A stretch of DNA of 56,425 nucleotides from an uncultured Cytophagia bacterium (lineage in GTDB: Bacteria; Zhuqueibacterota; Zhuqueibacteria; Oleimicrobiales; Geothermoviventaceae). The stretch covers positions 1 through 56,425 of the forward strand of contig CAYXFI010000001.1 in NCBI GenBank assembly GCA_964464205.1, in the 5' to 3' direction. The position numbers and the translations under genes were made by a program. The notes under the pieces are model-generated. The model was not told where the DNA came from and did no database searches. It worked only from the letters and a program-made list of their open reading frames with translations. This document shows positions 1 through 56,425 of the stretch, piece by piece. Within the stretch, counting starts at the first letter, position 1, and each line of letters starts with the position of its first letter.

Positions 1-199
1 GGGTGCTGCTCGGAGTACTCGAAGGGGTGCTGCTCGGAGTACTCGAAGGGGTGCTCGAAGAAGTCCCTGACGGAGGAGGATCGCTGGGAGTAGGAGTACT
101 CGAAGGGGTGCTGCTCGGAGTACTCGAAGGGGTGCTGCTCGGAGTGCTCGAAGGGGTGCTGCTCGGAGTGCTCGAAGGGGTGCTGCTCGGAGTTGACGA
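1..199 (-). repeat. Tandem 24-nt units encoding (SSTPSSTP)n on the minus strand
   Basis: Repeated ggggtgctgctcggagtactcgaa units visible directly. Related units occur at 56376..56425 and 48558..49617. Confidence 0.85.
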
Positions 200-451
200 C
201 GGTTCCTCAACGACAAATGCCTTAACGGCAATCATCCCGGTGACCGTCGTTCCCATCTTGCTGGCGTAATGTTTCGTCAAACCGGGCCGCGATCCGCCTC
301 TCAAAGCTGAGAGGTACGGATCGACGGTCCGGACATTGACGGCCCAAGGTGATGAGTACACAGAGCGAGACTGAGCTAGCGTGTGAAACGCCTCGCGACG
401 CACCACGCCGGCCTGCGGCCACCGAATCTCAATGGTCTTCGCTTTCGCCAT
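1..451 (-). CDS. Small protein with C-terminal (SSTP)n mucin-like tail; 5' part of a gene that runs off the window start
   Basis: Not in the ORF track because no stop is reached. ATG at 451-449, 10 nt after the stop of the 462..1142 gene. Hand translation MAKAKTIEIRWPQAGVVRREAFHTLAQ...KMGTTVTGMIAVKAFVVEEPSSTPSSTPSS... stays open to nt 1. The frame is continuous with 56368..56425 if the 23-nt end overlap is joined (486 nt, 161 aa). Confidence 0.55.
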   Translation of the reverse strand, partial: MAKAKTIEIRWPQAGVVRREAFHTLAQSRSVYSSPWAVNVRTVDPYLSALRGGSRPGLTKHYASKMGTTVTGMIAVKAFVVEEPSSTPSSTPSSTPSSTPSSTPSSTPSSTPSSTPSSTPTPSDPPPSGTSSSTPSSTPSSTPSSTPSST

Positions 452-461
452 CAAAACGCCG

Positions 462-1142
462 TTACGTGGTTTCGGTGACTTGAATGATCGTCCAGCTCGT
501 ACCGTCGCAATGCAGAATTGCAGCCTCGGCGTCCTCAATTGTGCCGATCGCGCCAGCCGCGTCGTTTTGGAGCGTAATGTGCTCGCCGCCAGTGTTCTTG
601 ATGACGTAGATCTCGTTCGCGCAATCAGCTTCAGGCGGCATCTTCAAAACTTCCGCCGCTCCAGAGGAATTCGGATCAACCAGCAACCAATTGCCGTAAA
701 GCAACGTTCCGGAAGGCGTGCCAGGCACCTTTGTCAACGTGACAGCGGCGTCTGACATGTCGATCGTCTGAGCCTCGAACGGCAACGCCTTGGTAACGCC
801 GGCGCGAGAAAGCATGCGCCAGTAGTAAGACGCTCCGACCTTCGTGGAAATCAGCTCCACGATACTCCCAGCCGTATTCAGCGTGAAGGTTGTCTGACCG
901 GGAATGTCATACCCGCCGGTAACGGTAACCGTGACATCGCCTCCGTCCGTGTCAAACAAAAGCACACAGCGCAATCCCGCCTTGGTGGGCTGCGCCAAAG
1001 TGCGGGTCTCGTCAGCTCCCGTGCTCACGATCGGAACAATCGCTAAATCGCGATCGACGGTGATCGTTCCAGCGTCACCCGGATCGGTCATCATGTGCGG
1101 GGCCAACAACAGGTCGTGCAGGATTCTCAAAGCAGTCGTCAT
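462..1142 (-). CDS. Hypothetical virion-block protein
   Basis: ORF track gives 462..1208. I prefer the ATG at 1142 (GAGG 8 nt upstream; MTTALRIL...). No motif recognised; placed by position among structural genes. Confidence 0.55.
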   Translation of the reverse strand: MTTALRILHDLLLAPHMMTDPGDAGTITVDRDLAIVPIVSTGADETRTLAQPTKAGLRCVLLFDTDGGDVTVTVTGGYDIPGQTTFTLNTAGSIVELISTKVGASYYWRMLSRAGVTKALPFEAQTIDMSDAAVTLTKVPGTPSGTLLYGNWLLVDPNSSGAAEVLKMPPEADCANEIYVIKNTGGEHITLQNDAAGAIGTIEDAEAAILHCDGTSWTIIQVTETT

Positions 1143-1225
1143 TGTGAGGACCTCAAATTGAGTGGGACGCGACGCTACGGCCGCGGGGACACAACAACGC
1201 AGACACAACGGCCTACGACAAAATG

Positions 1226-1597
1226 CTAGCGTTCAATGTAAAAGGTAATCGTTCCGGCTTTCGATGCTCCACCCTGAGCGCCAACAATCTTGATTCGTTC
1301 GTTCAGGATGAACACGGGAACCTCGGTAAGCGACGAAGCAGAGCCATCAGCCGCCTTGTTCGCCGCAGCTACTGGGTAGAACCACGCGTCCGCCGCCGGG
1401 ACGTTCGTGTACGACAAGATCGGCAACGCCGACTTTTCTCCGGTGATTGTCAAATCGAGCGTGTTGGCTAAGTTGCCGTACTCGTACTTGATCGCCCGAA
1501 TGATCCCGGGACCCGTGATATTGGGCGGCGTATACGCCGTCACGTCGCCCGAGGCGTCCGTGCTAAGCGTAACCTCAAGCTCTTGAACCTGAAACAT
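1226..1597 (-). CDS. Hypothetical small beta-rich virion-block protein
   Basis: ORF track gives 1226..1603 with a GTG start. The ATG at 1597 lies 2 nt after the stop of 1600..2820 and has GGAG upstream. Confidence 0.55.
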   Translation of the reverse strand: MFQVQELEVTLSTDASGDVTAYTPPNITGPGIIRAIKYEYGNLANTLDLTITGEKSALPILSYTNVPAADAWFYPVAAANKAADGSASSLTEVPVFILNERIKIVGAQGGASKAGTITFYIER

Positions 1598-1599
1598 GA

Positions 1600-2820
1600 T
1601 CACATCTCCACATCATCGATGGTAACAGCTCCAACCAGGATAGTTGGAGGCCACTCAAGCCGCTCCTCGCCGCCCTTGTCTGGCCCAAGCTCCGAAGGAC
1701 TCGTCGCGTCCTGGTCCGCAGCAATCGCAGCAGCCAGGAGCTCCTGGAAGTGTTTCGCGTAAACCCCCTCGTTCTCTTCAAGCAGCCGCTCGCCGGCCGC
1801 CAGGCACGCTTCGATGATGACCTGCGACAGAATTTCTCCGCCAATGGGGTAGGGATTCGAGTCGCTGATCATCGTCGGTCGAAGCCGCATCCGGCCAATC
1901 AGCACGTACACGTCATCGGGCGTCGGATAAAGCAGGAGCCGGCGGCGCGACCCGACCGTCGGATCGTATTCCACCGTAACAACCGCCGCCATGAGCGGTC
2001 GATCGGTGTACTCCTCATCCTGCCGATACCGGCGCAGCTTCTGCTCGTGAATGATCGGGATGGGAGGATAGTAGCTCGACGCCTCCGGCTCGTACATGAG
2101 CTCCTCGCCGATGATCGCGTCAAACCCGCTCGGCAAGTCGTACTCGGGACGTCCAAGCGTGTAAGAAGTGCCGGAATCCACATCAACAGACGTATCCTCC
2201 AGCGTGATCTGCGTATCGCTATCTCGTGAGCTGATCCGATAGTTGCCGCTCTCCACCGCAAGCACGCCGCTGGCGGCCCAGGACGGGAATGTCCCGCCTG
2301 TGAGCGTCACCACGCCGCTGGACACCTCAACCGTGCCAGTCGTGTAAGGTTCGCTCGTCGTGATTACCTGCCGAGGACGAAGAAAGCTCCACGGGTAAGC
2401 CGTGTAGACAGCCTGAAGCCCGTGTCGGATGCAGTCGTTGATGTCAGCAAGCTGAGCGGTCGAGAAACCGGAACGAATACCGTAAAGCCGACGACCCACA
2501 ATCTCAACGAGACTCGAATAGCTGACCTCCATCGAATCGGAGATCGCAAGCTCGACGTCGATTTCCGTGTAGTAGGTCGCTCCACGGTAAACCGACTTCA
2601 CCCACGCCGTGTAAGTCAACCCAGACGCCGGCTCAGTAAACTCGTACTCATACTCGCCGGTCGCTGTCTTCGTCATCGCTGTTCCGGCAGAGACGACAGT
2701 AGCACCAGTATCATTGCGTTTGATCCCGTAAGAGCCGTCCTCATCAGACAACACTACCGAATCAGGATCAGTCAGCGATCCGCCGTACTTGAACGAGAAC
2801 TGAATTGTCCGTGTGCTCAT
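1600..2820 (-). CDS. Hypothetical virion structural protein (406 aa)
   Basis: Long ORF, tightly packed in the structural block. No motif recognised. Confidence 0.6.
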   Translation of the reverse strand: MSTRTIQFSFKYGGSLTDPDSVVLSDEDGSYGIKRNDTGATVVSAGTAMTKTATGEYEYEFTEPASGLTYTAWVKSVYRGATYYTEIDVELAISDSMEVSYSSLVEIVGRRLYGIRSGFSTAQLADINDCIRHGLQAVYTAYPWSFLRPRQVITTSEPYTTGTVEVSSGVVTLTGGTFPSWAASGVLAVESGNYRISSRDSDTQITLEDTSVDVDSGTSYTLGRPEYDLPSGFDAIIGEELMYEPEASSYYPPIPIIHEQKLRRYRQDEEYTDRPLMAAVVTVEYDPTVGSRRRLLLYPTPDDVYVLIGRMRLRPTMISDSNPYPIGGEILSQVIIEACLAAGERLLEENEGVYAKHFQELLAAAIAADQDATSPSELGPDKGGEERLEWPPTILVGAVTIDDVEM

Positions 2821-2827
2821 GATCCAC

Positions 2828-3391
2828 CTACGTGTGCGACACGCTCAACGTAACATCCTGAGCTTCGTCGCTGCTTTTGTCTCGTTCAGCCGATACCTTC
2901 CCGCTGGAAGTCGGAAACGCTGGAGATCCTACCCGCAATTCGGCTTTCTCGTACTTGAGCGCGCCACCGAAGTAGTCATACTCCTCACTCCACTCGTGAA
3001 CCAGTGTTGCAGGCGCGTAGCTCATGAGAAGAGTTGCAATCACGTCAGAAATCTCAAACAGGGAAGCATCGTCACAGTCTAACGAGAACCGATCAGTGAC
3101 GTTCGAGAAGCTGTAATCGCCCGGATTCAGCGTCCCAGCGTCGCTGTCCGAAACGATAGTCGCCAACACGTCGGCCGCTTCATCACGACCGCCGGCATCA
3201 TCGCAGTCAAGAGTCCGATCCTCACTGGAATTTGAAAACGTGTAAAGAGATGGGTCCCACGTTGACTCCTGCATGTCATAGATCATCGTCCCGAGAACAT
3301 CAGCAAGCTCATCCAACGAAAAATCAGACAGGTCGATCGTCCGGGTGAGCGTGATGTTCGTAATCGTGAATACGCCGGTCGTGCTGCTCAT
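2828..3391 (-). CDS. Acidic protein with three ~45-aa internal repeats
   Basis: ATG at 3391 overlaps the stop of the upstream glycosyltransferase gene (ATGA). Repeats: DLSDFSLDELADVLGT / LDCDDAGGRDEAADVLAT / LDCDDASLFEISDVIAT. Confidence 0.55.
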   Translation of the reverse strand: MSSTTGVFTITNITLTRTIDLSDFSLDELADVLGTMIYDMQESTWDPSLYTFSNSSEDRTLDCDDAGGRDEAADVLATIVSDSDAGTLNPGDYSFSNVTDRFSLDCDDASLFEISDVIATLLMSYAPATLVHEWSEEYDYFGGALKYEKAELRVGSPAFPTSSGKVSAERDKSSDEAQDVTLSVSHT

Positions 3392-4323
3392 GCTGCTTCC
3401 GCCTCGTGCCAATCCGGAACAGGAGCGAAATGATCAATCAACCACTGAAGCGGATACTTGGCTCCAGGCCACTTGTTGTTCATCCAGAGATCGCGGGAAT
3501 ACGCCCTGGCGTGTTCAACCTGCTTCTGGGAGATCGGGTAAGGCCAACTGGATTCCCCATTCCGCGAAAAGTTGCCGGTACGAAACATGTGAGCAAACCA
3601 CGTCTTCCGAGACGTGACCAGCTTTCCTCCTGACAGCCATGCCTTGCACGCAAGCTCGACGCCGAACTGTCCCCAAGAACCATGAGCCTCGTCCATGCCG
3701 CCCAACTCCCAGTACCGCTCGCGCTCCAGAAACATGCAGGCCCCGTTGCAGCACATCGTCTCAACAATGTCGCCTTGAGACTCCTGGCGTTTTCCATGCG
3801 CTCGCCAATACTTGAACTGGAGGTTCTTGTCGAACCGCCAAGAAATCGTCAGCTTGTTCTTCCTGGGCCCCCAGAGGACCTGCATCGTGAATTCAGACTT
3901 GCCACACTTCTCGCACTTCTGCGGCTGAGAGCCCTGGTACACGACCTCGCCGCAGTTGTCGCACATCCAGTCGAACGCATGAAGGTTGTACATGCTCGGG
4001 ACCATGGTCCAGTTCGGCTGGCAGTCCTCCATCAGCTTGACGTCAAAACCCTCGTCAACGGCGCAGTGAGCGTCGATCTTCATTACGTACTTGGCCTGCG
4101 AGATTCGAGCCCCCTCGTTCGTCGCCGCTCGCTGTCCGATACTCTCCGTGTGATGAACGATCACAACCCGCGGATGATCGTAGATGACCGGAGTTGGCCA
4201 GTAGCCATCAAGAATCGCGATGATCTCCGTATCGGCGCGAAGATTCATGAGGATGTTCTCAATCGTGTTCTTGAGAAACACCTCATTTCGAGCCGGAATG
4301 ATAACTGACAAGTCACGCATCAT
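3388..4323 (-). CDS. GT-A glycosyltransferase resembling the polypeptide GalNAc-transferase (GT27-like) catalytic domain, DxH type, with an inserted zinc ribbon
   Basis: Start is MMRDLSVIIPARNE (ATG 4323, ATGA overlap with the upstream stop). Motifs: SVIIPARNE; KIDAHC (DxH); GGMDEAHGSWGQFGVELACKAWLSGGKLVTSRKTWFAHMFR, which parallels the animal Gal/GalNAc-T motif WGGENxExSFRxWxCGGxLExxPCSxVGHVFR. Inserted CDNCGEVVYQGSQPQKCEKCG. Confidence 0.8.
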   Translation of the reverse strand: MMRDLSVIIPARNEVFLKNTIENILMNLRADTEIIAILDGYWPTPVIYDHPRVVIVHHTESIGQRAATNEGARISQAKYVMKIDAHCAVDEGFDVKLMEDCQPNWTMVPSMYNLHAFDWMCDNCGEVVYQGSQPQKCEKCGKSEFTMQVLWGPRKNKLTISWRFDKNLQFKYWRAHGKRQESQGDIVETMCCNGACMFLERERYWELGGMDEAHGSWGQFGVELACKAWLSGGKLVTSRKTWFAHMFRTGNFSRNGESSWPYPISQKQVEHARAYSRDLWMNNKWPGAKYPLQWLIDHFAPVPDWHEAEAA

Positions 4324-4982
4324 TTCTTCTTGATCACCGCATAGACGATCGCTCTGCCTGTCACCCAACGATCCCAATCAACCATTGACCAGACGCTGAT
4401 GTCCCCCAGCACATCCGTCAAAAAGAATTCCTGCTCCTCGTTCCAGATCCTGCAAAGGTTCCCGCCGCCAAGCTGCTGGATGTTCCAGAAATGCTGCCCG
4501 AGATAACTCTGCTGCCTTCCCTCATTCTCGAAGTGCTCAAGAAAAATCACGCCTCCAGACTTACAGACCCGGAGGAACTCAGAAATCGCCTTCATCGGGT
4601 CTTCGGTATGATCCAGCGCGTTCCTGCAATGAACAAGATCGAACGTACCAGAAGCGTAGGGCATCTCCTCCATGTCCGCATACTCAACAGGATGAACTGG
4701 AGAAATCCCAGCTTCCTCGAACAGCTCCTCCCACTGCTTCGCCAAAATGTCGCAAGCGCGCAATGAAATCTTCATGTGGTCATGAAGCGTTCCAACGGTG
4801 GGAAACGGTCCGCTGCCGACATCCAGAATCGCGACTTCAGGCTTTCCATGAACGAACTTCTCCAGATGGGGCTGCAAGTGAAACTCGCGGTTCCACTCGT
4901 CCGCCTTCCTCTTGATCTTCCGACGGTAATGCTTCAGCGTCTGCCAATACCGCCGCTCGTCAATGACGCTCGTTGAACTCAC
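4320..4982 (-). CDS. Class I SAM-dependent methyltransferase
   Basis: GTG start overlapping the upstream stop (GTGA). Motifs VAILDVGSGP (motif I), FDLVHCRNALDH, GGVIFLEH. Confidence 0.8.
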   Translation of the reverse strand: MSSTSVIDERRYWQTLKHYRRKIKRKADEWNREFHLQPHLEKFVHGKPEVAILDVGSGPFPTVGTLHDHMKISLRACDILAKQWEELFEEAGISPVHPVEYADMEEMPYASGTFDLVHCRNALDHTEDPMKAISEFLRVCKSGGVIFLEHFENEGRQQSYLGQHFWNIQQLGGGNLCRIWNEEQEFFLTDVLGDISVWSMVDWDRWVTGRAIVYAVIKKK

Positions 4983-5710
4983 CTGGAGCCTTTCCTGCTC
5001 AAGTTGTGGAACAATCCGAACGGATTGTAGTCAGGATCTCCGCAAAACCTGCCATTCGGAATCAGATAGAGGACTGGCCGCTCATCGTCCGGAATGAGCG
5101 TGATCTCGCCCTGCTTGGCCAATTGCTTGTAAGCTCGCTTCAGTGGCATCTCCTCTCGATTCGGATACCTTCCGCTCCCAACTTTCTTCTCCGACACGCC
5201 TCCGAGCTTCTCGTAGAGCTCTCGTCTCATCGCAAAGCTGTTGGTGTGAGGCGACACGCGAAATCCTCGACGCCGCCCGGGCTTCCCCGCAAACCCATAT
5301 CGCTTCACGTCCTCCCACGTCTGGACTATTTCTCCATCAACACTCAAAATCGCAACTTCCCGCTTGAACCTGATCACGTCGTACTCAGCTTTCAGAACGG
5401 TCTCAATCAGCTCCTTCGAAATGATGTGGTCGATATCCGTGCAAAGCACCCACTCGCCAGTTGCGCAGTTCACGCCGTAGTTCCGAGCTGCCGGCTGCGT
5501 CCAGGCCGCCGGGTGATGGTGCCGCACAATCCGGTAGCACTTCGGAGCGTCTTGAACTCGACTCATCCCAACAGACAACGGCGGCTCACTTCCATCGTCC
5601 ACCAAAACAAGCTCGACTCCATCAGGCAACGGCATCCTCGCGAAGTGGAGCATTTGCCTCCGCACCACTTCGTGACTGTCGAGGACAGCGATGACGATCG
5701 AAAGTTTCAT
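4979..5710 (-). CDS. Family-2-type (GT-A) glycosyltransferase
   Basis: MKLSIVIAVLDSHE, LVLVDDGSEP, CTDIDHI (DxD). ATGA overlap with the upstream gene. Confidence 0.8.
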   Translation of the reverse strand: MKLSIVIAVLDSHEVVRRQMLHFARMPLPDGVELVLVDDGSEPPLSVGMSRVQDAPKCYRIVRHHHPAAWTQPAARNYGVNCATGEWVLCTDIDHIISKELIETVLKAEYDVIRFKREVAILSVDGEIVQTWEDVKRYGFAGKPGRRRGFRVSPHTNSFAMRRELYEKLGGVSEKKVGSGRYPNREEMPLKRAYKQLAKQGEITLIPDDERPVLYLIPNGRFCGDPDYNPFGLFHNLSRKGSR

Positions 5711-6399
5711 CTGTTTTCCCAGAAAGCCGTCGCGATCTTGTCCTTGGTCACATACCAGGGATCAATGTGATGAGCGTAGGTGTAAGCTCGAACCGCTTCA
5801 ATCACTCCGGTGTCGTGCCACACCATGTCGTGAACCATGATCACCCCGCCAGCACGGACCTTCCTGGCCCAGTAGATGATGTCAGGACAACAGAAATCGA
5901 ACTCGTGGTTGCCGTCAATATGAACGAAGTCGAGGCTTCTGTCCTTGACTCGCGAAAGCGCTTCAGCGCTCGTCGTCTTCCAGAGGCGAACGTTGAGAGA
6001 GGAAAGGTTCTCCACCGCCTGGCGATAATTGCGAGCCAACCGCTGACTTCCACACCACGGGTCAATGCCGATCAAATGAAGATCAGGATTCGCCTTGCAC
6101 CAAATCAGCGCCGACTTGCCGCGAGCAACTCCGATCTCCGCTCCAAGACGACAGCCCATATCGCGCAGCAAGAAACCGAGCGACTCCCGCCCAGGGTCCC
6201 GGCGCGCAGTGCTGAGCGGCCGAGCGAGGACCGGAAGATTCTCCAGCGCCCTACCGCGGAACTTGAAGTGCTTCCTCAGGCAATCCTCGAACGAGGCCGT
6301 TTTTACGGCCCCTGGCTCTGGAGTTCCTTGAGGTACTCCTGCTGGAACTGAGCTTTCGCCAGCGTGAGAACCGCCTGTTCTTCGTTGATCCGTTTCCAT
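5707..6399 (-). CDS. Class I SAM-dependent methyltransferase (CmcI/Methyltransf_24-like)
   Basis: GAEIGVARGKS, IGIDPW, FVHIDGNHEFD, GGVIMVHD. Start uncertain: ATG 6399 overlaps the upstream gene by 97 nt, and the next in-frame ATG is at 6159. Confidence 0.7.
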   Translation of the reverse strand: METDQRRTGGSHAGESSVPAGVPQGTPEPGAVKTASFEDCLRKHFKFRGRALENLPVLARPLSTARRDPGRESLGFLLRDMGCRLGAEIGVARGKSALIWCKANPDLHLIGIDPWCGSQRLARNYRQAVENLSSLNVRLWKTTSAEALSRVKDRSLDFVHIDGNHEFDFCCPDIIYWARKVRAGGVIMVHDMVWHDTGVIEAVRAYTYAHHIDPWYVTKDKIATAFWENR

Positions 6400-6743
6400 T
6401 CCGCCAAAGCTCCCAAAAAGAAGGCCGCCTTCGTTTCAACGTCGTCAGTTTGGCGCACTCGTCCCTTGCTCAGCACGCCAAAGCGATCAAGAGTCTTCTT
6501 CAAAGCCGCATCGCTCAATGGCTCCGCTTTGCCATTGATCAGAACTCCAAGGATCAAACCAGCGCGTTCCTTCGCACCGAGAGGCGCAAGAGGAGGAGAC
6601 ACATCAGCTTTTGCGACCAACGATGCTGTAGCCGGCTGCTTAACGTCCTCGCCGTTAGTTGCGCAGGCCATGCACACGAAGAACACTGCCATCATGGCGG
6701 CATAAGCACAGAATTGAATCGCGTCGCTTTTATGCTTGCTCAC
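6303..6743 (-). CDS. Putative secreted or lipoprotein-like protein
   Basis: GTG start overlapping the upstream stop (GTGA). N-terminal hydrophobic AYAAMMAVFFVCMACATNG with a possible lipobox Cys. Confidence 0.45.
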   Translation of the reverse strand: MSKHKSDAIQFCAYAAMMAVFFVCMACATNGEDVKQPATASLVAKADVSPPLAPLGAKERAGLILGVLINGKAEPLSDAALKKTLDRFGVLSKGRVRQTDDVETKAAFFLGALAEWKRINEEQAVLTLAKAQFQQEYLKELQSQGP

Positions 6744-7147
6744 GGCTCCACCTCCGCTCCTTCTTCGGTTCCTAGATCAGTTTCCAGCTCGGTATCAGTC
6801 TCGGTCTCAACGGTCGTGTTCGCCGTCTTCTCTTTCTCATGCTTGAGAAAGCTGCGATGCCACTTCCGCAACTCGTTGAGATAGAAGCGGGCCTTCGTCT
6901 TGTTGTCAGCCTCCTGATCTCCATGATGGTACTGCCAGACAAGATCCGCCCACTTGGCGGCTACCTGTACGCTTGCGTAGTCCACCTTGTCGGCCGCGTA
7001 GTTGGCGGGGGTCGTGACGTTGCCGTCCTTGATCAGGTCCATGATGATGCGAGCACGGACAACGTGCGAGAGCGGAGCAGCAGTGACCGGTTGAGTGATC
7101 GCGGCCAGCACGAGCAGAGCCGCCAGAATGAGCGTGAGTCGTTGCAT
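6740..7147 (-). CDS. Secreted or membrane-anchored small protein
   Basis: ATG 7147 preceded by AGGAGG. MQRLTLILAALLVLAAITQPVTA-AP looks like a signal peptide or anchor. Acidic T/E-rich C terminus. ORF track gives the longer 6740..7210. Confidence 0.55.
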   Translation of the reverse strand: MQRLTLILAALLVLAAITQPVTAAPLSHVVRARIIMDLIKDGNVTTPANYAADKVDYASVQVAAKWADLVWQYHHGDQEADNKTKARFYLNELRKWHRSFLKHEKEKTANTTVETETDTELETDLGTEEGAEVEP

Positions 7148-7157
7148 CGGATGCCTC

Positions 7158-10145
7158 CTAATTGGAAAGGATGTGGTCGTTTTCACGGGCGAGACGAACC
7201 AACACGTCAAGCATACGCGGTGTCAGTCTTCGTCCTTGGAACTCCATGAACTCATCCGTCACAGCAAACACCGGCCGAAGCCCAGCCATGTATCGTTGCT
7301 TGTCTGCTGGGGCGGCGTGGTAGATCGACTTGCCGGTCTCCCAACGGTCGCTGTGCCCCAAAGCAAAGCCTTCCGAGTAGCCGTCGAACAGATCAGCCTC
7401 CATCATACGCCACTTGTTTTCGAGGCTGACTTCGGCGCCGTTGACAAGATCAGCCCATACGTTAGCCCATTGGGCGGTCGTCTGCTCGCCGAAATCATAC
7501 GTTCCGTCCGCACCCGGTTTGATATGGCCGCGTACGGTCTGCGCTCCGTCGGCCGCAATCAGTAACGCGCTCGTCCACGAAATCGCTCCGTCCGCCGAGC
7601 CAGCCGCAGCGTATAGGAATTCGTGCGTTCCGTTGCGTTGCCGGTAGGCGGTTGCTTCATCGGCAACCATATATTCCCAACGGGAATCGGTAGCGTCGAA
7701 GTATGCGTTCGTTGTGACGTACGTATAGTTTCCGGCGGCCGCCGTATGCTCCGCGCGAAACGCCGAAACGCCACCGAGTTGGATTACGTCATACGTTGCG
7801 GACCAGTTTGCAAGCGATCCGCCTACAGAAAGGTTGTCATCGAAACGAGCGTTGTCAACAACCCATAACGACCACGGATTGGTGATAGTCATGTTGGTTC
7901 CCGCCGCTGGGGCGCTTCCGACTTTTAGCGTAGCCGCGTTCGTAGTTGTGACACTACTGTTTGCAGCAGCTAATGTTGGTTGACCAATGAAAAAGTTACT
8001 CCAACCAGTATGTGTACCGCTAGCGGCCGTTGACCCATCCGTAAATGTTCGACTGAAAAGTTTTGTTAGAGGCGTGCCAGCCGAAGAATAGTTGATGTAG
8101 AATTGCATCGCCTGTTCGCCAGGTCCGGCGATAATATCAATAGAACCAGGGTACTGTGATCCAATGCCGGCTCCCACGGCATCCCTGTCAGGAATCAACG
8201 TCGGGTTCGTCGCACTCGCAGCCTCGTTCTGCAGCGCCCACGAGCCAGCCGTGCCGCCTACTGCGTTTACCTTAATGTCAAACTGCGTTTTCGCCGCTCT
8301 CCATATTTCGGTAGAGTCCACGATCCCCGAGACGTAAGCGTTGGCCTCCGTGGCGTTGTAGGCCCCGCCGATGCCGGTGCCAGTGTTACCAAATATTGCA
8401 AATAGTGGATTAGTAGCACTGACTAGTTCGTTCATGATAGCAGCATAACCATTTGCACCAGTACACCTAACGTTTTTCTTTAGCGTAATTGCAGAACTCG
8501 TTGTTTCAATGATAGAACTTCCATTCACAATAATATACAACCCTGTATTACCATCTGCACCCAATCCAGTCGCAGTACCCGCATTATCCGGGCAGATCGT
8601 TGGGTTCGTCCTGCTCGCCACTTCGTTCTGCAACGCCCACGAGCCCGCTGTGCCGCCCGTAACGTCGCCGTCGTTGGCGATCGTCATGGCGGTGGTCCAG
8701 GTAATAGCCCCGTCCGCCGTACCAGCAGATGCAACCCGGAAAACATGGGTGCCGTTAGCTTGTTTATAGTTGGCTGCTTCGTCGCCTACCGCACCTGATC
8801 CACGAATATACTTCCAGCCCGGCGTGGCGTCATAGTAAGCGTTGCTGGACAAAAGCACACTGTCACCACCGGCGGGAGTCGTCGGAGCCGTCAAAGAACC
8901 AATCCCACCCCACTGGATTGTACTGTAAGAAGTGTTCCATGCTTCCGGCGTCACCCCGATCCCGACATTGCCGGAGGAGTCGAGAATGAACTCGTTCGTG
9001 TTCGCCGTGATCGTACCGGTGATCTTGATATCGCTATTGGTCGTATCCACCGCCAACACATCCCCCGCGTCGCCGTCCTTGCGGACGAGAAGGGCTTCGG
9101 GGTCGGTGTCGTCGATGATCTGCTTGCCCTCAAGCGTGAAACTCGTAATCCCCGACAACGTTCCACCCGTAATCGACACACTGTTCGCATCCTGCGTTGC
9201 AATGCTGCCGAGCCCGATCGTTGATCGAACAGTTGCAGCATCAGCATCATCAAGAATCGATCGTCCAAAAGCAGTAAGCGCTGTTACGTTGGCCGCGCCT
9301 GAACCCGTGAAATAAGGCAATTTGTCCGCGGCGGAAGTCAATCCAGCCAGAGCCGCCAACTCCGCATCGTACGCCTGAACATCCGTACCGATCACAAGCC
9401 CCAGAGAAGCGCGGGCCGTCGCCCCCGATTCCGCCACCCAGTTCGCTCCGTCCCCCACAATGAAATTGCCGTCCGTCACTGCAAGAGCCGCAATGTCCGT
9501 CAGCCCCGCATCCGACGCCTGAAACGTCCCGCTCGTCGGCGTCAAATCGACATCCTGATCCGGCATCGTAATCGTCCGGTTCGTCGAGCCGGAAATCGCC
9601 GATACGTCCCATGTCGCTGTCTTGCTCGAATCCGCCGAATCCGCAATCTTGAGCCCTGTCACAAAGAGCGTCGTACCGTCGAACGTGAACCCTGCATCCT
9701 GCGCAATCTGGTTCGATCCATCCTCGTACAACACCCGAGTCGCCGTTCCGCCGGAAATCGCCCCGCCGATCGCCATCGTAACGCTGCCCGTAAACGTCGT
9801 TGCCGTCACCGTGTCCGCATAGACGTTCGTGTATCGAACAGCGTTGGATCCGAGATCATACGTCGAATCAGCCGACGGAATCAAATCCGCCCCGACCGTG
9901 ATCTTTGGCGTACTCGTGTCCACACGGAAAACAACAGCCGAAGCGCTCGTCATGATGTCCAGCGCATCCGCCCGGTCGCTGTCCACCTTCAGCGCAGAGA
10001 AATCCCAGTCGTCCGCAACCGTGTCATAAACAATCGACGTATTGCTCGATCGAATCGCACCGAAGATCTGCGTTTCAGCTCGAAGAGAACGAGGAAACGC
10101 CAACGCCGCCAACATGGCGACAATCAAGAAATGCTTGCTCGCCAT
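7158..10145 (-). CDS. Tail-fibre-like large structural protein (995 aa)
   Basis: G/T/A-rich beta-type sequence. Internal duplications: [18 protein letters not shown] twice, and NGTH.F...AG.ADGAI.WT twice. [15 protein letters not shown]-type fibre motif. The N terminus [23 protein letters not shown] looks like a Sec signal. Confidence 0.65.
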
Positions 10146-10161
10146 CGGATGTTTCCCCGAA

Positions 10162-10473
10162 TCACTTTTCTTCGATCAGACACGGACGCTTTATCAAAGC
10201 CTCTCGCATCCCACGAATCTCCTTGCCAACTTCCCTGAGGGTCTCAAGCTGCGCCTGGTGAACCATCTTCACCTCGCCAAAACCCTCGCGGATCGCCGCA
10301 GAATGATCGTCGAGCGTCTGAGTAGACGCCCTGGTGATCTCAACCAGCGCATCGTTGTGCTTGTCCATCGCGCGAACAAACGCTTTCGTGACAAACACAA
10401 AAAGGCCAAGAAGCCCCAAGATCACCGGCACTACGACGTAAGGACTCTCTACGGCATGGATTGTTTCGTTCAT
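10162..10473 (-). CDS. Small single-pass membrane protein
   Basis: ATG 10473 (ORF track: 10581). One TM segment, [16 protein letters not shown], followed by a charged helical tail. Confidence 0.45.
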
Positions 10474-10549
10474 GTTGCTGGCTCTCTCATTACAAATAGC
10501 AAGAGCGCCCCGAGGCTCCCACGCTTGCCCCGGGGCGCTACGCCGCCCC

Positions 10550-11407
10550 TTAGAGAGCCTGCGCACAGGCCCACCAGTCAAGGTACATGTTCAACGCCGT
10601 GTCTCCGGCGATGTCCTTGATTCCGACGATCGGAGTCATGAAAACATCGTCCGGGAACGTCGCCGCATCCAACGCGGTTTTGCCGATCGAAGATTCGCTC
10701 GACACTCCCTCGTTGATCAACGCGCCGTTGACATACCACTCCAGCTTCTTCGGGTGCGCCTGGTAGCGGAACCCGAGCTTGACGAACGTGGAAGCCGTCA
10801 TCGTGTGCAGAGAATCCAGATCGGTGTTAACCGCACCGTCCTGATACGTCTGCCCGTCGGCCTTGTAAGCTCCGTCAATGGCGGTGCTCTCAGCCTTCAG
10901 ATGCACGAAGCCGCAGAAGTTCTTGTCCGCAAGAACTCCCGTCGTGTCCACGAACAAGCCGTCAGTGGCGCCCATGGCCGTTTCACCGAGCCCAACAGCC
11001 CACGACCATTTCGCCGCGGTCGTCGCGCTGACGGTGAGCCGAGCCTCAAAAGCGAGGTTCTTGTCAGCCAACTTGAACGGAGCCGCAAGACCCCGACCCC
11101 ATTGAAGGACCGCCTCGTCGTTCGCGGCGTTTCCGTCAATGGCAAGTTTGACCTGCCCCAGCGCCGTCGTGGACGTGTTGCCGGTGCAAGCCACCTGCTC
11201 GATCGAACAGCCCGTACCCTCCAAGATCCGATACGGACCCTCAAGAGTCGTAGCCTGAAAAGAGAAGAAGTCGTCGAAGAAACCAATTGCCGGATTCCCC
11301 GAGGCGGTTGAGTGAAAGTCGCCGCCGATAGGCGGAGCGAACTTCCTCCAGAGACGGCCCGAAAGACTTCGGTGGCCGTCAAGTTCGTCCCAGGACAAAA
11401 AAGACAT
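10550..11407 (-). CDS. Hypothetical virion protein next to the capsid gene (decoration or minor capsid?)
   Basis: GAGGAG RBS. Beta-rich, 285 aa. Placed by position only. Confidence 0.5.
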   Translation of the reverse strand: MSFLSWDELDGHRSLSGRLWRKFAPPIGGDFHSTASGNPAIGFFDDFFSFQATTLEGPYRILEGTGCSIEQVACTGNTSTTALGQVKLAIDGNAANDEAVLQWGRGLAAPFKLADKNLAFEARLTVSATTAAKWSWAVGLGETAMGATDGLFVDTTGVLADKNFCGFVHLKAESTAIDGAYKADGQTYQDGAVNTDLDSLHTMTASTFVKLGFRYQAHPKKLEWYVNGALINEGVSSESSIGKTALDAATFPDDVFMTPIVGIKDIAGDTALNMYLDWWACAQAL

Positions 11408-11466
11408 TGCTTTGCTCCTCTACGTGATCAACTCAAAATGGGCGTAACCCAAAAACACCTCGCCGA

Positions 11467-12546
11467 CTACGCGGTTTCGGTGATCGTCGCCGTGCTGTAG
11501 CCGCGGAAGTTCGCCCGACGGTTGAAGCACACGATTTGGCCGCTGTCGTCCATGCAACGCAAACGAACGTTGCTCATCTCGGGATGCTGGAACGGCTTCC
11601 GCTTCCGCATGTTGCGGCCGGCGGCGTAGTACCACTTGAACGTCTTCCAGTTCACGCCGAGGATGATCCCATCCGTCCGAGCGTTCTGGCTGGAGCTGTT
11701 CGTCCACGCCGGCACCCACACCATCGGTACGCCGCGGATGTAGACGTTGCCCGAGTGCGCCGCCAGGTCGTTCTTGATGTTGTCGTTGCCCAACTGCAAC
11801 AACCTCCGAGCCACGGCGACGCGGCTGTGCGTGGTCAGCAACTCCCAGTTGGGCCGCTGCTGCTCCGCGATGTCCGGCCGAGGGATCGGCGGCTTGAACT
11901 CGCAGAGATCCATCGAGTTGATCACCTTCTCGATGCAATCATCCCGATCGAAGTTGGTGTAAGAAAACGTCCGGTTCTTCCACTGCGGGTAGTCGGCAAC
12001 GTCGATGTTTCCGGCGCCGCTTGTGAAACCAGACGGATTTCCACCGTTGAACCCTTCCGTTGCGCTTTCCTGAATCCACCAGGTCAGGCTGGTCGGAGGG
12101 AACGGACTTTGCGATGAGCTGGTCGGACCGTCGCCAAACATGAGATCTTCCATGCCGGCAAAGAACGACTTCATGAGCCCGTCTTCTCGCAACTTGATGT
12201 AGTTGACGATCTGCTGGGCCCCCTGGCCGAAGACCTCCTCGTCGATGTCGTAATGGTAGTTCGTGGTCGTCATTGCCCACTTCATCGACGCTTCGTCGAG
12301 GACGTTCACGCGGTTCGACGAATCCCTGTGGTACAACCCGACCACCTGGAAGTTGTCGGCGTACCGAACTTCGATCTTCCACTTGCATTGAGAAGTGGAC
12401 ATCTCGGCCTTCTTCATCCGATCGAAGAGCCGAGACGCGAAGTAGTATTCCTGAAGCGGCATGGAAATATCCTGCCACTTCCCCATGACGTACTTCTGCA
12501 AGTACGCATGGATAAAGTCGTCAAGTTGTTCGATGCCTAGCGCCAT
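11467..12546 (-). CDS. Putative major capsid protein
   Basis: 359 aa, immediately after an acidic scaffold-like gene and the portal. AGGGGAG RBS. Call rests on gene order only. Confidence 0.55.
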   Translation of the reverse strand: MALGIEQLDDFIHAYLQKYVMGKWQDISMPLQEYYFASRLFDRMKKAEMSTSQCKWKIEVRYADNFQVVGLYHRDSSNRVNVLDEASMKWAMTTTNYHYDIDEEVFGQGAQQIVNYIKLREDGLMKSFFAGMEDLMFGDGPTSSSQSPFPPTSLTWWIQESATEGFNGGNPSGFTSGAGNIDVADYPQWKNRTFSYTNFDRDDCIEKVINSMDLCEFKPPIPRPDIAEQQRPNWELLTTHSRVAVARRLLQLGNDNIKNDLAAHSGNVYIRGVPMVWVPAWTNSSSQNARTDGIILGVNWKTFKWYYAAGRNMRKRKPFQHPEMSNVRLRCMDDSGQIVCFNRRANFRGYSTATITETA

Positions 12547-12580
12547 CGTTGAGACTCCCCTTAAACCCGCAAGCGCTCAA

Positions 12581-13690
12581 TCAGCTGTCTTGTTCCTCCA
12601 ATTGCTTGTAGAGCTGCTCCATCTCCTCCTCGATGGATGGAGGCGTCTCCGTCGCTTTCGTGGAACCGCCGCCCATTCGCATGTTCGACTGCCGTTGAAT
12701 CTTGCGGGTGTGTTGCTTACGTTGCTTCTTCGCCAATTGCTCCGCGAACTCCATGTGAAGAACGCGAGACAATAACACACTGTCCAACCTCGGCTCCAAA
12801 CCGTGAGCCGCCATACCGGCGATCAGATACTGCTGACTCGCGAAGAGTTTCTTGCGGTTCTCCAGCTGCGCGTCGCTCTCTTTCCCGGTCTCACCAAACA
12901 GATCGGCGTGACCGAGAGAATCAACAAGAGAGTCGAACTGCGCCTCAAGAGCCGCCTGCTCGCGCTCGGCTTCCGCTCGCTCAAGGACCGCAAAACGATC
13001 CTCGAACGCCTTCAACCTGGACTCGTAATGCTCGTTCAGAGCGGTAAGCTCCCGAGCAATCTCGTCGTCCTCAAACTCTTCCGGGTCCAGCTTGAGCTGA
13101 TAACCGGTCGTCGTTGTCGCATCCTTGCTCGAACCATTCTCCTCCGCTCGATTGCGGGGCAAGAAACGCCCATCAGGGCCCCTCGCCAACGTCGCGTCGG
13201 AGGAAGTTTCCTTGCCGCCCTCGCCCTCTTTCTCCTCGCTTTCCGTCTGCTCGCGCCCTCGCGACATGACGTTCTTCAAGAGAAAGCTGTAGGCCTTGTC
13301 GAACTCTTCCTTGCTCGAAAAGACGTCAAGCTCATCTTCCGCAATCCCAAGCATCCTTGCAGAACTGCGAACCTCGTCGGTGATCCAGTCGGTCTCATCC
13401 TCAACCGTCTCGTCACCGTCTTCGCCGCTTTCCGCGGCGGCATCGTCATCGTTGACGGGAGTCTCATCGTCAACGGGTACTCGCTCAACTTTGTCGTCGC
13501 TCAACAACTGAGAATCCGTCTCAGTCTTCTTGGGGGAGTCGGAGCTGTCATCCACCTTGCCGGCGTCGGTGTCTTTGGGATCGTCGCTTCCTGAATCTTC
13601 AGACGAAGGATCGACGATGAACTTGTCAACAAGTTCATCGATCTGTTCTTTGGTGGCGTTTTCCGGCAAGTCCCTTACGGTCGTTCCCAT
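12581..13690 (-). CDS. Putative scaffolding protein
   Basis: ATG 13690 (GGAG 8 nt upstream, 2 nt after the upstream stop). Very acidic D/E/S-rich N half and a helical, coiled-coil-like C half. Lies between portal and capsid. Confidence 0.55.
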   Translation of the reverse strand: MGTTVRDLPENATKEQIDELVDKFIVDPSSEDSGSDDPKDTDAGKVDDSSDSPKKTETDSQLLSDDKVERVPVDDETPVNDDDAAAESGEDGDETVEDETDWITDEVRSSARMLGIAEDELDVFSSKEEFDKAYSFLLKNVMSRGREQTESEEKEGEGGKETSSDATLARGPDGRFLPRNRAEENGSSKDATTTTGYQLKLDPEEFEDDEIARELTALNEHYESRLKAFEDRFAVLERAEAEREQAALEAQFDSLVDSLGHADLFGETGKESDAQLENRKKLFASQQYLIAGMAAHGLEPRLDSVLLSRVLHMEFAEQLAKKQRKQHTRKIQRQSNMRMGGGSTKATETPPSIEEEMEQLYKQLEEQDS

Positions 13691-13692
13691 TT

Positions 13693-13998
13693 TCAATCTC
13701 CGTAACATCCATCGGCGTCAACCAAACCGCGATATCGCAGCAACTCACGACGCCCGCGGCGGCTCGTGATCTCCAGCGATCCGTTGTCCCGAACGTGAAC
13801 ACCTTGAATCCCAGCAGCGCGAATATGCTCCCGCATCTCGGGAACCTGGTTCGGCAAACAACCAAGTCCCTCGGAAATCAGCGGCTTGTGATCCTGATAG
13901 GTGCGACTGATCATCGCAACGCCGCGACCGCCTACCTTCTTCTTCAGGAACTGCTCCCTTGTGACCTTCTTGCCGTTGATCTTGTAGCCGATTTTCAT
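13693..13998 (-). CDS. Hypothetical protein (101 aa)
   Basis: ATGA overlap with the portal stop. No motif recognised. Confidence 0.45.
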   Translation of the reverse strand: MKIGYKINGKKVTREQFLKKKVGGRGVAMISRTYQDHKPLISEGLGCLPNQVPEMREHIRAAGIQGVHVRDNGSLEITSRRGRRELLRYRGLVDADGCYGD

Positions 13999-15797
13999 GC
14001 TGGCGACCTCCCGATCGAAGCCGCTTGCTGCGAGTTGACCTGCGGAGCGCTCTGGCCAGACAGGACCTGCTGGAGGATATTCGACCGGTTCTCGCTCGTC
14101 CCTCCAGTCGGCACATTCCGCCGAACGACGTTTCGCGTTGTCACAGGACTTTGACTCGCGCCGTGAGAACCGCCGCCCTGTGGAGCCCCCTCCTGATTCA
14201 CAAACGAGATGATCCGCAGAATCTCCGGCCGGTCCTGCAAATCGGCGATGATCTTCAAAAGCTCCTGAGCGTCAAGGACAGCTCCAGAAGCCTGGAACAT
14301 CGGCCAGAGCGGCGCAATCCGCTCCAGAATCGAAAACAACTCCTGCAACTTCTGCTGAGGAGTCTTGTGGACCATCGAATACGGCTCGACGACGAACTTG
14401 TAGTCCTCAAAGTCGCCAGCCCGGTGCTCCGGCTCCAAAGACGAATCCACGTATAACCCCGTATTTCCAATCTCGTCCGACGAGTGGATCACGATGTTGT
14501 TGTCGTTCCAGATCAGATAAGCCAGGTCCGTGCAACATTCCGCGGCGAACTCGACAACCGCTTGCTGCATGTCCGCTTCCATCCGAGACACGCCGCCCTG
14601 GATCATTTCCTCTTGCTTGGCTGTCTCAGCCTGAGATCCCAGCCCGCCCATCGCCCGAAGGTTGCCGGCGAACCTGTCGTACTCCTCCTGGATGAACAAC
14701 GAGAAAGCCTGGTCCTGGCTGCTGATCCCGCCGAGCTCAACCTGAGTCACGCTGTCAGGAGCCTTCATTTTGATCCAAGCGTTTCGCTTCGCCTCGCGAA
14801 GCAGGTTCGCCTCGTCCTCGTGGCCGGGCGAATACGTGTTGATCCGACGATGAGCGTCAGAATCATCCCTCATGCGGCGGTGCAACCGGTTCTGAAGATC
14901 GTGGAGCATCTTCAGATTCATCGCCGGAGAAACCGGGATGATGTTGTCTGGAACCAGCCCGAGGTTCAGGAACTTGTAGGGGCCTCCCTGCCAACCCTCC
15001 CAATCTCGCTCGATCAGCGGCGGATAGGGAAGATCCAGATTCGTGTCGATCGCAAACGTCGCGATCGAGTTGTTCTCTGGAATCCAGAGATCCATCAGCC
15101 AGATCATCGGCTTCAGCTCGTCGTCCTGAACGTCCGGCGAGCCAATCTCGTTTGCGTGATCCGCGCCATCAACCAGCCGCTTCGACCCGGGCTTCAGGTT
15201 CTTCACAACCGACTTGTCGTAACCAGGCTCGCTCTTCACCTTCTCGTAGTCAGCGCGGTATCTGTGGCCGCAGAACCGCATCTTCGAGATTTCCTTGGCC
15301 GACATGTCCAGCACAAGGTCATGGATCGACACCCTGTTGATCCACGGCTCGCCCGGGTCCAGCCACACGTCCTCCTCGCTCTCCAGCAGGCCGTGATACC
15401 TCGTATCGGTGTCCCGCATCATCACGACGGCGCACCCAAGGCAGAAGAACGCATCCAGCACGATCGCCCGGAGCGTACGGTTCAGGTTCATGTCGGCGAT
15501 CATCTGGTTGATGTTGACCTGAAGCCGCCGGGCGAAATCCAGATTCGCCAGATTCGTCGTCGAGACCTTCACCCGAGGGTTGTTCGACGCCAGGGCCACC
15601 GTGTAGATCCGCGCCGTCTGGTTGATCAGGTTGACCAGCGTGTCGTAGCGGGCGCCGCTCCCCTCGCCGTACCAGGAGCCGACGTAATCCCTCACAAGCT
15701 CCTTGTGAGTCACGCGAAACGGCTCCATCGCCTCTTTCGAGCTCTTCAGGGCCCTCGAAAGCCGCCCGCGAACGAGCTGACTGCTCAGATTGATCAT
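13995..15797 (-). CDS. Putative portal protein
   Basis: 600 aa, second gene after terL. ATGA overlap with the upstream ORF. Called from size and position. Confidence 0.6.
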   Translation of the reverse strand: MINLSSQLVRGRLSRALKSSKEAMEPFRVTHKELVRDYVGSWYGEGSGARYDTLVNLINQTARIYTVALASNNPRVKVSTTNLANLDFARRLQVNINQMIADMNLNRTLRAIVLDAFFCLGCAVVMMRDTDTRYHGLLESEEDVWLDPGEPWINRVSIHDLVLDMSAKEISKMRFCGHRYRADYEKVKSEPGYDKSVVKNLKPGSKRLVDGADHANEIGSPDVQDDELKPMIWLMDLWIPENNSIATFAIDTNLDLPYPPLIERDWEGWQGGPYKFLNLGLVPDNIIPVSPAMNLKMLHDLQNRLHRRMRDDSDAHRRINTYSPGHEDEANLLREAKRNAWIKMKAPDSVTQVELGGISSQDQAFSLFIQEEYDRFAGNLRAMGGLGSQAETAKQEEMIQGGVSRMEADMQQAVVEFAAECCTDLAYLIWNDNNIVIHSSDEIGNTGLYVDSSLEPEHRAGDFEDYKFVVEPYSMVHKTPQQKLQELFSILERIAPLWPMFQASGAVLDAQELLKIIADLQDRPEILRIISFVNQEGAPQGGGSHGASQSPVTTRNVVRRNVPTGGTSENRSNILQQVLSGQSAPQVNSQQAASIGRSPA

Positions 15798-16096
15798 CCT
15801 TGAGCCCTCCCGTTCGGCGAGGACGGCTGAATGATCCGAGGATACTCCACCTCGTCAAAGTGGCGCTGGGCCCCCTCCGGCAGCGAGCGGTAGATCGTCT
15901 CGGCGAGCGGCTGTCGGCGCTGCATGACGAGCGCCACCGGAGCCAAAAACAGCATGGGAAGGCTCGCGCAGAGCTCTTCGACCGTGATATCCGGCCGCGG
16001 GACGAAGACGTAAGCCCTTTGCACTCCCGGGACGCTGATTTTCAGGTCGGATACCCCGCCTGGCGCTGAACCTGTCCTTCCGTCCCCATGATCCAT
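15794..16096 (-). CDS. Hypothetical protein (100 aa)
   Basis: Fills the terL-portal gap and is tightly packed. Confidence 0.4.
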   Translation of the reverse strand: MDHGDGRTGSAPGGVSDLKISVPGVQRAYVFVPRPDITVEELCASLPMLFLAPVALVMQRRQPLAETIYRSLPEGAQRHFDEVEYPRIIQPSSPNGRAQG

Positions 16097-16099
16097 GTT

Positions 16100-18070
16100 T
16101 CAGCTCGTATTCAGGAGGTCTTTCAGGCTGAACTGAGGCTCATCATCCGTCCATTTACGCTGCTCCCGAAGTTCCTGCTGTTCCCGCCAGCCCCAGCTCC
16201 CATACGGAGCATCTTGACTATCTTGCTTGTTTTTGTCAACATACTTCGACCGACGGTCGCTCACCGCCAACCAAGCGACGCCGGCGGCGACGCACCGGTC
16301 GCCGTGGGCTTTCATGTCGGTTTTCATGCCTTTTGTGGGCCTGTGGACGATCTTTCCTTTGTCCCATTCATACTCGCCGCATTCCCTTATGAGATCAGCA
16401 CTTCGGGGTGTAAACTCGTCGGCGTCCATGGCGATATTGAGCTCGTCGAAGAGGGCGGCTTTGACGTCGTCCGACGTGTTCCACCAGCCGGGCATTTTTT
16501 TGGTCCCGCCGTAGCGCTGGTAGGTGCTCCGCTCGTAGTAATTGCCGTAGCCGATCACGTCCACGATTTCTCGACCGAAGCCGGTTCCGCAGGGGCCAGT
16601 TGCCTCCCAGGCTAGGTAGGCCCGTTTGAGCCAGATGCACAGCGACACGACCAGCCGGGCAAATAGGGTCGGGATCATCGCGGGAGTGGCGTACTCCATG
16701 ATCTGCTCGCCGGTGTCCCGGTCGATCCCGCAGGCCACGGAATTGCTGCTCGAAGGGCCCGCAACCCCGGCGCTCAGGTCGCACCCGACAGCGTAGCGGC
16801 CGCGCGGCGCGTTCAGGTCCAGCCCGGGCATGAACCAGAGCTTCAGCGGCCCGCGGTCCTGGACCACAAAACCCTTCACCTCCAGACTCTCGTTGTCGTA
16901 GATCACACGCCCCCGCCAGATCGGCTTCCGCGTGCACTCGAACTTCATCCGGTCCAAGACGCCCTGGTCGAATACTTTCCCGATCACGCCAGAAGGGTTC
17001 CGGTCCAGCTCCTTCGCGATGCTCCGAGGCGTCGCCCCGGGCCGAAGACACTGCTGGTCGTACCACGGCGACCGAACCTTGTTCTGGATCGCGTGGCCGC
17101 GCCGCTCCAACCGATCCAACGTCTCCCGGTTGTTCCGAACGTACTTCAGAACCAAACCGTCCTCCGCCGGCTTCACCGCGCGCGACCGACCGCCCTCCAA
17201 AATGTACATCAGCCGATTCTGGGTCGGGTTGTCCTTCCAATCCAGAATCAACTTCGTCGCCGACGAATCACTCTGAGCCGCATCGTAAAACGCCCCTACG
17301 TCGCTCCCATACGTGCTCACCAAGAACCGACAGTTCGTGATGTGCTGCGTGTTCCCCAGAACCGCATAATCCTTCCCGCCGCGAATGAACTCCTCGCTCC
17401 CGATCTCGTCGATACAGAACACCGTCTTCCGCCCGCCGCGGCCGACGTCGCCAGTCGCCGAATATCCAACGATCGTACTCCCGTTCTCCGGGTTGCTGAT
17501 CGAATGGCTCGTGATGCTCCGATGCCTGCTGAAATCAAAACCAACTGGCAACATCCACTCCGGCAAATGATGAAGCTCCCAGTCCAACTTCCAAAGCAAC
17601 GTGTCCGGGTCCGTCTTCGAATCAACCAGGTCCTCGTTCCTCGTTACCAAACCAACTGAAAACAACGGATCGCGAAGCCAACGACGCAAACAAACCAACA
17701 AGTACATCCACGTCGCGCCCTGCCCCCGACTCTTGTCAACAACCAAGTCGATCGGCGTCTCGCTTCGCTCGCTCTTGCTGATCGCCCGATCCATCGCCTC
17801 TATCACAGGCTTCTGATGAACCCACGTCACAAACGGCCGAACCTTGTGAATGCTACGCGGTTCAAAACACCAACTAACAGCGTCGAACCAGAACAACACG
17901 TCGTGAAACATCGCGTACCGAATAGCGTCCCGAACACCACGACTGTCGCAAGCAGCACGCCATAACTTCTCCCGCCACTCCAGGTTGGCCGCGATCCGCT
18001 GAGGAACATGCTTCAAAAAGTCCCCGCCAACACCGCTACCACCCAAACCGCCGTAGCCGCTTACACCCAT
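16100..18070 (-). CDS. terL: Terminase large subunit
   Basis: Walker A-like VDKSRGQGATW, Walker B VFCIDEIGSE, C-terminal nuclease-like acidic motif AVGCDLSAG. 656 aa, upstream of the portal. Confidence 0.8.
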   Translation of the reverse strand: MGVSGYGGLGGSGVGGDFLKHVPQRIAANLEWREKLWRAACDSRGVRDAIRYAMFHDVLFWFDAVSWCFEPRSIHKVRPFVTWVHQKPVIEAMDRAISKSERSETPIDLVVDKSRGQGATWMYLLVCLRRWLRDPLFSVGLVTRNEDLVDSKTDPDTLLWKLDWELHHLPEWMLPVGFDFSRHRSITSHSISNPENGSTIVGYSATGDVGRGGRKTVFCIDEIGSEEFIRGGKDYAVLGNTQHITNCRFLVSTYGSDVGAFYDAAQSDSSATKLILDWKDNPTQNRLMYILEGGRSRAVKPAEDGLVLKYVRNNRETLDRLERRGHAIQNKVRSPWYDQQCLRPGATPRSIAKELDRNPSGVIGKVFDQGVLDRMKFECTRKPIWRGRVIYDNESLEVKGFVVQDRGPLKLWFMPGLDLNAPRGRYAVGCDLSAGVAGPSSSNSVACGIDRDTGEQIMEYATPAMIPTLFARLVVSLCIWLKRAYLAWEATGPCGTGFGREIVDVIGYGNYYERSTYQRYGGTKKMPGWWNTSDDVKAALFDELNIAMDADEFTPRSADLIRECGEYEWDKGKIVHRPTKGMKTDMKAHGDRCVAAGVAWLAVSDRRSKYVDKNKQDSQDAPYGSWGWREQQELREQRKWTDDEPQFSLKDLLNTS

Positions 18071-18073
18071 GGC

Positions 18074-18922
18074 TCACTTCACCCTGTACCGAGTTTCCAC
18101 CTTCCTCGAAAGCGCCCGTAACTTCTCCTCGTTCCGAATAATCTGATCCCGCACACTCTCCAATTGCTCCGGTATCAAAACCTCAACTCTCTCGCCAGCC
18201 TCCTTCCCTAACTCGCCAGCCTTCGACCTGTCCACCTCGCCCGTATGCTCCGACCGAAGACGCTCGCTCTCCGCAATAGCAGCCTCCGCTACCTCCTCTA
18301 CCGTCCGCTCGCTCTCGTCCGGTATCTCCCGATACCGCTCCAAAATCTCGTGAACCTCGTCCGCCTTCAACAAACACTTCTCCGCTCGCCAGTCGCTCTC
18401 GCTCTCACCGCCCTTCCCGTCATTCAACACCTTCGGCAACAACGTCTGAAAAAATGACGTCCGATTCCTCGCGTTCTCCTTCACCCACTTCAATAACGCC
18501 AAAGCATCCGGATGCTTGCACGCCTCAAGCTCCGTCACCCCGCCGCTCAAATGACGGTAAACCCAAATCACGTCGTTTCGAAAGTCAAACTCCCCACGCG
18601 GCCGCTCGCCAGCCAACTCACCCGCCAATCCGTCCTCAACAGCACTCGATACCAACGCCTCACGCAAAAGCTCCTTCCGCTCCTCCGCACTCATCCCATC
18701 CAACAACTGCCTCGCCGCCGCCTTCCGCACCCTCTCCGCTTCCGCCCTCCGCTTCGCAGCAGCCGATAACCGCTCCCGCTTCGCAACCCGCTCCCGCTTC
18801 CGCTCCTCAACCGCCTCCACCGTCGCACCGTCCCCCTCCAACCGCGCCGCCTCCGCCAACTCCTCCGCCGTAAATACCCCCGCCCGCTCCACCGCTGCCA
18901 TCGTCTCGCTCTTGATCGCCAT
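18074..18922 (-). CDS. Possible terminase small subunit or DNA-recognition protein
   Basis: First gene of the block, directly upstream of terL. Highly charged and helical. Placed by position only. Confidence 0.35.
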   Translation of the reverse strand: MAIKSETMAAVERAGVFTAEELAEAARLEGDGATVEAVEERKRERVAKRERLSAAAKRRAEAERVRKAAARQLLDGMSAEERKELLREALVSSAVEDGLAGELAGERPRGEFDFRNDVIWVYRHLSGGVTELEACKHPDALALLKWVKENARNRTSFFQTLLPKVLNDGKGGESESDWRAEKCLLKADEVHEILERYREIPDESERTVEEVAEAAIAESERLRSEHTGEVDRSKAGELGKEAGERVEVLIPEQLESVRDQIIRNEEKLRALSRKVETRYRVK

Positions 18923-19067
18923 CTCACCAACCCTCCACGACTTGAAGTTGCCTAGCTTAACATACCAGATTCGTAGGCATGTCGGGGAGGGTTACTCCGG
19001 AGTCCCGGGGTTTCGTAGGCGGGGGGGTGCGGGTCAGATCCCCGCGGCGGCGGGCGGCGGGCCGGCG

Positions 19068-19253
19068 CCGTGCGCGCGGGCGGCGGCGGCGTGCTGAAGC
19101 CTGAGCGCTGGGCCGTGCGCGCGGGCGGCGGCGTGCTGGGCGCTGGGCCTGCACAGGCCGTGCGCGCGGGCCCGCAGCCTGCCCCGTGCGCGCGGGCCGA
19201 AACCACGTAACCGATAGGCCATAGAAGGGTGAAACATGCCCGTGCGCGCGGGC
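19068..19253. repeat. Five iteron-like copies of CCGTGCGCGCGGGC
   Basis: Exact 14-mers at 19068, 19113, 19158, 19184 and 19240. Copies 1 and 2 extend as ...GGCGGCGGC(GGC)GTGCTG. Copies 4 and 5 extend as CCCGTGCGCGCGGGCCGAAACCACGT. Confidence 0.85.
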
Positions 19254-19310
19254 CGAAACCACGTGCTGTAGCCACGTCCGCATGGTGTGCTTGGATATTT
19301 CGGAGCCTCC

Positions 19311-19355
19311 CCCTTACGCGAGGATGATCGAGTGGCCCAAAAAAAGCCGCGCTGC
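19311..19355. repeat. 45-nt conserved element, copy 1
   Basis: cccttacgcgaggatgatcgagtggcccaaaaaaagccgcgctgc; 42/45 identical to 29295..29339, same orientation. Confidence 0.85.
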
Positions 19356-19613
19356 TTTTTGAGCGCTTCGCGTAAAAATCGAGAAAAAATCGCCGCGCCC
19401 CGAGCATTCCCGCAGATCCAACTGTTGGACCAGCGCCTTGCAGATTCGAGCGCCCCGTTCACCCCCCCCTGTAGAGGGGGTATCACCCCCCCTGCAGGGT
19501 GATGAACATGCGGACACTATCGCCCGCCCCCCCCAAAAAACACCCAAAAAACACCCCGAAAATAATAACTCACTTATTCCCCACAATTCGCACCAAAATA
19601 CACGTCACTCTGA

Positions 19614-19655
19614 TTGACAAACTAGCACTCACTTATTAAGCTGCCCATTGGGCAG
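19614..19655 (+). promoter_or_regulatory. Candidate sigma70-like promoter plus palindrome for the plus-strand operon
   Basis: TTGACA (19614-19619), 17-nt spacer, TAAGCT (19637-19642). Perfect palindrome CTGCCCattGGGCAG at 19641-19655. Confidence 0.35.
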
Positions 19656-19694
19656 CGAGGAGACAACTTCCCCCCAACTCACAAAGAGCCCCCC

Positions 19695-19844
19695 ATGCCC
19701 CCCCCAGCAGTTTCACGGGCCTTACTGGCCCACGCCGAGGCGGAGCGCCTCAATACTCTCTTGCGGCGGCGTGCTCGCCGTCGCGCAGCCAGACGCACGC
19801 TGCGCTGGCTGATCCTTTCCCTTTCCAGGAGCAAAACGCGATGA
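19695..19844 (+). CDS. Possible 49-aa Arg-rich leader ORF
   Basis: Below the ORF-track size cut-off. Hand translation: MPPPAVSRALLAHAEAERLNTLLRRRARRRAARRTLRWLILSLSRSKTR. Its stop overlaps the next ATG (ATGA). Weak RBS. Confidence 0.25.
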   Translation: MPPPAVSRALLAHAEAERLNTLLRRRARRRAARRTLRWLILSLSRSKTR

Positions 19845-20068
19845 AAGACCCCCACCAGCTCGCCGCAGACGCCGCCAGAGCCGCCGGCGCGGCGCAAGTG
19901 ACCATGGAAGCCTGGGCGCGTCACATCTTCCACCACCCGGAGGACGACCCCGAGGGAAACGTGCTGCAGACCCTCGTCATGGTCCACGCCCGCCTGCACC
20001 AGCAGGCTGCCCTTGCAGCCAGCCAGCTGTTCGACCCGCGGCCCCTCCGCCGCGGCGAGCAGAATTGA
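19841..20068 (+). CDS. Hypothetical protein (75 aa)
   Basis: AGGAGcaaaacgcgATG, the same RBS and spacer style as the following genes. Confidence 0.5.
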   Translation: MKDPHQLAADAARAAGAAQVTMEAWARHIFHHPEDDPEGNVLQTLVMVHARLHQQAALAASQLFDPRPLRRGEQN

Positions 20069-20080
20069 GGAGCAAAACAC

Positions 20081-20956
20081 ATGAATCCACTTCACACCCA
20101 TCTACCCGAGGAATCTTTATGGGGCCACGTCGTGGCCTGGGAGATCAGCGCGAGGGAAATCCCGATCGACACACTCAAGAGCGCCTTGCGCGATGCAGGG
20201 CTCTCAGACGCCGCCGCGGTGGACCTCAGACCCACTACCGCGCTCCGCCGAGCTCTCGCGGATTACAGAAAGGAGCGCGCGATCGACAAGGTGTCGCGGG
20301 ACGAGACCTACGTCACGTTTCAACTCACGCGCAAAACGCTCCAGGACTCCCGCATTGACTATGGCGAGGAGGACATAGTAAAGATGGACCTCAACACCGG
20401 GAGTATCAGCTGCGAGGACACAGCTATTCGCGAACACGTCTGCGCGATGTTTGCCCACGCCAAGGACCACCGCAACACCAGCGATATCACGCGGCTGGTC
20501 CAGAGGATGTTCGCGTGCAACGCTGATCTATGTCCGATTGTCCCGTCGAAAGGCGTCGCCTACTTCGTCCCCGTCGAACACGCCGACTTCTGCAGCCAGA
20601 TGGACACGTTCCTGCATTCGATAGGCGGCAACATGCATCGAATGCCCGTTCCGAAAGGAACCCCCGAAGGCGACCGCGCGGTGAAAGAGAGCATCGAGAC
20701 ACGCCTCGACACGCTCACGCGCGAGCTGCGCGAGGCGATCGACGGGTGGGACGACTCCACCCGGCGCGACACCATGGAGCGCGCCGCGGAGCGCTGGAAA
20801 ATCTTGTCCCACAAGACCGAGGCTTACGCAGAGTATCTTGGAGATCGCCAATCGCGGCTTATCGAGGAGCTTGCAAAGGCGAAGGCCGCGCTGGTCAAGA
20901 AGATCATGCGCAAAGACACGTCAGGCAAACCCTTGCTCGCTGCTTGCTCCCAGTGA
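20081..20956 (+). CDS. Hypothetical 291-aa protein, partner of the MoxR/VWA pair
   Basis: GAGGAGcaaaacacATG. Globular N part and helical C part. No motif recognised. Confidence 0.6.
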   Translation: MNPLHTHLPEESLWGHVVAWEISAREIPIDTLKSALRDAGLSDAAAVDLRPTTALRRALADYRKERAIDKVSRDETYVTFQLTRKTLQDSRIDYGEEDIVKMDLNTGSISCEDTAIREHVCAMFAHAKDHRNTSDITRLVQRMFACNADLCPIVPSKGVAYFVPVEHADFCSQMDTFLHSIGGNMHRMPVPKGTPEGDRAVKESIETRLDTLTRELREAIDGWDDSTRRDTMERAAERWKILSHKTEAYAEYLGDRQSRLIEELAKAKAALVKKIMRKDTSGKPLLAACSQ

Positions 20957-21042
20957 GAGGGCGCTGGGCGCTCCGGCGCCCAGCGTAATCACGCCGCGGG
21001 AGCGTACCCCGCGCTGGCCCCCAGCCCAGAAGGAGCAACACG

Positions 21043-21264
21043 ATGGGAAAAATCACACTTGCCAGACAGTTTTTGTGGCGACTCCACCGCGCCAAACACA
21101 CAGAGTCGCTTGACAAGATCGAGCAGGAAATGCGCGGCGCTGCAATCTACTACTCAGACGACCGCAGGGCTCAACTTGAAACCTGGACGTTTGAAGACGG
21201 GTCAATACTATCGTGGGACGACAGAACCTATTCCACCTACACTCCAAAGGAAGAGGAGAACTGA
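21043..21264 (+). CDS. Hypothetical protein (73 aa)
   Basis: AGGAGcaacacgATG. Confidence 0.5.
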   Translation: MGKITLARQFLWRLHRAKHTESLDKIEQEMRGAAIYYSDDRRAQLETWTFEDGSILSWDDRTYSTYTPKEEEN

Positions 21265-21267
21265 TCG

Positions 21268-22380
21268 ATGACAACCCCCACCCCCCAGGAAAAACTCCAG
21301 GCCTGCCGCGCGACCCTACGCTCTACGCTGATCGAGCGCGACGTAGAAATTGACCTGTGCCTTACGGCGCTGGTCGCACGCGAGCACGTGTTGCTTGTGG
21401 GACCGCCTGGCACGGCGAAGAGCATGCTCGCCAGCGCAATCGTCCGCTGGCTGGACGGCAGAAAGTTCGAGATCCTCTTGACCAAATTCAGCACACCCGA
21501 GGAGGTTTTCGGGCCGATCAGCCTGTCCGGCCTGAAATCCGACCGATATCGCAGAATCACCGCCGGCAAATTGCCCGATTGCGAGATCGCTTTCGTTGAC
21601 GAGATCTTCAAGGCCTCATCGGCAATCCTCAACACCATGTTGACCGTGCTAAATGAACGTCGATATGACAACGACGGCGAGAGACTCAGCTGCCCCCTGC
21701 AGCTCGCAATTGCAGCATCGAACGAATGGCCCGGATCAAACGGAGACGGAAAAGAACTGGGCGCCCTGTTTGACCGCTTCGTCTTGCGCAAATCCGTCCG
21801 CCCTATCACCACTGAGCGCGGCCTTGATCGGTTGCTCTGGACAGCAGAGCTTGAGCCGGCTTTTCACACCAAAATCAACGCCGCCGAGGTTTCCTTCCTC
21901 CAGCACGACGCCGCGCTGCTGGGCTGGTCCGACGCCGCTAAAGCGGCTTTGCCCGAGATTATCCACGCCGTTCGCGCCGAGGGAATCAGCCCCGGAGATC
22001 GCCGGCTGCGCAAATCCGTCCGGATCGCCCAAGCGTACGCCGTGTTGGAAGGACACGCCCAGGTGGAGAAAGAAGACCTAGAAATCCTCGCCCACACGCT
22101 TTGGGACGACCCATCGGAGCAACCCCAAAAGGCCGCCGAAATCGTCGGCCGAATCGCCAATCCCGAGGGAATGAAAATTAACAGCTTGCTCCTCGAAGCA
22201 GAGCAGATTATCGCCAAACTAGACGTCCGAGACCTTGCCGCGACCGCCAGCGCGAGCAAGAAACTCAGCGAGATCCACGACCAGCTGAAGAAAGCGAGCG
22301 GACACCGAGCCGAGGTAGGCGCCGAGCACGTTGCCGGCGAGATCAAGAGAATCAGGCTCGCGACTGTGGAGGCGCTCTGA
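21268..22380 (+). CDS. MoxR/RavA/CobS-type AAA+ ATPase
   Basis: Walker A LLVGPPGTAKS; Walker B with the RavA-like stretch IAFVDEIFKASSAILNTMLTVLNERRY; sensor AASNEWP; FDRFVLR. Confidence 0.9.
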   Translation: MTTPTPQEKLQACRATLRSTLIERDVEIDLCLTALVAREHVLLVGPPGTAKSMLASAIVRWLDGRKFEILLTKFSTPEEVFGPISLSGLKSDRYRRITAGKLPDCEIAFVDEIFKASSAILNTMLTVLNERRYDNDGERLSCPLQLAIAASNEWPGSNGDGKELGALFDRFVLRKSVRPITTERGLDRLLWTAELEPAFHTKINAAEVSFLQHDAALLGWSDAAKAALPEIIHAVRAEGISPGDRRLRKSVRIAQAYAVLEGHAQVEKEDLEILAHTLWDDPSEQPQKAAEIVGRIANPEGMKINSLLLEAEQIIAKLDVRDLAATASASKKLSEIHDQLKKASGHRAEVGAEHVAGEIKRIRLATVEAL

Positions 22381-23798
22381 TGACACCCGACGACCTACTC
22401 AAGGATCTTGGTCTGGACGCGCCGCCGGAGGAGATCGACCTGCCCATCGGCGCGACCCCAGAAGACCGCCAGGCGGCACCCACGCCCAGCGCCACGGCGC
22501 TCGATCTCGACCAGTGGAGCTTGCGCCGCGGACGCGACGCGCTCGCTGGGGACGTGCTGGGGCCCATCCTCTCGGACGCCGACCGAGGCGAGCTTGTCGC
22601 CGCGGATTGTCTCGCCGCAGCGTTCGAGCCGGCGCCGAGGCTCGCCGAGCACCCCGCCGACCCCACAGCCGGTCGCTATTTTCGCGAGCTTCTCCAAACG
22701 GAGCAATTCTCGCAGCTTCACCAGACAACGCAGCTTGACCCGCTGGCGTCGGAGCTTGCCGCGGGACACTTTGCCCAGGGACTGCTGGCGCTCCAGAACC
22801 GCGAGACGCCCCCGCCGGGCGACCGGTCGCCAGGCGAGGGAGACAGCGGCGCCGACGACTTCAAGGCCGACATGGCCGCGCTCGGAGCCGCGGCCGAAGC
22901 GATGGAGAAGGCGAAAGCAGACGTCGATGACCTGGACGACACCCGCCGGGCGCTGGGGCTTGGCGGTGACGGCGCCAACCCGGGCTCAGTGACGCCCAGC
23001 GCGATGCGCGACTACTTCGCCCGCGTCCGAGACGACCGGACGCTCCGCCGCATCATGGAGCTCGCCGGCAAGTATCGCCGCTTGGCCCAGGCGCGACAGC
23101 GCCACAAGACACGACACGGGCAGGACGATATGGTCGGCGTCACGCTCGGCGCAGACCTGTCGCGGCTTTGCCCGTCGGAGCTTGCGGCGCTCTGCGACGA
23201 CGACTTGGAGCTCGACGCGCTCCGTCGATATCTGGAGCGCGGCCTGATGCAGCGAGACTACCGAGGGGTCGAGACGGTCGGCCGCGGGCCCATCGTCGTC
23301 ATCGTGGACGAGAGCGGGAGTATGGGCGGCGAGCCGATAGCGGCCGCGAAGGCGCTCGCGTTGGCAATGGGTTGGATTGCCCGCCACCAACGCCGTTGGC
23401 TTTGTCTCATCGGCTTTTCGGGCTTGTGCCCCATGAATACGCTGATCCAGCCGCCCGGCAAATGGGACCAGGCGCGACTGATGGACTGGCTAGGCCACTT
23501 TTGGGGCGGCGGGTCGGACCGAGACGTGCCGCTTGTCGAGCTACCCGAGGCTTGGGACAGCTTCGGTTGCCCGACCGGCAAGACCGACATAATCCAAGTG
23601 ACGGACGCCTATTGCTGCGTCAGCGACAAGATGATGCAACGATTCAACGCCTGGAAGGCGAGAGTCCAGGCGCGATATCTCGTGCTCCTGATCGGCAACA
23701 CGGAGCCCGGCGAGCTTGCCCGGGTCGCGGATCAAACCTGGACCCTGCCACGCTTGCGCGTCGAGGATGCCGCGATCAGCGAGATACTGAGCATATGA
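22380..23798 (+). CDS. von Willebrand factor A (VWA) domain protein with acidic N-terminal region (ViaA/CobT-like)
   Basis: 1-nt TGATG overlap with the ATPase gene. MIDAS motif VVIVDESGSMGG; downstream FWGGGSDRD. Confidence 0.85.
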   Translation: MTPDDLLKDLGLDAPPEEIDLPIGATPEDRQAAPTPSATALDLDQWSLRRGRDALAGDVLGPILSDADRGELVAADCLAAAFEPAPRLAEHPADPTAGRYFRELLQTEQFSQLHQTTQLDPLASELAAGHFAQGLLALQNRETPPPGDRSPGEGDSGADDFKADMAALGAAAEAMEKAKADVDDLDDTRRALGLGGDGANPGSVTPSAMRDYFARVRDDRTLRRIMELAGKYRRLAQARQRHKTRHGQDDMVGVTLGADLSRLCPSELAALCDDDLELDALRRYLERGLMQRDYRGVETVGRGPIVVIVDESGSMGGEPIAAAKALALAMGWIARHQRRWLCLIGFSGLCPMNTLIQPPGKWDQARLMDWLGHFWGGGSDRDVPLVELPEAWDSFGCPTGKTDIIQVTDAYCCVSDKMMQRFNAWKARVQARYLVLLIGNTEPGELARVADQTWTLPRLRVEDAAISEILSI

Positions 23799-23876
23799 AC
23801 ACTAGTCGCCGCCGCGTCGAAGCCGGCGCGGCGCGGCGGCGCTTCCCCCCCACCGCCGGCGCGAGGAGCAAATGCA

Positions 23877-24305
23877 ATGACGCTCTACAGCCAGATGACC
23901 ACTGCAATCCGAGACCTTGCCCAACGGCGCCAGGAGGAACTGGACGCCGCCGCAGCAGCCGCACGAGCCGAGGCGCTCCGCGCCACACGCGCGGGTATCC
24001 GCGGGCTGATCGGGCCCGACCACCCGCTCTCCGGCGTGCTGGAGATCCTGGCCGCCGCAGTGGAACTCCACGCGGACCTGCCGCCGCAGCGCATCATCGG
24101 AGATCAGGACGCGATTAACTTGCTTCGGGCGGGGCGGGCAGCCGACGAGGAATTTCACGCGGCCACCAAACCGATCATGACTTGTGACGGACAATCGGTG
24201 CAATTCACGCGACTCGCCGAACAAGAGTGGAGCGAGTATCGACGCGCCTGTGATCGCGCCCAGAAGTACCGTCTCTGGGCCCAAGACACGACGCGCGCCC
24301 TGTAA
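23877..24305 (+). CDS. Hypothetical protein (142 aa)
   Basis: AGGAGcaaatgcaATG. Confidence 0.5.
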   Translation: MTLYSQMTTAIRDLAQRRQEELDAAAAAARAEALRATRAGIRGLIGPDHPLSGVLEILAAAVELHADLPPQRIIGDQDAINLLRAGRAADEEFHAATKPIMTCDGQSVQFTRLAEQEWSEYRRACDRAQKYRLWAQDTTRAL

Positions 24306-24318
24306 TTCATCCGCGCCA

Positions 24319-24348
24319 CGCCGGCGCAGCGCTCGCGCTGCGCCGGCG
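24319..24348 (+). terminator. Strong GC hairpin after the MoxR/VWA operon
   Basis: CGCCGGCGCAGCG-ctcg-CGCTGCGCCGGCG: 13-bp perfect stem starting 14 nt after the stop at 24305. No U tract. Confidence 0.45.
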
Positions 24349-24456
24349 CACGGCCGGCGATCATCCCCCCCCACACCACAGGCCCGCAACTCCCTGAAAA
24401 TCGCTGCGTAGCGACGAGCTGGTTTGTGGTGGCAAACTCAATAGGAGACTCAGGAC

Positions 24457-24816
24457 ATGATGCACAAAGATCGAACTTGGAGAATCACGAAAATCGACTC
24501 GGCCGGTGAACTTGCCGAAGAACTGACAGAATACATTGGATGCCTCTGCAACGGCTTCGAGCTTGACGGTTACTGGTTCCTGAACGACTCAACGAGCGAG
24601 AACGGAGCCCAGGAATACGCAATCGTCAGAAAACCATCAGACGACCGTCCGGCCTTGCAGGTCGAGAGTATCACCATGGGATGGTGCACCTACCACGAGG
24701 CGCTCAACTTCATCGAGGAGGCGATCGACGGGACCTACGACAAGTCCGACTACGCCCACGAAGTGAAACCGAAGATAGACAGATCAGAAAAGCACCGCTG
24801 CTACCACTGCGCATAG
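24457..24816 (+). CDS. Hypothetical protein (119 aa)
   Basis: TAGGAGactcaggacATG. Visibly lower G+C than the preceding genes. Confidence 0.5.
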   Translation: MMHKDRTWRITKIDSAGELAEELTEYIGCLCNGFELDGYWFLNDSTSENGAQEYAIVRKPSDDRPALQVESITMGWCTYHEALNFIEEAIDGTYDKSDYAHEVKPKIDRSEKHRCYHCA

Positions 24817-24832
24817 AAAGGAACACTGCATC

Positions 24833-25087
24833 ATGAAAGTTATTCCGCCGCTTGTTCACATAAACGGAACAAGCAAACAGGAGTTACTAGACCAGAGATT
24901 CGACGCAATAGACGCTATCGTTGCCGCAGGAGACGCCTTAGCAAAAACAGCGCCGAACGGAAGAGACCACTACCCCGCTGGTCCAGAATACCTTGAAAAA
25001 GCAGAAGAGCAATTCGAACGACGCCGCAACTGGCTGCGGCAAATCATGCTCGAACTCGAAGAAGAGATCCGGCAAATTCAGGATTGA
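24833..25087 (+). CDS. Hypothetical helical protein (84 aa)
   Basis: AAGGAAcactgcatcATG. One 60-nt line (24841-24900) counts 43% G+C. Confidence 0.5.
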   Translation: MKVIPPLVHINGTSKQELLDQRFDAIDAIVAAGDALAKTAPNGRDHYPAGPEYLEKAEEQFERRRNWLRQIMLELEEEIRQIQD

Positions 25088-25116
25088 CCTGTTGCCGCGC
25101 ATAGAAAAGACGGCCA

Positions 25117-25152
25117 GCCGCCCCGGGCGGTCGCGGAGAAACCCGGGGCGGC
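25117..25152. terminator. Hairpin at the convergence point of plus- and minus-strand transcription
   Basis: GCCGCCCCGGG, 14-nt loop, CCCGGGGCGGC: 11-bp perfect stem between the genes ending at 25087 (+) and 25248/25468 (-). Confidence 0.45.
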
Positions 25153-25247
25153 TTCGGGCCGCCGCTGCAAAGGGATGCACGCTTGCACGCTTCAATGGGG
25201 CCGCAGCTTCTCTGCCACGGAAACTTGATTCGCAACTCCCCGGAATT

Positions 25248-25454
25248 CTAGCTCCCGCTCTGAGCTGCTTTGTGGTGGCGAATCTTAATCCAAGTGTCGC
25301 CAAGATCATCGTGGGATATCTCAAGGTCCCGACTGATCTCGAAGTAGCGGTTCTCCTCTTCTTTCAAGATCCTTACAACCCCGCTTGTCGAGCGATCCAC
25401 CATCGCTGCAACGAGCATCCGAAGCTGAGCGATGGACAGATCCACGAGAACCAT
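25248..25454 (-). CDS. Possible small protein (68 aa)
   Basis: ORF after the holin-like gene. No clear RBS. Contains one copy of a 21-nt element that also lies upstream of 24457. Confidence 0.3.
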   Translation of the reverse strand: MVLVDLSIAQLRMLVAAMVDRSTSGVVRILKEEENRYFEISRDLEISHDDLGDTWIKIRHHKAAQSGS

Positions 25455-25467
25455 GGCTAGGCCCCGG

Positions 25468-25716
25468 TCACCTGTAGGGAATCCGATCGCGATCTCGCAA
25501 TAGCGGCCTCGTGTCCGTGATCCACTTGCGAACTGCGTTCACAATCGCCGAGAGAACCGCGGCGACAAGCAACAGCACAGCCTCGTTCGACTCTTGAAGA
25601 ACTGGGATCAGTTGCTCGGAAACCCAGGCGAGAACCGCACCAGCCAGGGCGATCAAAAGACCACGCAGGATCTTCTTCCAGTCGATCGAGCTCAACTCAA
25701 AAGGAGGCGAAGGCAT
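25468..25716 (-). CDS. Holin-like two-TM small membrane protein
   Basis: 82 aa with two hydrophobic helices (LLIALAGAVLAWV; VLLLVAAVLSAIV) and a charged C terminus. Last gene of the operon, next to the peptidase. Confidence 0.45.
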   Translation of the reverse strand: MPSPPFELSSIDWKKILRGLLIALAGAVLAWVSEQLIPVLQESNEAVLLLVAAVLSAIVNAVRKWITDTRPLLRDRDRIPYR

Positions 25717-25728
25717 CTTGACCCTTTC

Positions 25729-26478
25729 CTATCTACAAGTCCCGCCGGCGCAGCGACTCCGAAACAAAAACAAACCCCTAGCCGGCGCTGCTGGAGATCG
25801 TGAGGGAGCGACAACAGCAGGCCGTGGACGCCATAGGTGAAACTGTCCCCATCGCGTCGCACGGCCATCTTTCCACGCATGGCGATATGAGATCGCCAGG
25901 CGAAGCCTGTTGTATCTGCTGAACTTCGCAGCACATCGCACCATCACGTCCTGAGGAAGGTAAGCGTAGACCACAGTCGCTTGGCTCAAGTCCGATCGCG
26001 TCGCGTCAGCCTTGTAGAACCGCGTGAGCCGCGCAACACCGTTCAGCTTCGCGTTTCGCTGGGCCAGCTCGACCGCTTCCGGCCGCAGGTCCAGCCCAAC
26101 CGACCGGCAACCGAACTCGCGCGAGGCCAGCACGCAGACCCTCCCGTCACTGCACCCAAGGTCATAGAGCACATCGTCGGCGGTCAACTTCGCCTCGCGT
26201 AGCACTTGCTCGATTTCCGACAATGGCGTTGGCGTGTTGACGCACACCTTGTACTCTTTCGACCGCAACGCCCGGCACATCGGGCAGTTACAGGCTCCCG
26301 GCAAGTAGCCGCTGGTCCTTCGCGTCTCGTACTTGGGTTGCTCGGCATAGGAAAACACCCACTGGTTGCTCTGCGTACGATACCGCACCACGTCCACATC
26401 GAGTAAGACTTGTGGCTCAGCCATCAGAGCCGTTGTAAGCAAGAGTGCAAACATTACCAAACCCCTAGTCGTAGTCAA
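25729..26478 (-). CDS. SAM-dependent methyltransferase with N-terminal signal peptide
   Basis: MFALLLTTALMAEP hydrophobic leader. NTPTP...VLYDLGCSDGRVCVLAS (motif I), VGLDL, ATVVYAYL, AISYRHAW. R/P-rich C-terminal tail of doubtful reality. Confidence 0.65.
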   Translation of the reverse strand: MTTTRGLVMFALLLTTALMAEPQVLLDVDVVRYRTQSNQWVFSYAEQPKYETRRTSGYLPGACNCPMCRALRSKEYKVCVNTPTPLSEIEQVLREAKLTADDVLYDLGCSDGRVCVLASREFGCRSVGLDLRPEAVELAQRNAKLNGVARLTRFYKADATRSDLSQATVVYAYLPQDVMVRCAAKFSRYNRLRLAISYRHAWKDGRATRWGQFHLWRPRPAVVAPSRSPAAPARGLFLFRSRCAGGTCR

Positions 26479-27532
26479 GACCGCTCATTGAAACCGAAAG
26501 AACCGCGTAGCATCCATAACGGAGCCGGCTGAATGGGATGACACCAGTGCCGTTATCACCCCATCCGGCTCCCCAACTGTTGACCCACCGACCATGCGTA
26601 GTGGACTCTAACCACGCCATGTACCACGCGTGGCCACTGTAGCCAGTGTACACGGGGTAGCCGTGCAGGATCAGCGTCCCGAGCAACTCGGTGTCGTTGA
26701 CCGGGAAGGCCAAGATCTCCTCGGGTTTATAATGACTCGCGTCTTCATACGCTTCATCGCTCGGCTCGCGACGCCAGCCGTTTGACCGCGGCCAAACAGC
26801 TTGCCTAGCGCAGCCGTAACGTTGGAAAAACGCGATGTTGTCTTGCAGCGACGAGCCGCCATCAGTTCCACCCGAGACAGTGTGATAGGCAAACCACGGA
26901 TTAGGCGCAACGTCTTGCGGTTTGCCGTCAGGCTGGAGCCCCTGTGAGATCCTCTTGTTGGCATCCGCACCACCCAAACCTTCCGAAGCGCATGAGCCAG
27001 TACCATTCTGATCAAGTACCCAATGCACGAAGTCGAGCATGGTCGGAGCCTGCTCAGCCTCAATCCAGTCGCTCCATTCTCGCTTGGGGATGCGTTTGAA
27101 TTCCATGTCGCTGGGTTTGCCGATCGGCCTCGGCAATCGATCGCCATAGGCCGCCTCGAACCATTCGCTGCCACGAATCTCCGTCCCACCGATGACAACC
27201 TTAGCCGGGTACGTCAGATGCGGGATCAGATCCGTCGTCGCATTGATCTCATCACCAGCAAGCATCGGCCGTATGCGATGGTAGAGCGTCGCTGCTTGCC
27301 GTTCTGCGAGGTTCTTGAGCCTGAGGCCCTTGCGAACACGAACCGGCATGCCGCCTTCACAGAGGTACATTGACCGGATCGCTGCATACTGAGCCGAGAC
27401 AACCTCAAGCTCTTTGTCGATCTCAGAACCTTCGCGAGCAGAAAACGGAAGATCGTGGTATCGCTCGACAAGCTCTTCGTACCGCCTGGCAATCTTCAGT
27501 TCTTCCGGCGTGCGATAGTATGGAGCACTCAT
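26465..27532 (-). CDS. Papain-family (C1) cysteine peptidase
   Basis: Catalytic Gln/Cys in DQNGTGSCASEG, His in GHAWYM, Asn in VNSWGAGWGDNGTG, in canonical order. ~170-aa N-terminal extension with no signal peptide. Confidence 0.85.
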   Translation of the reverse strand: MSAPYYRTPEELKIARRYEELVERYHDLPFSAREGSEIDKELEVVSAQYAAIRSMYLCEGGMPVRVRKGLRLKNLAERQAATLYHRIRPMLAGDEINATTDLIPHLTYPAKVVIGGTEIRGSEWFEAAYGDRLPRPIGKPSDMEFKRIPKREWSDWIEAEQAPTMLDFVHWVLDQNGTGSCASEGLGGADANKRISQGLQPDGKPQDVAPNPWFAYHTVSGGTDGGSSLQDNIAFFQRYGCARQAVWPRSNGWRREPSDEAYEDASHYKPEEILAFPVNDTELLGTLILHGYPVYTGYSGHAWYMAWLESTTHGRWVNSWGAGWGDNGTGVIPFSRLRYGCYAVLSVSMSGLDYD

Positions 27533-28233
27533 GGCAGGTACTCCTTGACGATCGCGACCGTTGCATCCACCGACTTAGGCAAGTGACCGTTCCAGACGAT
27601 CTTGCGGTTCTGATCTAGCAGGAACAGATGCGGCTCTTTGAGATTCTCACCTTTCGTCTTGTCGATGCAGGCAGCAACGTAATCCGGCACGTCGCCTTCT
27701 ACGTCATCGTCAACGACGATCCATTTCTTCGCACCGAGCAGCTTCGCCAACGTCGGACCGTACATCACCTGGGCCCACCGCGGGTCCTGCTGATCCTGGT
27801 CTTGCGTCTCGTAGACGATCACCGCCGTTAGGTCGGTGATGTCGGGCGGCGGAGGGTCTGGGTCAGGCTGAGGGTCCGGATCAGGTTCCGGTTCGGGAGT
27901 GCCGACTTCAACGCGGTAGGACAATGGCGTCAGTGTAGTCGAGACGGTCTTCTTCTCCCAATCGACCGTCGTTGTTGCCGCAATCGCGTTGATCGTGTAG
28001 ATGCCCGGCGTTTCGGTCCAGAACATCCCATGCAGCGTCACAATGTGTGGCGGCCCAGTTTGTAGCACATCACTCGGGAAGAACGTCGCGGTTGTTCCTT
28101 CCTCGACGCCCGTGATTTCAAACCAAGCGGGGCGACCTGGCTCCACTTCAGGCGGACCGACGATCTTGAGATCGCCTGCAGAGGCGGCGACCGACCAGAA
28201 ACAGAGAAGCAAGGACAGCAGCGCGGCTCGCAT
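27529..28233 (-). CDS. Secreted two-domain protein with P/D/E-rich linker
   Basis: Signal peptide MRAALLSLLLCFWSVAASA. Linker PEPEPDPDPQPDPDPPPPD. Confidence 0.6.
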   Translation of the reverse strand: MRAALLSLLLCFWSVAASAGDLKIVGPPEVEPGRPAWFEITGVEEGTTATFFPSDVLQTGPPHIVTLHGMFWTETPGIYTINAIAATTTVDWEKKTVSTTLTPLSYRVEVGTPEPEPDPDPQPDPDPPPPDITDLTAVIVYETQDQDQQDPRWAQVMYGPTLAKLLGAKKWIVVDDDVEGDVPDYVAACIDKTKGENLKEPHLFLLDQNRKIVWNGHLPKSVDATVAIVKEYLP

Positions 28234-28282
28234 CGTTGCGACTCCTCAAAAAAAGTTGCAGCTCCTCAAACGGCGACAACTC

Positions 28283-28567
28283 TCAAAAGAGAGTGAAGAT
28301 CAACGGAACGTACTTGATGAGCAGTTCGAGCAACCACTCAATGTAGGTCAACACCAAATCCCAATCGATATCTTCCCATCCCTTGGGATTCTCCCCGGCC
28401 AGTTTGTCGGCGATTGCCACGGCTAAGCCGCTAACGTCCACGTTGAGCGTCCCGTTTGGGCCTCGCTCCCCGTAATCACACAACCGGCCCTCGTCCTTGA
28501 GTTCTCGCAGAACGCGAATGACGTTTCCGACCGTCAAGCCCATCTTCCGCCGATTGATTCGTTGCAT
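28283..28567 (-). CDS. Hypothetical protein (94 aa) with hydrophobic C terminus
   Basis: ATG 28567 with AGGAG 9 nt upstream (ORF track: 28822). Confidence 0.4.
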   Translation of the reverse strand: MQRINRRKMGLTVGNVIRVLRELKDEGRLCDYGERGPNGTLNVDVSGLAVAIADKLAGENPKGWEDIDWDLVLTYIEWLLELLIKYVPLIFTLF

Positions 28568-28577
28568 CGTAGCTCTC

Positions 28578-28919
28578 CTACTCTTTTGCAGAGGCGACCT
28601 GGAGCGCGAAAGCGACCCAGGCGTGAATCTCTTCCAGAGACATCTTGCTAATCGCTCGCTCCATCGCGCGGGACCCGCTTTGAAGATCCAGCGTCTTCGC
28701 TTTCGACTTGATGATCTTGGCAAGATCCGCGGGGCTGTAATGAATCGTCGTCGTGATCTGTTGACGCTTCCGCAAGATGCCTGGCATGAAGGCGACAGTT
28801 GTGAGCCCTTGCTTGGAAACATGGGCCTGCATCCCCATCCGAATTCGACGAACGATGCCGACCGGCATCCGCACGGTCGCGTCCTGATAGATCGTATCGC
28901 CGCGGATCACAACTGCCAT
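28578..28919 (-). CDS. Hypothetical protein (113 aa)
   Basis: ATG 28919 with GGAAGGTG upstream (ORF track: 29012). Confidence 0.4.
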   Translation of the reverse strand: MAVVIRGDTIYQDATVRMPVGIVRRIRMGMQAHVSKQGLTTVAFMPGILRKRQQITTTIHYSPADLAKIIKSKAKTLDLQSGSRAMERAISKMSLEEIHAWVAFALQVASAKE

Positions 28920-28965
28920 GGCTTTCACCTTCCGCCCATAATCTAGCCTTTCGGGATTGAAGAAA

Positions 28966-29277
28966 TCAAGGTTTCTTCTCAGCCAGCTGGGCAATTGCGG
29001 CCTGGAATTCATCGAGGGACCGGACGAGCGCCCAGTGCGCGCGGGCCCGCCGGATCTCCTCGCCGCGGATTTTCTGGAGCGGGGTCAGCCGGCCGCGGGC
29101 CGCCTTCAGCTCAACGAAGAGCGGCAAGCCATCGAGGATGACGAGATAATCCGGGATGCCTCGGCGCTGGAGCGGATGCCCGGCCAGCTTGAGCCACCAT
29201 ACTGGTTGGCCAGCTGCTTTGAGCCGTTTCAGCTCTGCTTCCACCTGCTGCTTCAGTCTGGACTCCGGCGTGACCAT
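28966..29277 (-). CDS. VRR-NUC-type PD-(D/E)xK nuclease
   Basis: GIPDYLVIL...LFVELKAARGRLTPLQ. Confidence 0.7.
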   Translation of the reverse strand: MVTPESRLKQQVEAELKRLKAAGQPVWWLKLAGHPLQRRGIPDYLVILDGLPLFVELKAARGRLTPLQKIRGEEIRRARAHWALVRSLDEFQAAIAQLAEKKP

Positions 29278-29294
29278 CGGAAAAAAACAGCTTT

Positions 29295-29339
29295 CCCTTA
29301 CGCGAGGGTGATCGAGTGCACCAAAAAAAGCCGCGCTGC
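29295..29339. repeat. 45-nt conserved element, copy 2
   Basis: cccttacgcgagggtgatcgagtgcaccaaaaaaagccgcgctgc. Its low-coordinate end lies 18 nt upstream of the ATG at 29277. Confidence 0.85.
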
Positions 29340-29382
29340 CTTTGGGTCGTTTCCCTATTGAATTCTCGAAAGTCCAGTAATT

Positions 29383-31068
29383 TCAACGACTTGGTATATC
29401 GGTGGGTATATCGATTTTACACGACACCCCATCTTTCCGCTGGTTTTCCAGCAAAACCAGTTGTTTTTTGGCTCTCGTGACCGCCACATAGGCGATCCGA
29501 TGGCTTTCGTTCTTGCCGGATTCCGTGGCTTTGCCTCGTTCGCACTGCATGGATTGGGATAGGAGGACGGCGACGTTCTCGGCTTCCATCCCTTTGGCGG
29601 AGTGGATTGTGCCGACGCGGATCTTCGGGGCGTCCACCGTCTCAGAGCCCCAGCGGGCATCGGCGGTGATTACCGCGGACGACTGGGGAATCCATTCGGA
29701 CGCGAGTCCTTTTCGGACCTGGGCGATGAACTGCGGCGTGGCGCCGAACTCCAGGAGGTTGTCGAGGAAGAGGAGGGGGGCGTAGTCGATGGCGTCTTTG
29801 TCCTTGAATTTCTTCCATTTGGCTTTCGTGCCGCGGACGAACATGGTTTCTTTGCGAGACTTGGACGGGACGAGGCTGACGATCGACTTCCATTCGAGTC
29901 CATCGATGGGCGCTCCGGCGGCGAGGTTGGTCAGCGCCCGGATGGCGCGGTTCTTTACAGGTGCGTTCCAGTTCCCTCCGCCCTTCGTGTTGACCCATGG
30001 GACGACGGCTTTGTTGAGCGCTGCCCCGATGCGGTGGACGAGAAAGTTGGTCCGGGCCAAGACGAGCCAGTCTTCCCGCGGGTCCAGGATGGAGCTGGTG
30101 AGGGATTGCGGGGCGACTTCGATCCGGCCTTCGTGGTCGGCCGGCGCGATATGGCGGTCGAAGTAATCGGAGCAGTTCGAGAGGATTCTCTCGCCGAGCT
30201 CCAGGATCTCTCGCGGGCATCTCCACGACTTGGGCATGGTCTTGGTTTTCACGTAATCCCAGCCCGCCATGAACATGGCGGGATCTGCGCCGGCCCAACC
30301 GTAGAGAGCCTGGTAGGGGTCGCCGACGACGTAGCACCATTCCGAGTTGGAGATCAGTCGATCGCAGACGGCGTGCAGGAGCGGGCTGGCGTCCTGCTGC
30401 TCGTCCAGAAGCCAGACCGGGACGTCTGGGATCTCACCGTCCGGTTCTCTTTTTTCCACCCCATCTACGCAGCATCTGTATCCTGCGTATTTTGTCAGCA
30501 TGTCGGTGAAGTCGAGTCGGTTCCAAAGTGCTTTGGCGTTTTCGTACCGCTCGATTGTGGCCTTGCACTGTTCGTAGGAGGGGATGCGTTGGTCGCACCG
30601 CCAGGCGTCCATCCAGATTGGTTGGAGTGGGGAGAGCCGATTCCTCGCTGCGGACCACAGCGCCAGCGCAACGGACGCCCCGCCTGGCGCGTTTTGAGAG
30701 CTGAGCCCGTCGAAACTCAGTTCCTCGTCTAAACTGCCTCCAGCGGCCGCTGAGGAATCACCTAGCGATTCCTGGAGCCACAGGAGATCTTCCTTCTTGC
30801 CGGTGAGCAGTTCTTCGCCGACCTTGAGTTGTCGGTAGCAGATCGAGTGAAGTGTGCGAAACCAACCTTTCGACTCCAAGTCCGACGGCTTTACGTCGAA
30901 CCGAAAGCCGGCGCGCCGGCTTGCTTCACGGCGTGCGGCTTTGGTGAACGAGCAGAATCCGACCAGAAACGGGTCGCAATAACGCTCGATGGCGTGATCC
31001 ATCAACTCTAGCAGGGCAGTAGTTTTCCCCGTTCCAGCCCCACCTATCAACTGCGCTATCTGGACCAT
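29383..31068 (-). CDS. UvrD/Rep-like SF1 helicase
   Basis: GGAGTGKTT (I), WLLDEQQD (II), VVGDPYQALYGW (III), VGTIHSAKGMEAENV (V), YVAVTRAKKQLVLL (VI). Confidence 0.9.
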   Translation of the reverse strand: MVQIAQLIGGAGTGKTTALLELMDHAIERYCDPFLVGFCSFTKAARREASRRAGFRFDVKPSDLESKGWFRTLHSICYRQLKVGEELLTGKKEDLLWLQESLGDSSAAAGGSLDEELSFDGLSSQNAPGGASVALALWSAARNRLSPLQPIWMDAWRCDQRIPSYEQCKATIERYENAKALWNRLDFTDMLTKYAGYRCCVDGVEKREPDGEIPDVPVWLLDEQQDASPLLHAVCDRLISNSEWCYVVGDPYQALYGWAGADPAMFMAGWDYVKTKTMPKSWRCPREILELGERILSNCSDYFDRHIAPADHEGRIEVAPQSLTSSILDPREDWLVLARTNFLVHRIGAALNKAVVPWVNTKGGGNWNAPVKNRAIRALTNLAAGAPIDGLEWKSIVSLVPSKSRKETMFVRGTKAKWKKFKDKDAIDYAPLLFLDNLLEFGATPQFIAQVRKGLASEWIPQSSAVITADARWGSETVDAPKIRVGTIHSAKGMEAENVAVLLSQSMQCERGKATESGKNESHRIAYVAVTRAKKQLVLLENQRKDGVSCKIDIPTDIPSR

Positions 31069-31323
31069 CGCAAATCCCTACCTTGCAGCTTCAGTATAAC
31101 ACAACGCCAAAAGCGGTTTCTTCACTCACATTTCTTCGGCTTTGTGTAACCCTAATGGTAACAACAAGTTATGACCCATAAGTAAACGTTGATGCGTTTT
31201 TCCGTACACACGTTCACCAACTCGTGCACCTTGTAAGTTCTTGGTATCAAACAACTTAAGTGCCCTAAGTGAGCGAGTGCACGACTTTTAACGAAAAATG
31301 AAAAAATTTTTTCTCGCGTAAGT
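31069..31323. promoter_or_regulatory. AT-rich intergenic region (candidate origin or promoter region)
   Basis: Lines 31141-31200 and 31261-31320 count 35% and 38% G+C. Contains CACTCAC/GTGAG(C/T)G motifs, two GTGCAC palindromes, an A6T6 run, and CTCGCGTAAG at 31311. Confidence 0.4.
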
Positions 31324-32823
31324 TCACGCACTCACTTCCCCTTTTTTGTCGGTCTCATCTTTCACTCCCTTCGCCAGATACCCCAGCTTTGACATGCCTA
31401 AAGGACTTACGCGAAGCCAACGTCCGCCGCCCAAAGCGCGTGATGAGTGAGCGAGTGTTGTAACTCGTGACAGTTCGAGGCGAGTGATCTTGTCCGCGCT
31501 GGACGAAATCAGGTCTAAAACCACGGAAAACTGGAAAATCACCGATCCGTCCGGCTCGCGGAGAGGTGTTCCATCTGTTTTGTCGAGTGGAACATCTTTC
31601 GGAGGGGTGGACGCCTTGCTGAGAAGTCGCAGCAGACGCTCTGCGACGACCGCTGTGCGGATTTCTTCGGGTGGGGCTTCCCGGAGCTTGGCGGCGAACA
31701 CAACCCGCTCATAGAGCCCTCCTGGCTTCGTCCAGGCCTTGTCAAATGCCTTGGGCAGCGGGTACTCGGCCTGCTTGAGCGATTCGACCCGGATCGCGGA
31801 GGGGGAGATCAGCTGTTTGGCATCCAGAATCAGGGCGCCGCCCGGCGCTTTGGTGAACTGGGGGGCCCGGAGCTCGTACCGCGGCGGCTCGGATCGGACG
31901 ATCGTCAGCTTGAACGGACAGTCGTCTTTCTCTTTTCCGTCCCCGTTGACTGCATCTTCAGGCTTTTCGCGGAGAATCGTTTTGATGTCGCTGCTCAGCC
32001 GTCGTTCGTGCTCGCGCCGCAGAATGCTCAGGAAGATCGTCTTCACTTCCTGGGGCTTTAGCGGCGGCCGGTTTCGCTCGTTGATCGCGCTGACCGTCGC
32101 CAGGAGGGTGCTCACTGATTTCGGCGATTCCAGATCCTCCTGATTTCGCACCAGCCAGCCGCAGTAGCTTGTCAGGTCAACGTTCCGGCTTCCCTCCGCC
32201 GAGCCCTGGATCAGTTTTTCCCATTCCGCAGCAGTTTTTCCTTGACTCCTGGTTGCCTCGGTCGGGGACATGCCCTGCCAGTTGTTGATTCGCGCCAGAA
32301 CTTCGTCGGTGATCTCGGCCGGCTCGATCGAGTCGGGCGGCGCCAGCCAGCGGTAGGGTTTCTCGGTCTTCGGGTGGATGCTGGGAGGGAAAACGCTCTG
32401 GGTGCCCTTACCGCCGTTGCCGACCTTGATTGTCAGCTTACCGAGCTTCACGACGGCCTGGTTCGGCAGTCCCTCGCGCCACTTCAGCAGGAAATGCTTC
32501 TTCGTGTACTCGCGCCCATCTTTCAACTTCACTGTGCTGGAGGCGAACGATGTCGTTGGCGGGGCTTCTCCGTCCCACAGCGCCAGATACTCCTCCTCCT
32601 CTTCTGGTGAGTCGCACTCGCAGTCGATGATCCCAGAATCCTTGCCGAGTAGGACCCCGACATTGAATTCGGGGTTTAGTTTCCACTTCCCCTCCAGTAT
32701 CTCAACATCGTCCGTCGCTACCTTTGGCCATTGCTTCGGGACAGGGACCTTCGCTTTTTTCCGCAGCCAGATGACTTTCCACCCAAATTCCGCACAGAAC
32801 CTAGCTCCGTCGAAAAGATCCAT
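31324..32823 (-). CDS. Primase-polymerase (AEP/PrimPol) with uncharacterised C-terminal half
   Basis: GVLLGKDSGIIDCECD (DxD) and SVFPPSIHPKT (His motif) in the N-terminal ~190 aa. GGAGG RBS. Confidence 0.75.
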   Translation of the reverse strand: MDLFDGARFCAEFGWKVIWLRKKAKVPVPKQWPKVATDDVEILEGKWKLNPEFNVGVLLGKDSGIIDCECDSPEEEEEYLALWDGEAPPTTSFASSTVKLKDGREYTKKHFLLKWREGLPNQAVVKLGKLTIKVGNGGKGTQSVFPPSIHPKTEKPYRWLAPPDSIEPAEITDEVLARINNWQGMSPTEATRSQGKTAAEWEKLIQGSAEGSRNVDLTSYCGWLVRNQEDLESPKSVSTLLATVSAINERNRPPLKPQEVKTIFLSILRREHERRLSSDIKTILREKPEDAVNGDGKEKDDCPFKLTIVRSEPPRYELRAPQFTKAPGGALILDAKQLISPSAIRVESLKQAEYPLPKAFDKAWTKPGGLYERVVFAAKLREAPPEEIRTAVVAERLLRLLSKASTPPKDVPLDKTDGTPLREPDGSVIFQFSVVLDLISSSADKITRLELSRVTTLAHSSRALGGGRWLRVSPLGMSKLGYLAKGVKDETDKKGEVSA

Positions 32824-32941
32824 GTCTCAGCGCCTCCACTTTCTCAAGTACAGAAACATGGGGCCCGCCCAGCAGATCTCTCGAAATGCGTGAGCGGGCC
32901 CATGCAAGCTCCCCCCCAGGAGCAAAATCAACTGTTTCCGA

Positions 32942-33724
32942 CTACGCGATCGCCTCCTCCTCGACGTCCATCCGGTCGCTTTCCATGACGCGGCTCGCCA
33001 GTTGGCCGAGGTTGTCGGTGTAGAACTCCTTGAGTGGCGCGCCGAGAGTCGGAACGAAGGCGGTGAACATTCGCGGAACGATCTGGCTGTACTTCAGTCC
33101 TCCCTTGCTTTGGGCGACTCGCAGAGACAACTCGACGACAGCGCGGTAGAACGGAACGGGAAGGCGGGTAACAAACGGTCGGACGGTTTTGAGGCTTCCC
33201 GGCTGGGCCCGGATGACGAGCGGAAAGGCCTCGCCTTCGCGAAGCAGCATGAGAAGTCGGCTTTCTTTGCATCGCTTTCCGATCCCGTTCTTGCCGCTGC
33301 CCCACTTGTTCCACGGGAGGGCCTGCCAATCGTAGCCGCTTCCGTCGGGGAGGAGGTAGCGCTCCAGTTCCGCCGGGTCGATGTCCCCGTAATCATCGCC
33401 GACTTTGACGGCTTTTACCAGGTCGGTTGTGACGAGCAGGGGCATAACCCCTTCGCCGGCCGGTTCTTCGGTGGGCCATAAAGTTCCGCGGGGGGCGTAA
33501 TAGACCATCAGGCCGGTGAGGGCGTCGTAGGTTTTGTCGCCGGTGATCTCCGGGACGACCCACTGACAAGCTCCTCCGCTGGGTGTGGGGACGCGGATCA
33601 GGTCGGATTCCGTGAACCCGACCCCCGCCGTGTTAGCGATCATGGCCTTGGCCGTCTCGCTTCCCTCGATCAGCGCCGGGAACGCTTCCGGCTTGATGAC
33701 TGTCAGTTCTTTTGAATCGCTCAT
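32942..33724 (-). CDS. Hypothetical protein (260 aa) in the replication module
   Basis: ATG 33724 with AGGAG 8 nt upstream (ORF track: 33847). No motif recognised. Confidence 0.5.
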   Translation of the reverse strand: MSDSKELTVIKPEAFPALIEGSETAKAMIANTAGVGFTESDLIRVPTPSGGACQWVVPEITGDKTYDALTGLMVYYAPRGTLWPTEEPAGEGVMPLLVTTDLVKAVKVGDDYGDIDPAELERYLLPDGSGYDWQALPWNKWGSGKNGIGKRCKESRLLMLLREGEAFPLVIRAQPGSLKTVRPFVTRLPVPFYRAVVELSLRVAQSKGGLKYSQIVPRMFTAFVPTLGAPLKEFYTDNLGQLASRVMESDRMDVEEEAIA

Positions 33725-33742
33725 TTCGAGACTCCTGGAACT

Positions 33743-33781
33743 AGTGAACAGAGAAACAGTGAACAAAGAAACAGTGTTGCG
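33743..33781. repeat. 2.5 tandem copies of a 15-mer
   Basis: AGTGAACAGAGAAAC / AGTGAACAAAGAAAC / AGTGTTGC within the 61-nt gap between 33786..34190 and 32942..33724. Confidence 0.8.
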
Positions 33782-33785
33782 TTGA

Positions 33786-34190
33786 TCAGCTTTTCGTGAC
33801 GGCGACCGTGATCTGCTCGTACGTGCTGATGAGTGGTGCGATCTCATCGGGGAGTTTCCCGTTGAGATCGATTTCTTCCCGCATTGCGCCTTGGAGCGAC
33901 TGGGGGTGGACGGACGGCTTGACGAGGAAACTCCAGCGTGTTCCGGTGAGTCGCTCGCAGAATTCTTCTGCGGAGATTTCTTTTGCGCGGCCGAAGCGCG
34001 GCGTGACGCGGACGGTGAGCTTTTTCCCGTTGAGGGAGGTCGAGGTTTGGCCGAGCATCTTCATGTGTTCGGCAAGGGTCGCTTCCATCTCGCGGTACTG
34101 CGCTTCGAGCGCCGAGGCGTGTGCTTTCGCCGCATCGCGCTCTTCTCGCAGGGCGAGAAACTTCTGTTGCAGGGCGATCAGATCAAGCAT
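33786..34190 (-). CDS. Hypothetical protein with N-terminal coiled coil (possibly Gp157-like)
   Basis: GGAGGA RBS. The Gp157 resemblance is only by architecture and position. Confidence 0.45.
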   Translation of the reverse strand: MLDLIALQQKFLALREERDAAKAHASALEAQYREMEATLAEHMKMLGQTSTSLNGKKLTVRVTPRFGRAKEISAEEFCERLTGTRWSFLVKPSVHPQSLQGAMREEIDLNGKLPDEIAPLISTYEQITVAVTKS

Positions 34191-34223
34191 CCGTTGTCCT
34201 CCGTAAAATGGTAGTTAAACAGA

Positions 34224-34445
34224 TCAGAACTCGGCAGCCTTTTTCGCGAAGTCATTCGCAAAATCAAAGTCTTCGTCGTCTACATCTCGTGCGTAGTCGG
34301 CGCACAAATCAGCGACCTCGTACGCTTCGTGAAGCAGTTCCCAGCAGCGTTCCACTTCGTGCACGAGGGTCAGGCTTTCTGGCTCATAAACCCAGGGCCG
34401 TTTCCGCATTTTCGCGATGATCGTTTTGATTTGTTCGTTCGGCAT
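34224..34445 (-). CDS. Hypothetical acidic protein (73 aa)
   Basis: TAATG overlap with the upstream gene. Confidence 0.4.
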   Translation of the reverse strand: MPNEQIKTIIAKMRKRPWVYEPESLTLVHEVERCWELLHEAYEVADLCADYARDVDDEDFDFANDFAKKAAEF

Positions 34446-34741
34446 TATCCTATCTCCGGAAACTCGTATCGCTCCGGCCGCAGGTGGTCGTCAGCACGCC
34501 GCTTGACCTCCTCGCGGTCACTCCACCCCGCCCGGATCTCCGCAGCAGCTTCGGCGATCTGTTCCGCCGTTGGCATGTAGGCGGCCTGGGTGATCCGCGT
34601 TGGTTTCTTCCCCGCTCGCTTCCGGGCGCGCCATCGCCTCTTCATCGAGATCCTCTGGCATGACTTCGAGCAGTAGATCCCGTTTGCCACAGCGGGGATG
34701 AACTCTGTACCGCAGACAGAGCAGCGTTGTTCGGTTTGCAT
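34445..34741 (-). CDS. Zinc-ribbon, basic small protein
   Basis: CSVCGTEF...YCSKSCQ followed by a K/R-rich segment. Confidence 0.5.
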   Translation of the reverse strand: MQTEQRCSVCGTEFIPAVANGIYCSKSCQRISMKRRWRARKRAGKKPTRITQAAYMPTAEQIAEAAAEIRAGWSDREEVKRRADDHLRPERYEFPEIG

Positions 34742-34752
34742 GGGTCATCTCC

Positions 34753-35136
34753 TTAGCAGTACCAGCACTCGACGTACCACTTCTTGCCTAGATGCTTCTT
34801 CGCATCGCGAAACAGCCTACCGTCACCCGGAATGGTCTCAATCCACAACAGGTCATCGCATAACTCGCCTAGCGAATCACGCAAATCATTCAGATATTCC
34901 GGCGCCACACTGATGGTAATTTCACTGCAGCCACGAATGATCTCTTCGGAAGCAATCACAGGAATCCGCCAACTTGACGGTTTGTCGTGGACCTCGAAGT
35001 GAATAGCCTCGCTCGCTTTCGGCACGTCGAACAATACCCGCAACGTGCTAATATGTATGTAAAATCCTGTCTCTGTTTGATAACAACGTCGCCAATCGGC
35101 GCTATCCTCAAGATCCGGCGTTTTGAACAGCAGCAT
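34753..35136 (-). CDS. Hypothetical protein (127 aa)
   Basis: ATG 35136 preceded by AGGAGGTGA (the ORF track start at 35157 is TTG). Confidence 0.5.
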   Translation of the reverse strand: MLLFKTPDLEDSADWRRCYQTETGFYIHISTLRVLFDVPKASEAIHFEVHDKPSSWRIPVIASEEIIRGCSEITISVAPEYLNDLRDSLGELCDDLLWIETIPGDGRLFRDAKKHLGKKWYVECWYC

Positions 35137-35149
35137 CCCATCACCTCCT

Positions 35150-35350
35150 CTAATCAAACGCCCCGGCCTCGATCATCAGCTTGACGCGATCCACCTCGCG
35201 TTGCAGCCGCCGCTGTTCAGCCGCCCTGGCTCGGTCGATCTGCTCACGCATCCGCTGTACCTCGCGGGCGTGCTGCACTGCCGGCGGCTCAGGTTCCACC
35301 TGGCAGACCACGCCCATCAACGCAAGCATCAACACGCAAGCGCCAACCAT
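35150..35350 (-). CDS. Small protein with hydrophobic N terminus
   Basis: MVGACVLMLALMGVVC followed by a charged helix. Weak RBS. Confidence 0.35.
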   Translation of the reverse strand: MVGACVLMLALMGVVCQVEPEPPAVQHAREVQRMREQIDRARAAEQRRLQREVDRVKLMIEAGAFD

Positions 35351-35414
35351 CTTGCCAAAGTCGGCGAAGCTCAGCCTATCGCAACTATTCAGAATTTCCT
35401 AACTGTTGGCTCAG

Positions 35415-35750
35415 CTACTCGTCCTCATCCAAAGCCCACCTCGCCCACTCGCCTGTGACGTAGTTGAAGCCGAGACACTCCCACAGCTCCTCAGCAACCC
35501 CACCGTACGAACAGCAATGGTCAACTCGGATTCGAGCGCATGGAATGCAGGTGTGGTAGTCCTGAAATATGCCATCCGACCTTCCCTTGGCGTACTCGTA
35601 CAATTCGCCGACCTCTATCTGCCCTCCGCACTCGCAGCACTTGTGTCGTTTTCGGGCCCGGACGTCGCAGCATTCGAAGAATTCCCACGGCTCCCATTCT
35701 ACGTTGCACGCACAGCCGCACTCCATTCCATCAATCGTTGCCATGACCAT
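35415..35750 (-). CDS. Cys-rich (zinc-binding?) protein
   Basis: ATG 35750 with GGAGG upstream. Many CxxC-like pairs (ECGCAC, HKCCECGG, CIPC, HCC). Confidence 0.45.
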   Translation of the reverse strand: MVMATIDGMECGCACNVEWEPWEFFECCDVRARKRHKCCECGGQIEVGELYEYAKGRSDGIFQDYHTCIPCARIRVDHCCSYGGVAEELWECLGFNYVTGEWARWALDEDE

Positions 35751-36078
35751 CCCCCTCCGCAACCCAGTCTTCGAACCGCAGTTTGGCAAGCTCTGCCTGT
35801 TTCTCGGCCAGTCGCGTTTCGACCAGCTTGACGAGCCATTCACGGACAAGTTCCTGCCAGCCTTTCAAGTCACTCATACAGCACACCCGCTCAAGCCGGC
35901 CTCTCGGTTTTTGATGAAAGATCGCAGGCGGTTCATCGCCGCCACCAAAGATGAAGTCAACTCGCGTCATCACCTTCGCAGCCGCAACCACGCTTTCCAG
36001 TCGCTCGACAGTTGCCTGCAATGCGGCCGCATGATCAACGAAATCCCGCATCTTATCGATCTCTTCAGGTGTCATCAT
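35731..36078 (-). CDS. Hypothetical protein (115 aa)
   Basis: GGGAGG just upstream of tandem ATGs. Confidence 0.4.
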   Translation of the reverse strand: MMTPEEIDKMRDFVDHAAALQATVERLESVVAAAKVMTRVDFIFGGGDEPPAIFHQKPRGRLERVCCMSDLKGWQELVREWLVKLVETRLAEKQAELAKLRFEDWVAEGDGHGND

Positions 36079-36104
36079 AACCTCCCAATCACTTGTACGG
36101 AAAC

Positions 36105-36725
36105 TCAGTCTGTGGAGTCTTCATCACCAGCCCCCTGCAAATCGTCGTACTTGTTCATGAGTTCCGCCAACTCGTGGTTGCGTAGGTCGCAACGATCCCT
36201 AACAACTGTCATGTCACACCGCACATTGTTCATCCACTCCACGCACTCCTTGACGAAGTCCTTCCACCACTTGATTTCCTCGTAGGCGTCGCACGTGTCG
36301 CACTTGTCCTCCTTGACTTCCTCATTTTCTGATGGGATCGCTGATTCTCGCCTCGCACGCAGCACAGCTCTTGCGACCGCTTCCAGTTTCTCGACATACC
36401 GTTTAGTTCTTGCGTTCCATGATGCTCGCATTATCACATCAACCGAACAGATCACAATCGGAATCCCGTATATCAACCGTTTCAGCCTGCACACCTCAGC
36501 TATCTGCGTGTCGAGCTGGACCCGCAGCTTGGAGCAGTCGTCCTCTTCGTCGTTCAGCACCGGAGCAATGCGGAATCTGTAATGCTCCAGGTCCCAGCCA
36601 TCAGCTGGATCGTGCGGCTCCCACTTTGGAACAGCTGCCACCTTGCACTGTTTTTCGATCCGCTTGTCTTCGAGAGCCCCCTGCAAGACGACAAGCAAAT
36701 CGCGGGTTTCTTGTAGATCTTTCAT
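36105..36725 (-). CDS. Hypothetical protein (206 aa)
   Basis: Preceded by the 10-mer repeat leader. Confidence 0.5.
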   Translation of the reverse strand: MKDLQETRDLLVVLQGALEDKRIEKQCKVAAVPKWEPHDPADGWDLEHYRFRIAPVLNDEEDDCSKLRVQLDTQIAEVCRLKRLIYGIPIVICSVDVIMRASWNARTKRYVEKLEAVARAVLRARRESAIPSENEEVKEDKCDTCDAYEEIKWWKDFVKECVEWMNNVRCDMTVVRDRCDLRNHELAELMNKYDDLQGAGDEDSTD

Positions 36726-36765
36726 CTGTCGGTTCCTGTCAGTTCCTGTCAGTTCCTGTCAGCTC
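36726..36765. repeat. Four tandem 10-mers CTGTC(A/G)G(T/C)TC
   Basis: 36726-35, 36736-45, 36746-55, 36756-65. On the coding (minus) strand this reads GAGCTGACAGGAACTGACAGGAACTGACAGGAACCGACAG-ATG. Confidence 0.9.
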
Positions 36766-37316
36766 CACTTGATCCCTTCAACCGAGAACCGTCCGAAGTA
36801 GCCGTTCTTCCGCGGACGGAAGAACCCGATCCCGATGAATTGCCCGGCGTCCACGAGGTGGGCTTCAAAAACCTCCTTGTCGATCGTCTCGTCGAAGATA
36901 TTGAACGTTACGTCAGCTTCCCATTGATCAATGACAGGAAACCATTTCCACACGCGAGAACCGTCACCGCGCCGCCCGCTCGCTGGAACGAACAGCTTCA
37001 GCGGTTCCACGTCCTTGGCCTTGATCGGCAGAACAACGGGGTCCAGGACGAGAATCCCAGCCTCGAAGTGCTTGGTGTACGTCGCCTTTCCCTTACCAGG
37101 GATCTGGATCGACTTGTACTTCGCCGCCTCGGCAATACAATTTTTGAACGCCATCGGCGGGATGAAGACGTACCCGTCTTTCGTGACGTGCATCCGCTCA
37201 CGCCAGTTCTGTTTCTCGAACTCATTGTGAGTCATGTCGCGCGGCTTCTCGCTTTGAAAAGCAGCAGACTGACCGTAAGGGGAAACGCTCTTCAAACTAG
37301 CAACCGCGATCTTCAT
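36759..37316 (-). CDS. Hypothetical protein (185 aa)
   Basis: AAGGAG RBS. No motif named. Confidence 0.55.
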   Translation of the reverse strand: MKIAVASLKSVSPYGQSAAFQSEKPRDMTHNEFEKQNWRERMHVTKDGYVFIPPMAFKNCIAEAAKYKSIQIPGKGKATYTKHFEAGILVLDPVVLPIKAKDVEPLKLFVPASGRRGDGSRVWKWFPVIDQWEADVTFNIFDETIDKEVFEAHLVDAGQFIGIGFFRPRKNGYFGRFSVEGIKWS

Positions 37317-37343
37317 CTCTAATCTCCTTGCAGGTAAAAGGAA

Positions 37344-37558
37344 GTCTCGTCTCGGCCGGTCGAGTCGCGTTGTATCGAGTCTTGTTCCATCCCGTCCTGT
37401 CGGGTCGGGTCGTGGCGGGGCTGGCCTGATCTCATCATGTCCTGTCGGGTCGGGTCCTGTCGGGGCTGGCCTGATCTCATCATGTCATGTCGTGTCTCGT
37501 CTCGTCGTGTCCTAACCTGTTCAGTCTGGTGCAGGCGCGTCGGGTCTGGTCAAGTCAT
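37344..37558. repeat. Phased pentamer array A, (GTCNN)n, ~43 units
   Basis: 25 GTC, all starting at coordinates ending in 4 or 9, none in any other phase. Includes a 45-bp tandem duplication, 37394-37438 / 37439-37483. Confidence 0.9.
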
Positions 37559-37559
37559 A

Positions 37560-38057
37560 TCAAGATTTCCCGTTGTCTTGTTTGCCGATAAAGAGCTTGA
37601 CGGTCTGATCGAAGTTCAACAACGAATCTGGCGACTTCTCGCTGATGAGCTTCGTTGCTCGCTCCCCGGTCGCCTTGCGGGTGAAGTACAGCTGCGTCCC
37701 GTAGGTGTGATAAACCATTCGTTCCGACTCGTTCAGCTTTGACGGATCGCAGCAAGTATGGGTGCGAATGGCGCGGCCGGCGCGACGGTGCATGATTCTC
37801 CTGGACTTCCCGGCCTGCATGGGGATTTCGTTGTTCTTCAGCCTGCGCACCCCTTTCTTCGGAACAGTCTCGAACGTCACCGATAGATGACGCTCGCAAT
37901 GCCGTCTTGCTGTCCAAACCAGGCCGTTCGCCTCTCTGCGACAATCACGGCCGACCAACTCCGACAACTCGTCCCAAGCAACCAGCTCTCCCTCCTCCAG
38001 CTCTTCCAACCGCTGGATGAGTTGCTGGGTTTCGAGTGACATCTCGAAAGGTTTCAT
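37560..38057 (-). CDS. Basic 166-aa protein flanked by the pentamer arrays
   Basis: ATG 38057 with GGAG 9 nt upstream (ORF track: 38096). No motif recognised; K/R-rich. Confidence 0.5.
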   Translation of the reverse strand: MKPFEMSLETQQLIQRLEELEEGELVAWDELSELVGRDCRREANGLVWTARRHCERHLSVTFETVPKKGVRRLKNNEIPMQAGKSRRIMHRRAGRAIRTHTCCDPSKLNESERMVYHTYGTQLYFTRKATGERATKLISEKSPDSLLNFDQTVKLFIGKQDNGKS

Positions 38058-38086
38058 GGGATTACTCCGATCGAAGAGCACGGCTG

Positions 38087-38284
38087 GTCTTGTCATGTTC
38101 GGTCACGTTGAGTCTCGTTATGTTCCGTCACATCTTGTCTCGTCTCGTCGGGTCCGGTCATATCGAGTCCGGTCATATCCAGTCCAGTCCGGTCCCGTCA
38201 CATCTTGTCGGGTCTCAATCAGTCCTGGCAGGTCAAGATGAGTCCGGTCGTGACTCGTCCCGTCTCAATCAGTCCGGTCGGGTC
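38087..38284. repeat. Phased pentamer array B, (GTCNN)n, ~40 units
   Basis: 27 GTC, all starting at coordinates ending in 2 or 7. Sub-repeats CCGTCACATCTTGTC x2, GTCCGGTCATATC x2, GTCTCAATCAGTCC x2. Confidence 0.9.
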
Positions 38285-38516
38285 GTGTTGCTTCAGATGT
38301 TTCCGGCTCGTCTTTCTGCTCGCTTTCCTCCTTGACCTCATCCGCCGCGGCTTTCCTGCACACCTCGGCTGCTGCGCCGAACAGGGAGTCGGAGTTGCGG
38401 CGATCGAGCCACGCGGCTTTCTCCAGCACCTCGAACGCCTGAGCCAACCGCTTCTTCTCCGACTTCGAGAACACAACCTCAACGCTTCCGTCCAAACAGA
38501 GCTGAGCTTTCATCAA
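38265..38516 (-). CDS. Hypothetical protein (83 aa)
   Basis: Its 3' end runs into array B, so the true stop is uncertain. Confidence 0.35.
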   Translation of the reverse strand: MMKAQLCLDGSVEVVFSKSEKKRLAQAFEVLEKAAWLDRRNSDSLFGAAAEVCRKAAADEVKEESEQKDEPETSEATRPDRTD

Positions 38517-38525
38517 ACAATCCTT

Positions 38526-38795
38526 TCACGTTGCATAGGGAACATCTTTGAACTGTGGAAAAATCGCCAGAGCAATACGCTCTGGAATCTTGTCTCCATG
38601 TCGAAGAACTTCGCCGAACTCTGCGTGATGCGAGAAACCCGGAACGTTTGCGCAGTACGCACACCATGCGCCCTCGATCCTCGTTTTCGCGGCGCACAGA
38701 ACATGCTGATGAAGAGCCGCGATCGCAATCGTCGGCTCCCACTCTGCGAACTCGTTCTCGCTCTCTGGGAACTCGTACCGTCCAAACTTCTTCAT
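38526..38795 (-). CDS. Hypothetical protein (89 aa)
   Basis: Compact ORF directly after the SNF2 gene. Confidence 0.45.
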   Translation of the reverse strand: MKKFGRYEFPESENEFAEWEPTIAIAALHQHVLCAAKTRIEGAWCAYCANVPGFSHHAEFGEVLRHGDKIPERIALAIFPQFKDVPYAT

Positions 38796-38797
38796 CG

Positions 38798-40153
38798 CTA
38801 GACCTCTTGCCTTTTTCTGAGCCCCTCCAGCACGCTCTCGATCACATTCCGCTTTGACGCCAAGGCCTTGTAGACCGTCTCGTCTACCGTGTTCTCAGCG
38901 ATCAAATGGTAGAACTGAACGTGACGCCGTTGCCCGGGGCGGTGAACACGAGCCAGCGCCTGGTCGTAGTTGCCCAGCGACCAGCACGCCGAGTAAATGA
39001 TCACGTATGAGGATCGTGTCAAGTCGATGCCCAGCCCACCCGCCTGATACTGCACGGCCAGCACATCGATCTCTTCTGGCATCGTTGCTTTGTCTGTTAG
39101 GTCGCGGCGGTTGCCACTGACTTCGCCGTAGCGGCGGCCGAGTTTCTTGCAAACTCGCTTGACAGCCAGCATATCGGCTTTGAACTCGCAGAAGACGACG
39201 ACGGGATCGGAGAGGTCTTCGAGGAGCTCGCGGAGCTCGTCGCTCTTACTGGCGTGGACTTCTGTCAGGGAATCCACGTCGTCCGGCTGGAGAAAGCCGT
39301 TGACGCATTGTCGGAGCCGGAGCGTCTTGACTAGGGCGTTGGCCGCTGTGATGAACCCATCGTCCAGCATGGCGCAGAAATCCAGTTCCAGGTCCTTGTA
39401 GATCTTGCGGGCTTTTGCCGGCAGCTCGAAGCTGCGGATATGGTGCTGGGCTTCCGGGAGATCGAGAACGTCGGCCGAGACCTGGTAGGCGAGCAGGCCG
39501 AATTTCTGTTGGAGGATGTCCAGGTTCTTGTAGCCGGTGATCATCTGCGGGATGACTGGGTTTGTTCGCTGGGCGTACGTGTTGCGGAACCGCGTCCAGT
39601 AGATGCCGAACAGGCTCGGGGCGAGGAAGCGGTACTGGCCGAAGATGCTCAGCGGGTCACGGACCATGGGCGTGCCGGAGAGGCAGAGCCGCCGGCGCGC
39701 TCGGTTGGAAATCCGCATCATGAACTTGCTGATGCGGGTCCCGTGGGGCCCGAACCGGTGCGATTCGTCCGCCACAATCGCGTCCCACACTCGTTCCATG
39801 ACGAGCTGATTAAAGGGCGGCCGCCAGAGACTCTCATAGTTCTGGACGACCGCCAGGGGGCGCTGATCGGTCTGGAGCGCTGATTTGGCGACCTGAGTCT
39901 GAGTCGCGACGGTACCGCGGTCGAGGACGACCACACGGTACCGCGGCGCCCACTTGGCGAACTCGCGCCGCCAGACGCCTCGGACGTTGCACGGGCAGGC
40001 GACGAGAACCAGTTGAGAATCCCAGTGCGAGAGTAGGTCGCAGACCACTCGGCTTTTGCCCGTTCCCATCGCCATGGCGAGCATGGTGGCCTGCTTGTCT
40101 CGCGCGAAAGCGAATGCGCGATCCTGATGTCTCCAGCGGGGGGGAGAAGCCAT
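38798..40153 (-). CDS. SNF2/DEAD-like SF2 helicase
   Basis: MAMGTGKS (I), IVADESHRF (II), CLSGTPMVRDP (III), GGLGIDLT (V), QALARVHRPGQ (VI). Confidence 0.9.
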   Translation of the reverse strand: MASPPRWRHQDRAFAFARDKQATMLAMAMGTGKSRVVCDLLSHWDSQLVLVACPCNVRGVWRREFAKWAPRYRVVVLDRGTVATQTQVAKSALQTDQRPLAVVQNYESLWRPPFNQLVMERVWDAIVADESHRFGPHGTRISKFMMRISNRARRRLCLSGTPMVRDPLSIFGQYRFLAPSLFGIYWTRFRNTYAQRTNPVIPQMITGYKNLDILQQKFGLLAYQVSADVLDLPEAQHHIRSFELPAKARKIYKDLELDFCAMLDDGFITAANALVKTLRLRQCVNGFLQPDDVDSLTEVHASKSDELRELLEDLSDPVVVFCEFKADMLAVKRVCKKLGRRYGEVSGNRRDLTDKATMPEEIDVLAVQYQAGGLGIDLTRSSYVIIYSACWSLGNYDQALARVHRPGQRRHVQFYHLIAENTVDETVYKALASKRNVIESVLEGLRKRQEV

Positions 40154-40159
40154 GTTTTT

Positions 40160-40321
40160 CTACCGCTCTTTCTTTTCGCGGGGGTCCACCCGCGAGATCT
40201 TGAGCTCTTTCGGCGCGCTGATGCCGAGCTTGACTCGTCTTCCGTCGATCCTGATGACTGTGATCATGATCTCGTCGCCGATCGAGATCCGCTCATCTAC
40301 ATTCCGTGTAAGAACCAGCAT
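40160..40321 (-). CDS. csrA: CsrA/RsmA-family RNA-binding translational regulator (53 aa)
   Basis: MLVLTRNVDERISIGDEIMITVIRIDGRRVKLGISAPKELKISRVD compared with E. coli CsrA [46 protein letters not shown]. AGGAG 8 nt upstream of ATG 40321. ORF track gives the longer 40160..40462. Confidence 0.85.
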   Translation of the reverse strand: MLVLTRNVDERISIGDEIMITVIRIDGRRVKLGISAPKELKISRVDPREKKER

Positions 40322-40458
40322 TGACCTGCTCCTAGAAAACGCCGCTCGCTTCGGCTCCGTCGTACGATCCATCCCACGAGCGGCAGAATCCGTTCTCTCT
40401 CCAAATCCTATCGGAGGTCTGCATGTCTCCATGAAGGTACTAAAAGATTCGTACCCAG

Positions 40459-40797
40459 TCAACCCTCTTCTTGAGAATTTTCTCGCGCTTTTTTTGCGAC
40501 TCCATCACGATAAAGTTGATCGGGATCATCATCAAGAGGATGGATCATTCCTTTGCGGTTCACGCGGCGAGTCGAGACAAGCAGAGACAACGGGACGCCG
40601 AGGGCACGAGCAATATCGCTCGCAATTCGCAGCGTGATCCCCTTTCGGCGTCCGTTCTCGATGTCAGAAATGTCGCTCGGGCGGTAGCCGGAAATACGAG
40701 CTAAGCCGCGTTGGCTCAAATGCAAGGCGCGTCGGACCGCCGCCATGTTCGCGATGAATGCTTCCACTTCCGGCCGGATCTCGTTGTTCTTAACCAT
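40459..40797 (-). CDS. XRE (Cro/C1-type) helix-turn-helix regulator
   Basis: LHLSQRGLARISGYRPSDISDIENGRR. Confidence 0.8.
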   Translation of the reverse strand: MVKNNEIRPEVEAFIANMAAVRRALHLSQRGLARISGYRPSDISDIENGRRKGITLRIASDIARALGVPLSLLVSTRRVNRKGMIHPLDDDPDQLYRDGVAKKARENSQEEG

Positions 40798-40827
40798 GCC
40801 CCCATACTACTAATCTATTCGTACGGG

Positions 40828-43800
40828 TCAAGGCAGATTCAATTTCAGCCGGAGTTTGCGGCGTTTTGGAGCCGGACGGCGCGCCTGGTAGGTTTGGAGT
40901 CCCACGCCGAAGATCGCCAGAAGGCTCAGCGCGGCGCCCTTCGGAACACCTTGCTCCCGCATCGCTTCGTAGATATCTCGCGTCGTGATCGGGATCAAGG
41001 CATCCTTGGCCAGCGAGACAGCGGTAACCTTCTCCCCAACGATGTTTTCACCGTTGAAGTAATTGGCGATGCCTCCAAGCCAGGGGGACAGCTTTGTCCG
41101 CATGAATCGCCCCACCGTTCCCATAGTCGTTCGGCCGCCGTAGGGACGCTCCGGACCCCGGAGAGCGACAACCCGCCCGCCGGCGGTCTTCCGCTTGCCC
41201 AGAATGACCTGGGATGACACAACAGCGGTCTGGGACAGGCCGGCCAGCGGGTCGAGTCGCGTGTTGCCGAATCGGATCTTCCCGAAATCCGTGGACAGCG
41301 GGTTGATCTCGATTTTCGGGATGTTGTCGTCGTCAGCGCCCATCGCCGCCATAGCGCCGCCGATCAGAGCGAGTGACCCGTAGAACAGCCCGTAGCCCAT
41401 CAGTGCTCGCCCGTATTCCTTGGCAATCAGTTTCCGGGCCTGATTGGCGTCGCCCCAGGCAATATGCCCTTCCTTCTTGAGCGGTTTCCAGAGCGGGTAG
41501 CCGATCATCAGTTGAAAACGGCTCATCACGTATCGCGGAGCGAAAAACGTTATCCCAAGGTTCTGGGCTGAGCGCTCCAGGGCGCCAAGGGGCCCTCGGC
41601 CTGTTGCGATGTTGACGTAATCTGCGATCAGCTTCGCCTCGTCCATCGTGATTTCGCGGTCCCGGGCGATCTTGTCCGCCATCTGATCGAACAGATCCGC
41701 CCGCATCTTGTTCAGAACCGTCACGTAGGCCCGTTCCGAGCCGCGGACCCCAGCGCCGAGCCAGCCGCCTGTGCCCGCCTTCTTGAACAGATGTCCAGCA
41801 TACGCCTCTTCCTGGGCGGTGAAATCGCCGAGAATGTCGGTGATCGCCAACCCGGCGCGGTAGTAGATCGGAGCGTTCTCGCGGTTGCGGATCTCCTCCA
41901 TGACCTCGAAATGCGACTGATCGCTCAGAGCTGACTCGATCATCGGTCGGACCGTGTTTTTCGTCAACTTCGGATGAGAAGCTGCAACCCAGCCGCCTTG
42001 CCGCAGCAAGCCTGAGAACTCAAAGCTCGTCAAAACCGCTCTGGACGTGTTGAGTGTGCGAGCTATCATGTCGAACCCGCGTTCCACTGTGTTGAACTTC
42101 TCTCGCTCCAGAACCTCCTGGTAGAGCCTGATCTCCTTTTTCGCCTGCTCGATCTTGTAGAGAACGTCGAGCTGCTCCTGGGTGTGCTGCCGCTCAGGGC
42201 GCCGGCGCTTAGCGAAGTCGCCGCGGGCGATCCGATCGAGATAATCGGCCAGTCGTTTCTGGAGCTGGGCATTGTAGGCGTAATCCGGCCGCTCCTTCTG
42301 CCTCAGGGCCTCTCGCTCTGCTTTGAGTGCTTCGAGGCGAGCGCGCCGGGCGTCGATCGCTTCGCTGCGGCGGACCGTACGAGGCTTCCCCCAGATCCGC
42401 CCTTCCGCCAGATCCTTCTCCATGTTCTTGATGAGTCGATCCAGGGTTTTAACGGTCCGGCGCTCCAGCTCTTCCTCGGTCGGCGGCGCTTTCGGGAACA
42501 CCTGTCGATGCAGCTTCTTGACTTCAGCCAGCTGGCGGCGAAGCTCCTTGAGCTCTGCGTCTTCCTCCAGCTTCACCTTGTCGCGAGTGATCCGCTCCTT
42601 GTGGGCGATCTCGTACTGCATGTCCCGGATCGAGTTCCGGATCGCCGTCTTGACGCTCGAAAGGGTGGTTTTGAGCCTCCGGGCCGGGTCAAAGGGCCCA
42701 AATTTCGCCAATTTCATGGCCTCGCGGACTTTCTTCTCCAACCGGCGCTGCTCATCCTCCGGCCGATACTGCTCCATGCCCTTCTTCGGCGGCGCTTTTC
42801 CGTTCTCGATGTCGATCAATCTGGCGATTTGGGTGAGCTCGCCGCGGATGCGGCGAACTTCCTGAAGCACCTCGGTCTTGTTGAGCGGCCGGAAGCGGTC
42901 GTAGGCGGCGATTGCTTTGAGAGTGTCCAGACGGCTCCAGGACTCGCCAAACATCTCAGACAGTTCCCCGTGGACCTGATCCGCAATCTCTTCCCGCATC
43001 GCCGCTTTTTCCTCGTCGCTGCGGCCTTCCAGCGTTCTGCCCTCCTCGGCCCAGGAAGTGACGATCGACTTGACCATTTTGTAGGCCAGGTCGTAGATCT
43101 CCTCGGTCTCTTCCGTGGTCACGTCGAACGTGTCGGAGGCGAAGTCCAGCTTTGCCTGTTTCCAGCCCTCGCGGGCCAGGTCGTGGTACTTGGCGGCCTC
43201 GTCCTCGCCCAAATCGACCTTGAGATTCTGGAAATACTCCTGGAACGTGACGACACCCAGCTCCATGTAAGCCGCGGCGACATTGGCGGCGTCCCGGATG
43301 ACCTCGGGCGGGAACCCGCCGATCGTCGCCGTTTCACCCCGGGCGAACGACTTGAGCGACTCGCGGAGTTTGGCGACTGCGGCGTCTTTCTTGCTCCGGG
43401 CCGCCCGGCGCCGCTTCGACTCGCGCCGGCGCCCGGGGCGCTCCGCTGGCGGGATCGGCTCAGCGCCGGGTCCGCGCCCCTCCGGCGCAGGTCCAGCGCC
43501 TCTTTTCACTTCTTCCCTCGCCTCGGCGACGGTAGCGTCGAAGGCGTCCTGGATGAGAAGATCCTCGAACTGATCCTGCCAGCCCTTGATTTGCTCGGCG
43601 AGCTTCTGAAGCGTCGCCAGTTCCTCCGACGTGAGCGCCGCGCCCTTGGACGCCATGACGCGCCGGGTGAGCCCCGCGAGGCTGTAGTCGGCCGCCAGGA
43701 CGACTTTGCGAGCCATGAGGGAGTAACTGGCGCGGGTGCCCGCCTCCTTCGTCGCCGACTCGACGGAGCGGATCTTTTCGAGCAGCTCCATCTGGCGGTC

Positions 43801-46800
43801 GGCGGCGAGTTTCTTGGCGGCGGTGTCCCCGGCCTCTGATGCGGCGACGAATTCCTTGGTCGCCGACTCCAGCTCATTCTGGAGTCTGACGTAATGCAGC
43901 AGCATCGCGGCGTGCTCGCGCTCCGTAAGCACGTCGGTCGAGGTCGCGATCTTCGCAACCAGCTTGTTCGGCAGGTCTGGGTCCGTCAGAAGCATTCCGC
44001 TGGCATCTTCCACCCATTCGGAGAACGTCTCAGAAGTTTCTCGGGTGGGAGGCAGCGCAGCCTCGCCGCGGACAGCACGCTGGACCTCCACCATCGCGTT
44101 TTTGAGCGAGTAGACGGTTTCGGCGACGTCCATGAGCTCCGTTTCAGGCGGACCGCTCGGTTCGCTGGGCCCCTCGGGCGGCGGATGCGGCGTCTCTTCT
44201 GGCGCGAGTTCCATACCTTCCGGCCCGAGCCGCTTTTGGTAGGAGTTCCACACGCGAGCCATCAGGGGGCGGATCTCATCGGCGTATTCGGCGCCCTGGG
44301 ACTCCGCAACGTTCTCCATGAGAACCTGGAATCGAGTTACGCCGATCTTGACCTGCGCAGCGACGTACTTCGCAACAGCGCGGATCAGCTCCGGGTCAAC
44401 GCCGACCGTGATCTTTTTCTTCTTGATGAGCTGGTTGATCGTATCCAGGGCGTCACTGGACTCTTTGTAGAGCCGATCGAGCTTCTCGGCCTTTGTTTTT
44501 GGTGCGGCTTCTTCTTGTGCAGCTTTCTCTCGCTGGGCTTTATCTTTTGCGAACTCTTCCGGGGTCATCCTCGCCTTATCGATCCACCGCTCTCGCTTCT
44601 TCCTGGAAGGCTTTTCCTCTTTCTTTCTCAGCCGTTTGTTGCGAGCTTCTTCCGTCTCGCCGAATTCAGCAAGCTCGTTCTCTCGCATGAACCAATCGGC
44701 GAGCTCATCGGCTGTTGCAGCGTCCCAATCCGGAGGCTGCATTTCCAGCTCGACGTTTGCCTGTTCAATGTCTTCCGGTCTGATGTCCTCTTTCAGATAA
44801 GGAAGGTAGGCAGCATCACCAAGTTCACTTTCCAGGCGATCGGCAACGGTTTGAAGCCACTGGGGGTTGTCAAGACGGAATGTCTCGCGCTTCGCCGGCG
44901 CAGGACCGAGTTTTACCAAAAGATCAGCATAGGCTTGAGCGTCGGCCATCGGATCTTCAGTATCCTCGAACTTGACTTTCGCAAACAGATCAGGAAAGTC
45001 ATAAGAAAGACTCATTGCGGCATCATCAAGACCCTTGAAGTATCGCCAGTCGTGTTCCTCCAGAACCTTGTAGTCACCCGGTTTGAACTTCGCTAACTCG
45101 CGAGCGCGCCGCTCGAAGTCCTTAACATGCTGCCACTCGGCTCTTGCTTCCCTGTAGCCCCTTTGCACTTCCTCTACAAACAGCCCAGGGATTATTCCTT
45201 GTTTCTCTGCGAAGTCGAGGATGTTTTCATCGATGTCCTTGATTTCCTCGACCAGGTTGATTTTCGACTTTCCCTTGTAGGCAAGGCCGCGGTTCTCGGC
45301 TTCTTTTCTGAGCGCAACAACGCTGTAGTCCTTCGCCTTCATGCCGCGCCATCGGCCCTTCCGCTCTCGTTTGGGACGCGGCTTTGTCGGCTCAGGCGGA
45401 GGGGGTTTCCTTAGCTGTACTTGCTTTTCTTCTTGTGGCGGCTTTTCTTCTGATACTTGCTGCTCCTCTTGTCCGCCTCGACGAACTCCCTCGCCACCTT
45501 CTGGCTCGGGCCCTTGAACCGGCTCGGTTTCCACCCGTGTGCGATCGCCAGCATCAGGCGGTGCTGTTTCCTGCTCTTGGACGGCATCGGTTGTTTCCTC
45601 CTCTAACGTGGCTTCCTGCTCTTGGATGATCTGTTCGATCTCCTCCTCGTGCTCTCGAACGTACTCCTCGCGCTGTTTCGCGCTGTCCGTGTCGCCTTCC
45701 GGCAACTCAGCTTCTTTCTTCAGCTCATTGACCTCGCGGCGAGACGGAGCTTCTCCCTTCTTGACCTTTTGCTTGACCGTTTCCCAGATCTCGCGGCGGT
45801 TCTGGACAGCTTCTTTCGCTTTGGAAACGACAGGCGGCGCAATCTGAGGGGACTCGACAAGCCCGACTGTCATCAACGTTTGCACCGTCGTATCAAACGC
45901 AGTTTGAAGAAGACGACCAGGGGTTGTCGCCTCGGGATCAACACCTGAGAAGCTGCTTGCGACGTTATGGCCGAGCTCCGTAATGAGCTCTTCCGGCACC
46001 TCCTCTAGCGCCGTGATGCCGGCTTTCTTCAGACCCGAAACGATCCCGATGCTAGCAGCTTCAGCTCCTTTCTTCCCGAAGAGTTTCCCGAGCTGTTTCT
46101 CGACGCCGCCGAGCCCAAGTCGCTGAAAAACGATCGCGGGAACTGCCTCAATCACCCCTTGCCCCGCAATGTAGCGAGTCAGCTCAGGACCCTTAAGTCC
46201 TGCGTCCCAACCTTCTGTCATCGCCCGATCGGCTTCATCGGCCGCGGCAAGCCCGGTCGCTCCGTAGGGCCCAGCAACAGCTGCTCCAGCCACCATCGTT
46301 GGGAGCATGACGGCAACGCCGCGAGCTGCGCGTTTGAGCCAAGCTGGAGTCCAGCTGTTTGATTGCTGCTCTTGCTCTTCGATCGCCTGACCGATCGCTG
46401 CTGACTTTCGCTGAAGCCGGCCCATCGTGCCAACGTCGCCGGCTGCGCTGCTCGCCATTGCTCCGATGTTGGCGCCCAATTGTCGCAGCACCGCTTCCGC
46501 GTTCGGCATCGCAGAATCCTTGAGCTGCTCACGCGCCGTGGAAAGCTCGGATTCTTTCTGCCTCTGGGCGTCGAGCCTGCTCAACCGCTCCCGTTCCTTG
46601 TCGTGGAGCTGCATCAGTGTTTCCGGCTTTGCGCCCTTCGGAATGTCTAGCTCGAACTGATACCGGCCGCCCTTACCGCGGAGGTATCGGTCGCCCTCGA
46701 TGAGGCCGAACTGCTCGCCTTTCTTGAGCTCGCCTCGTTGATACGCCTTGAAGGCATCGAAGTAAGTCTTGAAGTGGCGCAGCCGCTCAACGGGAACATC

Positions 46801-47085
46801 AAGCTGCTTTACTGGCGCAGCTGCTCCGCTTTCCGGAGTCTTGAGCGGAAATAGCGGTCTGAACCCCAGCGCTCGCATTTCTTCGGGAGAGGGAGCTCGG
46901 CCGCCTGGGCCTACTGCTGCTGGAAACAGCGGCCGAAGCCCTCTTGCCCGCATCTCCTCCGGAGTCGGGCCGAGTGGAGCTTGCGGCTCAGCAGATCGCT
47001 TCTTGGGGCGTCGTTTCCTACCGCCCCACAGCAACAAGGAGTTGCCGGGCGACCCCTGATCAAGAAATTCCTCGTAAGCCGGCAT
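40828..47085 (-). CDS. Giant (~2085 aa) virion-block protein; ejection, internal or tape-measure-like candidate
   Basis: ATG 47085 lies 2 nt after the upstream stop (the ORF track start at 47100 is TTG). Long charged helical regions. SAP/HeH-like SVVALRKEAENRGLAYKGKSKINLVEEI. N-terminal duplicate PEEMRA.G.RPLFP. C-terminal hydrophobic helices (ALMGYGLFYGSLALIGGAMAAMG). Confidence 0.65.
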   Translation of the reverse strand: MPAYEEFLDQGSPGNSLLLWGGRKRRPKKRSAEPQAPLGPTPEEMRARGLRPLFPAAVGPGGRAPSPEEMRALGFRPLFPLKTPESGAAAPVKQLDVPVERLRHFKTYFDAFKAYQRGELKKGEQFGLIEGDRYLRGKGGRYQFELDIPKGAKPETLMQLHDKERERLSRLDAQRQKESELSTAREQLKDSAMPNAEAVLRQLGANIGAMASSAAGDVGTMGRLQRKSAAIGQAIEEQEQQSNSWTPAWLKRAARGVAVMLPTMVAGAAVAGPYGATGLAAADEADRAMTEGWDAGLKGPELTRYIAGQGVIEAVPAIVFQRLGLGGVEKQLGKLFGKKGAEAASIGIVSGLKKAGITALEEVPEELITELGHNVASSFSGVDPEATTPGRLLQTAFDTTVQTLMTVGLVESPQIAPPVVSKAKEAVQNRREIWETVKQKVKKGEAPSRREVNELKKEAELPEGDTDSAKQREEYVREHEEEIEQIIQEQEATLEEETTDAVQEQETAPPDAGDRTRVETEPVQGPEPEGGEGVRRGGQEEQQVSEEKPPQEEKQVQLRKPPPPEPTKPRPKRERKGRWRGMKAKDYSVVALRKEAENRGLAYKGKSKINLVEEIKDIDENILDFAEKQGIIPGLFVEEVQRGYREARAEWQHVKDFERRARELAKFKPGDYKVLEEHDWRYFKGLDDAAMSLSYDFPDLFAKVKFEDTEDPMADAQAYADLLVKLGPAPAKRETFRLDNPQWLQTVADRLESELGDAAYLPYLKEDIRPEDIEQANVELEMQPPDWDAATADELADWFMRENELAEFGETEEARNKRLRKKEEKPSRKKRERWIDKARMTPEEFAKDKAQREKAAQEEAAPKTKAEKLDRLYKESSDALDTINQLIKKKKITVGVDPELIRAVAKYVAAQVKIGVTRFQVLMENVAESQGAEYADEIRPLMARVWNSYQKRLGPEGMELAPEETPHPPPEGPSEPSGPPETELMDVAETVYSLKNAMVEVQRAVRGEAALPPTRETSETFSEWVEDASGMLLTDPDLPNKLVAKIATSTDVLTEREHAAMLLHYVRLQNELESATKEFVAASEAGDTAAKKLAADRQMELLEKIRSVESATKEAGTRASYSLMARKVVLAADYSLAGLTRRVMASKGAALTSEELATLQKLAEQIKGWQDQFEDLLIQDAFDATVAEAREEVKRGAGPAPEGRGPGAEPIPPAERPGRRRESKRRRAARSKKDAAVAKLRESLKSFARGETATIGGFPPEVIRDAANVAAAYMELGVVTFQEYFQNLKVDLGEDEAAKYHDLAREGWKQAKLDFASDTFDVTTEETEEIYDLAYKMVKSIVTSWAEEGRTLEGRSDEEKAAMREEIADQVHGELSEMFGESWSRLDTLKAIAAYDRFRPLNKTEVLQEVRRIRGELTQIARLIDIENGKAPPKKGMEQYRPEDEQRRLEKKVREAMKLAKFGPFDPARRLKTTLSSVKTAIRNSIRDMQYEIAHKERITRDKVKLEEDAELKELRRQLAEVKKLHRQVFPKAPPTEEELERRTVKTLDRLIKNMEKDLAEGRIWGKPRTVRRSEAIDARRARLEALKAEREALRQKERPDYAYNAQLQKRLADYLDRIARGDFAKRRRPERQHTQEQLDVLYKIEQAKKEIRLYQEVLEREKFNTVERGFDMIARTLNTSRAVLTSFEFSGLLRQGGWVAASHPKLTKNTVRPMIESALSDQSHFEVMEEIRNRENAPIYYRAGLAITDILGDFTAQEEAYAGHLFKKAGTGGWLGAGVRGSERAYVTVLNKMRADLFDQMADKIARDREITMDEAKLIADYVNIATGRGPLGALERSAQNLGITFFAPRYVMSRFQLMIGYPLWKPLKKEGHIAWGDANQARKLIAKEYGRALMGYGLFYGSLALIGGAMAAMGADDDNIPKIEINPLSTDFGKIRFGNTRLDPLAGLSQTAVVSSQVILGKRKTAGGRVVALRGPERPYGGRTTMGTVGRFMRTKLSPWLGGIANYFNGENIVGEKVTAVSLAKDALIPITTRDIYEAMREQGVPKGAALSLLAIFGVGLQTYQARRPAPKRRKLRLKLNLP

Positions 47086-47087
47086 GA

Positions 47088-47906
47088 TCACGGTCCCCAA
47101 GCGTTGCCGTACATGTCTCTCGAAATACCGAGTATTTTGTTGGCTTCTGTTATGGCTTCCTCGGTACTCATCCCTTCATTTGAACTTTTCAGATCGGCGA
47201 TCAGTGCGGCTCTCTTCTCCATCAATGCGGCTCTCGCTTCCTGCAACTGCTGTTGTTGCTGAGCTTCGAGCATCTGTTTTCGTTGTGTCTCGGACACAAG
47301 CTGACCAACCCCGCCACCCTGTAGAGGATATGACCCCGGGTATTCCTCCTTTGTCCAACCAACAACCCTTTGCTTCATCATCTCTTCAGGAGAAAGCGGC
47401 TGGTATCCCTTTGCCAAGATGCTGTCGATCTCATCATGAAGAAGCCGCTTGCGGTTCAGGTAATCAGTATAGTCCCCTCCGCCATGGGCCTGTTGATTCC
47501 GCCACTGCTTCTCTAACTCATCGAGGTTCTGCTTCGCCTTCTCCAGGGCGATCTCTTGAGACTGATCCAGCTGGAGCTTCCCCTTCGTCTTGTCGGCCAG
47601 CATGTCTCGGCGCCGCCAGCCCTGGAGCATCTGGTCGCGCAAGGTGCGCTCGCCGAAGCGAGACCTGGCGTACTTCTCCTGGAAGGAAAAGCCGCTCTGC
47701 TGCATCTCCTGGCGATTCCGCCAATCTTCTGCCTGCATCTCCCGGCGGTTTTGCCAGTCGGTTTCTTGCATCGCCTGGCGATTTTGCCAGTCTTGGTTTT
47801 GCTGCCAGATCCCCAGTTGAGCCAGCGATGCAATTCCAGGTCCGCCCATCCCCGTGCGAACGCCTCGATACCCGCTACCGCCGCCGTATTTGAGCCTAAT
47901 GGGCAT
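47088..47906 (-). CDS. Q/N/R-rich helical protein (272 aa)
   Basis: ATG 47906 (MPIRLKYGGG). Three DWQNR..MQ 11-aa repeats. Confidence 0.5.
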   Translation of the reverse strand: MPIRLKYGGGSGYRGVRTGMGGPGIASLAQLGIWQQNQDWQNRQAMQETDWQNRREMQAEDWRNRQEMQQSGFSFQEKYARSRFGERTLRDQMLQGWRRRDMLADKTKGKLQLDQSQEIALEKAKQNLDELEKQWRNQQAHGGGDYTDYLNRKRLLHDEIDSILAKGYQPLSPEEMMKQRVVGWTKEEYPGSYPLQGGGVGQLVSETQRKQMLEAQQQQQLQEARAALMEKRAALIADLKSSNEGMSTEEAITEANKILGISRDMYGNAWGP

Positions 47907-48558
47907 GGACAAGCTCCTTTTCCTTCTTTCGCCAATGAGGCTGGATCGGGACGTAAGCCGCGATCTTGACGGCCTCGTCGATCTGCTCCTGTGTTGGCTC
48001 AATTCCCAAGTCGTCGATCAGGCGCAAGACGTGACCGAGCGGGTCGTCCACGTACCGCCTCGACTCGACAAAAATCGCGTCGTGATTAAGAGCTGCGTCG
48101 GCCGACTCCGCCCACAGCTTGCTTTCGATCTTGCATACCCACCTCCTAGACCAGTGCATCTGGAAGCGGAGCGCCTCGAAATGGCTCTCGGTGAATAACA
48201 GCTCCGGACGAACGTAGCAGTAAATCACCTTCGTGTCATCGCCCCACGCGGCAATCACATCATCAACGCAGAGAGAAAGCATCGGATGCGACAGCGCGTA
48301 ATGCTCGCTCTCCATTTCAGCGTACATCGCCCATTCCGTGAAGAAGCCATGCCGCTCCGCTCTGGAGGCTTCGTCACTCATATCGGGGAGCGGGAACCAT
48401 TTCATGATCGCTTCTTTCAGGAGCGGGTCCCTGTACGCGCAGATCGGAGACTTCTCGATCGCGAACTTTCGCATTCCGAGCAGGACGCCGAGGCGATGCA
48501 GGATGCCGGCTATCCTGAACATGCTCGAATTGTAGGTTCCGATCGTGATGGCTTTCAT
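47896..48558 (-). CDS. Hypothetical 220-aa protein, tentatively sulfotransferase-fold
   Basis: ATGA overlap with the upstream mucin-like gene. KAITIGTYNSSMFRIAGILHRLG, AYRDPLL and C-terminal YVDDPLGHVLRLIDDLGI loosely resemble sulfotransferase 5'-PSB, 3'-PB and C-terminal signatures. A weak match, judged by eye. Confidence 0.5.
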   Translation of the reverse strand: MKAITIGTYNSSMFRIAGILHRLGVLLGMRKFAIEKSPICAYRDPLLKEAIMKWFPLPDMSDEASRAERHGFFTEWAMYAEMESEHYALSHPMLSLCVDDVIAAWGDDTKVIYCYVRPELLFTESHFEALRFQMHWSRRWVCKIESKLWAESADAALNHDAIFVESRRYVDDPLGHVLRLIDDLGIEPTQEQIDEAVKIAAYVPIQPHWRKKEKELVHAH

Positions 48559-50618
48559 GGCGCTGGTGATGGAGATGGAGAAGGCGTCGGTGTTGGAGTC
48601 AACGTTGCCGAAGGCGTGTTCGATGGAGTCGAACTCGGCGTATTCGACGGGGACGAGGACGGCGTTGAGGATGGAGTTTGCGAGGGAGTCTGCGAAGGAG
48701 TGCTGCTCGGAGTCTGCGAGGGAGTCTGCGAGGGAGTCTGCGAAGGAGTGCTGCTCGGAGTCTGCGAGGGAGTCTGAGAAGGAGTCTGCGAAGGAGTTTG
48801 CGACGGAGTCTGCGAGGGAGTCTGCGAAGGAGTCTGCGAAGGAGTCTGCGACGGAGTCTGCGAGGGAGTCTGAGAAGGAGTTTGTGAGGGGGTGCTGCTC
48901 GGGGTGCTGGAAAGCGTACTCGAAGGAGTTGAGCTCGGAGTCGAGCTTGGCGTGCTCGTTGGTGTTGTGCTCGGCGTGCTAGAAGGCGTCGAACTTGGGC
49001 TCGGCGTACTAGAAGGCGTCGAGCTGGGCGTTGAGCTAGGACTGGGCGTGCTACTTGGCGTCGAAGACGGCGTGCTGCTCGGAGTCGAGCTTGGGCTCGG
49101 CGTTGAACTGGGCGTGCTGCTTGGCGTCGAGCTGGGACTCGGAGTCGAGCTGGGAGTGCTGCTGGGAGTCTGCGAAGGCGTCTGCGAAGGCGTCTGAGAA
49201 GGAGTTTGCGAAGGCGTCTGAGAAGGAGTTTGCGACGGGGTCTGCGAGGGCGTCTGAGAGGGTGTCTGAGAAGGTGTCTGCGAAGGAGTGCTGCTCGGAG
49301 TCGAACTCGGGCTTGGTGTGCTAGACGGCGTACTAGACGGCGTGCTGGATGGAGTCGAGCTCGGGCTCGGCGTACTCGACGGCGTTGAAGAAACCGTACT
49401 TGACGGCGTTGAAGAAACCGTACTCGACGGAGTGCTGCTCGGAGTCTGAGAAGGCGTCTGCGAAGGAGTGCTACTAGGAGTTGAGCTTGGACTCGGCGTG
49501 CTACTCGGCGTTGACGAAGGAGTTGAACTCGGAGTACCTGACGGAGAACTTGAAGGAGTCGAACTTGGCGTACTGGAGACAGTGCTGGAAGGAGTTGAAC
49601 TCGGAGTGCTGGAAGGAAGTATTCCTCCACAATCGCCGGCGTTCAGAACAAACCAAAAATCCGCAACCATTCGCGGCGGGTGAATGTACACCAGCGTTCC
49701 AACAGGAAGATATCCGGCAACGTTCAACGGATGATTTTCAACGATACCAATGGCATCTAGAATACGAACCTCGCAATCTGTTAATGCTATTTGATTAGCA
49801 AACCCTTCGCTCAAAAGATACGCATGATCACTAAGGATCTTGGCATAACCAGTGCTACATGGTGGCAAGACGGTTGTCAAAATAGCTCTTCTGAGACGTT
49901 CCGCTCTCCATGTTCGTCCTGCTGTATTCAAGTCCATCCAGAGTATTGGATTACCATCATAATCAGTGAGCGCATCGTATGGATCATCTGACGAAACAGT
50001 ATAACCAACCCACTCCGGCCTAGCTTCATAGTTATCTAAATCCCTTCCAAGATCCCCGGGGTATGGGTGTTCTGAATTATAAACTGCTGACTTCGGAACG
50101 TTCTCTCCATGGATGCCCCACATTCTAGCGGCAACAATGAGCTCGCCGATATAGTAAGCTGGCCACACAGTCTCGAAATACTGTATCTCTTCGATTCCTT
50201 CTGGGCCTCCTTCCACTACCTGGGTTTTGTATTCAACAGTTCTGTAGTACGGCAAATAGTGAGAAAAAGAAGGCGGGGGGTTTTGGTATCGCTGCGATGT
50301 TTCTGGATAACTGCTATAGTTGCCCGGGTTATGCTCTTCTCGCTTCCCGAAATCAAATTGCTTGCCGTAAATCCGAAATGATTCACGCAACAATGGAGGC
50401 CGTGCAACGTTCACTGATTCTAAATATGAACGGTGAAATGGGTCCCAGCCTTCACACTCAAGGAAGTCTGCATGAATGTACTTGACCCGCATGACCGCCA
50501 GATAGGACGGTTGGGGCAGAATGCCTAGAGGCGCAGTCGCTCCGGTCCTGGGGTCCCAGGGAGGCTCCTGACGAAATTCAGGAGCCAGCTTTCGGTATCG
50601 CTTTGGAGGCCTTGCCAT
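48555..50618 (-). CDS. Virion-block protein: ~335-aa globular head plus ~350-aa Ser/Thr/Pro tandem-repeat (mucin-like) tail
   Basis: Repeat tail of SSTP, SQTP and PSPS units running to the C terminus. In the structural gene block. Confidence 0.75.
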   Translation of the reverse strand: MARPPKRYRKLAPEFRQEPPWDPRTGATAPLGILPQPSYLAVMRVKYIHADFLECEGWDPFHRSYLESVNVARPPLLRESFRIYGKQFDFGKREEHNPGNYSSYPETSQRYQNPPPSFSHYLPYYRTVEYKTQVVEGGPEGIEEIQYFETVWPAYYIGELIVAARMWGIHGENVPKSAVYNSEHPYPGDLGRDLDNYEARPEWVGYTVSSDDPYDALTDYDGNPILWMDLNTAGRTWRAERLRRAILTTVLPPCSTGYAKILSDHAYLLSEGFANQIALTDCEVRILDAIGIVENHPLNVAGYLPVGTLVYIHPPRMVADFWFVLNAGDCGGILPSSTPSSTPSSTVSSTPSSTPSSSPSGTPSSTPSSTPSSTPSPSSTPSSTPSQTPSQTPSSTPSSTVSSTPSSTVSSTPSSTPSPSSTPSSTPSSTPSSTPSPSSTPSSTPSQTPSQTPSQTPSQTPSQTPSQTPSQTPSQTPSQTPSQTPSSTPSSTPSPSSTPSSTPSSTPSPSSTPSSTPSSTPSSTPSPSSTPSSTPSSTPSPSSTPSSTPSTTPTSTPSSTPSSTPSSTLSSTPSSTPSQTPSQTPSQTPSQTPSQTPSQTPSQTPSQTPSQTPSQTPSQTPSSTPSQTPSQTPSQTPSSTPSQTPSQTPSSTPSSSPSNTPSSTPSNTPSATLTPTPTPSPSPSPAP
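48558..49617 (-). repeat. ~1.06-kb array of 12-nt (4-codon) S/T/P-coding units
   Basis: ggagtctgcgaa / ggagtctgcgag / ggcgtgctgctc type units visible throughout. Confidence 0.9.
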
Positions 50619-50619
50619 G

Positions 50620-52635
50620 TCACTCGGAAGCCCATTGGGTCGGTCCAGACGCCGCCAGGTCCATGATCATCTGCGTGATGTGAGGGAAATCCACGTACTC
50701 GTCGGTGCGGCGCTCCATGAAGCCGAACATGCCGACTGCTAGGTTGTTGCGGGCGTCCAACTGGAACTTCATGAGGTTTTGCTGCGCGTTGTTCACGTCC
50801 GTCAACCCGCCGGCGAACTGGAACCGCGTCTGCATCGCCATCGCCGCCGTGCGCTCGCGGACCCCGCTCAAAAACTGACCGGCCGCAATTGCCTGTTGCG
50901 TGTACCGAGCAAGGCTGGAGCCGTGCTGCTCAATGTACCGGTTCAAAAACGTCAAGATCTCCTGCTGCGACCTGGATGCGAACGCATCCACGGCATTTCT
51001 GGCCGCAAGCTCCTTGTCGTAGAGATTGGTGGTTTGCTGCCGGACACGGTTCAATGCCTCGGCAAACCGCTGCCGATTGCCGATTTTCATCTCTTGGATC
51101 GCACGGCGCAAAACGTAGACGCGATCCTTCCCTGCAATCACCGCCTGTCGGGCCTGCTGACCCCAGCTGAACACCTTCTCGCGGACAGCCGATTCCTGAG
51201 ACAAGAAAACGTTGCGAGCGTCCTTGATCGATCCATGAAGCCCAACAATGATCTTTTTCAGGCTGACCGACTGCTCGTAGAGTTTCGCCGACCACTCAGC
51301 TCGATACTTGAGCGCCGCCGAAATCAAGCTATGAATGTAGGCCTCGCCGGCAGTCTGCTTATCTCGGACCTTGAACAACTGACCGTAGAGCATGTGCTCG
51401 TTCTGGAGCTTCTCTCGCGCCAACCGGTCGTTGTGCTGTCCGAGATCCTCGCTCCGCTCCCGCTCCGCAAGAGCATCGATCGTGGTGATCAATGCCGAGG
51501 AGTAGAACCCGCGATCGGTGAGCTTCTGCCGATTCTCCGCCTTCACGTTATCCCACTTCTCATTGATCCGAGCCGTCTCAGTCGTCCCAAGATCCACCAG
51601 CAACGCTCGCGTTGTCGCCGCGTGAGTCGTGTAATCCGAGACGAACAGATTCAGAATCGTCCGATAGGTCCCCTCGTGACCGTCAAGCTCAGTGTCCAAG
51701 TCGCTCAGGTAGCCGTTCACCGCGCTGGTAAGCGAGTTGAGCTCGCTCTCCATTGACGTGATCGCCGATAGCGTCTCGGTGCGGTAAGTGGTGTAGGACT
51801 CCTCAAAATCATCGATCAGCGCGAGAAGCTGAGTCTCAACCGTCGTAACCGCAGTTTCCAACGCCGCCAGCTTCGCCTCGTAATCCGTCACATGAGTTGA
51901 CAGGGTTGCATCGTCAGCGGTTTCCAGACCAAGGACCTCGTTCCTCAACAGCGTGTGATCCGTTTCGAGCTGAGTAAGCATACCAGCAACGCGAGACGTG
52001 AACTGAGTAAGGCTCGTCCCTTGAGTCGTCAGAAGACTCTCGATCTCCGCTTTGAAACTACTGTTCCCAGATTCCAGCTCGTTCAGCTTCGCCACAAACG
52101 CATTCAGCTTATCAACCGCATCGTCGAACACAGAAGCAGAATCAACCCGCGTCATGTCCAGATAGAAGTCGATCTGCGAGATGATCGAGTCAAGCGTGTT
52201 GACGAACAGCGTCTCATACGCATTGCTCGCATACGCTTGGCGGTTCAGATGCGAGTGGGTGTGGCTCAGAAGATCCGAGTACATCACCACGAGGTCGTCG
52301 TAGCGAGTGTCGTTGAGATTACGACCCTCGTTAAACAGGGAAATATACTTCAGGAGAAGCGTATTCAAGCCGGTCTTGTTCTTGAACGAAGTCCTCCGCA
52401 GCTTATACTTGCGCTCCGGCGGCCTTCCATCCACCTCTTGACTCTCGACGACCACCCATCCCTGAGCAAGCAACCACCCAAGCTCCCGCTCGCTTACCCA
52501 CTCGTCATTTTCAATCGGGTCCGGAATGGTCTCTTCTTCAAACCAGTTCGTGACGTCGATATTGGCCGCAGGCGCAGGGTCCTGGTCGTGCCAGTACGCA
52601 TACGGGTATGCGTATTCCATTCCGCCGATGGTCAT
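50620..52635 (-). CDS. Helical, coiled-coil-rich virion-block protein (671 aa)
   Basis: Long ORF, tightly packed. No motif recognised. Confidence 0.55.
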   Translation of the reverse strand: MTIGGMEYAYPYAYWHDQDPAPAANIDVTNWFEEETIPDPIENDEWVSERELGWLLAQGWVVVESQEVDGRPPERKYKLRRTSFKNKTGLNTLLLKYISLFNEGRNLNDTRYDDLVVMYSDLLSHTHSHLNRQAYASNAYETLFVNTLDSIISQIDFYLDMTRVDSASVFDDAVDKLNAFVAKLNELESGNSSFKAEIESLLTTQGTSLTQFTSRVAGMLTQLETDHTLLRNEVLGLETADDATLSTHVTDYEAKLAALETAVTTVETQLLALIDDFEESYTTYRTETLSAITSMESELNSLTSAVNGYLSDLDTELDGHEGTYRTILNLFVSDYTTHAATTRALLVDLGTTETARINEKWDNVKAENRQKLTDRGFYSSALITTIDALAERERSEDLGQHNDRLAREKLQNEHMLYGQLFKVRDKQTAGEAYIHSLISAALKYRAEWSAKLYEQSVSLKKIIVGLHGSIKDARNVFLSQESAVREKVFSWGQQARQAVIAGKDRVYVLRRAIQEMKIGNRQRFAEALNRVRQQTTNLYDKELAARNAVDAFASRSQQEILTFLNRYIEQHGSSLARYTQQAIAAGQFLSGVRERTAAMAMQTRFQFAGGLTDVNNAQQNLMKFQLDARNNLAVGMFGFMERRTDEYVDFPHITQMIMDLAASGPTQWASE

Positions 52636-52647
52636 GATGCAGTCAGC

Positions 52648-54969
52648 CTATTTGCAAACGAAAATCAAAATCAACGTTACCGTGTCGGCGTCTCCATCCG
52701 CCCCGGTCGCGTCACAATTGATCTCCATGTCGTCGTCTTCGTTGAACGTGTAGTACGACGCATCGATACCGACAGCCGCAGAATCAACCCAAACTCCCGA
52801 CGCGCCGAGCTGAATCCCTTTACCCGAGTTCTCCGTCAAGATGTCGTGCCACGCCGCGCCCTGGTAAACCCGAATGTTGAAGTAGGGCTGAGCCGTCGTG
52901 TCCGCAACGTACTGCGTTCCTGATACGCTCACCAAGCAAGCATCCGGGCCCCGCCACTTGAAAAACTCACCAACGATGTCCTCAAGCATCGTCGCCTTGG
53001 AAGTCCCGCCATCAGGTGAGACCCACGGGACCAAGTACGCGCCGGAGATCCTGACTTCCTTCGTCTTAATCAACCCCGGATGACCGACGCGAAGATCGTC
53101 GATCCCGACACCAGCATCTAGAGCAGCGCCACGGATCGTGATGTAACTGTCCGTTACGACCGTAGCAATCACGCCGTAGTAATAGGTCCCGCCATACTGA
53201 TACCGCAAAGGAAGCCCTACTTCCATCTGCGATGTATCGGACATGTTGATCCGAGTCGTGCTCGCCGGAAGAGACGTATAATCCGCCTCGGGCACGATCT
53301 TCCAGCGCGCTTCCTGAAGCTCCAGCGCCTGGCTCAGCGTGATCCTCTTCAGCGCTGCGCTGTCCTCGGAATCCTGGATCAGAATCTCATCTTCGACAAC
53401 CGGATCTGTCTTCGCGTCCACCGCCTCCATGTTCGCCTGGATCGTTGTCCAAACGAAACTGGTAAGCGACGTGACCGTTGCCTTCTTCGGCGTCGTCGTC
53501 TGCGTAATCGCGATGTAATCCGTCCCAGCAACCGTGCCCGTGTCCAACGACGAGAAATCGAGCAGGTCGCTCTGGAGCTCTCCAGAGATATACGTCTCGA
53601 TCATCTGGCCGGTGACTTTGCGGTAACCGGTTCCGCTGCGGTACATGAGAAACTGGTCGCCGTCTTCAACGGTAGTCCCAGCCGTCTGATCCCAGGTTTC
53701 CGTGATCATGTACGTCGCCAAGTCGCTGGCGGCGATGTAATAGGACGTGTCGTTCCTGTCCACAAGGAACAGATCAGTATCGACGATCGGATCAGCGTCG
53801 CCCTGATCGCCCACATATGCGGCGATCGTGCTGCAAACGTAGGTGGCGACCGCGGAATAGGTCGCCTTCTTCGCTGTCGAGCCGTCCAGAACAAACGCGA
53901 TGTGATTGTTAGCGATCGTCGCCGTCGCCAAGCCGCTGATGTCTAGAACATCCGCCTGCACGCCGTCAAGCACCTCAGACGTGAAGTTTTCCTGAGTGAT
54001 CACCGTTAGGGCGCCGCTCCGACCCAACAATACGTAGTCACCGGCCGCAAATGTGGTGACCGGGGTTACCGAGGCGTCCGCGAGGATCTCGGTGCTCATG
54101 TAATCCGCCAGAAGCGCAGCCGTGATCGTCTTCTCCGTCCCGCTCCGGAACAGAGGAAACACGTCGGCGTCCACAATCGGGTCTGCTGAAGCAGCGCCGG
54201 AGAGCAGCGTCAGTGTGTAGGCCCCCAGCACAGCCCCCGTGACCGTCTTGGGGACGTCGCTGCGCTCGCAGACGAAAACATCGGTCCCCTGCGCCGGGTC
54301 CACCGCGGAAGCGTCCCAGGCCGTTGCGACGATCGCCGTCGCCTCCTCAGAAGTCACGTAATCCGCCAAATCGGACAGCGCGAGCTTCTTCGCCGTCCCG
54401 CTCTGCGACAAGTACACCAGATCCGCATCAGCGAGGGCCCCGGCGGCATCTAAAGCGACCAGGTAAGCGTCGAACTGAGAATGGGCCCGGGCCGCAATCG
54501 CCGTCCAAGTTGTCTTCTTCCCAGTCGAACCCTGGCAGACGAGATACTGATCCGCGTCGCTGAGAGTCGCAACGGACAGCTCCGAGATGTCGAGGACCGT
54601 TGCCTGAATCCCAGTCAAGACGTAGGTGGACACCGTGTCGATGTCCAGCTCGTAGATCGTCCCTCCACGGTTCACGAGGAACTTGTCAGCCGCGTTAGCC
54701 GGGTCCGCCTCACTGGCGACGCTCCAGCCAGACGCCACGCAGTAGGCCGCCAGATCATCCAGATCGAACAGCTTTTCCGTCCCGCTCCGTTCGGCAACCA
54801 CGTTGTCGCCCGTGGTGGGCGTCGCAGACGAGGCTCCCAGGAGCGTGTCGATCGTGAACGCCGATTGAGTTGCCAGCGTCGTCTGTTTCATCACGCTTGA
54901 CTGGAGACAAGCGATAATCTCGTCACCGTCCAGCGCCCCGGCCGCCGGCAAAGCTGTATATTGCGGCAT
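52648..54969 (-). CDS. Repeat-module fibre or appendage-like protein (773 aa)
   Basis: 13 copies of a ~28-aa core (e.g. DADLVYLSQSGTAKKLALSDLADYV, DADVFPLFRSGTEKTITAALLADYM) spaced ~40-45 aa apart over aa 12-544, followed by a distinct C-terminal domain. Confidence 0.65.
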   Translation of the reverse strand: MPQYTALPAAGALDGDEIIACLQSSVMKQTTLATQSAFTIDTLLGASSATPTTGDNVVAERSGTEKLFDLDDLAAYCVASGWSVASEADPANAADKFLVNRGGTIYELDIDTVSTYVLTGIQATVLDISELSVATLSDADQYLVCQGSTGKKTTWTAIAARAHSQFDAYLVALDAAGALADADLVYLSQSGTAKKLALSDLADYVTSEEATAIVATAWDASAVDPAQGTDVFVCERSDVPKTVTGAVLGAYTLTLLSGAASADPIVDADVFPLFRSGTEKTITAALLADYMSTEILADASVTPVTTFAAGDYVLLGRSGALTVITQENFTSEVLDGVQADVLDISGLATATIANNHIAFVLDGSTAKKATYSAVATYVCSTIAAYVGDQGDADPIVDTDLFLVDRNDTSYYIAASDLATYMITETWDQTAGTTVEDGDQFLMYRSGTGYRKVTGQMIETYISGELQSDLLDFSSLDTGTVAGTDYIAITQTTTPKKATVTSLTSFVWTTIQANMEAVDAKTDPVVEDEILIQDSEDSAALKRITLSQALELQEARWKIVPEADYTSLPASTTRINMSDTSQMEVGLPLRYQYGGTYYYGVIATVVTDSYITIRGAALDAGVGIDDLRVGHPGLIKTKEVRISGAYLVPWVSPDGGTSKATMLEDIVGEFFKWRGPDACLVSVSGTQYVADTTAQPYFNIRVYQGAAWHDILTENSGKGIQLGASGVWVDSAAVGIDASYYTFNEDDDMEINCDATGADGDADTVTLILIFVCK

Positions 54970-54978
54970 CGCTCCACC

Positions 54979-56358
54979 CTACCTGACTTTTCCTGATTGC
55001 CCAGTTTCAATAATCGCTGTCTCGTAGGCCCACTTCGCCGTGGACTCGATCCACAGCACAAACCACTCAGCTCGAATCCGCGGGTACACGATCGAGTTGA
55101 ACCCTCCAGAGAGAGTGCCGGTCGCCGCCACATACGCCAAGTGAGACGTGTCGCTGCTGTCCGTTCGCGCCTGGTAGGCCTCGATGGCGAGCTTACCATT
55201 GGCGCAGGCTTCTTCGGCCGTGTCGCCTGTCACGAGGAACCAGGTTGCGGCGCCGCTCGATTCGGCAAGCCGGGCCCGAAGCGTGTTGATCCGCCCAAAG
55301 GTTCCAGCAGCAGCCGTCCTAAACGGCCCTAACAGAACATGGCTCTCGATGTCCTCTCCATCATCATCGTCGCCGCCAATGCTCCGCAGATACCCGTCCT
55401 GACACGCCAGAACCACGCTGCCGTTGTGCCACACTGCAGAAACAGGCTGATGATTCTCCTGAAGAGCGACACTCCAAAACGCAAGCCGTACCGTATCGAA
55501 GAACCAGTGAGTTCCCGTCCCAGAAGACGGCGTGAGAAAGATCCAGACCCCCTGTTCCTCGGGCGAATAGACGAGACTCACCGTCACGCTATCTGCAATG
55601 TCAATGAGCTCTTTCGGAATCCGATCGCCAGAAATCCGCGTGAGGCCATCGCCTGATGGAGTCACAAGGTAAAGCCCATCGGTCGCCAAGAAGATCACGC
55701 CGTACTTGACAACCCTATCGCCAACAACTCCATCCTGAATACTGCACCACGCTGTCTTCCCGATGATTCCAATACCGCGAGACACATTCTTAAGCGACCC
55801 CCCAGCGGCCGGATCTCCCTGCACAACCCAAAGACTGTACTTCGTTGCCGCAAGAAGATAAGAATCGCGGAACGGAATCAGAGCTTTCGTCGTCTCGCCA
55901 ATCTCCGCCGCCTCACCAAGCTGAAACGCAACAGGTTGGCCTGGTGCGCCCGCGACGACCCCATAATCCCAATCGGTGTAATCCCCCTGCCGTGACATGT
56001 AAATCGCATTGTCGCCGCCCGCTAATACAAGACGATCGCGGTAGATGCAACCAACGACGCACCCAGTTGGAACAGTTCCCTCCGTAGCTTCCAGGGTAGT
56101 GACAACCCCGGTTTGCACGTCGATAGACTCGACTCCAGTTGCGTCGATAGCGTAAATGCGAGATCCACTCACGCACAGATAACATGTTGGAATCTCCCCA
56201 GAACTGGCAGACAAAACCAAACCACCCTCGTCCAAAAGCGCATCACCGCTTTCATCAAGAAGCGTTCCAACAGGAGTAGACAAAACACCATCCTCATCGA
56301 TGACCTTTAAGGTTTGATCGGCCAACACAACCAGGTTGGTGCTGATGTTTTCCGGCAT
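54979..56358 (-). CDS. Hypothetical virion-block protein (459 aa), beta-propeller-like by composition
   Basis: Repetitive beta-strand pattern. Placed by position. Confidence 0.55.
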   Translation of the reverse strand: MPENISTNLVVLADQTLKVIDEDGVLSTPVGTLLDESGDALLDEGGLVLSASSGEIPTCYLCVSGSRIYAIDATGVESIDVQTGVVTTLEATEGTVPTGCVVGCIYRDRLVLAGGDNAIYMSRQGDYTDWDYGVVAGAPGQPVAFQLGEAAEIGETTKALIPFRDSYLLAATKYSLWVVQGDPAAGGSLKNVSRGIGIIGKTAWCSIQDGVVGDRVVKYGVIFLATDGLYLVTPSGDGLTRISGDRIPKELIDIADSVTVSLVYSPEEQGVWIFLTPSSGTGTHWFFDTVRLAFWSVALQENHQPVSAVWHNGSVVLACQDGYLRSIGGDDDDGEDIESHVLLGPFRTAAAGTFGRINTLRARLAESSGAATWFLVTGDTAEEACANGKLAIEAYQARTDSSDTSHLAYVAATGTLSGGFNSIVYPRIRAEWFVLWIESTAKWAYETAIIETGQSGKVR

Positions 56359-56367
56359 ATGAACGTC

Positions 56368-56425
56368 CTAAGGAGGATCGCTGGGAGTAGGCGTGCTCGA
56401 AGGGGTGCTGCTCGGAGTACTCGAA
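56368..56425 (-). CDS. 3' end of an S/T/P-repeat ORF (...SSTPSSTPSSTPTPSDPP*), probable continuation of 1..451
   Basis: Hand translation. TAG at 56370-56368. Same frame as 1..451 under the 23-nt overlap. Confidence 0.5.
   Translation of the reverse strand, partial: SSTPSSTPSSTPTPSDPP

What the first reader, a model, noticed from the sequence alone, without database searches (positions are those of the whole stretch)
3388..6399. Translationally coupled methyl-/glycosyl-transferase operon inside the virion module: candidate virion O-glycosylation system
Four enzyme genes sit between virion genes in the order MTase, GT2, MTase, ppGalNAc-T-like GT. Every junction is a 4-nt start/stop overlap: ATGA at 5707-5710, GTGA at 4979-4982, ATGA at 4320-4323, and ATGA again into the next ORF at 3388-3391. 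The same genome encodes two proteins with long Ser/Thr/Pro tandem-repeat tails (48555..50618 and 1..451), which are the classic acceptor type for mucin-type O-glycosylation. Glycosylation of C-terminal extensions of structural proteins by phage-encoded GTs is established for some mycobacteriophages. A polypeptide-GalNAc-T-like enzyme paired with mucin-like repeat substrates and two methyltransferases (methylated sugars?) in a different, high-G+C lineage would be new.
Basis: partly seen in the sequence, partly recalled or inferred. Interest (0 to 1): 0.8.

Follow-up and report, generated by a model that had tools for sequence, protein, structure and literature searches.

The report
Phage mucin-type virion glycosylation cassette
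A tailed phage carries a four-enzyme sugar-adding and methylating operon whose key enzyme resembles the animal enzymes that start mucin glycosylation, and in related phages this operon is found with serine/threonine-rich tails on tail proteins and never without them, so the virions are probably coated with a sugar brush.

Summary
Four minus-strand genes are joined by 4-nt start/stop overlaps: Methyltransf_24 MTase (5707-6399), GT2 (4979-5710), Methyltransf_11 MTase (4320-4982) and a 311-aa GT (3388-4323). They sit in the structural module of a circular, SU10-like podophage genome.

The last GT has a polypeptide-GalNAc-transferase (GT27)-like catalytic domain. All 50 best PDB fold matches are ppGalNAc-Ts, and the DxH...H metal triad is invariant.

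The link to S/T/P-repeat proteins holds up well:
- 42 of 56 loci carrying this GT also encode a long Ser-rich repeat protein on the same strand within 10 kb. The control gave 0 of 15.
- The repeat gene lies directly next to the cassette in 21 of 36 non-redundant loci (8.8 expected).
- Within the window's own lineage, 5 of 5 genomes with the cassette have Ser-rich tails on conserved tail proteins. None of the 5 without it has any, and there the orthologues of both window repeat proteins lack the tail.
- One carrier is the tail nozzle protein.

The most likely function is cytoplasmic O-glycosylation, with O-methylation, of repeat tails on virion proteins. No glycan has been demonstrated, and the donor sugar is unknown. 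This is a new variant of phage virion glycosylation. It is unrelated in sequence to the mycobacteriophage system, and I found no description of it.

The parts
5707..6399 (-). Gene A: class I SAM methyltransferase (Methyltransf_24), 230 aa. It is a core partner of the GT27-like enzyme in relatives.
   Evidence: Pfam PF13578 E 2.6e-20. PDB sequence matches are O-methyltransferases 3cbg, 5lhm and Rv1220c at E about 1e-4. Homologues (31-48% identity) occur in most of the 48 D-containing loci tabulated.
4979..5710 (-). Gene B: GT2-family (GT-A) glycosyltransferase, 243 aa, with a D-I-D motif. It is the presumed chain-extending enzyme.
   Evidence: Pfam PF00535 E 8.8e-12. Homologues (36-51% identity) lie in the same cassette position in about 15 loci. 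The ATGA overlap with A is read.
4320..4982 (-). Gene C: class I SAM methyltransferase (Methyltransf_11/25), 220 aa.
   Evidence: Pfam PF08241 E 2.9e-14. PDB matches include YcgJ and a D-glucose O-methyltransferase, 6uv6. It is not conserved by sequence in most relatives, which carry a different small MTase (family F1) instead.
3388..4323 (-). Gene D: GT27-like (polypeptide-GalNAc-transferase-like) catalytic domain, 311 aa, with a Cys4 zinc-ribbon insert and no lectin domain or membrane anchor. It is the presumed initiating protein O-glycosyltransferase.
   Evidence: Single-sequence and profile searches of the PDB give ppGalNAc-Ts as best hits. The AF2 model has pLDDT 91.7. All top 50 Foldseek PDB hits are ppGalNAc-Ts, E 1e-15 to 1e-13. 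D84-A85-H86, H245 and C121/C124/C137/C140 are invariant in 40 homologues.
2828..3391 (-). Gene E: 187-aa acidic ORF, translationally coupled to D, of unknown role. It belongs to the variable cargo segment that relatives lack.
   Evidence: The ATGA overlap is read. There are no Pfam or PHROG hits and no homologue in any fetched locus.
48555..50618 (-). Candidate acceptor 1: a 687-aa structural-module protein. It has a 334-aa N-domain and a 353-aa PSSTP/PSQTP tail (tail is about 48558-49616).
   Evidence: Translation; composition and codon usage. Orthologues in cassette-less relatives are 351-379 aa with no tail.
1..451 (-). Candidate acceptor 2, first part: the N-terminal 80-aa segment of the tail nozzle protein followed by PSSTP repeats. 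It continues across the circular junction.
   Evidence: Translation. The N80 segment is fused directly to the nozzle body in relatives.
56368..56425 (-). Candidate acceptor 2, last part: the end of the PSSTP array and its TAG stop (56370-56368). The stop is in frame with the nozzle-body start at 56358.
54979..56358 (-). Tail nozzle protein body (459 aa, beta-propeller).
   Evidence: AF2 model pLDDT 88.3. Best Foldseek PDB hits are chains of podophage tail and portal-tail complexes: SU10 tail (7z4f, 7z47), Pa223 tail, PhiM1 nozzle and fibre complex, VP1 portal-tail, and T7 nozzle protein gp12 (7boy).
1600..2820 (-). Head-to-tail adaptor (406 aa). It marks the downstream edge of the variable cargo segment that holds the cassette.
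   Evidence: Homologues at 39-56% identity carry Pfam SU10_adaptor hits, marked weak or faint. In relative L193 it directly follows the 285-aa gene, with no cassette between.
7158..10145 (-). Tail fibre (995 aa), upstream neighbour of the cassette in the same cargo segment.
   Evidence: PHROG tail-fibre families at E 1.6e-14 and weaker.

Best explanation
The operon is a phage-encoded, cytoplasmic protein O-glycosylation system that decorates virion tail proteins.

**Proposed mechanism**
1. Late in infection the soluble GT27-like enzyme D uses a nucleotide sugar and a divalent metal (DxH...H site). It attaches a first sugar to Ser/Thr hydroxyls in the disordered PSSTP/PSQTP repeat tails of structural proteins. 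In this genome those are the 687-aa protein and the N-terminal fragment of the tail nozzle protein.
2. The GT2 enzyme B extends the glycan.
3. The two SAM methyltransferases A and C O-methylate sugar hydroxyls.
4. The result would be dense, mucin-like, methylated glycan brushes projecting from the tail. Likely roles are shielding, solubility or adhesion.

**What is shown**
- Enzyme families, fold and conserved catalytic residues.
- Position of the operon in the virion module.
- Co-variation and adjacency of the cassette with Ser-rich repeat tails.
- Virion identity of at least one tail-bearing protein.

**What is inferred**
- That the tails are the acceptors.
- The order of enzyme action, the sugar identity, the methyl acceptor and the biological role.
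For: **D resembles protein O-GalNAc transferases**
- PDB sequence hits: E 8e-7 with the single sequence and 5e-10 with the profile.
- All 50 top Foldseek PDB hits are ppGalNAc-Ts.
- The DxH, His and WGxxGxE residues are invariant in 40 homologues.

**D is essentially phage-only**
- More than 2,700 metagenomic homologues and 368 clusters at 50% identity with E<=1e-30.
- Only 8 MAG contigs among 185,579 species genomes.

**The cassette moves as a module**
- The first 46 D-containing loci share no structural gene with the window.

**Association with Ser-rich repeats**
- 42 of 56 D loci encode a Ser-rich repeat ORF of 60-980 repeat residues on the same strand within 10 kb. The control gave 0 of 15.
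- The repeat gene is directly adjacent to the cassette in 21 of 36 non-redundant loci, 8.8 expected, P about 5e-6.
- The non-repeat domains fall into more than 30 unrelated clusters. Several match tail-protein PHROGs.

**Test within the window's own lineage**
- With the cassette: window, L197, L198, L199 and L202. All have Ser-rich tails on nozzle, p773-like and other structural proteins.
- Without it: L193/194, L192/195, L196, L200 and L201. None has any such tail.
- In L194 and L195 the N80 segment is fused to the nozzle body without a repeat, and the 687-aa orthologue ends without a tail.
- L201 has a different GT/MT cassette without D and no tails.

**Virion identity**
- The p459 model matches tail nozzle proteins.

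**No rival pathway genes**
- No membrane, flippase, hydroxymethylase or nucleotide-sugar genes were found in the window.
Against: - No glycan, mass shift or enzyme activity has been measured. Everything rests on homology and genomic association.
- In the window the repeat genes are not adjacent to the cassette. They lie 5 ORFs, or 3-9 kb, away.
- 14 of 56 D loci show no repeat ORF. Most are truncated, but L008/L010 have 10 kb upstream and about 5 kb downstream without one.
- The helicase-based control is small (15 loci) and not matched for habitat.
- The GGEN residues of the Gal/GalNAc-T motif are not conserved, so the donor, and conceivably the acceptor class, may differ from GT27.
- The 687-aa protein's N-domain has no detectable homologues outside this lineage and no assigned virion role.
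Confidence: 0.7

Rival explanations
1. The cassette glycosylates phage structural proteins, but not on the Ser/Thr-rich repeats. The repeats are only flexible spacers that happen to travel with the cassette, and the real acceptor sites are elsewhere, for example on capsid or fibre surfaces.
For: Thr/Pro-rich linkers are common in phage proteins without any GT nearby: 5 of 15 control loci have short ones, and the degenerate DNA scan found many PTxT linkers. The window's repeat genes are not adjacent to the cassette.
Against: The repeats linked to D are Ser-dominated and long, unlike the generic Thr/Pro linkers. They are mostly terminal tails rather than inter-domain linkers. They appear and disappear on orthologous proteins exactly with the cassette. 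Ser/Thr/Pro-rich disordered peptide is the substrate type of the closest structural relatives of D (established knowledge of GT27).
Confidence: 0.1
2. The cassette modifies a host envelope glycan (LPS, capsule or cell-wall polysaccharide), as in serotype conversion or superinfection exclusion, rather than phage proteins.
For: GT2 and SAM methyltransferases are typical of polysaccharide loci. JGI annotations call the homologues 'glycosyltransferase involved in cell wall biosynthesis'. Some relatives carry DegT aminotransferase, GT4 and sulfotransferase genes, as O-antigen clusters do.
Against: No flippase, polymerase, GtrA/GtrB-type or other membrane protein is present, and the four enzymes have no hydrophobic N-terminus (sequences; Pfam). 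The family is almost absent from cellular genomes, so there is no sign of lysogenic conversion. The genes are embedded in, and translationally coupled within, the late structural operon. The tight link to repeat-tailed virion proteins would be unexplained.
Confidence: 0.07
3. The enzymes hypermodify phage DNA, by glycosylating and methylating modified bases, to evade restriction.
For: Phage GTs are classically DNA-modifying. PHROG labels the Methyltransf_24 relative 'DNA methyltransferase' (phrog_2675).
Against: No dCMP/dUMP hydroxymethylase or other base-modification gene was found among the window's larger ORFs. The cassette lies in the structural module, not the replication module. D's fold relatives act on polypeptides. 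The association with repeat-tailed proteins would be unexplained.
Confidence: 0.03
4. The association is a by-product of shared ancestry or habitat. Ser-rich repeat proteins and this GT are both simply common in one group of environmental phages.
For: The control set is small and not habitat-matched. Several D loci are near-duplicates of one another.
Against: D loci share no structural genes with the window, and the repeat carriers' domains fall into more than 30 unrelated clusters. Adjacency within loci exceeds the permutation expectation after near-duplicates were removed. Inside a single syntenic lineage, presence and absence co-vary 5 of 5 against 0 of 5, including a member with a different GT cassette.
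Confidence: 0.05

Closest known systems
Eukaryotic polypeptide N-acetylgalactosaminyltransferases (ppGalNAc-T, CAZy GT27), which initiate mucin-type O-glycosylation
   Same: GT-A catalytic domain with the same fold: all top 50 PDB fold hits, TM-score (query-normalised) 0.55-0.68. The DxH plus distal His metal site and the WGxxGxE part of the Gal/GalNAc-T motif are conserved. The predicted acceptors are Ser/Thr/Pro-rich tandem repeats.
   Different: Only 16-20% identity. No ricin-type lectin domain, no membrane anchor or stem, and cytoplasmic rather than Golgi. It has a Cys4 zinc-ribbon insert. The GGEN residues are replaced, so the donor sugar is unknown. It is encoded by phages.
Mycobacteriophage virion glycosylation (Che8, Corndog, Myrna; Freeman et al. 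2023, as summarised in PMC12363180 and PMC12619734)
   Same: Phage-encoded glycosyltransferases modify the phage's own structural proteins on C-terminal extensions. The enzymes act in the host cytoplasm.
   Different: No detectable sequence relationship: tblastn of D against 50,697 phage records found only one weak hit, in an unannotated human-faecal phage record. The acceptors are long Ser-rich tandem repeats on tail proteins (nozzle and others), not capsid or tail-tube ends. Methyltransferases are a core part of the cassette. The hosts are uncultured environmental bacteria. It is predicted, not demonstrated.
Serine-rich repeat glycoproteins of Gram-positive bacteria (Fap1, GspB, PsrP), with GtfA/GtfB-initiated cytoplasmic O-glycosylation (own knowledge)
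   Same: Long Ser-x dipeptide-type repeats (SPSESPSES, SASISKSIS in relatives) are encoded next to a set of soluble glycosyltransferases that would build the glycan stepwise in the cytoplasm without a lipid carrier. Weak PDB matches of B and D to GalT1 of that pathway (5hea).
   Different: The initiating enzyme is GT27-like (GT-A), not a GtfA/GtfB GT4 pair. There is no accessory Sec system or cell-wall anchor. The carriers are virion proteins. The window's repeats are PSSTP/PSQTP rather than Ser-x.
Giant-virus capsid and fibril glycosylation machineries, e.g. chlorovirus PBCV-1 A064R, which combines two GT domains with a sugar methyltransferase domain (own knowledge)
   Same: Virus-encoded GT-plus-methyltransferase sets build methylated glycans on virion proteins independently of host ER/Golgi. 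BFVD fold hits for D include giant-virus GT and GT-MTase proteins.
   Different: Different GT families and acceptor types (not Ser-rich tandem repeats), eukaryotic hosts, and no sequence relationship shown.

Membership tests
CAZy GT27 / ppGalNAc-T | GT-A catalytic domain structurally closest to ppGalNAc-T | tested here: met
   AF2 model pLDDT 91.7. All top 50 Foldseek PDB hits are ppGalNAc-Ts, E 1e-15 to 1e-13. The profile-versus-PDB search gives ppGalNAc-Ts as its top 13 hits.
CAZy GT27 / ppGalNAc-T | DxH motif plus a distal His for Mn2+ binding | tested here: met
   D84-A85-H86 and H245 are invariant in 40 homologues. They align to LDSHC/LDAHC and GH(I/V)FR of GalNAc-T9 and GalNAc-T1.
CAZy GT27 / ppGalNAc-T | Complete Gal/GalNAc-T motif (WGGENxExSFR) | tested here: inconclusive
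   W217-G218..G221-x-E223 are conserved, but GGEN is replaced by GQFG. Donor specificity may therefore differ.
CAZy GT27 / ppGalNAc-T | C-terminal ricin-type lectin domain and type II membrane anchor | tested here: not met
   The protein is 311 aa. Pfam finds only GT2 and zinc-ribbon-like hits, and the sequence has no hydrophobic N-terminus.
CAZy GT27 / ppGalNAc-T | Transfers GalNAc from UDP-GalNAc to Ser/Thr of polypeptides with retention | not testable with these tools
   This needs an enzyme assay or glycoproteomics.
Mycobacteriophage virion glycosylation system (Che8 gp110 / Corndog gp38 type) | Glycosyltransferase homologous to the mycobacteriophage enzymes | tested here: not met
   tblastn of D against the INPHARED phage collection found no actinobacteriophage match. 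The only hit was one weak match (30% over 29% of the query) in an unannotated faecal phage record.
Mycobacteriophage virion glycosylation system (Che8 gp110 / Corndog gp38 type) | Structural proteins carry terminal extensions that serve as acceptors | tested here: inconclusive
   Terminal Ser-rich extensions on nozzle, p773-like and other structural proteins are present exactly when the cassette is present. Whether they carry glycan is untested.
Gram-positive serine-rich repeat glycoprotein pathway | Ser-rich repeat acceptor encoded beside its glycosyltransferases | tested here: met
   42 of 56 loci have such a protein. Adjacency is 21 of 36 loci against 8.8 expected.
Gram-positive serine-rich repeat glycoprotein pathway | GtfA/GtfB (GT4) initiating pair and accessory SecA2/SecY2 export | tested here: not met
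   No such Pfam families in the window's cassette or neighbours.
Phage serotype-conversion (GtrABC-type) or O-antigen modification | Membrane-bound bactoprenol GT, flippase and integral-membrane transferase, in temperate phages | tested here: not met
   No membrane enzymes. The family is nearly absent from cellular genomes.
Phage DNA glycosylation (T4-like hydroxymethyl-base glucosylation) | Base hydroxymethylase plus DNA glycosyltransferase in the nucleotide-metabolism module | tested here: not met
   No hydroxymethylase or thymidylate-synthase-like gene among the ORFs scanned. The cassette is in the structural module.

The most novel reading that the evidence does not exclude
Phages of many unrelated lineages and habitats, including marine (a TARA scaffold), carry a mobile mucin-type O-glycosylation module. 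A soluble, zinc-ribbon-bearing relative of the supposedly eukaryotic ppGalNAc-T family initiates glycans on Ser-rich tandem-repeat tails grafted onto virion proteins. Tailoring enzymes then methylate the glycans and, in some phages, add sulfate or amino groups. On this reading mucin-like glycoprotein brushes are a common, overlooked feature of environmental phage particles. The phage family may also be an evolutionary relative or source of the eukaryotic GT27 catalytic domain.
Probability: 0.45. Interest if true: 0.9.

Novelty: new variant of a known kind. Interest (0 to 1): 0.8.

Why it matters
- Virion glycosylation by phage-encoded enzymes is so far documented experimentally only for some mycobacteriophages. 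This finding points to an unrelated and much more widespread system, with hundreds of sequence clusters, almost all on phage-like contigs. It also gives a clear and testable enzyme-substrate pairing.
- If confirmed, it would change how phage particle surfaces are pictured, in terms of charge, stickiness, protease resistance and interaction with host glycans or mucus.
- It would supply a compact soluble bacterial-cytoplasm toolkit for mucin-type glycoengineering: one GT27-like enzyme plus a simple PSSTP tag.
- It would give a prokaryotic-virus counterpart for tracing the origin of ppGalNAc-transferases.

Tried and rejected
1. My first repeat criterion (at least 80% S+T+P in 30-aa windows) was too loose. 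It gave 17 of 46 D loci but also 5 of 15 control loci, because short poly-Thr and Thr/Pro linkers are common. I replaced it with a Ser/Thr-x periodic or PSSTP regex requiring at least 60 residues.
2. A second criterion (at least 45% S+T in 40-aa windows) picked up spurious alternative-frame ORFs in the controls. I dropped it.
3. A degenerate DNA scan of IMG/VR for (PSST)4P mostly returned PTxT linkers, because WSN also codes Thr. Only about 5 true PSSTP loci came back. Two of them had cassette genes in the short stretch retrieved. It was not usable as a reverse-association test.
4. The 687-aa N-domain has no PHROG hit and no homologue in the 5.8-billion-protein search, so its virion role is unassigned. 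Orthologues were found only by synteny in relatives.
5. A search for relatives with the 773-aa protein found nothing. The ATPase query gave only 2 loci, so it could not serve as a larger control, but it did lead to true relatives.
6. PDB sequence searches for the nozzle family and for the adaptor found nothing. Only the fold search identified the nozzle.
7. The primary mycobacteriophage paper (PMC10527164) is not held, so I cite it through papers that summarise it.
8. Literature searches for GT27 with phage, serine-rich repeat with phage, and mucin-like with phage O-glycosylation found nothing relevant.
9. I considered and rejected DNA modification and host-polysaccharide modification as the function. 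Reasons are given under the rival explanations.

Full report
**Observation**

The minus strand of 2828-6399 holds five tightly packed ORFs. I read the reverse complement directly. It shows ATGA at 5710-5707, GTGA at 4982-4979, ATGA at 4323-4320 and ATGA at 3391-3388, exactly as reported.

Pfam assigns the four enzymes as follows:

| Gene | Coordinates | Length | Pfam result |
|---|---|---|---|
| A | 5707-6399 | 230 aa | Methyltransf_24, E 2.6e-20 |
| B | 4979-5710 | 243 aa | Glycos_transf_2, E 8.8e-12 |
| C | 4320-4982 | 220 aa | Methyltransf_11, E 2.9e-14 |
| D | 3388-4323 | 311 aa | Glycos_transf_2, E 3e-10, plus a rubredoxin-like Cys4 stretch |

The fifth ORF, E (2828-3391, 187 aa), matches nothing.

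Four-nucleotide overlaps are frequent in this genome. A crude gene set gave 10 of 57 same-strand junctions and missed two of the four reported here. They indicate an ordinary tightly coupled late operon, not a special feature.

**Genome context**

The window is a complete circular phage genome.
- Its last 30 nt repeat positions 18-47.
- It has no close relative among 50,697 deposited phage genomes.
- Gene order on the minus strand is:
  1. large terminase
  2. portal (SU10-type)
  3. 375-, 359-, 285- and 139-aa proteins
  4. a 995-aa tail fibre (PHROG tail fibre)
  5. two small ORFs
  6. A-B-C-D-E
  7. a 406-aa protein whose homologues hit Pfam SU10_adaptor
  8. 125- and 248-aa proteins
  9. 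the short repeat protein
  10. a 459-aa protein
  11. 773- and 671-aa proteins
  12. the 687-aa repeat protein
  13. 220- and 304-aa proteins
  14. a 2090-aa protein

I modelled the 459-aa protein from 40 homologues (pLDDT 88.3). Its best PDB fold matches are chains of podophage tail and portal-tail complexes: the SU10 tail (7z4f, 7z47), Pa223 tail, PhiM1 nozzle and fibre complex, Pan3 and VP1 tail complexes, and T7 nozzle protein gp12 (7boy). The enzyme operon therefore does sit inside the virion (tail) module of an SU10-like podophage.

**The enzymes**

D is the informative one.
- A single-sequence search of the PDB gives ppGalNAc-T9, T2, T10 and T1 as best hits (E 8e-7 to 5e-4). The hits align over the Gal/GalNAc-T motif region.
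- A profile of 40 homologues raises this to 5e-10. It also aligns the N-terminal half, including LDAHC.
- The AlphaFold model is confident (pLDDT 91.7, pTM 0.90).
- All 50 best Foldseek PDB matches are ppGalNAc-Ts from human, fly and Toxoplasma (E 1e-15 to 1e-13).
- In the alignment the DxH motif (D84-A85-H86), the distal His (H245 in AHMFR), W217-G218..G221-E223 and the four zinc-ribbon cysteines are invariant.
- D lacks the lectin domain, the stem and the membrane anchor of the eukaryotic enzymes. The GGEN residues of the motif are replaced. I therefore call it GT27-like with unknown donor, not a GT27 member.

A's PDB relatives are small-molecule and sugar-type O-methyltransferases. C's include a D-glucose O-methyltransferase. 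B is a generic GT2 with a DxD-type motif. None of the four has a hydrophobic N-terminus.

The window's other large ORFs include no hydroxymethylase, nucleotide-sugar enzyme, flippase or polymerase.

**Distribution of D**

- D has more than 2,700 homologues in metagenomes. The best 120 are 62-74% identical.
- A profile search of 1.84 billion cluster representatives finds 368 at E<=1e-30. Many are multidomain.
- Only 8 loci turn up among 185,579 species genomes. All are MAG contigs of 3-78 kb assigned to unrelated bacterial and archaeal phyla, which suggests mis-binned phage contigs.
- The first 46 loci fetched around D homologues share D (46 of 46), A (28) and B (10) with the window, but not a single structural gene. 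The cassette is therefore a mobile module that moves between unrelated phages.

**Association with Ser/Thr-rich repeats**

My first, loose criterion also fired in 5 of 15 control loci, because short Thr/Pro linkers are common. I replaced it with a stricter one: at least 60 residues in (S/T-x)n runs with n of at least 10, or in PSSTP-type repeats.

With the stricter criterion:
- 42 of 56 D-containing loci encode a Ser-rich repeat protein on the same strand as D within 10 kb. These proteins carry 60-980 repeat residues, typically 140 or more.
- None of the 15 helicase-anchored control loci does.
- The negatives are mostly truncated loci.
- The closest D relatives carry the very same PSSTP unit as the window. 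More distant ones carry SPSESPSES-, SPSASVSPS- or SKSISKSIS-type repeats, reminiscent of bacterial serine-rich repeat glycoproteins.

Gene maps show a recurrent order:
1. repeat gene
2. short DxH GT
3. Methyltransf_24
4. a small MTase, with or without GT2, GT4, GT17, DegT aminotransferase or radical-SAM/B12 genes (Pfam)
5. long D

In 36 non-redundant loci the repeat gene is directly adjacent to a cassette gene in 21. Random placement predicts 8.8 (P about 5e-6).

The non-repeat parts of the repeat proteins fall into more than 30 unrelated clusters, and the repeats are mostly C-terminal. Several non-repeat domains match tail-protein PHROGs. The repeats have therefore been grafted many times onto different virion proteins, always in the company of this cassette.

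**A natural knock-out series in the window's own lineage**

Using the ATPase, major capsid and nozzle proteins as anchors, I recovered nine syntenic relatives (MCP 41-67% identical).

| Cassette | Genomes | Ser-rich tails |
|---|---|---|
| Present | window; L197 (a TARA scaffold); L198; L199; L202 | All five. In relatives, 22-144 residues of the SSSPSSSPSASPS type on conserved structural proteins: the 248-aa protein's homologue, the nozzle protein's C-terminus, the 773-aa protein's homologue and neighbouring ORFs |
| Absent | L193/L194; L190/L192/L195; L196; L200 | None, even at a looser threshold |
| Different cassette, no D | L201 (GT4, two Methyltransf_21, exostosin-like GT) | None |

Further details:
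- In L197, L198, L199 and L202 the cassette contains D at 57-61% identity. A (Methyltransf_24) and B-like genes accompany it, except that the short L198 contig shows only D and a partial B. Sulfotransferases are present in L197 and L202.
- In L194 and L195 the orthologue of the window's 80-aa N-segment is fused directly to the nozzle body, in one ORF of 541-562 aa with no repeat.
- In L194 and L195 the orthologue of the 687-aa protein's N-domain is a 351-379-aa ORF with no tail (29% identity, E 1e-17).
- Overall the split is five of five against none of five.

**The two window acceptors**

- The 687-aa protein ends in 353 residues of PSSTP/PSQTP with 224 Ser/Thr. It uses all six Ser codons, TCN 79 and AGY 61, which shows selection on the protein sequence.
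- The second carrier is the N-terminal fragment of the nozzle protein: 80 residues, then PSSTP repeats that cross the contig ends and stop at TAG 56370-56368. The nozzle body starts at ATG 56358, in the same frame only three codons later. The nozzle is therefore either split into two polypeptides, with the repeat as the tail of the first, or read through. Because the assembly breaks in this array, its length is uncertain.

**Mechanism**

The best-supported reading is a soluble, lipid-carrier-independent O-glycosylation pathway.
1. D initiates on Ser/Thr of the disordered tails.
2. B extends the glycan.
3. A and C O-methylate sugars. A is the conserved core partner of D.
4. The products are mucin-like brushes on the tail.

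The families, fold, catalytic residues, genomic position and co-variation are shown. Acceptor identity, enzyme order, sugar identity, methyl target and biological role are inferred. I put this at about 0.7.

The rivals are each disfavoured for the reasons listed under rival explanations. They are glycosylation of other sites, host polysaccharide modification, DNA modification, and a lineage or habitat artefact.

**Comparison with known systems and novelty**

Functionally, the system is closest to mycobacteriophage virion glycosylation. There, phage GTs modify C-terminal extensions of capsid and tail-tube proteins (summarised in PMC12363180 and PMC12619734). However, D has no detectable sequence relationship to those enzymes, and the acceptors, carriers and hosts differ.

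Enzymatically, it is closest to eukaryotic GT27, but it fails the lectin-domain and membrane-anchor criteria.

Architecturally, it resembles Gram-positive serine-rich repeat glycoprotein loci, but without GtfA/GtfB or accessory Sec.

Full-text searches found no description of a GT27-like enzyme paired with Ser-rich repeats in phages. BFVD fold matches are unnamed or generically named proteins from uncultured phages and giant viruses.

I rate it a new variant of a known kind (phage virion glycosylation). It is widespread and directly testable.

Noticed in passing
window 56356-56370 (minus strand): The PSSTP array of the short repeat protein ends at TAG 56370-56368. The nozzle-body ATG (56358-56356) is in the same frame, three codons later. 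In relatives the two parts form one ORF. This could be a genuine gene split, stop-codon read-through, or an assembly artefact.
   Followed up: partly
window 1-193 and 56396-56425: The contig ends lie inside a 24-nt-period repeat array. The last 30 nt equal positions 18-47 and 99-128. The genome is therefore circular, and the copy number of this array is unresolved.
   Followed up: partly
L197 6207-8133; L202 7716-8336; L020 8868-9968; L013 8796-10016; L001 8443-9213: Cassettes in relatives carry extra tailoring genes: Sulfotransfer_2, DegT/DnrJ aminotransferase, radical-SAM/B12 enzyme, GT17 and GT4. This suggests sulfated, aminated or otherwise diverse glycans in different phages.
   Followed up: partly
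L020 9968-11614 and many other loci; L001 7769-8446: Most relatives have a long form of D (about 530-570 aa). Its C-terminal domain of about 230 aa has no Pfam match and is a separate ORF in L001. Most also have a second, shorter DxH GT paralogue without the zinc ribbon, placed right after the repeat gene. The window has neither.
   Followed up: no
L201 3539-10026: A syntenic relative carries a different glyco-cassette (GT4, two Methyltransf_21, an exostosin/GT47-like GT and a faint GT2) at the same place upstream of the nozzle gene. It has no Ser-rich tails, so there may be a second, different virion-modification system.
   Followed up: no
window 6303-6399: The first methyltransferase's ATG (6399) overlaps the upstream 146-aa ORF (6303-6743) by 97 nt. 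No alternative in-frame start exists before the conserved region.
   Followed up: partly
window 6303-7210 (minus strand): Two small ORFs just upstream of the cassette have hydrophobic, signal-peptide- or lipoprotein-like N-termini (read by eye). They have no family matches.
   Followed up: no
window 40828-47100 (minus strand): A 2090-aa ORF with no Pfam hit and only one weak PHROG hit (phrog_3074, E 0.0074). It is conserved in relatives (about 2040-2090 aa in L200 and L202; 32-34% identity to L194) and sits at the end of the tail module. It may be an ejected internal virion protein.
   Followed up: no
window 25729-26478 (minus strand): A third SAM methyltransferase (Methyltransf_25/31, DOT1/PrmA-like) lies in the replication module, separate from the cassette.
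   Followed up: no
window 36726-36766, 37394-37496, 38087-38189: Short tandem repeats with 10-, 45-, 25- and 15-nt periods lie between small genes near the helicase. They may be iterons or origin-type repeats.
   Followed up: no
window 2828-3391 (minus strand): ORF E appears by eye to contain three internal acidic repeats of about 45 aa each (FSLDELADVLGTMIYDM / DEAADVLATIVSD / LFEISDVIATLLMS). It has no homologues in any relative.
   Followed up: no

What the first reader, a model, noticed from the sequence alone, without database searches (positions are those of the whole stretch)
37344..38284. Two ~200-bp arrays of strictly 5-nt-phased GTC pentamers bracket one small gene
In 37344-37558 I count 25 GTC trinucleotides. 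Every one starts at a coordinate ending in 4 or 9: 37344, 349, 359, 364, 379, 394, 399, 404, 409, 439, 444, 449, 454, 459, 484, 489, 494, 499, 504, 509, 524, 539, 544, 549, 554. None falls in the other four phases. In 38087-38284 there are 27 GTC, all starting at coordinates ending in 2 or 7. In-phase slots that lack GTC mostly hold one-mismatch variants (ATC, GTT, GGC). Both tracts are therefore degenerate (GTCNN)n arrays of about 43 and 40 pentamers. They contain higher-order copies: a 45-bp tandem duplication at 37394/37439, plus CCGTCACATCTTGTC x2, GTCCGGTCATATC x2 and GTCTCAATCAGTCC x2. A 5-nt period is incompatible with coding. The arrays fill the entire intergenic space on both sides of the basic 166-aa gene 37560..38057. 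If GTC positions were independent, the chance that 25 share one phase is (1/5)^24. Three readings seem possible. (a) A cooperative protein-binding array (origin, centromere or operator) for the enclosed protein. (b) A priming hot-spot: T7 gp4 primase recognises 5'-GTC-3' inside (G/T)(G/T)GTC pentamers, the pRN1 PrimPol needs a template triplet, and this genome encodes a PrimPol 5 kb away. (c) As minus-strand RNA, (GACNN)n carrying about 12 GGA motifs in array B could be a CsrA-titrating leader. I know of no described element with this architecture.
Basis: partly seen in the sequence, partly recalled or inferred. Interest (0 to 1): 0.9.

Follow-up and report, generated by a model that had tools for sequence, protein, structure and literature searches.

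The report
Phage VIPR guide-RNA arrays, GAC-type
The two 5-nt-phased GTC tracts are very probably arrays of pentanucleotide-repeat guide RNAs of a phage VIPR system (an RNA-guided DNA-silencing system first described in 2026), read from the minus strand as (NN-GAC)n next to its Cas7-like Vipr protein; the fixed triplet here is GAY, not the published GGY.

Summary
There are 25 and 27 GTC, each set in a single phase, in about 43 and 40 pentamer slots, and nothing similar occurs elsewhere in the window.

The tracts are not an origin, a primase hot-spot or a CsrA sponge. On the minus (gene-sense) strand they read (NN-GAY)n. They flank two genes:
- 36759-37316 encodes a 185-aa protein. Its AlphaFold model matches Cas7-family RAMPs. 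It is homologous to the Vipr proteins of Felix-O1-like coliphages and of Pseudomonas phage LESphi2, which are flanked by canonical (NN-GGY)n arrays.

This matches the VIPR system described in two 2026 bioRxiv preprints. In that system one Vipr protomer binds each pentamer, hides the triplet and presents the NN dinucleotides, which pair with dsDNA while skipping every third base.

About 20 related viral, metagenomic and MAG loci show the same vipr/vap/array cassette.

The differences from the published description are the GAY triplet (GUY in one sister lineage; A and G forms mix within this Vipr clade) and the 200-nt uninterrupted in-phase arrays.

No targets were found. Verdict: a known kind, new variant.

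The parts
38087..38284 (-). vrRNA array B. It has 40 in-phase pentamers that read (NN-GAY)n on the minus strand (27 GAC, plus GAU, AAC and a few other variants). It fills the spacer between the upstream 83-aa ORF and the vap-like gene. Its 3' end is ...AUGACAAGAC-CAGCC, 30 nt before the ATG at 38057.
   Evidence: The orientation and the GACAAGAC end signature are shared with relatives.
37560..38057 (-). vap-like accessory gene of 165 aa: an N-terminal winged helix followed by a helical C-terminal domain.
   Evidence: - The family has 1140 members, all about 165 aa and without annotation.
- The AF2 model has pLDDT 93.8.
- Only weak winged-helix fold matches were found: OmpR/PhoB-type, MarR and PurR N-terminal domains.
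- In relatives the gene lies next to vipr in either order.
- Similarity to the gene after vipr in Shigella phage Z31 is weak (E 4e-5; hhalign probability 40%).
37344..37558 (-). vrRNA array A. It has 43 in-phase pentamers (NN-GAY)n on the minus strand (25 GAC). It fills the spacer between vap and vipr and ends 27 nt before the vipr ATG.
36759..37316 (-). vipr gene: a 185-aa minimal Cas7-like RAMP. It has an RRM core and the glycine-rich loop GIGFFRPRKNGYFGRFSVE.
   Evidence: - The AF2 model has pLDDT 91.3.
- The top Foldseek PDB hits are type VII Cas7, Csm3, Cmr4 and Cas7-11 (E down to 2.4e-7, probability 1.0, TM 0.5-0.57).
- hhalign against the Z31 Vipr-type protein gives probability 96.9%, E 1.8e-10.
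- tblastn hits 122 phage records, mostly Ounavirinae, plus LESphi2.
- The protein search gives 2319 homologues at E <= 0.001; the 119 best-scoring relatives listed are 59-75% identical.
36726..36766 (-). Short third tract, (CUGAC-AGGAA)x4 on the minus strand, in which GAC and GAA triplets alternate. It runs from the vipr stop codon to the ATG of the next gene (36725). It may be a decayed or minimal repeat tract.
37419..37483 (-). Two copies of AUGAUGAGAUCAGGCCAGCC (37419-37438 and 37464-37483) inside the 45-nt duplication. They are candidate boundaries or tails between guides, and they keep the 5-nt register.
   Evidence: This is an inference from the tails that separate guides in relatives.
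38195..38275 (-). Candidate guide boundaries in array B.
- GGACUGAUUGAGAC occurs at 38212-38225 and 38262-38275. It resembles the start of the inter-guide tail CUGAUUCGGAC... in L247.
- GACAAGAUGUGACGG occurs at 38195-38209, with a second copy at 38125-38139. It resembles the clade-wide 3' end GACAAGAC.
   Evidence: The boundaries are inferred, not shown.
37333..37343 (-). UUCCUUUUACC, directly after the last repeat of array A. Related motifs follow the last repeat in relatives: UUCCUUUAUCAC, UUCACUUUCC and UUCCUACGC in L247, and CUUUUACUUUCC in L121.

Best explanation
The locus 36726-38284 (minus strand) is a VIPR (Viral Interference Programmable Repeat) cassette of a tailed phage: array B, vap, array A, vipr.

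**Proposed mechanism.**
- The arrays are transcribed with the genes as (NN-GAY)n RNA and are probably cut into several guides (vrRNAs).
- The 185-aa Cas7-like Vipr protein polymerises on the RNA, one protomer per pentamer.
- Each protomer buries the fixed triplet and exposes the two free bases.
- The string of NN dinucleotides pairs with double-stranded DNA while skipping every third target base.
- This silences genes of competing phages or prophages.
- The winged-helix protein encoded between the arrays is the accessory Vap.

**Shown here.**
- The repeat anatomy.
- The RAMP fold of the 185-aa protein and its homology to Vipr.
- The recurrent cassette in relatives.
- The constant orientation of arrays relative to the genes.

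**Inferred from the two preprints.** Filament formation, the skip-one pairing rule and silencing are taken from the papers, not tested here.

**Specific to this clade.**
- The fixed triplet is GAY, not GGY.
- Several guides abut without leaving the 5-nt register.
For: 1. **Repeat design.** There are 3 conserved plus 2 information-free positions per pentamer. This is the vrRNA design reported in 10.64898/2026.04.26.720920.
2. **The neighbouring 185-aa protein is a RAMP.** Its Foldseek top hits are Cas7/Csm3/Cmr4 (E 2.4e-7, probability 1.0).
3. **It is homologous to Vipr-type proteins of cultured phages.**
   - hhalign against Z31 gives 96.9%, E 1.8e-10, with a shared G-loop ...G.G..RPR..GRFSVE.
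   - tblastn hits Ounavirinae and LESphi2.
   - Those phage genes are flanked by canonical (NN-GGY)n arrays plus tails, as the paper describes for SUSP1 and P. fulva.
4. **Relatives found by protein alone carry arrays.**
   - L121, L122/L123, L125, L247, L249 and L250 carry (NN-GAY)n arrays in the same intergenic spaces.
   - L251 carries GGC arrays, and L125 and L121 carry mixtures.
   - One locus (L126) has only degenerate runs.
5. **Relatives found by array alone carry vipr.** In loci fetched only by a (GTCNN)5GTC pattern, nearly every complex array sits next to vipr, usually with vap.
6. **Arrays run in the same direction as vipr.** They end 25-34 nt before the next ATG. They carry a clade-wide 3' end GACAAGACAAG followed by lineage-specific tails.
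7. **The cryo-EM paper fits the conservation pattern** (10.64898/2026.04.26.720927). It reports one protomer per repeat. G1 is read by hydrogen bonds, G2 is only stacked and salt-bridged, and Y3 sits in a pocket that excludes purines. Here G and Y are kept while the middle base varies between lineages (A, G or U).
Against: - **Triplet.** It is GAY, not GGY. The paper states that perturbing the GGY motifs abolished SUSP1 silencing, and a GGY>GAY construct was among those tested. The only alternative consensuses it lists are NNNGG, YNNNG and NNNNG.
- **Array form.** The arrays are 40-43 units long with no clear structured tails, whereas the paper describes 9-16 repeats plus a tail. Guide boundaries are only inferred.
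- **Targets.** No convincing target was found with the skip-one rule.
- **Expression.** There are no expression data, and no sigma-70-like promoter was predicted in 36600-38900.
- **Vap.** Homology to the Z31 gene is weak.
Confidence: 0.85

Rival explanations
1. The arrays are double-stranded DNA binding platforms (operator, partition site or replication origin) for the enclosed winged-helix protein. The protein would coat them cooperatively, as iterons flank repA in P1/F replicons or as parC is bound by ParR.
For: - The enclosed protein has a confident winged-helix model.
- The arrays flank its gene on both sides in the window and in many relatives.
- The locus lies among replication genes: SNF2 helicase, PrimPol, UvrD.
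Against: - Arrays are found next to vipr homologues in loci with no detectable vap (L117, L030, L053/L080, L038/L074). Arrays with vap but no vipr occur only where the held DNA is cut off (L075, L115, L123).
- The orientation relative to transcription is constant, which a duplex binding site does not need.
- Two of every five positions are free.
- A 5-bp period places successive sites on opposite faces of the helix.
- No Rep or ParA gene lies next to the arrays.
- The homologous cassettes of Ounavirinae phages are reported to make small RNAs bound by Vipr.
Confidence: 0.07
2. The arrays are priming hot-spots: dense 5'-GTC-3' primase recognition sites on the plus strand, used by the phage replisome.
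For: - GTC is the T7 gp4 recognition triplet (established knowledge).
- The genome encodes a PrimPol at 31324-32823.
Against: - The genome's primase is an AEP PrimPol, not a T7/DnaG-type enzyme.
- Primase sites need no fixed 5-nt register.
- Relatives with 60-65% identical neighbouring genes use GGC in the same register, and another lineage has GTC on the opposite (gene-sense) strand.
- The arrays travel with vipr, not with primase genes.
Confidence: 0.02
3. The minus-strand RNA is a CsrA-titrating sponge or leader for the phage CsrA encoded at 40160-40462.
For: - A CsrA homologue lies 1.9 kb away (Pfam E 2.3e-17).
- A CsrA gene also lies 1.4 kb from the cassette in L247/L248.
- There are 11 GGA in array B and 6 in array A on the minus strand.
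Against: - GGA arises only when the free base before GAC is G. That base is G in 25-35% of units, as expected with no selection.
- No Rfam family matches, CsrB/Rsm families included.
- The conserved element is GAC, not GGA.
- Most related cassettes examined have no CsrA gene nearby.
Confidence: 0.02
4. The tracts are decaying pentanucleotide microsatellites with no function.
For: Pure (GTCNN)n microsatellites do exist. They made up part of the pattern hits, for example L008, L018, L019, L089, L090 and L095, and most of the genome hits.
Against: - Decay would hit all five positions equally. Here three positions keep 1.1-1.5 bits and two keep about 0.
- The NN content is complex.
- The same design recurs next to homologous genes in unrelated contigs.
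Confidence: 0.01

Closest known systems
VIPR systems (Vipr + vrRNA + Vap), especially the vipr+vap1 type II systems of Escherichia phage SUSP1 and a Pseudomonas fulva prophage (bioRxiv 10.64898/2026.04.26.720920 and 10.64898/2026.04.26.720927)
   Same: - A phage-borne two-gene cassette.
- A minimal Cas7-like RAMP of about 20 kDa with a G-loop.
- An accessory protein predicted to bind DNA.
- Intergenic arrays of pentamers with three fixed and two hypervariable bases, running in the same direction as the genes.
- Arrays both upstream and downstream of the genes.
- Relatives in the same Vipr clade have 10-26-unit guides separated by conserved tails.
   Different: - The fixed triplet is GAY (unit YNNGA), not GGY (YNNGG). 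The base that changes is the one kept in every alternative consensus the paper lists.
- A sister lineage uses GUY.
- In the window the guides abut, so that 40-43 units stay in one register. There is no obvious structured tail.
- The gene order here is vap then vipr; both orders occur in relatives.
- The G-loop residue at the position of SUSP1 D177 is F/Y in the pure-GAC loci.
- Expression, RNP formation and targets are untested here.
Class 1 CRISPR Cas7 backbone filaments on crRNA
   Same: The fold is homologous. One RAMP protomer binds per fixed-length RNA segment, and a thumb flips out bases periodically (as described).
   Different: - There are no CRISPR repeats or spacers, no cas1/cas2, and no other cas genes in the window.
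- The period is 5 nt with three bases hidden, rather than 6 nt with one base flipped.
- The guide information is non-contiguous.
TRAP (trp RNA-binding attenuation protein) sites: 11 (G/U)AG triplets with 2-3-nt spacers
   Same: A triplet plus about 2 free bases is repeated, and each subunit of an oligomeric protein binds one triplet on RNA.
   Different: - There is no MtrB/TRAP homologue.
- TRAP has 11 repeats, against about 40 here.
- TRAP spacers are not informational, and TRAP acts in attenuation, not in guiding.
- This is a resemblance from established knowledge only.
Iteron-controlled replicons (P1 incC-repA-incA, F ori2-repE-incC)
   Same: Repeat arrays lie on both sides of a small gene for a DNA-binding protein.
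   Different: - Iterons are 17-22 bp long and spaced in step with the DNA helix.
- Iterons are bound as duplex DNA by a two-winged-helix Rep protein.
- No Rep homologue is present here.
- Here the arrays follow the RAMP gene.

Membership tests
VIPR system | A Vipr protein: a minimal RAMP (RRM core, glycine-rich loop, thumb) outside any CRISPR context | tested here: met
   - The AF2 model has pLDDT 91.3.
- Foldseek gives Cas7, Csm3, Cmr4 and Cas7-11 hits with E 2.4e-7 to 1e-4.
- The G-loop is GIGFFRPRKNGYFGRF.
- No CRISPR-like repeat array was reported in the window, and the annotated neighbours include no cas genes.
VIPR system | Sequence homology of the RAMP to Vipr proteins of described VIPR-bearing phages | tested here: met
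   - tblastn hits 122 phage records, mostly Ounavirinae (the subfamily that includes SUSP1, by my own knowledge), plus Pseudomonas phage LESphi2.
- hhalign against the Z31 protein gives probability 96.9%, E 1.8e-10.
- Both phage loci carry canonical (NN-GGY)n arrays plus tails.
- SUSP1 itself was not retrieved.
VIPR system | Intergenic tandem pentanucleotide repeats with a conserved triplet alternating with hypervariable NN, flanking vipr | tested here: met
   (1.1-1.5 bits against about 0 bits per position). The same design is seen in relatives.
VIPR system | Triplet consensus GGY (unit YNNGG), or one of the listed alternatives NNNGG, YNNNG or NNNNG | tested here: not met
   - The minus-strand consensus is GAY, so the unit is YNNGA.
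- The paper allows 'a related consensus', but its figure S17 is not held.
- Within the same Vipr clade, GGC, mixed GRY and GAC arrays all occur.
- I therefore treat GGY as typical rather than defining.
VIPR system | Each vrRNA has 9-16 repeats followed by an invariant, structured 3' tail | tested here: inconclusive
   - The window arrays are 40-43 units long and uninterrupted. Only repeated sub-blocks suggest boundaries.
- Relatives show 10-26-unit guides with tails.
- The paper also reports 'staggered' arrays in which guides abut.
VIPR system | An adjacent vap accessory gene with a predicted DNA-interacting product | tested here: met
   - The winged-helix model has pLDDT 93.8.
- The gene is adjacent to vipr in about 20 loci.
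- Homology to the Z31 downstream gene is only weak.
VIPR system | Arrays transcribed and processed into small RNAs that co-purify with Vipr | not testable with these tools
   Only the orientation is known: the arrays run in the same direction as vipr and vap in all loci examined.
VIPR system | The NN strings match natural DNA targets under the 1-nt skip rule | tested here: inconclusive
   - Three 11-unit patterns gave 0 hits.
- A 10-unit pattern gave 2 + 8 hits. None extends past the 10 units, and the hits lie in unrelated sequence contexts.
- The local test was uninformative.
- Guide boundaries and the host are unknown.
VIPR system | Phage or prophage context | tested here: met
   - The window encodes tail fibre, terminase, PrimPol, helicases and a Pam3 gp33-like protein.
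- The relatives are IMG/VR contigs, some with integrases.
CsrB/RsmZ-type CsrA sponge RNA | Many GGA motifs, enriched and presented in hairpin loops | tested here: not met
   The GGA frequency is what a free base before GAC would give. No Rfam hit was found at E <= 1.
Iteron origin or partition centromere | Repeats of 11-22 bp in helical register, bound by an adjacent Rep or ParB/ParR protein, with a Rep or ParA gene nearby | tested here: not met
   The period is 5 nt. No Rep or ParA family hit was found among the ten neighbouring genes. The arrays follow vipr.
CRISPR array | Direct repeats of 23-50 nt separated by unique spacers of similar length, with cas genes | tested here: not met
   The tandem-repeat scan shows only the pentamer-based structure and its 15-, 25- and 45-nt multiples.

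The most novel reading that the evidence does not exclude
This is a natural GAY-type VIPR (with a GUY-type in a sister lineage). In it the Vipr pocket for the middle base of the fixed triplet has been re-specified.

**What supports this reading.**
- The G-loop residue at the position of SUSP1 D177 is F/Y in the five pure or degenerate GAC loci.
- It is R in the four GGC, mixed or GUC loci, and D in the GGU phage Z31.
- Two more distant GAC loci carry T or S at this position, so the pattern is a lead from about 12 loci, not a rule.

**What it would mean if true.**
- The 'scaffold' half of the noncontiguous code is itself evolvable.
- Nature then offers mutually orthogonal Vipr/vrRNA pairs.
- Several guides can be concatenated in one uninterrupted 200-nt register without structured tails.

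Whether the published survey already covers this consensus could not be checked, because its supplementary figures and tables are not held.
Probability: 0.45. Interest if true: 0.6.

Novelty: new variant of a known kind. Interest (0 to 1): 0.45.

Why it matters
VIPR is a very recently described RNA-guided DNA-recognition system and is proposed as an ancestor of the CRISPR RAMPs.

**What this locus and its relatives show.**
- The Vipr family is large in environmental phages. The 185-aa protein has 2319 homologues at E <= 0.001, almost all unnamed.
- The supposedly fixed GGY half of the repeat can be GAY or GUY.
- Long multi-guide arrays can stay in one register.

**Possible uses.**
- A handle on how Vipr reads the triplet.
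- A way to find further VIPR loci that a YNNGG search would miss.
- A possible source of orthogonal guide scaffolds for engineering.

**For annotation.**
- These tracts produce spurious plus-strand ORFs with a V-x-S-x-x period.
- They should be masked as non-coding RNA arrays.

Tried and rejected
1. **Direct homologue searches for the 165-aa protein.**
   - Pattern-based locus search, tblastn in phages and the word-index protein search found nothing but the query itself.
   - Only the exhaustive HMMER search revealed the family.
2. **Annotation libraries.** Pfam and PHROGs gave no function for either cassette protein.
3. **Identity of the window.** Megablast of 36000-40500 against phages found no match, so the window's identity and host stay unknown.
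4. **RNA families.** An Rfam scan of 35000-41000 at E <= 1 gave 0 hits, so there is no known hammerhead or sRNA family.
6. **Solved structures for Vap.** Sequence search found only noise. Fold search found only generic winged-helix hits with E > 0.03.
7. **Promoter and terminator scan of 36600-38900.** No sigma-70-like promoter was found, and terminator-like sites were at the chance level.
8. **Target search.**
   - A local skip-0 to skip-4 comparison over 1.2 Mb was first swamped by microsatellites. After filtering it was at chance.
   - Six collection scans with 11-unit patterns gave 0 hits. The two scans with the 10-unit pattern gave only hits at the chance level.
9. **Genome scan for GACNN...GACAAGACAAG.** It returned mostly (GACAA)n microsatellites, with true VIPR loci in only about 6 of 120.
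10. **The two 'opposite-polarity' loci (L082, L084).** They are not inversions. They are a GUC-type on the sense strand, with the matching end GUCAAGUCAAG.
11. **Ideas considered early and dropped** once the RAMP neighbour was recognised: TRAP-like attenuation, the cos/pac site of a small terminase, CcrM GANTC sites, and pentapeptide-repeat coding on the plus strand.
12. **The VIPR paper's supplementary tables.** They are not held. So I could not check whether this record or this consensus is in its set of 667 loci.
Full report
**1. Observation**

- 37344-37558 holds 25 GTC, all in one phase.
- 38087-38284 holds 27 GTC, all in one phase.
- Neither tract has an out-of-phase GTC, and no other 200-nt window of the 56 kb has more than five in-phase GTC.

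Lag-5 self-identity is 0.45-0.66 in the tracts, against about 0.2-0.3 at neighbouring lags. The 14 best lag-5 windows all lie in these two tracts.

Cut into pentamers, the tracts have 43 and 40 slots. Positions 1-3 carry 1.1-1.5 bits each and positions 4-5 carry 0.01-0.10 bits. That pattern means selection on a triplet with two free bases. It is not what a decaying microsatellite would show.

The 45-nt duplication and the three repeated sub-blocks are real.

All neighbouring genes are on the minus strand. In gene sense the tracts therefore read (NN-GAC)n, with the variants GAU, AAC and GCC.

**2. The neighbourhood**

Neither protein of the locus has a Pfam or functional PHROG match.

*The enclosed 165-aa protein.*
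- It belongs to an unannotated family of about 1140 proteins, nearly all 157-175 aa.
- Its AlphaFold model (pLDDT 93.8) is a winged helix followed by a helical domain. The only structural matches are weak and generic winged-helix hits.

*The next gene downstream, 36759-37316.*
- It encodes a 185-aa protein with 2319 homologues at E <= 0.001. The 119 best-scoring relatives listed are 59-75% identical.
- Its model (pLDDT 91.3) matches Cas7-family RAMPs: type VII Cas7, Csm3, Cmr4 and Cas7-11 (E down to 2.4e-7, probability 1.0).

*The wider window.* It is a tailed-phage genome with tail fibre, terminase, PrimPol, UvrD and SNF2 helicases, a CsrA homologue and an XRE regulator.

**3. Relatives**

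*Loci found by array pattern.* A scan of IMG/VR for (GTCNN)5GTC returned more than 120 loci.
- Some are plain microsatellites.
- The complex arrays sit, almost without exception, beside homologues of the 185-aa protein, usually with the 165-aa protein as well, in either gene order.
- Upstream arrays end 25-34 nt before the next start codon and run in the same direction as the genes.

*Loci found by protein identity alone.* This sampling is unbiased with respect to the arrays, and it gives the same picture.
- L121, L122/L123, L247, L249 and L250 have 10-32-unit GAY arrays.
- L125 has mixed GRY arrays, and L251 has GGC arrays.
- L121 has both GAC arrays and one GGC array.
- L126 has only degenerate runs.

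*Shared anatomy.* Guides in this clade end with GACAAGACAAG and are followed by lineage-specific tails of 20-30 nt.

*The apparent exceptions.* L082 and L084 looked like opposite polarity. They actually carry GUC on the sense strand, with the parallel end GUCAAGUCAAG.

*Genomic occurrences.* They include Sedimentisphaerales, Pirellulales, Geobacteraceae and FCB-group MAGs.

**4. Identification**

*The published system.* A literature search for pentanucleotide repeats in phages found bioRxiv 10.64898/2026.04.26.720920. It describes VIPR systems with these parts:
- a roughly 20-kDa minimal RAMP (Vipr);
- an accessory Vap;
- intergenic vrRNAs made of 9-16 YNNGG repeats (GGY/NN) plus a tail.

The NN dinucleotides pair with dsDNA while skipping one base, and this represses competing phages.

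*The structural paper.* The companion cryo-EM paper (10.64898/2026.04.26.720927) reports the following:
- one Vipr protomer binds per repeat in a right-handed filament;
- G1 is read by hydrogen bonds;
- G2 is only stacked and salt-bridged;
- Y3 sits in a pocket that excludes purines.

*Links from the window to that system.*
- The window's 185-aa protein hits 122 phage genomes by tblastn, mostly Ounavirinae, plus Pseudomonas phage LESphi2.
- In Shigella phage Z31 the hit gene and a 146-aa gene are flanked by canonical (NN-GGU)n arrays plus tails: one upstream and several downstream.
- LESphi2 has three (NN-GGC)n guides upstream of its homologue.
- Profile comparison of the window's family with the Z31 protein gives 96.9% probability and E 1.8e-10. 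The two share the G-loop motif G.G..RPR..GRFSVE.

I therefore identify array B, the 165-aa gene, array A and the 185-aa gene as vrRNA array, vap, vrRNA array and vipr.

**5. Mechanism**

*Shown here.*
- The anatomy of the repeats.
- The RAMP fold and its homology to Vipr-type proteins.
- The recurrent cassette and the constant orientation of the arrays.

*Inferred from the preprints.*
- The arrays are transcribed with the genes.
- Vipr polymerises at one protomer per pentamer. This explains why no insertion or deletion breaks the register over 200 nt.
- The GAY triplets are buried, and the NN string reads DNA with a one-base skip.

*Specific to the window.* Several guides appear to abut.
- Repeated blocks may be vestigial tails or guide ends that happen to keep the register. 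They are AUGAUGAGAUCAGGCCAGCC x2, GGACUGAUUGAGAC x2 and GACAAGAUGUGACGG x2.
- GGACUGAUUGAGAC resembles the inter-guide tail of L247, and GACAAGAUGUGACGG resembles the clade-wide end signature.
- The paper mentions 'staggered' arrays in which one guide ends where the next begins.

The guide boundaries remain unproven.

**6. Differences from the published description**

*The fixed triplet.*
- It is GAY, so the unit is YNNGA.
- The paper lists only NNNGG, YNNNG and NNNNG as alternatives.
- It reports that perturbing GGY in SUSP1 abolished silencing, and GGY>GAY was among the constructs tested.
- Within the window's own Vipr clade the middle base is A, G or mixed. A sister lineage has U.

*A possible protein correlate.*
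- In a 12-sequence alignment, the G-loop residue aligned with SUSP1 D177 is F/Y in five pure or degenerate GAC loci.
- It is R in four GGC, mixed or GUC loci, and D in Z31.
- It is T or S in two more distant GAC loci.
- This is a lead from a small sample, not a result.

**7. Targets**

I could not find any.
- A local skip-rule comparison over the 1.2 Mb held was at chance.
- 11-unit xNN patterns from three array segments gave no hit in the viral, genome or metagenome collections.
- A 10-unit pattern gave 2 + 8 hits. None extends beyond the ten units, and the hits lie in unrelated sequence contexts, so I read them as chance.
- With the guide boundaries and the host unknown, this result is inconclusive rather than negative.

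**8. The rivals**

*DNA-level platform for the winged-helix protein.* This is disfavoured for four reasons.
- The arrays accompany vipr even where no vap is detectable. The reverse occurs only where the held DNA is truncated.
- The orientation of the arrays is fixed.
- Two-fifths of the positions are free.
- No Rep or ParA gene is adjacent.

*Primase hot-spot.* This does not explain the phasing. It is also contradicted by the GGC and sense-strand GUC relatives.

*CsrA sponge.* This fails because GGA is only a by-product of a free G before GAC. Nothing matches Rfam.

*Decayed microsatellite.* This is excluded by the information profile.

**9. Verdict**

The element is a VIPR cassette, a kind described in 2026, and here it is a GAY-type variant with unusually long in-register arrays. 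I could not see the preprint's supplementary figures and tables. The variant may therefore already be catalogued, and that uncertainty is reflected in the scores.

Noticed in passing
window 40160-40462 (-); L247/L248 4978-5166: A phage CsrA homologue lies 1.9 kb from the cassette in the window (Pfam CsrA, E 2.3e-17). Another lies 1.4 kb downstream of the vipr-vap cassette in an unrelated contig pair. This may be a coincidence or a recurrent pairing of two post-transcriptional or silencing regulators.
   Followed up: partly
L082 4326-4950; L084 11373-12074: A sister Vipr lineage carries arrays with GUC on the gene-sense strand. They end in GUCAAGUCAAG, parallel to GACAAGACAAG in the GAC clade. 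In L084 the downstream array is followed by a terminator-like hairpin and a T-run.
   Followed up: partly
window 36798-36821 (-) (Vipr G-loop GIGFFRPR); alignment: The G-loop residue aligned with SUSP1 D177 is F/Y in the pure or degenerate GAC loci. It is R in the GGC, mixed and GUC loci, D in the GGU phage Z31, and T or S in two distant GAC loci. This may be co-variation with the middle base of the triplet, but the sample is small.
   Followed up: partly
L051 6985-12522: One IMG/VR contig has (NN-GAC)n arrays in six consecutive intergenic spaces over 5.5 kb, starting right after a tyrosine integrase. Some of these spaces lie between genes that are neither vipr nor vap. L037, adjacent on the same contig, has more arrays. 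This is a much larger guide repertoire than in the window.
   Followed up: partly
L121 1553-1635 versus 118-260 and 786-833: A single 1.6-kb contig carries GAC-type arrays upstream of vap and vipr and a 17-unit GGC-type array downstream of vipr. One Vipr may therefore accept both triplets.
   Followed up: no
window 37319-37483 (-), 37437-37742 (+), 38017-38335 (+), 38265-38516 (-): The arrays generate spurious ORFs. Plus-strand reading gives V-x-S-x-x periodic peptides with few stop codons. The 83-aa minus-strand ORF 38265-38516 runs its last codons into array B. Gene callers are likely to mis-annotate such loci.
   Followed up: partly
window 1-193 and 48673-49613: There are extensive tandem repeats with 12-nt and multiple periods (units such as GGAGTCTGCGAA and CTCGAAGGGGTG). 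They lie at the left end of the window and inside the 687-aa minus-strand ORF 48555-50618. The period is a multiple of 3, so they are probably a repetitive structural protein. That ORF has no PHROG match.
   Followed up: no
window 40828-47100 (-): A 2090-aa ORF immediately upstream of the XRE/CsrA genes has no Pfam family at E <= 0.001.
   Followed up: no
window 20081-24389 (+): This is a plus-strand island in an otherwise minus-strand genome, with raised G+C (0.60-0.67). It encodes an ATPase (phrog_19600, E 1e-62) and a 472-aa protein (phrog_24053). It may be a moron or a defence-type insert.
   Followed up: no
L127-L246 (genome scan): Most genome hits to GACNN...GACAAGACAAG are pure (GACAA)n microsatellites in Brachyspira, Endomicrobium, Lachnospiraceae and others. 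Pattern searches for VIPR-like arrays therefore need a filter on NN complexity.
   Followed up: yes

What the first reader, a model, noticed from the sequence alone, without database searches (positions are those of the whole stretch)
40160..40797. Phage-borne CsrA homologue immediately downstream of an XRE regulator
The 53-aa ORF aligns residue-for-residue with the RNA-binding core of CsrA/RsmA, including the N-terminal MLVLTR strand and the APKE..R region, and has a good RBS. CsrA is normally a host global post-transcriptional regulator. A copy at the head of the phage early/replication gene string, next to a Cro/C1-type HTH gene, suggests the phage manipulates host or its own translation, or titrates the host CsrA antagonists. 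I am not aware of this being a common phage gene.
Basis: partly seen in the sequence, partly recalled or inferred. Interest (0 to 1): 0.6.

Follow-up and report, generated by a model that had tools for sequence, protein, structure and literature searches.

The report
Stripped-down phage copy of CsrA
An uncultured phage carries a genuine but minimal 53-residue copy of the bacterial RNA-binding translation regulator CsrA at the start of its early gene string; phage copies of CsrA are already documented, so this is a new example, and its one notable trait is that it lacks the tail through which the presumed host switches its own CsrA off.

Summary
Window 40160-40321 (minus strand) encodes a 53-aa CsrA-family protein: Pfam PF02599 scores 65.6 bits against a cut-off of 27. 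The predicted fold superposes on solved CsrA/RsmE structures (TM 0.8, rmsd 0.6 Å over 44 residues). The gene has an AGGAG ribosome-binding site and a coding-type codon signature. It follows an XRE HTH gene and precedes an SNF2 helicase.

The claim that this is new does not hold.
- PHROGs has a "CsrA-like regulator" family (phrog_9500, 57 bits).
- 81 GenBank phage records carry a homologue, for example F116.
- At least 120 IMG/VR contigs match a narrow CsrA pattern.
- Two papers have surveyed phage CsrAs (PMC7366521, PMC8450108).
- This scan has met phage CsrAs on at least seven other genomes.

What is specific here:
- The protein is only the beta-strand core and ends at residue 53.
- The metagenome bin that holds the phage contig has a flgL-fliW-csrA operon, and its 87-aa CsrA carries N55. 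Published experiments show FliW needs V51/N55 and the surrounding helix.
- The phage copy is therefore probably blind to FliW. This is an inference and was not tested.
- The gene is not conserved in relatives. The closest phage has only a decayed remnant.

Targets are unknown. I rate it a new member of a known kind, of modest interest.

The parts
40160..40321 (-). csrA-like gene: 53 codons plus a TAG stop. It encodes the beta1-beta5 core and a 9-residue charged tail (VDPREKKER).
   Evidence: Pfam PF02599 65.6 bits. phrog_9500 57 bits. Fold match to CsrA/RsmE with TM 0.8. Coding-type GC3 of 0.76.
40329..40333 (-). Shine-Dalgarno AGGAG, 7 nt upstream of the csrA ATG. It is itself a GGA-containing site.
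   Evidence: Read directly from the sequence.
40322..40458 (-). 137-nt non-coding spacer between the XRE gene and csrA. It holds 8 GGA triplets. A 9-bp G+C stem (GCCGCUCGU/GCGAGCGGC) followed by GUUUUCU ends just before the csrA SD. It may be an attenuator or a self-binding leader.
   Evidence: GGA count of 8 against a window mean of 3.4 (sd 2.0), which puts it in the top 3% of 137-nt windows. Fold energy -55.7 kcal/mol, z -2.2. No Rfam match. This is weak evidence.
40459..40797 (-). XRE-family HTH regulator (112 aa), the first gene of the early string. It has no SD, so its mRNA may be leaderless.
   Evidence: Pfam HTH_3 42.6 bits. PHROG transcriptional regulator families. Upstream sequence read.
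40804..40831 (-). Sigma70-like promoter TTGACC-16 nt-TAGTAT. The -10 hexamer ends 6 nt before the XRE ATG.
   Evidence: The consensus scan found 1 site where shuffles give a mean of 0.4. This is a consensus match only.
38798..40153 (-). SNF2-family helicase. Its ATG lies 6 nt after the csrA stop codon. Its purine-rich SD region (GAGAAGAAAGAG) lies inside the last csrA codons.
   Evidence: Pfam SNF2-rel_dom 80 bits and Helicase_C. phrog_62 E 1e-101. Junction sequence read.
36726..36758 (-). Candidate phage-internal CsrA target. Three tandem 10-mers (GACAGGAACY) fill the 33-nt leader of gene 36105-36725, and the last GGA serves as the SD.
   Evidence: ACAGGAAC occurs 4 times in the window, 3 of them here. 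This is speculative. The repeat also fits the NNGAC phase of the neighbouring VIPR arrays.

Best explanation
The gene encodes a minimal CsrA-family RNA-binding protein. It is made early in infection, from the operon that starts with the XRE regulator and continues into the replication genes.

Like other CsrA proteins, it most likely forms an interlocked homodimer. The two beta1/beta5 faces of such a dimer bind GGA motifs in or next to Shine-Dalgarno sequences and so block or modulate translation.

The protein stops at residue 53 and has no C-terminal helix. It therefore lacks the V51/N55 surface through which FliW binds and switches off the long CsrA of the presumed host, a bin related to candidate division KSB1 that carries a flgL-fliW-csrA operon. 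The phage copy would then be a CsrA that the host's flagellar checkpoint cannot turn off. It could impose CsrA-type repression on host mRNAs (flagellin is the classical target in FliW-type bacteria) or on phage mRNAs.

What is shown: family membership, the fold of the core, retention of the invariant residues, the gene model and its context, and the absence of the FliW-docking segment.

What is inferred: dimerisation, GGA binding, insensitivity to FliW, and the identity of the targets.
For: Family and fold:
- PF02599 65.6 bits.
- AF2 pLDDT 90.9 and Foldseek TM 0.8 to 5Z38, 1VPZ, 2BTI and 2JPP. Sequence identity is highest (60%) to the FliW-type Geobacillus CsrA 5DMB_D.

Conserved residues:
- All columns invariant across 15 and across 75 CsrA sequences are present in the phage protein (M1, L2, V3, L4, R6, G33, A36, P37, R44; also I14, G15, G27).

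Expression signals:
- AGGAG SD, coding GC3 signature, tight packing with the helicase gene, and a promoter-like site upstream of the XRE gene.

Host system:
- The MAG has one other CsrA (91 bits), next to FliW (133 bits) and FlgL.
- That host CsrA is 87 aa and carries E53-E54-N55. All seven chromosomal CsrAs read from relatives in the same class have N55.

Literature on FliW binding:
- CsrA N55D abolishes FliW binding in B. subtilis (10.1101/2020.07.02.184341).
- In C. jejuni, V51A and N55A reduce FliW binding, and a deletion leaving N55 as the last residue largely abolishes it (PMC7829508).

Phage tail:
- The phage protein has P47 and K51 and ends at R53. The NCBIfam CsrA equivalog models match only positions 1-45 and fall below their cut-offs.
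Against:
- The host link rests on metagenome binning only. The contig has 58.3% G+C against 62.1 +/- 1.2% for the bin, a tetranucleotide correlation of 0.88 against 0.98, and no spacer-like matches to the rest of the bin.
- The flagellin gene is not in the assembly, so no host target leader could be inspected.
- Some residues important in E. coli CsrA differ here: R7->N and I47->P (importance recalled from Mercante et al. 2006).
- A C. jejuni CsrA truncated to 50 residues was unstable.
- The gene is dispensable in the lineage. None of the 80 metagenome loci with a related helicase carries it, and the closest phage has only a decayed N-terminal remnant.
Confidence: 0.6

Rival explanations
1. 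It is a regulator of the phage's own genes. The phage CsrA would mainly time phage gene expression by binding GGA-rich leaders on phage mRNAs, including its own 137-nt leader (autoregulation) and the triple-GGA leader of gene 36105-36725, and would not reprogramme the host.
For: - The csrA leader holds 8 GGA in 137 nt, in the top 3% of windows.
- Three tandem GACAGGAACY units, one of them forming the SD, lie 3.4 kb downstream in the same transcription direction.
- Many phage genes use AGGAG-type SDs.
- Earlier follow-ups in this scan reached this reading for other phage CsrAs. Those are unchecked leads.
Against: - The GGA enrichment is modest. Most other GGA-rich windows are ordinary coding sequence.
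- The fold z-score is only -2.2.
- There is no covariation or conservation data, because no close relative keeps the gene.
- The tandem 10-mers also fit the NNGAC phase of the adjacent VIPR arrays, so they may belong to that system.
Confidence: 0.25
2. It is a dominant-negative or heterodimerising subunit. The phage core would co-assemble with the 87-aa host CsrA (50% identical core). The mixed dimers would have only one FliW-binding helix or altered RNA pockets, and so would disturb the host FliW-CsrA-flagellin checkpoint indirectly.
For: - The CsrA dimer is built from interleaved beta-strands of both subunits (family knowledge). In the monomer model, beta1 and beta5 are left unpaired.
- Phage and host cores are 50-51% identical over 49-50 residues.
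- One FliW per CsrA dimer is enough for inhibition in B. subtilis, so stoichiometry matters.
Against: There is no evidence for heterodimers of natural CsrA paralogues at 50% identity. No co-evolution signal can be tested. The host assignment is uncertain.
Confidence: 0.08
3. It is an anti-defence factor. The phage CsrA would repress translation of host immunity genes such as CRISPR-Cas, as proposed for phage RsmA homologues.
For: - Campa et al. 2021 showed that RsmA represses three CRISPR-Cas systems in Serratia and proposed this role for phage homologues (PMC8450108).
- The gene is in an early position, next to other counter-defence-like elements (VIPR system note).
Against: Nothing was tested for any phage CsrA in that paper. 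No PADLOC family matches the protein. The defence systems of this host were not examined and the host is not certain.
Confidence: 0.05
4. It is a decaying or non-functional passenger gene: a truncated leftover of a once longer CsrA, with no present role.
For: - It is the shortest class of CsrA: 3 of 80 IMG/VR homologues have 55 aa or fewer.
- It falls below the NCBIfam equivalog cut-offs.
- The sister phage L003 carries only a broken remnant.
- It is absent from the other relatives.
Against: - The frame is intact, the SD is strong, and the codon-position G+C signature is coding-like.
- Every invariant family residue is kept.
- The model of the core is confident.
- Independent natural forms of 52-58 aa exist in other viral contigs.
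Confidence: 0.07

Closest known systems
Phage-encoded CsrA/RsmA homologues: PHROG 9500 'CsrA-like regulator'; the F116-like Pseudomonas phages ('RsmM' type); Burkholderia phage DC1; surveys by Sobrero & Valverde 2020 (PMC7366521) and Campa et al. 2021 (PMC8450108)
   Same: A small PF02599 protein carried by a tailed phage whose presumed host also has a chromosomal CsrA. It matches phrog_9500 at 57 bits. It shows 46-50% identity to the F116 and PSTCR8lys proteins, which are annotated 'carbon storage regulator'. As for those proteins, function has not been shown experimentally.
   Different: - No close relative exists: at most 65% identity to any of 1.84 billion cluster representatives.
- At 53 aa it is shorter than most (median about 62 aa in 80 IMG/VR examples).
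- The presumed host is of the FliW type and is not a gammaproteobacterium with sponge sRNAs.
- The XRE-csrA-SNF2 arrangement was not seen in the other 80 viral loci.
Chromosomal FliW-partnered CsrA (B. subtilis, C. jejuni, Geobacillus thermodenitrificans; PDB 5DMB)
   Same: The beta-strand core is the same. The highest structural-alignment identity is to 5DMB_D, at 60% over 43 residues. The RNA-binding residues L2, L4, R6 and R44 are present. The bin that holds the phage contig has exactly this system.
   Different: - It lacks the alpha-helix and the C-terminal extension carrying V51/N55 that FliW needs.
- It is not adjacent to fliW or to flagellar genes.
- It scores below the NCBIfam CsrA equivalog cut-offs.
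Plasmid-borne RsmQ of pQBR103 (PMC9928087)
   Same: A mobile-element copy of a host global translational regulator, which could let the element take over a host post-transcriptional network.
   Different: RsmQ is full length and works within the Gac/Rsm sRNA-sponge system of Pseudomonas, and it has been characterised experimentally. The present protein is truncated, sits on a phage, and is untested.
Laboratory C-terminal truncations of C. jejuni CsrA (delta20, delta25; PMC7829508)
   Same: The phage protein ends at a position comparable to these truncations. The delta20 protein lost FliW binding.
   Different: The delta25 protein (50 aa) was unstable in C. jejuni. The phage protein is a natural sequence with its own charged 9-residue tail, and similar natural forms of 52-58 aa occur in other viral contigs.

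Membership tests
CsrA/RsmA family (Pfam PF02599) | Profile match above the curated gathering score | tested here: met
   65.6 bits against a cut-off of 27, E 3.8e-18, profile positions 1-44 of 53.
CsrA/RsmA family (Pfam PF02599) | Five-strand beta core with the CsrA fold | tested here: met
   AF2 pLDDT 90.9. The top 15 Foldseek PDB hits are all CsrA/RsmA/RsmE, with TM 0.78-0.81 and rmsd 0.5-0.9 Å over 44 residues.
CsrA/RsmA family (Pfam PF02599) | Conserved RNA-binding residues on beta1 and beta5 (L2, L4, R6, R44 and hydrophobic residues at 40 and 42) | tested here: met
   M1, L2, V3, L4, R6 and R44 are invariant in alignments A2 and A4 and are present in the phage protein. Positions 40 and 42 are L and I. 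R7 is N and I47 is P.
CsrA/RsmA family (Pfam PF02599) | C-terminal alpha-helix after beta5 | tested here: inconclusive
   Only 9 residues follow R44. The model shows a 6-residue helix (47-52) at low confidence, with pLDDT about 50-79.
CsrA/RsmA family (Pfam PF02599) | Homodimer that binds GGA motifs in RNA | not testable with these tools
   This needs biochemistry. The structure tool folds single chains only.
Chromosomal CsrA equivalog (NCBIfam TIGR00202 / NF002469) | Full-length match above the equivalog cut-off | tested here: not met
   59.7 bits (cut-off 70.1) and 62.7 bits (cut-off 73); only model positions 1-45 are matched. The host CsrA passes with 99.9 and 101 bits.
FliW-regulated CsrA subclass | Extended C-terminus with the V51/N55 FliW-docking helix | tested here: not met
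   The protein ends at residue 53 and has K51 and no N55. The host CsrA and seven of seven class relatives have N55.
FliW-regulated CsrA subclass | Genomic linkage to fliW or flagellar genes | tested here: not met
   The neighbours are an XRE gene and an SNF2 helicase. FliW is found only next to the chromosomal csrA on contig C380.
Phage 'CsrA-like regulator' (phrog_9500) | Profile match, and location on a phage genome | tested here: met
   57.1 bits, E 2.8e-15. The contig consists of phage genes, with a terminal overlap suggesting a complete genome.

The most novel reading that the evidence does not exclude
The phage CsrA is a naturally 'FliW-blind' core. By shedding the helix that carries V51/N55, it would escape the only known antagonist of CsrA in FliW-type bacteria. 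It could then lock flagellin translation, and other CsrA targets, off during infection, for example to stop flagellum synthesis or superinfection through flagella. If phage CsrAs that derive from FliW-type lineages have lost this surface as a rule, that would be a general viral strategy for uncoupling a host checkpoint. In the IMG/VR sample fished with an MLVL-type pattern, only 6 of 79 have N at position 55.
Probability: 0.25. Interest if true: 0.55.

Novelty: new member of a known kind. Interest (0 to 1): 0.3.

Why it matters
Phage copies of global host regulators show how viruses take over cellular control networks. For CsrA this has been proposed several times but never shown for a phage protein.

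This example extends the known range to a phage of an uncultured, probably KSB1-related bacterium whose own CsrA is governed by FliW and not by sponge RNAs. It also offers a simple, testable prediction: a natural 53-residue CsrA core that binds RNA but cannot be switched off by FliW.

If that holds, the protein would be a compact tool for separating RNA binding from antagonist control in FliW-type systems, and a clue to why phages keep such genes. As it stands, it is an annotation-level result.

Tried and rejected
1. Longer gene model (100 aa from TTG 40462, overlapping the XRE stop). Rejected: the 47 extra codons lack the coding G+C pattern and have no SD, whereas ATG 40321 has AGGAG at 7 nt.
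2. CsrA-helicase fusion by TAG read-through. The two genes are in the same frame, but TAG ends 13 of 47 genes here, so it is an ordinary stop.
3. Recent capture from the host. Rejected: identity to the bin's own CsrA is only 50-51%, no higher than to class relatives at 41-52%.
4. A conserved feature of this phage lineage. Rejected: none of the 80 metagenome loci with a related helicase (27-49% identity) has a CsrA ORF. The only exception is a sub-threshold N-terminal remnant in L003/L029. L031 has unrelated small ORFs in the same slot.
5. A recurrent XRE-CsrA or CsrA-SNF2 cassette. Not seen in 80 IMG/VR CsrA loci using single-sequence phmmer, which is an insensitive test for HTH domains.
6. 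A known RNA element (CsrB/Rsm sponge or other) in the window. There are no Rfam matches at gathering thresholds, nor at E <= 1 around the gene.
7. A defence-system component. The protein has no PADLOC match.
8. Host confirmation by spacer or sequence matches. None were found.
9. Host flagellin leader analysis. Not possible: only FlgL matches Flagellin_N in the assembly.
My first DNA pattern had a miscounted gap and found nothing. It was corrected, checked on the window, and rerun.
12. A naive neighbour-ORF extraction from the IMG/VR loci was too noisy to use for family statistics.

Full report
**Observation.** On the minus strand, 40160-40321 encodes a 53-residue protein, MLVLTRNVDERISIGDEIMITVIRIDGRRVKLGISAPKELKISRVDPREKKER.
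- It matches Pfam CsrA (PF02599) at 65.6 bits against a gathering score of 27, over profile positions 1-44 of 53.
- It matches three PHROG families, the best being phrog_9500 'CsrA-like regulator' at 57 bits.
- Against the PDB sequences, the nine best matches (E 5e-11 to 2e-8) are all CsrA/RsmA/RsmE chains; the only other hits are three weak ribosomal protein S1 matches.
- An AlphaFold model built on 75 viral CsrA sequences has a mean pLDDT of 90.9. Its best 15 Foldseek matches in the PDB are all CsrA-family chains, with TM 0.78-0.81 and rmsd 0.5-0.9 Å over 44 residues.
A fixed-spacing CsrA DNA pattern matched once in the window and never in 100 shuffles.

**Gene model.**
- AGGAG lies 7 nt upstream of the ATG at 40321.
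- The 53 codons have G+C of 0.56/0.35/0.76 at codon positions 1/2/3, like the helicase, PrimPol and UvrD genes.
- The possible 47-codon N-terminal extension from TTG 40462 gives 0.43/0.66/0.51 and is not coding-like.
- The TAG stop lies 6 nt before the ATG of the SNF2 helicase. The last csrA codons (GAG AAG AAA GAG) form the purine-rich SD region of the helicase gene.
- The two genes share a reading frame, but TAG ends 13 of 47 genes here, so it is a normal stop.

**Context.**
- The window is the whole of contig C1 of a 697-contig MAG.
- Its ends overlap by 23 nt inside a tandem repeat, which suggests a complete, circularly permuted phage genome.
- Reading along the minus strand, the order is: tail and virion genes, a 2090-aa protein, a sigma70-like promoter (TTGACC-16-TAGTAT at 40831-40804), the XRE HTH gene, a 137-nt spacer, csrA, the SNF2 helicase (phrog_62, E 1e-101), the VIPR region noted by an earlier agent, PrimPol and a UvrD-type helicase.
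- The XRE gene has no SD, and the -10 hexamer ends 6 nt before its ATG, so its mRNA may be leaderless. This rests on a consensus match only.
- No tyrosine integrase lies on the contig.

**The spacer.**
- It holds 8 GGA triplets in 137 nt. The window mean is 3.4 with sd 2.0, which places it in the top 3% of windows.
- It folds with z = -2.2. A 9-bp G+C stem followed by GUUUUCU ends just before the csrA SD.
- This could be an attenuator or a self-binding leader, but the statistics are weak and Rfam finds nothing.
- A stronger-looking candidate target comes from an earlier first-reader note, which I checked. The 33-nt leader of gene 36105-36725 consists of three tandem GACAGGAACY units, with the last GGA serving as the SD. 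ACAGGAAC occurs only four times in the window, three of them here.
- That repeat also fits the NNGAC phase of the adjacent VIPR arrays, so its meaning is open.

**Is a phage CsrA new? No.**
- tblastn finds homologues in 81 of 50,697 GenBank phage records. These are F116-like Pseudomonas phages, Vibrio phages and Providencia phage PSTCR8lys, and most are annotated 'carbon storage regulator'.
- Sobrero & Valverde 2020 found csrA in 30 of 2517 phage genomes.
- Campa et al. 2021 surveyed GenBank and IMG/VR and proposed roles in host manipulation and anti-CRISPR activity.
- Thompson et al. 2023 characterised the plasmid homologue RsmQ and cite phage copies.
- This scan has itself reported phage CsrAs on at least seven other genomes.
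- The gene is rare per phage genome, but the kind is known.

**What is particular here.**
- *It is divergent.* The nearest of 1.84 billion cluster representatives is 65% identical. 13,218 representatives match at E <= 0.001, and the top scores go to proteins with two to eight tandem CsrA domains.
- *It is not a recent copy of the bin's own gene.* Identity to that gene is 50-51%, within the 41-52% range seen for relatives in the same class. Each of those relatives has a single chromosomal copy.
- *It is not a conserved feature of the phage lineage.*
  - Among 80 metagenome loci with a related SNF2 helicase (27-49% identity), no CsrA ORF was found.
  - The one exception is the closest relative (L003 = L029, 49% helicase identity). 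At the syntenic place it keeps only the first 29 or so CsrA-like residues (23.8 bits, below the cut-off) and then loses the frame.
  - That relative also has an integrase and a divergently oriented XRE gene. L031 has unrelated small ORFs in the same slot.
  - Many of these loci are short contigs, so this says 'not found', which is weaker than 'absent'.
- *It is a bare core.*
  - It ends at residue 53, nine residues after the critical R44.
  - In 80 IMG/VR homologues, lengths run from 52 to 163 aa (one 28-aa ORF is a fragment) with a median near 62, and only three have 55 aa or fewer.
  - The NCBIfam CsrA equivalog models match positions 1-45 only and score 59.7 and 62.7 bits against cut-offs of 70.1 and 73. 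The bin's chromosomal CsrA passes with about 100 bits.

**The host system and the FliW argument.**
- The MAG's other CsrA (87 aa, 96.5 bits) lies in a flgL-fliW-csrA operon. FliW scores 133 bits on PF02623.
- The best named FliW relative comes from a candidate division KSB1 MAG, at 65% identity.
- The host CsrA carries E53-E54-N55, as do all seven chromosomal CsrAs that I could read from class relatives.
- Published work shows that CsrA N55 is required for FliW binding in B. subtilis.
- In C. jejuni, V51A and N55A reduce FliW binding, and a truncation that leaves N55 as the last residue largely abolishes it. A 50-residue truncation was unstable.
- FliW co-occurrence goes with longer CsrAs whose C-termini serve as the binding surface.
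- The phage protein has P47 and K51 and stops at R53, so the docking surface is absent. The model shows only a short, low-confidence helix at residues 47-52.
- The core itself looks FliW-type: the highest structural-alignment identity, 60%, is to the Geobacillus CsrA of the FliW complex 5DMB.
- I therefore infer that the phage protein would not be bound by FliW. It suggests instead a CsrA activity that the host checkpoint cannot relieve.
- This is an inference from sequence and from experiments in other species.

**Caveats.**
- The host link rests on binning only. The contig has 58.3% G+C against 62.1 +/- 1.2% for the bin, a tetranucleotide correlation of 0.88 against a mean of 0.98, and no short exact matches to the rest of the bin.
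- The flagellin gene is not assembled, so no host target leader could be inspected.
- R7 is N and I47 is P. These positions matter in E. coli CsrA (Mercante et al. 2006, from my own recall). Position 7 varies among the natural homologues aligned here.

**Mechanism and alternatives.**
- Most likely (about 0.6) it is a functional early-expressed CsrA-type translational regulator that binds GGA sites as a homodimer and is insensitive to FliW. I cannot say whether its main targets are host or phage mRNAs.
- Within that uncertainty, regulation of the phage's own leaders is the main alternative emphasis (about 0.25).
- Poisoning of host CsrA by heterodimer formation, repression of defence genes as proposed by Campa et al., and a functionless remnant are each possible but less supported. 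No PADLOC family matches the protein.

**Verdict.** The gene is a new, divergent and unusually short member of the already documented class of phage-borne CsrA homologues. Interest is modest. The one idea worth an experiment is the FliW-blind core.

Noticed in passing
window 36726-36758 (-): The whole 33-nt leader of gene 36105-36725 is three tandem 10-mers, TGA-CAGGAACTGA-CAGGAACTGA-CAGGAACCGA-CAG-ATG. ACAGGAAC occurs only 4 times in the window, 3 of them here. It could be a multi-GGA CsrA site. Because NNGAC recurs every 10 nt, it could instead relate to the neighbouring VIPR (NN-GAC)n arrays.
   Followed up: partly
window 40797-40831 (-): The XRE gene has no Shine-Dalgarno sequence, and the -10 hexamer of a sigma70-like promoter ends 6 nt before its ATG. 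Its mRNA may therefore be leaderless, as with lambda cI transcribed from PRM.
   Followed up: no
window 40153-40321 (-): csrA and the SNF2 helicase gene are in the same reading frame, separated only by TAG and two codons. TAG is an ordinary stop in this phage (13 of 47 genes), so no fusion is implied.
   Followed up: yes
proteins P0005, P0006, P0023, P0143 (representative search): The best-scoring relatives of the 53-aa protein among 1.84 billion representatives are proteins of about 110 to 450 aa with 2, 4 or even 8 tandem CsrA domains. These look like single-chain 'dimers' and longer arrays.
   Followed up: no
L003:1154-3298 (IMGVR_UViG_3300014204_000032): The closest relative phage has, upstream of its helicase, a divergently oriented XRE gene, a tyrosine integrase, and a CsrA-like N-terminal remnant that loses frame after about 29 codons. 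That relative is therefore temperate and has lost csrA. The window phage has no PF00589 integrase.
   Followed up: partly
window 1-130 and 56370-56425: The contig ends overlap by 23 nt within a 24-nt tandem repeat (GGGTGCTGCTCGGAGTACTCGAAG). The assembly probably closed a circle and broke inside a repetitive gene.
   Followed up: partly
G000 contig C380 (L001:638-2314): The bin's chromosomal csrA sits in a flgL-fliW-csrA operon, but no flagellin gene proper was found in the 697-contig assembly. Only FlgL matches Flagellin_N.
   Followed up: partly

What the first reader, a model, noticed from the sequence alone, without database searches (positions are those of the whole stretch)
48555..50618. 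687-aa virion-block protein with a ~350-aa mucin-like S/T/P tandem-repeat tail and a low-G+C head domain
The C-terminal half (nt 48558-49617) is an almost pure array of 4-residue units (SSTP, SQTP, PSPS). That is ~1.06 kb of 12-nt repeats, far longer than an ordinary linker, and it runs to the C terminus. The globular N-terminal part (nt ~49640-50618) is visibly AT-richer than its surroundings: lines 49801-49860 and 49921-49980 count 43% and 42% G+C. This suggests a horizontally exchanged module, as is common for receptor-binding parts. Such a repeat is also slippage-prone, so its length may be variable or collapsed in assembly.
Basis: seen in the sequence. Interest (0 to 1): 0.7.

Follow-up and report, generated by a model that had tools for sequence, protein, structure and literature searches.

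The report
Mucin-like tail protein of a podovirus
This gene encodes a tail protein of an uncultured phage whose rear half is a 352-residue serine/threonine/proline array, and because such arrays occur only in relatives that also carry the same sugar-transferase gene cassette, the array is probably a carrier for phage-made sugars.

Summary
ORF 48555-50618(-) encodes 687 aa. The head is aa 1-335. The tail is aa 336-687 and is 89% S/T/P (37 SSTP, 28 SQTP, 10 SP units). The head lies in the lowest-G+C kilobase of the window.

New findings:
- The dip is purely synonymous: GC3 is 0.44 in the head and 0.56 in the tail, against 0.71±0.06 in 29 other genes. It stops at the gene borders and is absent from orthologues, so the whole gene looks recently imported.
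- The array is codon-scrambled (30 different 12-mers for 37 SSTP units, no repeated 51-mer). It is therefore neither very slippage-prone nor likely collapsed.
- The phage is a podovirus. The gene three upstream folds as an SU10/T7/P22-type nozzle.
- The head belongs to an unannotated family (46 representatives) that sits at a fixed position in the tail module. Its N-domain (~240 aa) is conserved and its C-termini vary, some being tail-fibre/collar-like.
- The window carries a GT2-methyltransferase-GT2-methyltransferase cassette (3388-6399) and a second SSTP array inside the nozzle gene.
- Among 16 related genomes, 5 of 5 with this cassette have arrays and 0 of 11 without it do. This includes a four-genome out-of-sample test.

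Best reading: a tail appendage whose array is O-glycosylated by the phage's own enzymes. Glycosylation is inferred, not shown.

The parts
48555..50618 (-). 687-aa tail-module protein (whole gene, stop included)
   Evidence: ORF list. It starts 1 nt after the stop of the upstream gene, and its stop overlaps the ATG of the next gene (ATGA). It occupies the same position in relatives.
49884..50618 (-). Conserved N-terminal domain, aa 1-245. It has a basic N-terminus and the motifs DFLECEGWDP, VARP, PAYYIGE and WMDLNTAGRTW. Putative virion-docking domain.
   Evidence: 46 homologues in 1.84 billion representative proteins (best E 1.5e-28), aligned as A2. Some homologues consist of this domain alone (172-190 aa). 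In the AF2 model the core has pLDDT above 90 and is beta-rich. No significant fold match in PDB or BFVD.
49614..49883 (-). Second small domain, aa 246-335. It is shared only with the P0002/L003/L036 subgroup and ends in ...FWFVLNAGDCGG just before the array.
   Evidence: BLASTP against P0002 aligns aa 26-329 with aa 28-309 (29% identity, E 1e-23). In P0002 a short S-rich linker starts at the homologous point. Model confidence here is low (pLDDT 37-82).
48558..49613 (-). 352-aa S/T/P array (SSTP/SQTP/SP units) running to the C-terminus. Putative O-glycosylation carrier.
   Evidence: Composition and unit counts. Codon scrambling and both Ser codon boxes in use. GC3 0.56.
48673..48902 (-). Most regular part of the array (48-nt period, 4.8 copies, 90% matches). 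This is the only stretch where recent expansion or slippage is plausible.
   Evidence: Tandem Repeats Finder. The longest exact repeat, 50 nt, lies here.
3388..4377 (-). Glycosyltransferase family 2 (GT2a, 329 aa)
   Evidence: Pfam PF00535, E 3.5e-10. 58-61% identical to the GT2 that sits next to the nozzle gene in L016, L020, L033, L037 and L038.
4320..4982 (-). SAM-dependent methyltransferase (220 aa)
   Evidence: Pfam Methyltransf_11, E 2.9e-14.
4979..5710 (-). Glycosyltransferase family 2 (GT2b, 243 aa)
   Evidence: Pfam PF00535, E 8.8e-12. 39-40% identical to the second GT2 of L033, L037 and L038.
5707..6399 (-). Methyltransf_24 / TylF-like (sugar O-)methyltransferase (230 aa)
   Evidence: Pfam PF13578, E 2.6e-20. 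Orthologues occur in the cassettes of L021, L033, L037, L038 and L041.
1..451 (-). First part of a 161-aa ORF: the N-terminal 77 aa of the ancestral nozzle protein followed by a second SSTP array. The ORF runs across the contig junction.
   Evidence: The 77 aa match the first ~80 aa of nozzle orthologues in about 20 relatives.
56368..56425 (-). End of the same ORF: ...SSTPSSTPTPSDPP, then a TAG that is in frame with the ATG (56358) of the nozzle body. The 23-nt terminal repeat of the window lies here.
   Evidence: After the 23-nt overlap is removed, the circularised ORF is in frame.
54979..56358 (-). Nozzle body (459 aa), beta-propeller
   Evidence: AF2 pLDDT 91.5. Foldseek PDB hits: SU10 7z4b/7z47 (E 2e-13), Pa223, VP1, T7 9jyz, P22 9jg6.
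1600..2820 (-). Adaptor-like protein (406 aa)
   Evidence: 56% identical to the L002 409-aa protein, which carries PF24175 SU10_adaptor (faint). The same family is weak or unmarked in L036, L039 and L040.
50620..54969 (-). Two large syntenic tail-module proteins (773 aa at 52648-54969; 671 aa at 50620-52635) between the nozzle gene and the gene in question
   Evidence: Orthologues in the same order in L001-L004, L030, L036, L038 and others.
40828..47100 (-). Giant 2090-aa protein that closes the module in all relatives
   Evidence: 31% identity over 1544 aa to the L002 2040-aa protein. Counterparts of 1907-2388 aa occur in L001, L037, L038, L040 and L041.

Best explanation
The gene encodes a tail appendage protein of an uncultured podovirus. 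Its conserved N-terminal domain (aa 1-245), present at the same place in the tail module of all relatives, would dock the protein on the tail. This is inferred from synteny and from the conserved-N / variable-C pattern. The C-terminal 352 aa would be a disordered, extended Ser/Thr/Pro chain, roughly 90-110 nm if fully stretched (the model covers only aa 1-340, so this is inferred from composition). I propose that this chain is the substrate of the phage's own GT2-methyltransferase-GT2-methyltransferase cassette (3388-6399). The enzymes would O-glycosylate Ser/Thr in the cytoplasm before or during assembly, probably with methylated sugars. The virion tail would then carry mucin-like glycan brushes, on this protein and on a nozzle fragment that bears a second SSTP array. 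The likely uses of such a brush are weak multivalent adhesion to polysaccharide-rich surfaces or gels, or a hydrophilic shield. The data do not decide between these. The present gene copy, head and array together, was probably acquired recently from a lower-G+C relative. Shown: the anatomy, the family, the synteny, the nozzle fold, the cassette, the co-occurrence and the codon anomaly. Inferred: docking, presence in the virion, glycosylation and the function of the brush.
For: - Tail context. The gene lies between the nozzle gene (fold match to SU10, T7 and P22 nozzles, E 2e-13) and the giant terminal protein. Gene order is conserved in more than 10 relatives.
- Family pattern. 46 homologues share aa ~1-240. 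Their C-termini are absent, small, or 200-450 aa, and some hit PHROG tail-fibre/collar families (P0010 586-645, E 4e-9 to 8e-9).
- Cassette. Two GT2 enzymes and two methyltransferases lie inside the structural block.
- Co-occurrence. All 5 dereplicated genomes with the GT2-GT2-Methyltransf_24 cassette have arrays: the window, L033/34, L037, L038 and L041 (51-563 array residues, on 1-5 proteins each). None of the 11 without that cassette has any. Fisher p = 2.3e-4. This total includes a prediction made before looking at four new ~50-kb genomes, of which only L041 has the cassette and only L041 has arrays.
- More than one lineage. The window's nozzle clusters with cassette-free genomes, so the association does not rest on a single clade.
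- Cassette position. In relatives it sits immediately upstream of the nozzle gene, and two of them add sulfotransferases.
- Shared motif. The two arrays of the window use the same motif (S about 40%, T 22-23%, P 25%, SSTP) but share at most 14 nt of exact sequence. Relatives use SSSP/SPSA. This fits a genome-specific constraint such as enzyme specificity.
- Selection on the protein. Synonymous scrambling and use of both Ser codon boxes indicate selection on composition, not on DNA.
- Precedent. Glycans on the C-termini of the capsid and tail-tube subunits of mycobacteriophages, added by phage glycosyltransferases (Freeman et al. 2023, as cited in PMC12619734 and PMC11256854).
Against: - No glycan has been observed, and the targets of the GT2 enzymes are unknown. 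Phage glycosyltransferases can also modify DNA or host surface polysaccharide (PMC12619734).
- The 16 genomes are not phylogenetically independent. Four of the five positives belong to one nozzle clade.
- Several negative loci cover only 12-19 kb.
- L036/L003 carry a different glycosyltransferase set and only a 17-31 aa S-rich linker. L006 has a single GT1-like gene and no arrays.
- The head has no recognisable fold match, so docking on the tail rests on context alone.
- The array has no distal domain, unlike in relatives L009 and L041, where arrays link to globular domains. It could therefore be the remnant of a linker.
- Presence in the virion is not shown.
Confidence: 0.55

Rival explanations
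1. The array is an unglycosylated flexible spacer or entropic bristle, like Pro/Thr-rich linkers between protein domains. The glycosyltransferase cassette would serve another purpose, such as DNA or host-surface modification.
For: In relatives, arrays do link folded domains. In L009 the order is nozzle body, a ~390-aa array, then a ~210-aa domain. In L041 it is array, then a ~160-aa domain. P0002 and P0020 have short S-rich linkers at the homologous site. Phage glycosyltransferases have other known roles (PMC12619734).
Against: A pure linker does not explain why arrays occur only in genomes with the cassette (5/5 against 0/11, including the out-of-sample test). It also does not explain arrays that end proteins with nothing attached, as in this protein, the 146-165-aa proteins of L033/L037/L038, and the P0105 nozzle. 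The cassette is embedded in the late structural operon, next to the array-bearing genes.
Confidence: 0.2
2. The gene is a decayed or mis-assembled fibre gene. The array would be an over-expanded linker whose distal receptor-binding domain has been lost, or was cut off by a frameshift or mis-join within the repeat. On this view the tail has no function of its own.
For: The closest full-length relatives (P0002, L003, L036) have a ~55-aa Cys-rich knob after the S-rich segment, and this knob is missing here. The other array of this genome is where the assembly closed, on a 23-nt overlap, and it is followed by an in-frame TAG. The downstream 220-aa ORF overlaps the stop codon (ATGA).
Against: No 51-mer recurs within the array, and the two arrays share at most 14 nt, so a mis-join is unlikely. 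The reading frame stays open for 352 codons with 89% S/T/P, and synonymous sites are scrambled, which indicates purifying selection on the protein. The 220-aa gene has native GC3 (0.75), unlike this gene, and has its own ATG. Terminal arrays without a distal domain recur in relatives.
Confidence: 0.12
3. The protein is an internal or ejection protein, like the T7 core proteins encoded after the nozzle gene, rather than an external appendage. The disordered tail would help it pass through the tail channel.
For: In T7-like gene order, the genes after the nozzle gene encode internal core proteins (general knowledge). This gene lies between the nozzle gene and a 2090-aa protein that could be a core or ejection protein. 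The head has no fibre-like fold match.
Against: Homologues carry tail-fibre/collar-type C-terminal domains. C-termini are hypervariable while the N-domain is conserved, which is the pattern of exposed host-interaction proteins. Arrays also sit on the nozzle itself in this genome and in relatives.
Confidence: 0.08

Closest known systems
Glycosylated virion proteins of mycobacteriophages (Che8 and relatives; Freeman et al. 2023, Cell Host Microbe 31:1216, known here through PMC12619734, PMC11256854 and PMC10877033)
   Same: Phage-encoded glycosyltransferases, and glycans placed on the C-termini of structural proteins of a tailed phage assembled in the cytoplasm. A glycan shield is the proposed role.
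   Different: In those phages the carriers are the major capsid and tail-tube subunits of siphoviruses of Actinobacteria. Here the carriers would be podovirus tail proteins: this appendage protein and the nozzle, plus fibre-like and small proteins in relatives. The arrays are long tandem S/T/P repeats of up to about 350 aa. The cassette includes methyltransferases and, in relatives, sulfotransferases. No glycan has been demonstrated here. I could not read the original paper.
Bacterial serine-rich repeat glycoproteins (Fap1, GspB, PsrP type)
   Same: Hundreds of residues of Ser-rich short repeats, glycosylated in the cytoplasm by dedicated glycosyltransferases encoded next to the substrate gene, and forming extended adhesive fibrils (general knowledge; PsrP in PMC10269691).
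   Different: Those are cell-wall-anchored bacterial adhesins exported by an accessory Sec system, with a binding region between two repeat regions. This is a phage tail protein with no signal peptide or anchor, and it has a Pro in every unit.
Eukaryotic mucin PTS domains and Pro/Thr-rich glycosylated linkers of bacterial cellulases
   Same: Pro/Thr/Ser tandem repeats that are disordered and extended and serve as dense O-glycan carriers or spacers (general knowledge).
   Different: Those are made in a secretory pathway or periplasm with other enzyme families. In this protein the array is terminal and does not join two domains.
Podovirus tail fibre / receptor-binding proteins with a conserved N-terminal anchor and exchangeable distal part
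   Same: Position in the tail module, a conserved N-domain, mosaic C-termini and a signature of horizontal exchange. Some homologues have collar-type tips.
   Different: Neither this protein nor the family's N-domain shows detectable sequence or fold similarity to any described fibre anchor. The distal part here is a low-complexity array, not a folded binding domain.

Membership tests
Phage tail fibre / receptor-binding protein (conserved anchor + variable tip) | Encoded in the tail gene module of a tailed phage | tested here: met
   The neighbour folds as a podovirus nozzle. The adaptor, nozzle, two large proteins, this gene and the giant protein keep the same order in relatives.
Phage tail fibre / receptor-binding protein (conserved anchor + variable tip) | N-terminal part conserved among orthologues, C-terminal part exchanged | tested here: met
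   46 homologues align over aa ~1-240 only. Their C-termini range from none to 450 aa of unrelated sequence.
Phage tail fibre / receptor-binding protein (conserved anchor + variable tip) | Sequence or fold match of this protein to a described fibre/spike family | tested here: not met
   No Pfam, PHROG, PDB-sequence or tblastn hit. Foldseek best E is 0.18 in PDB and 0.044 in BFVD. Only the C-termini of some homologues hit tail-fibre PHROGs.
Phage tail fibre / receptor-binding protein (conserved anchor + variable tip) | Present on the virion and binds a host receptor | not testable with these tools
   There is no isolate, and no relative among 50,697 phage records.
Che8-type glycosylated phage virion proteins | Phage genome encodes glycosyltransferases | tested here: met
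   Two PF00535 GT2 proteins plus two methyltransferases at 3388-6399.
Che8-type glycosylated phage virion proteins | Structural proteins carry Ser/Thr-rich C-terminal extensions | tested here: met
   A 352-aa array on this protein and an 84-aa array on the nozzle N-fragment. Arrays are also present in cassette-bearing relatives.
Che8-type glycosylated phage virion proteins | Carriers are the major capsid and tail-tube subunits | tested here: not met
   The carriers here are tail-module proteins of a podovirus. A six-frame scan of the whole window found no other S/T/P array in a structural gene.
Che8-type glycosylated phage virion proteins | Glycans covalently attached to the virion proteins | not testable with these tools
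   This needs mass spectrometry or glycan staining.
Bacterial serine-rich repeat glycoproteins | Long Ser-rich short-period repeats with dedicated glycosyltransferases encoded nearby | tested here: met
   Co-occurrence across relatives.
Bacterial serine-rich repeat glycoproteins | Signal peptide, cell-wall anchor and accessory Sec export genes | tested here: not met
   The N-terminus is the conserved phage domain and the C-terminus ends ...SPSPSPAP. The Pfam scans run on 28 of the window's ORFs returned no Sec components.
Inter-domain Pro/Thr/Ser linker | Joins two folded domains | tested here: not met
   The array runs to the stop codon. The feature is met in relatives L009 and L041.

The most novel reading that the evidence does not exclude
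A widespread, uncultured lineage of ~50-60 kb aquatic podoviruses carries a portable 'virion glycosylation kit': a GT2-GT2-methyltransferase cassette (sometimes with sulfotransferases) next to the nozzle gene, plus long Ser/Thr/Pro arrays grafted onto several tail proteins. This would give mucin-like, possibly methylated or sulfated, glycan brushes on the tail. It would be the first case of virion glycosylation outside actinobacteriophages and the first that uses mucin-type tandem arrays. In some members the array-bearing polypeptide keeps only a small piece of the nozzle (the N-terminal 77 aa here, the C-terminal strand in L038/L041). This suggests anchoring by complementation of a split protein.
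Probability: 0.4. Interest if true: 0.8.

Novelty: new variant of a known kind. Interest (0 to 1): 0.66.

Why it matters
In the papers I could reach, protein glycosylation of phage virions is reported only for mycobacteriophages, where it changes immune recognition. If these arrays are glycosylated, the phenomenon extends to environmental podoviruses and takes a new, mucin-like form on the tail, the part that meets the host. That would bear on how phages stick to mucus, marine gels and cell envelopes. It would also offer compact enzyme-plus-substrate-tag pairs (a short SSTP or SSSP motif with its transferases) for glyco-engineering. In addition, the work defines an unannotated tail-protein family and shows that gene callers mis-handle these arrays.

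Tried and rejected
- Pfam and PHROG scans of the protein gave nothing.
- tblastn against 50,697 phage records gave nothing.
- The word-indexed search of 5.8 billion proteins with the head gave nothing. Only the exhaustive HMMER search found the family.
- PDB sequence searches with the head and with the family profile gave only chance-level hits.
- The AF2 head model has moderate confidence (pLDDT 70). Foldseek against PDB and BFVD gave no significant match, only weak partial OB-fold-like similarities (IF1/eIF1A, gp5 N-domain, VgrG; probabilities up to 0.97 on fragments under 100 residues). I do not rely on these.
- Single-protein scans of viral contigs with the head, the 671-aa, the 773-aa and the adaptor proteins found no usable loci.
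- A scan of GTDB genomes with the nozzle profile found no relatives, so there is no host clue.
- The window's own record could not be retrieved, and the 687-aa sequence is not in the protein collection.
- PDB sequence searches for the adaptor, the 773-aa protein and the nozzle found nothing.
- Literature searches for S/T/P arrays or glycosylation cassettes in podovirus tails found nothing relevant. The Freeman 2023 paper is not held.
- I rejected TAG recoding, because TAG ends 9 of 30 genes.
- I rejected cross-assembly of the two arrays, because they share at most 14 nt.
- I rejected amino-acid composition as the cause of the G+C dip, because GC1 and GC2 are normal.
Full report
**1. The observation**

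The minus-strand ORF 48555-50618 (ATG start, 687 aa) exists as described. The protein splits cleanly at residue 335/336.

- The head is aa 1-335 (nt 49614-50618).
- The tail is aa 336-687 (nt 48558-49613). Of its 352 residues, 140 are S, 90 P, 84 T and 28 Q, which is 89% S/T/P.
- The tail is organised as 37 SSTP, 28 SQTP and 10 SP units plus a few variants, and it runs to the stop codon.
- Tandem Repeats Finder sees periods of 12, 24, 36 and 48 nt over 48673-49613.
- The head has 48.6% G+C against 58.3% for the window. The 1-kb windows starting at 49201-49801 are the lowest in the whole 56 kb.

**2. The G+C dip is a codon-usage anomaly limited to this gene**

- GC1 and GC2 of the head (0.576, 0.442) equal the means of 29 other genes (0.593, 0.444).
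- GC3 is 0.44 in the head and 0.56 in the array. The other genes average 0.71, with SD 0.058 and a minimum of 0.596.
- In 30-codon windows, GC3 falls from 0.87-0.97 at the end of the upstream gene to 0.27-0.50 inside this gene. It returns to 0.77-0.83 in the downstream gene. Only the first ~45 codons are intermediate.
- Orthologues in eight relatives have GC3 of 0.63-0.85, in line with their genomes.

The simplest reading is recent import of nearly the whole gene from a lower-G+C relative. The gene is nevertheless tightly set in the operon: it starts 1 nt after the upstream stop, and its stop overlaps the next ATG.

**3. The array is a protein-level repeat, not a DNA-level one**

- The 37 SSTP units use 30 different 12-mers, and the 28 SQTP units use 14.
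- Ser is encoded by both the AGY and TCN codon boxes.
- Adjacent units of the same type are only 73% identical in DNA, against 69% for all same-type pairs.
- The longest exact internal repeat is 50 nt. No 51-mer recurs, and only 40 of 1026 31-mers recur.

This indicates long-standing selection on amino-acid composition. It also argues against assembly collapse and against high slippage, except in 48673-48902 (48-nt period, 90% matches).

**4. The phage**

- The window carries a terminase, an SU10-like portal (weak hit), a tail fibre gene, helicases and a primase.
- Its ends share 23 nt.
- No cultured relative exists. The terminase is 24-31% identical to those of various podophages, and the nozzle has no tblastn hit in 50,697 phage records.
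- An AlphaFold model of the 459-aa protein at 54979-56358 (pLDDT 91.5) matches podovirus nozzle/tail-hub proteins: SU10 7z4b/7z47 (E 2e-13, TM 0.65), Pa223, VP1, cyanophage A4, T7 and P22.

The phage is therefore a podovirus. The gene order on the minus strand is: adaptor-like (1600-2820), a 248-aa protein, the nozzle, a 773-aa protein, a 671-aa protein, the 687-aa protein, a 220-aa protein, a 304-aa protein and a giant 2090-aa protein. The same order is found in related contigs of 40-62 kb from marine, saline and sediment metagenomes.

**5. The head**

- Pfam, PHROG, PDB and the phage genome records give nothing.
- An exhaustive HMMER search found 46 representatives (best E 1.5e-28).
- They share aa ~1-240: a basic N-terminus and the motifs DYLxCEGWDP, VAKP, PPYFVGD and WxDLNxAGRxW.
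- After that point they diverge completely. Some are the N-domain alone (172-190 aa). Some add small domains. Some add 200-450 aa whose ends hit PHROG tail-fibre/collar families.
- The homologue sits at the same position in every relative examined. Its identity is lower than that of its neighbours: 33% against 47-60% for the flanking genes in L002.
- The subgroup P0002/L003/L036 shares the whole head (aa 26-329, E 1e-23). At the point where the array starts here, it has a 17-31 aa S-rich linker followed by a ~55-aa Cys-rich knob.
- The AF2 head model (pLDDT 70, beta-rich) has no significant structural neighbour.

I read the N-domain as the virion-docking part of an exposed tail appendage whose distal part is exchangeable. 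This is an inference from context.

**6. What gives the tail its likely meaning**

- Pfam finds GT2 (3388-4377), Methyltransf_11 (4320-4982), GT2 (4979-5710) and a Methyltransf_24/TylF-like protein (5707-6399) inside the structural block.
- A second SSTP array lies at the contig junction. After circularisation it is a 161-aa ORF.
- The first 77 aa of that ORF are the N-terminal segment of the nozzle as found in about 20 relatives.
- The array ends in a TAG that is in frame with the ATG of the 459-aa nozzle body.
- The two arrays of the window use the same motif (S about 40%, T 22-23%, P 25%) but share at most 14 nt of exact sequence.

**7. Comparative test**

Using nozzle orthologues I collected related genomes. 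I scored each for the GT2-GT2-Methyltransf_24 cassette and for S/T/P arrays.

- Cassette and arrays both present: the window, L033/34 (with two sulfotransferases), L037 (with one sulfotransferase) and L038. Arrays of 28-247 residues occur on the nozzle, a fibre-like 547-aa protein, a 598-aa protein, a 437-aa protein and small 146-165-aa proteins.
- No such cassette and no arrays: L001/31, L002, L004, L005/6, L027, L030/32 and L035. L036/L003 also belongs here: it has other glycosyltransferases and only a short S-rich linker.
- Out-of-sample test: I then fetched four more ~50-kb genomes. Only L041 has the cassette, and only L041 has arrays (563 residues). L039, L040 and L042 have neither.
- Overall the score is 5/5 against 0/11 (Fisher p = 2.3e-4).

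Caveats and context:

- The genomes are related, so the p-value overstates independence.
- However, the window's nozzle groups with cassette-free genomes. The other four positives form a second clade that also contains the cassette-free L005.
- The window's GT2a is 59-61% identical to the GT2 of that clade, while the nozzles are only 43-47% identical.
- Short contigs L016, L020 and L021 have the cassette but end before the informative genes.
- L009 and L011 have arrays but lack the upstream region.

**8. Mechanism proposed**

The array would be a disordered, extended chain that the phage's own enzymes O-glycosylate in the cytoplasm, giving a mucin-like brush on the tail. The nearest precedent is glycosylation of the C-termini of capsid and tail-tube subunits of mycobacteriophages by phage glycosyltransferases (Freeman et al. 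2023, as cited in PMC12619734, PMC11256854 and PMC10877033). Bacterial serine-rich repeat adhesins and mucin PTS domains are functional analogues, not relatives.

Glycosylation, virion location and the role of the brush (adhesion or shielding) are all inferred. The rivals are a plain linker, a decayed fibre gene, and an internal protein. Each has specific evidence against it, but none is excluded.

**9. Verdict**

- The finding is real and more interesting than a simple repeat.
- Its slippage and assembly worry largely does not hold for this array, although it does apply to the second array at the junction.
- The mucin analogy gains indirect but consistent support from the cassette and its co-occurrence with arrays.

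Noticed in passing
window 1-451 and 56368-56425 (minus strand), with 54979-56358: The nozzle gene is interrupted. Its N-terminal 77 aa are followed by an 84-aa SSTP array with an internal duplication ([SSTP]9-TPSDPP...[SSTP]6-TPSDPP). Then comes a TAG that is in frame with the ATG of the 459-aa nozzle body, with AGGA 7 nt upstream of that ATG. In relatives this is a single ~530-aa protein. It could be a split gene, a readthrough site or a sequencing error.
   Followed up: partly
window 1-23 = 56403-56425: The 23-nt terminal repeat of the contig lies inside the second SSTP array, which is a near-perfect 24-nt repeat. Removing the overlap gives an in-frame ORF, so the circle is plausible, but the length of this array is uncertain.
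   Followed up: partly
L038 11532-12347; L041 11551-13149: In two relatives the nozzle ORF stops about 10 aa early. The next ORF begins M(A/P)(R/K)SGQWRG, which is the canonical C-terminal strand of the nozzle, followed by a 247-357-aa SSSP array and, in L041, a ~160-aa domain. As in the window, the array-bearing polypeptide keeps only a small piece of the nozzle. This may indicate anchoring by fold complementation.
   Followed up: partly
L038 11615-12310 and L041 11547-12722: The public gene calls place minus-strand genes of 231 and 391 aa over these arrays. The plus-strand array frame is continuous with nozzle sequence, so these calls look like artefacts of the repeat.
   Followed up: no
L033 6207-8133; L037 7716-8336: Relatives add one or two Sulfotransfer_2 genes to the GT2-GT2-methyltransferase cassette, which hints at sulfated glycans.
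   Followed up: no
P0059 (799 aa) and P0097 (804 aa), nozzle orthologues: Two nozzle orthologues carry ~270-aa insertions containing a GDSG(H/S)P motif of the kind found in trypsin-like serine proteases, at different positions of the propeller. L035 has a separate Trypsin_2 gene upstream of its nozzle gene.
   Followed up: no
window 40828-47100 (minus strand): A giant, highly charged 2090-aa protein with a hydrophobic C-terminal part closes the tail module. It is conserved in relatives at 1907-2388 aa and has no family match. It may be an internal or ejection protein.
   Followed up: no
window 20081-23798 (plus strand): A block on the opposite strand has the highest G+C of the window (0.65-0.67 at 22-24 kb). 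It holds a DUF6744 protein, a MoxR-type AAA+ ATPase (bpMoxR, E 6e-53) and a 472-aa protein matching phrog_24053. This resembles a MoxR-vWA type accessory system.
   Followed up: no
window 52648-54969 (minus strand): The 773-aa protein consists of repeated ~45-aa segments. BLAST gives several offset alignments to orthologues of 675-1155 aa, so its length varies by repeat number. In L037 its orthologue ends in a 56-aa SSSP array.
   Followed up: partly
window 7158-10145 to 2828 (minus strand): Relatives L005/L006 and L031 go straight from the 285-aa protein to the adaptor gene. Compared with them, the window has an insertion of about 7.7 kb that holds a 995-aa tail-fibre gene and the glycosylation cassette.
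   Followed up: partly
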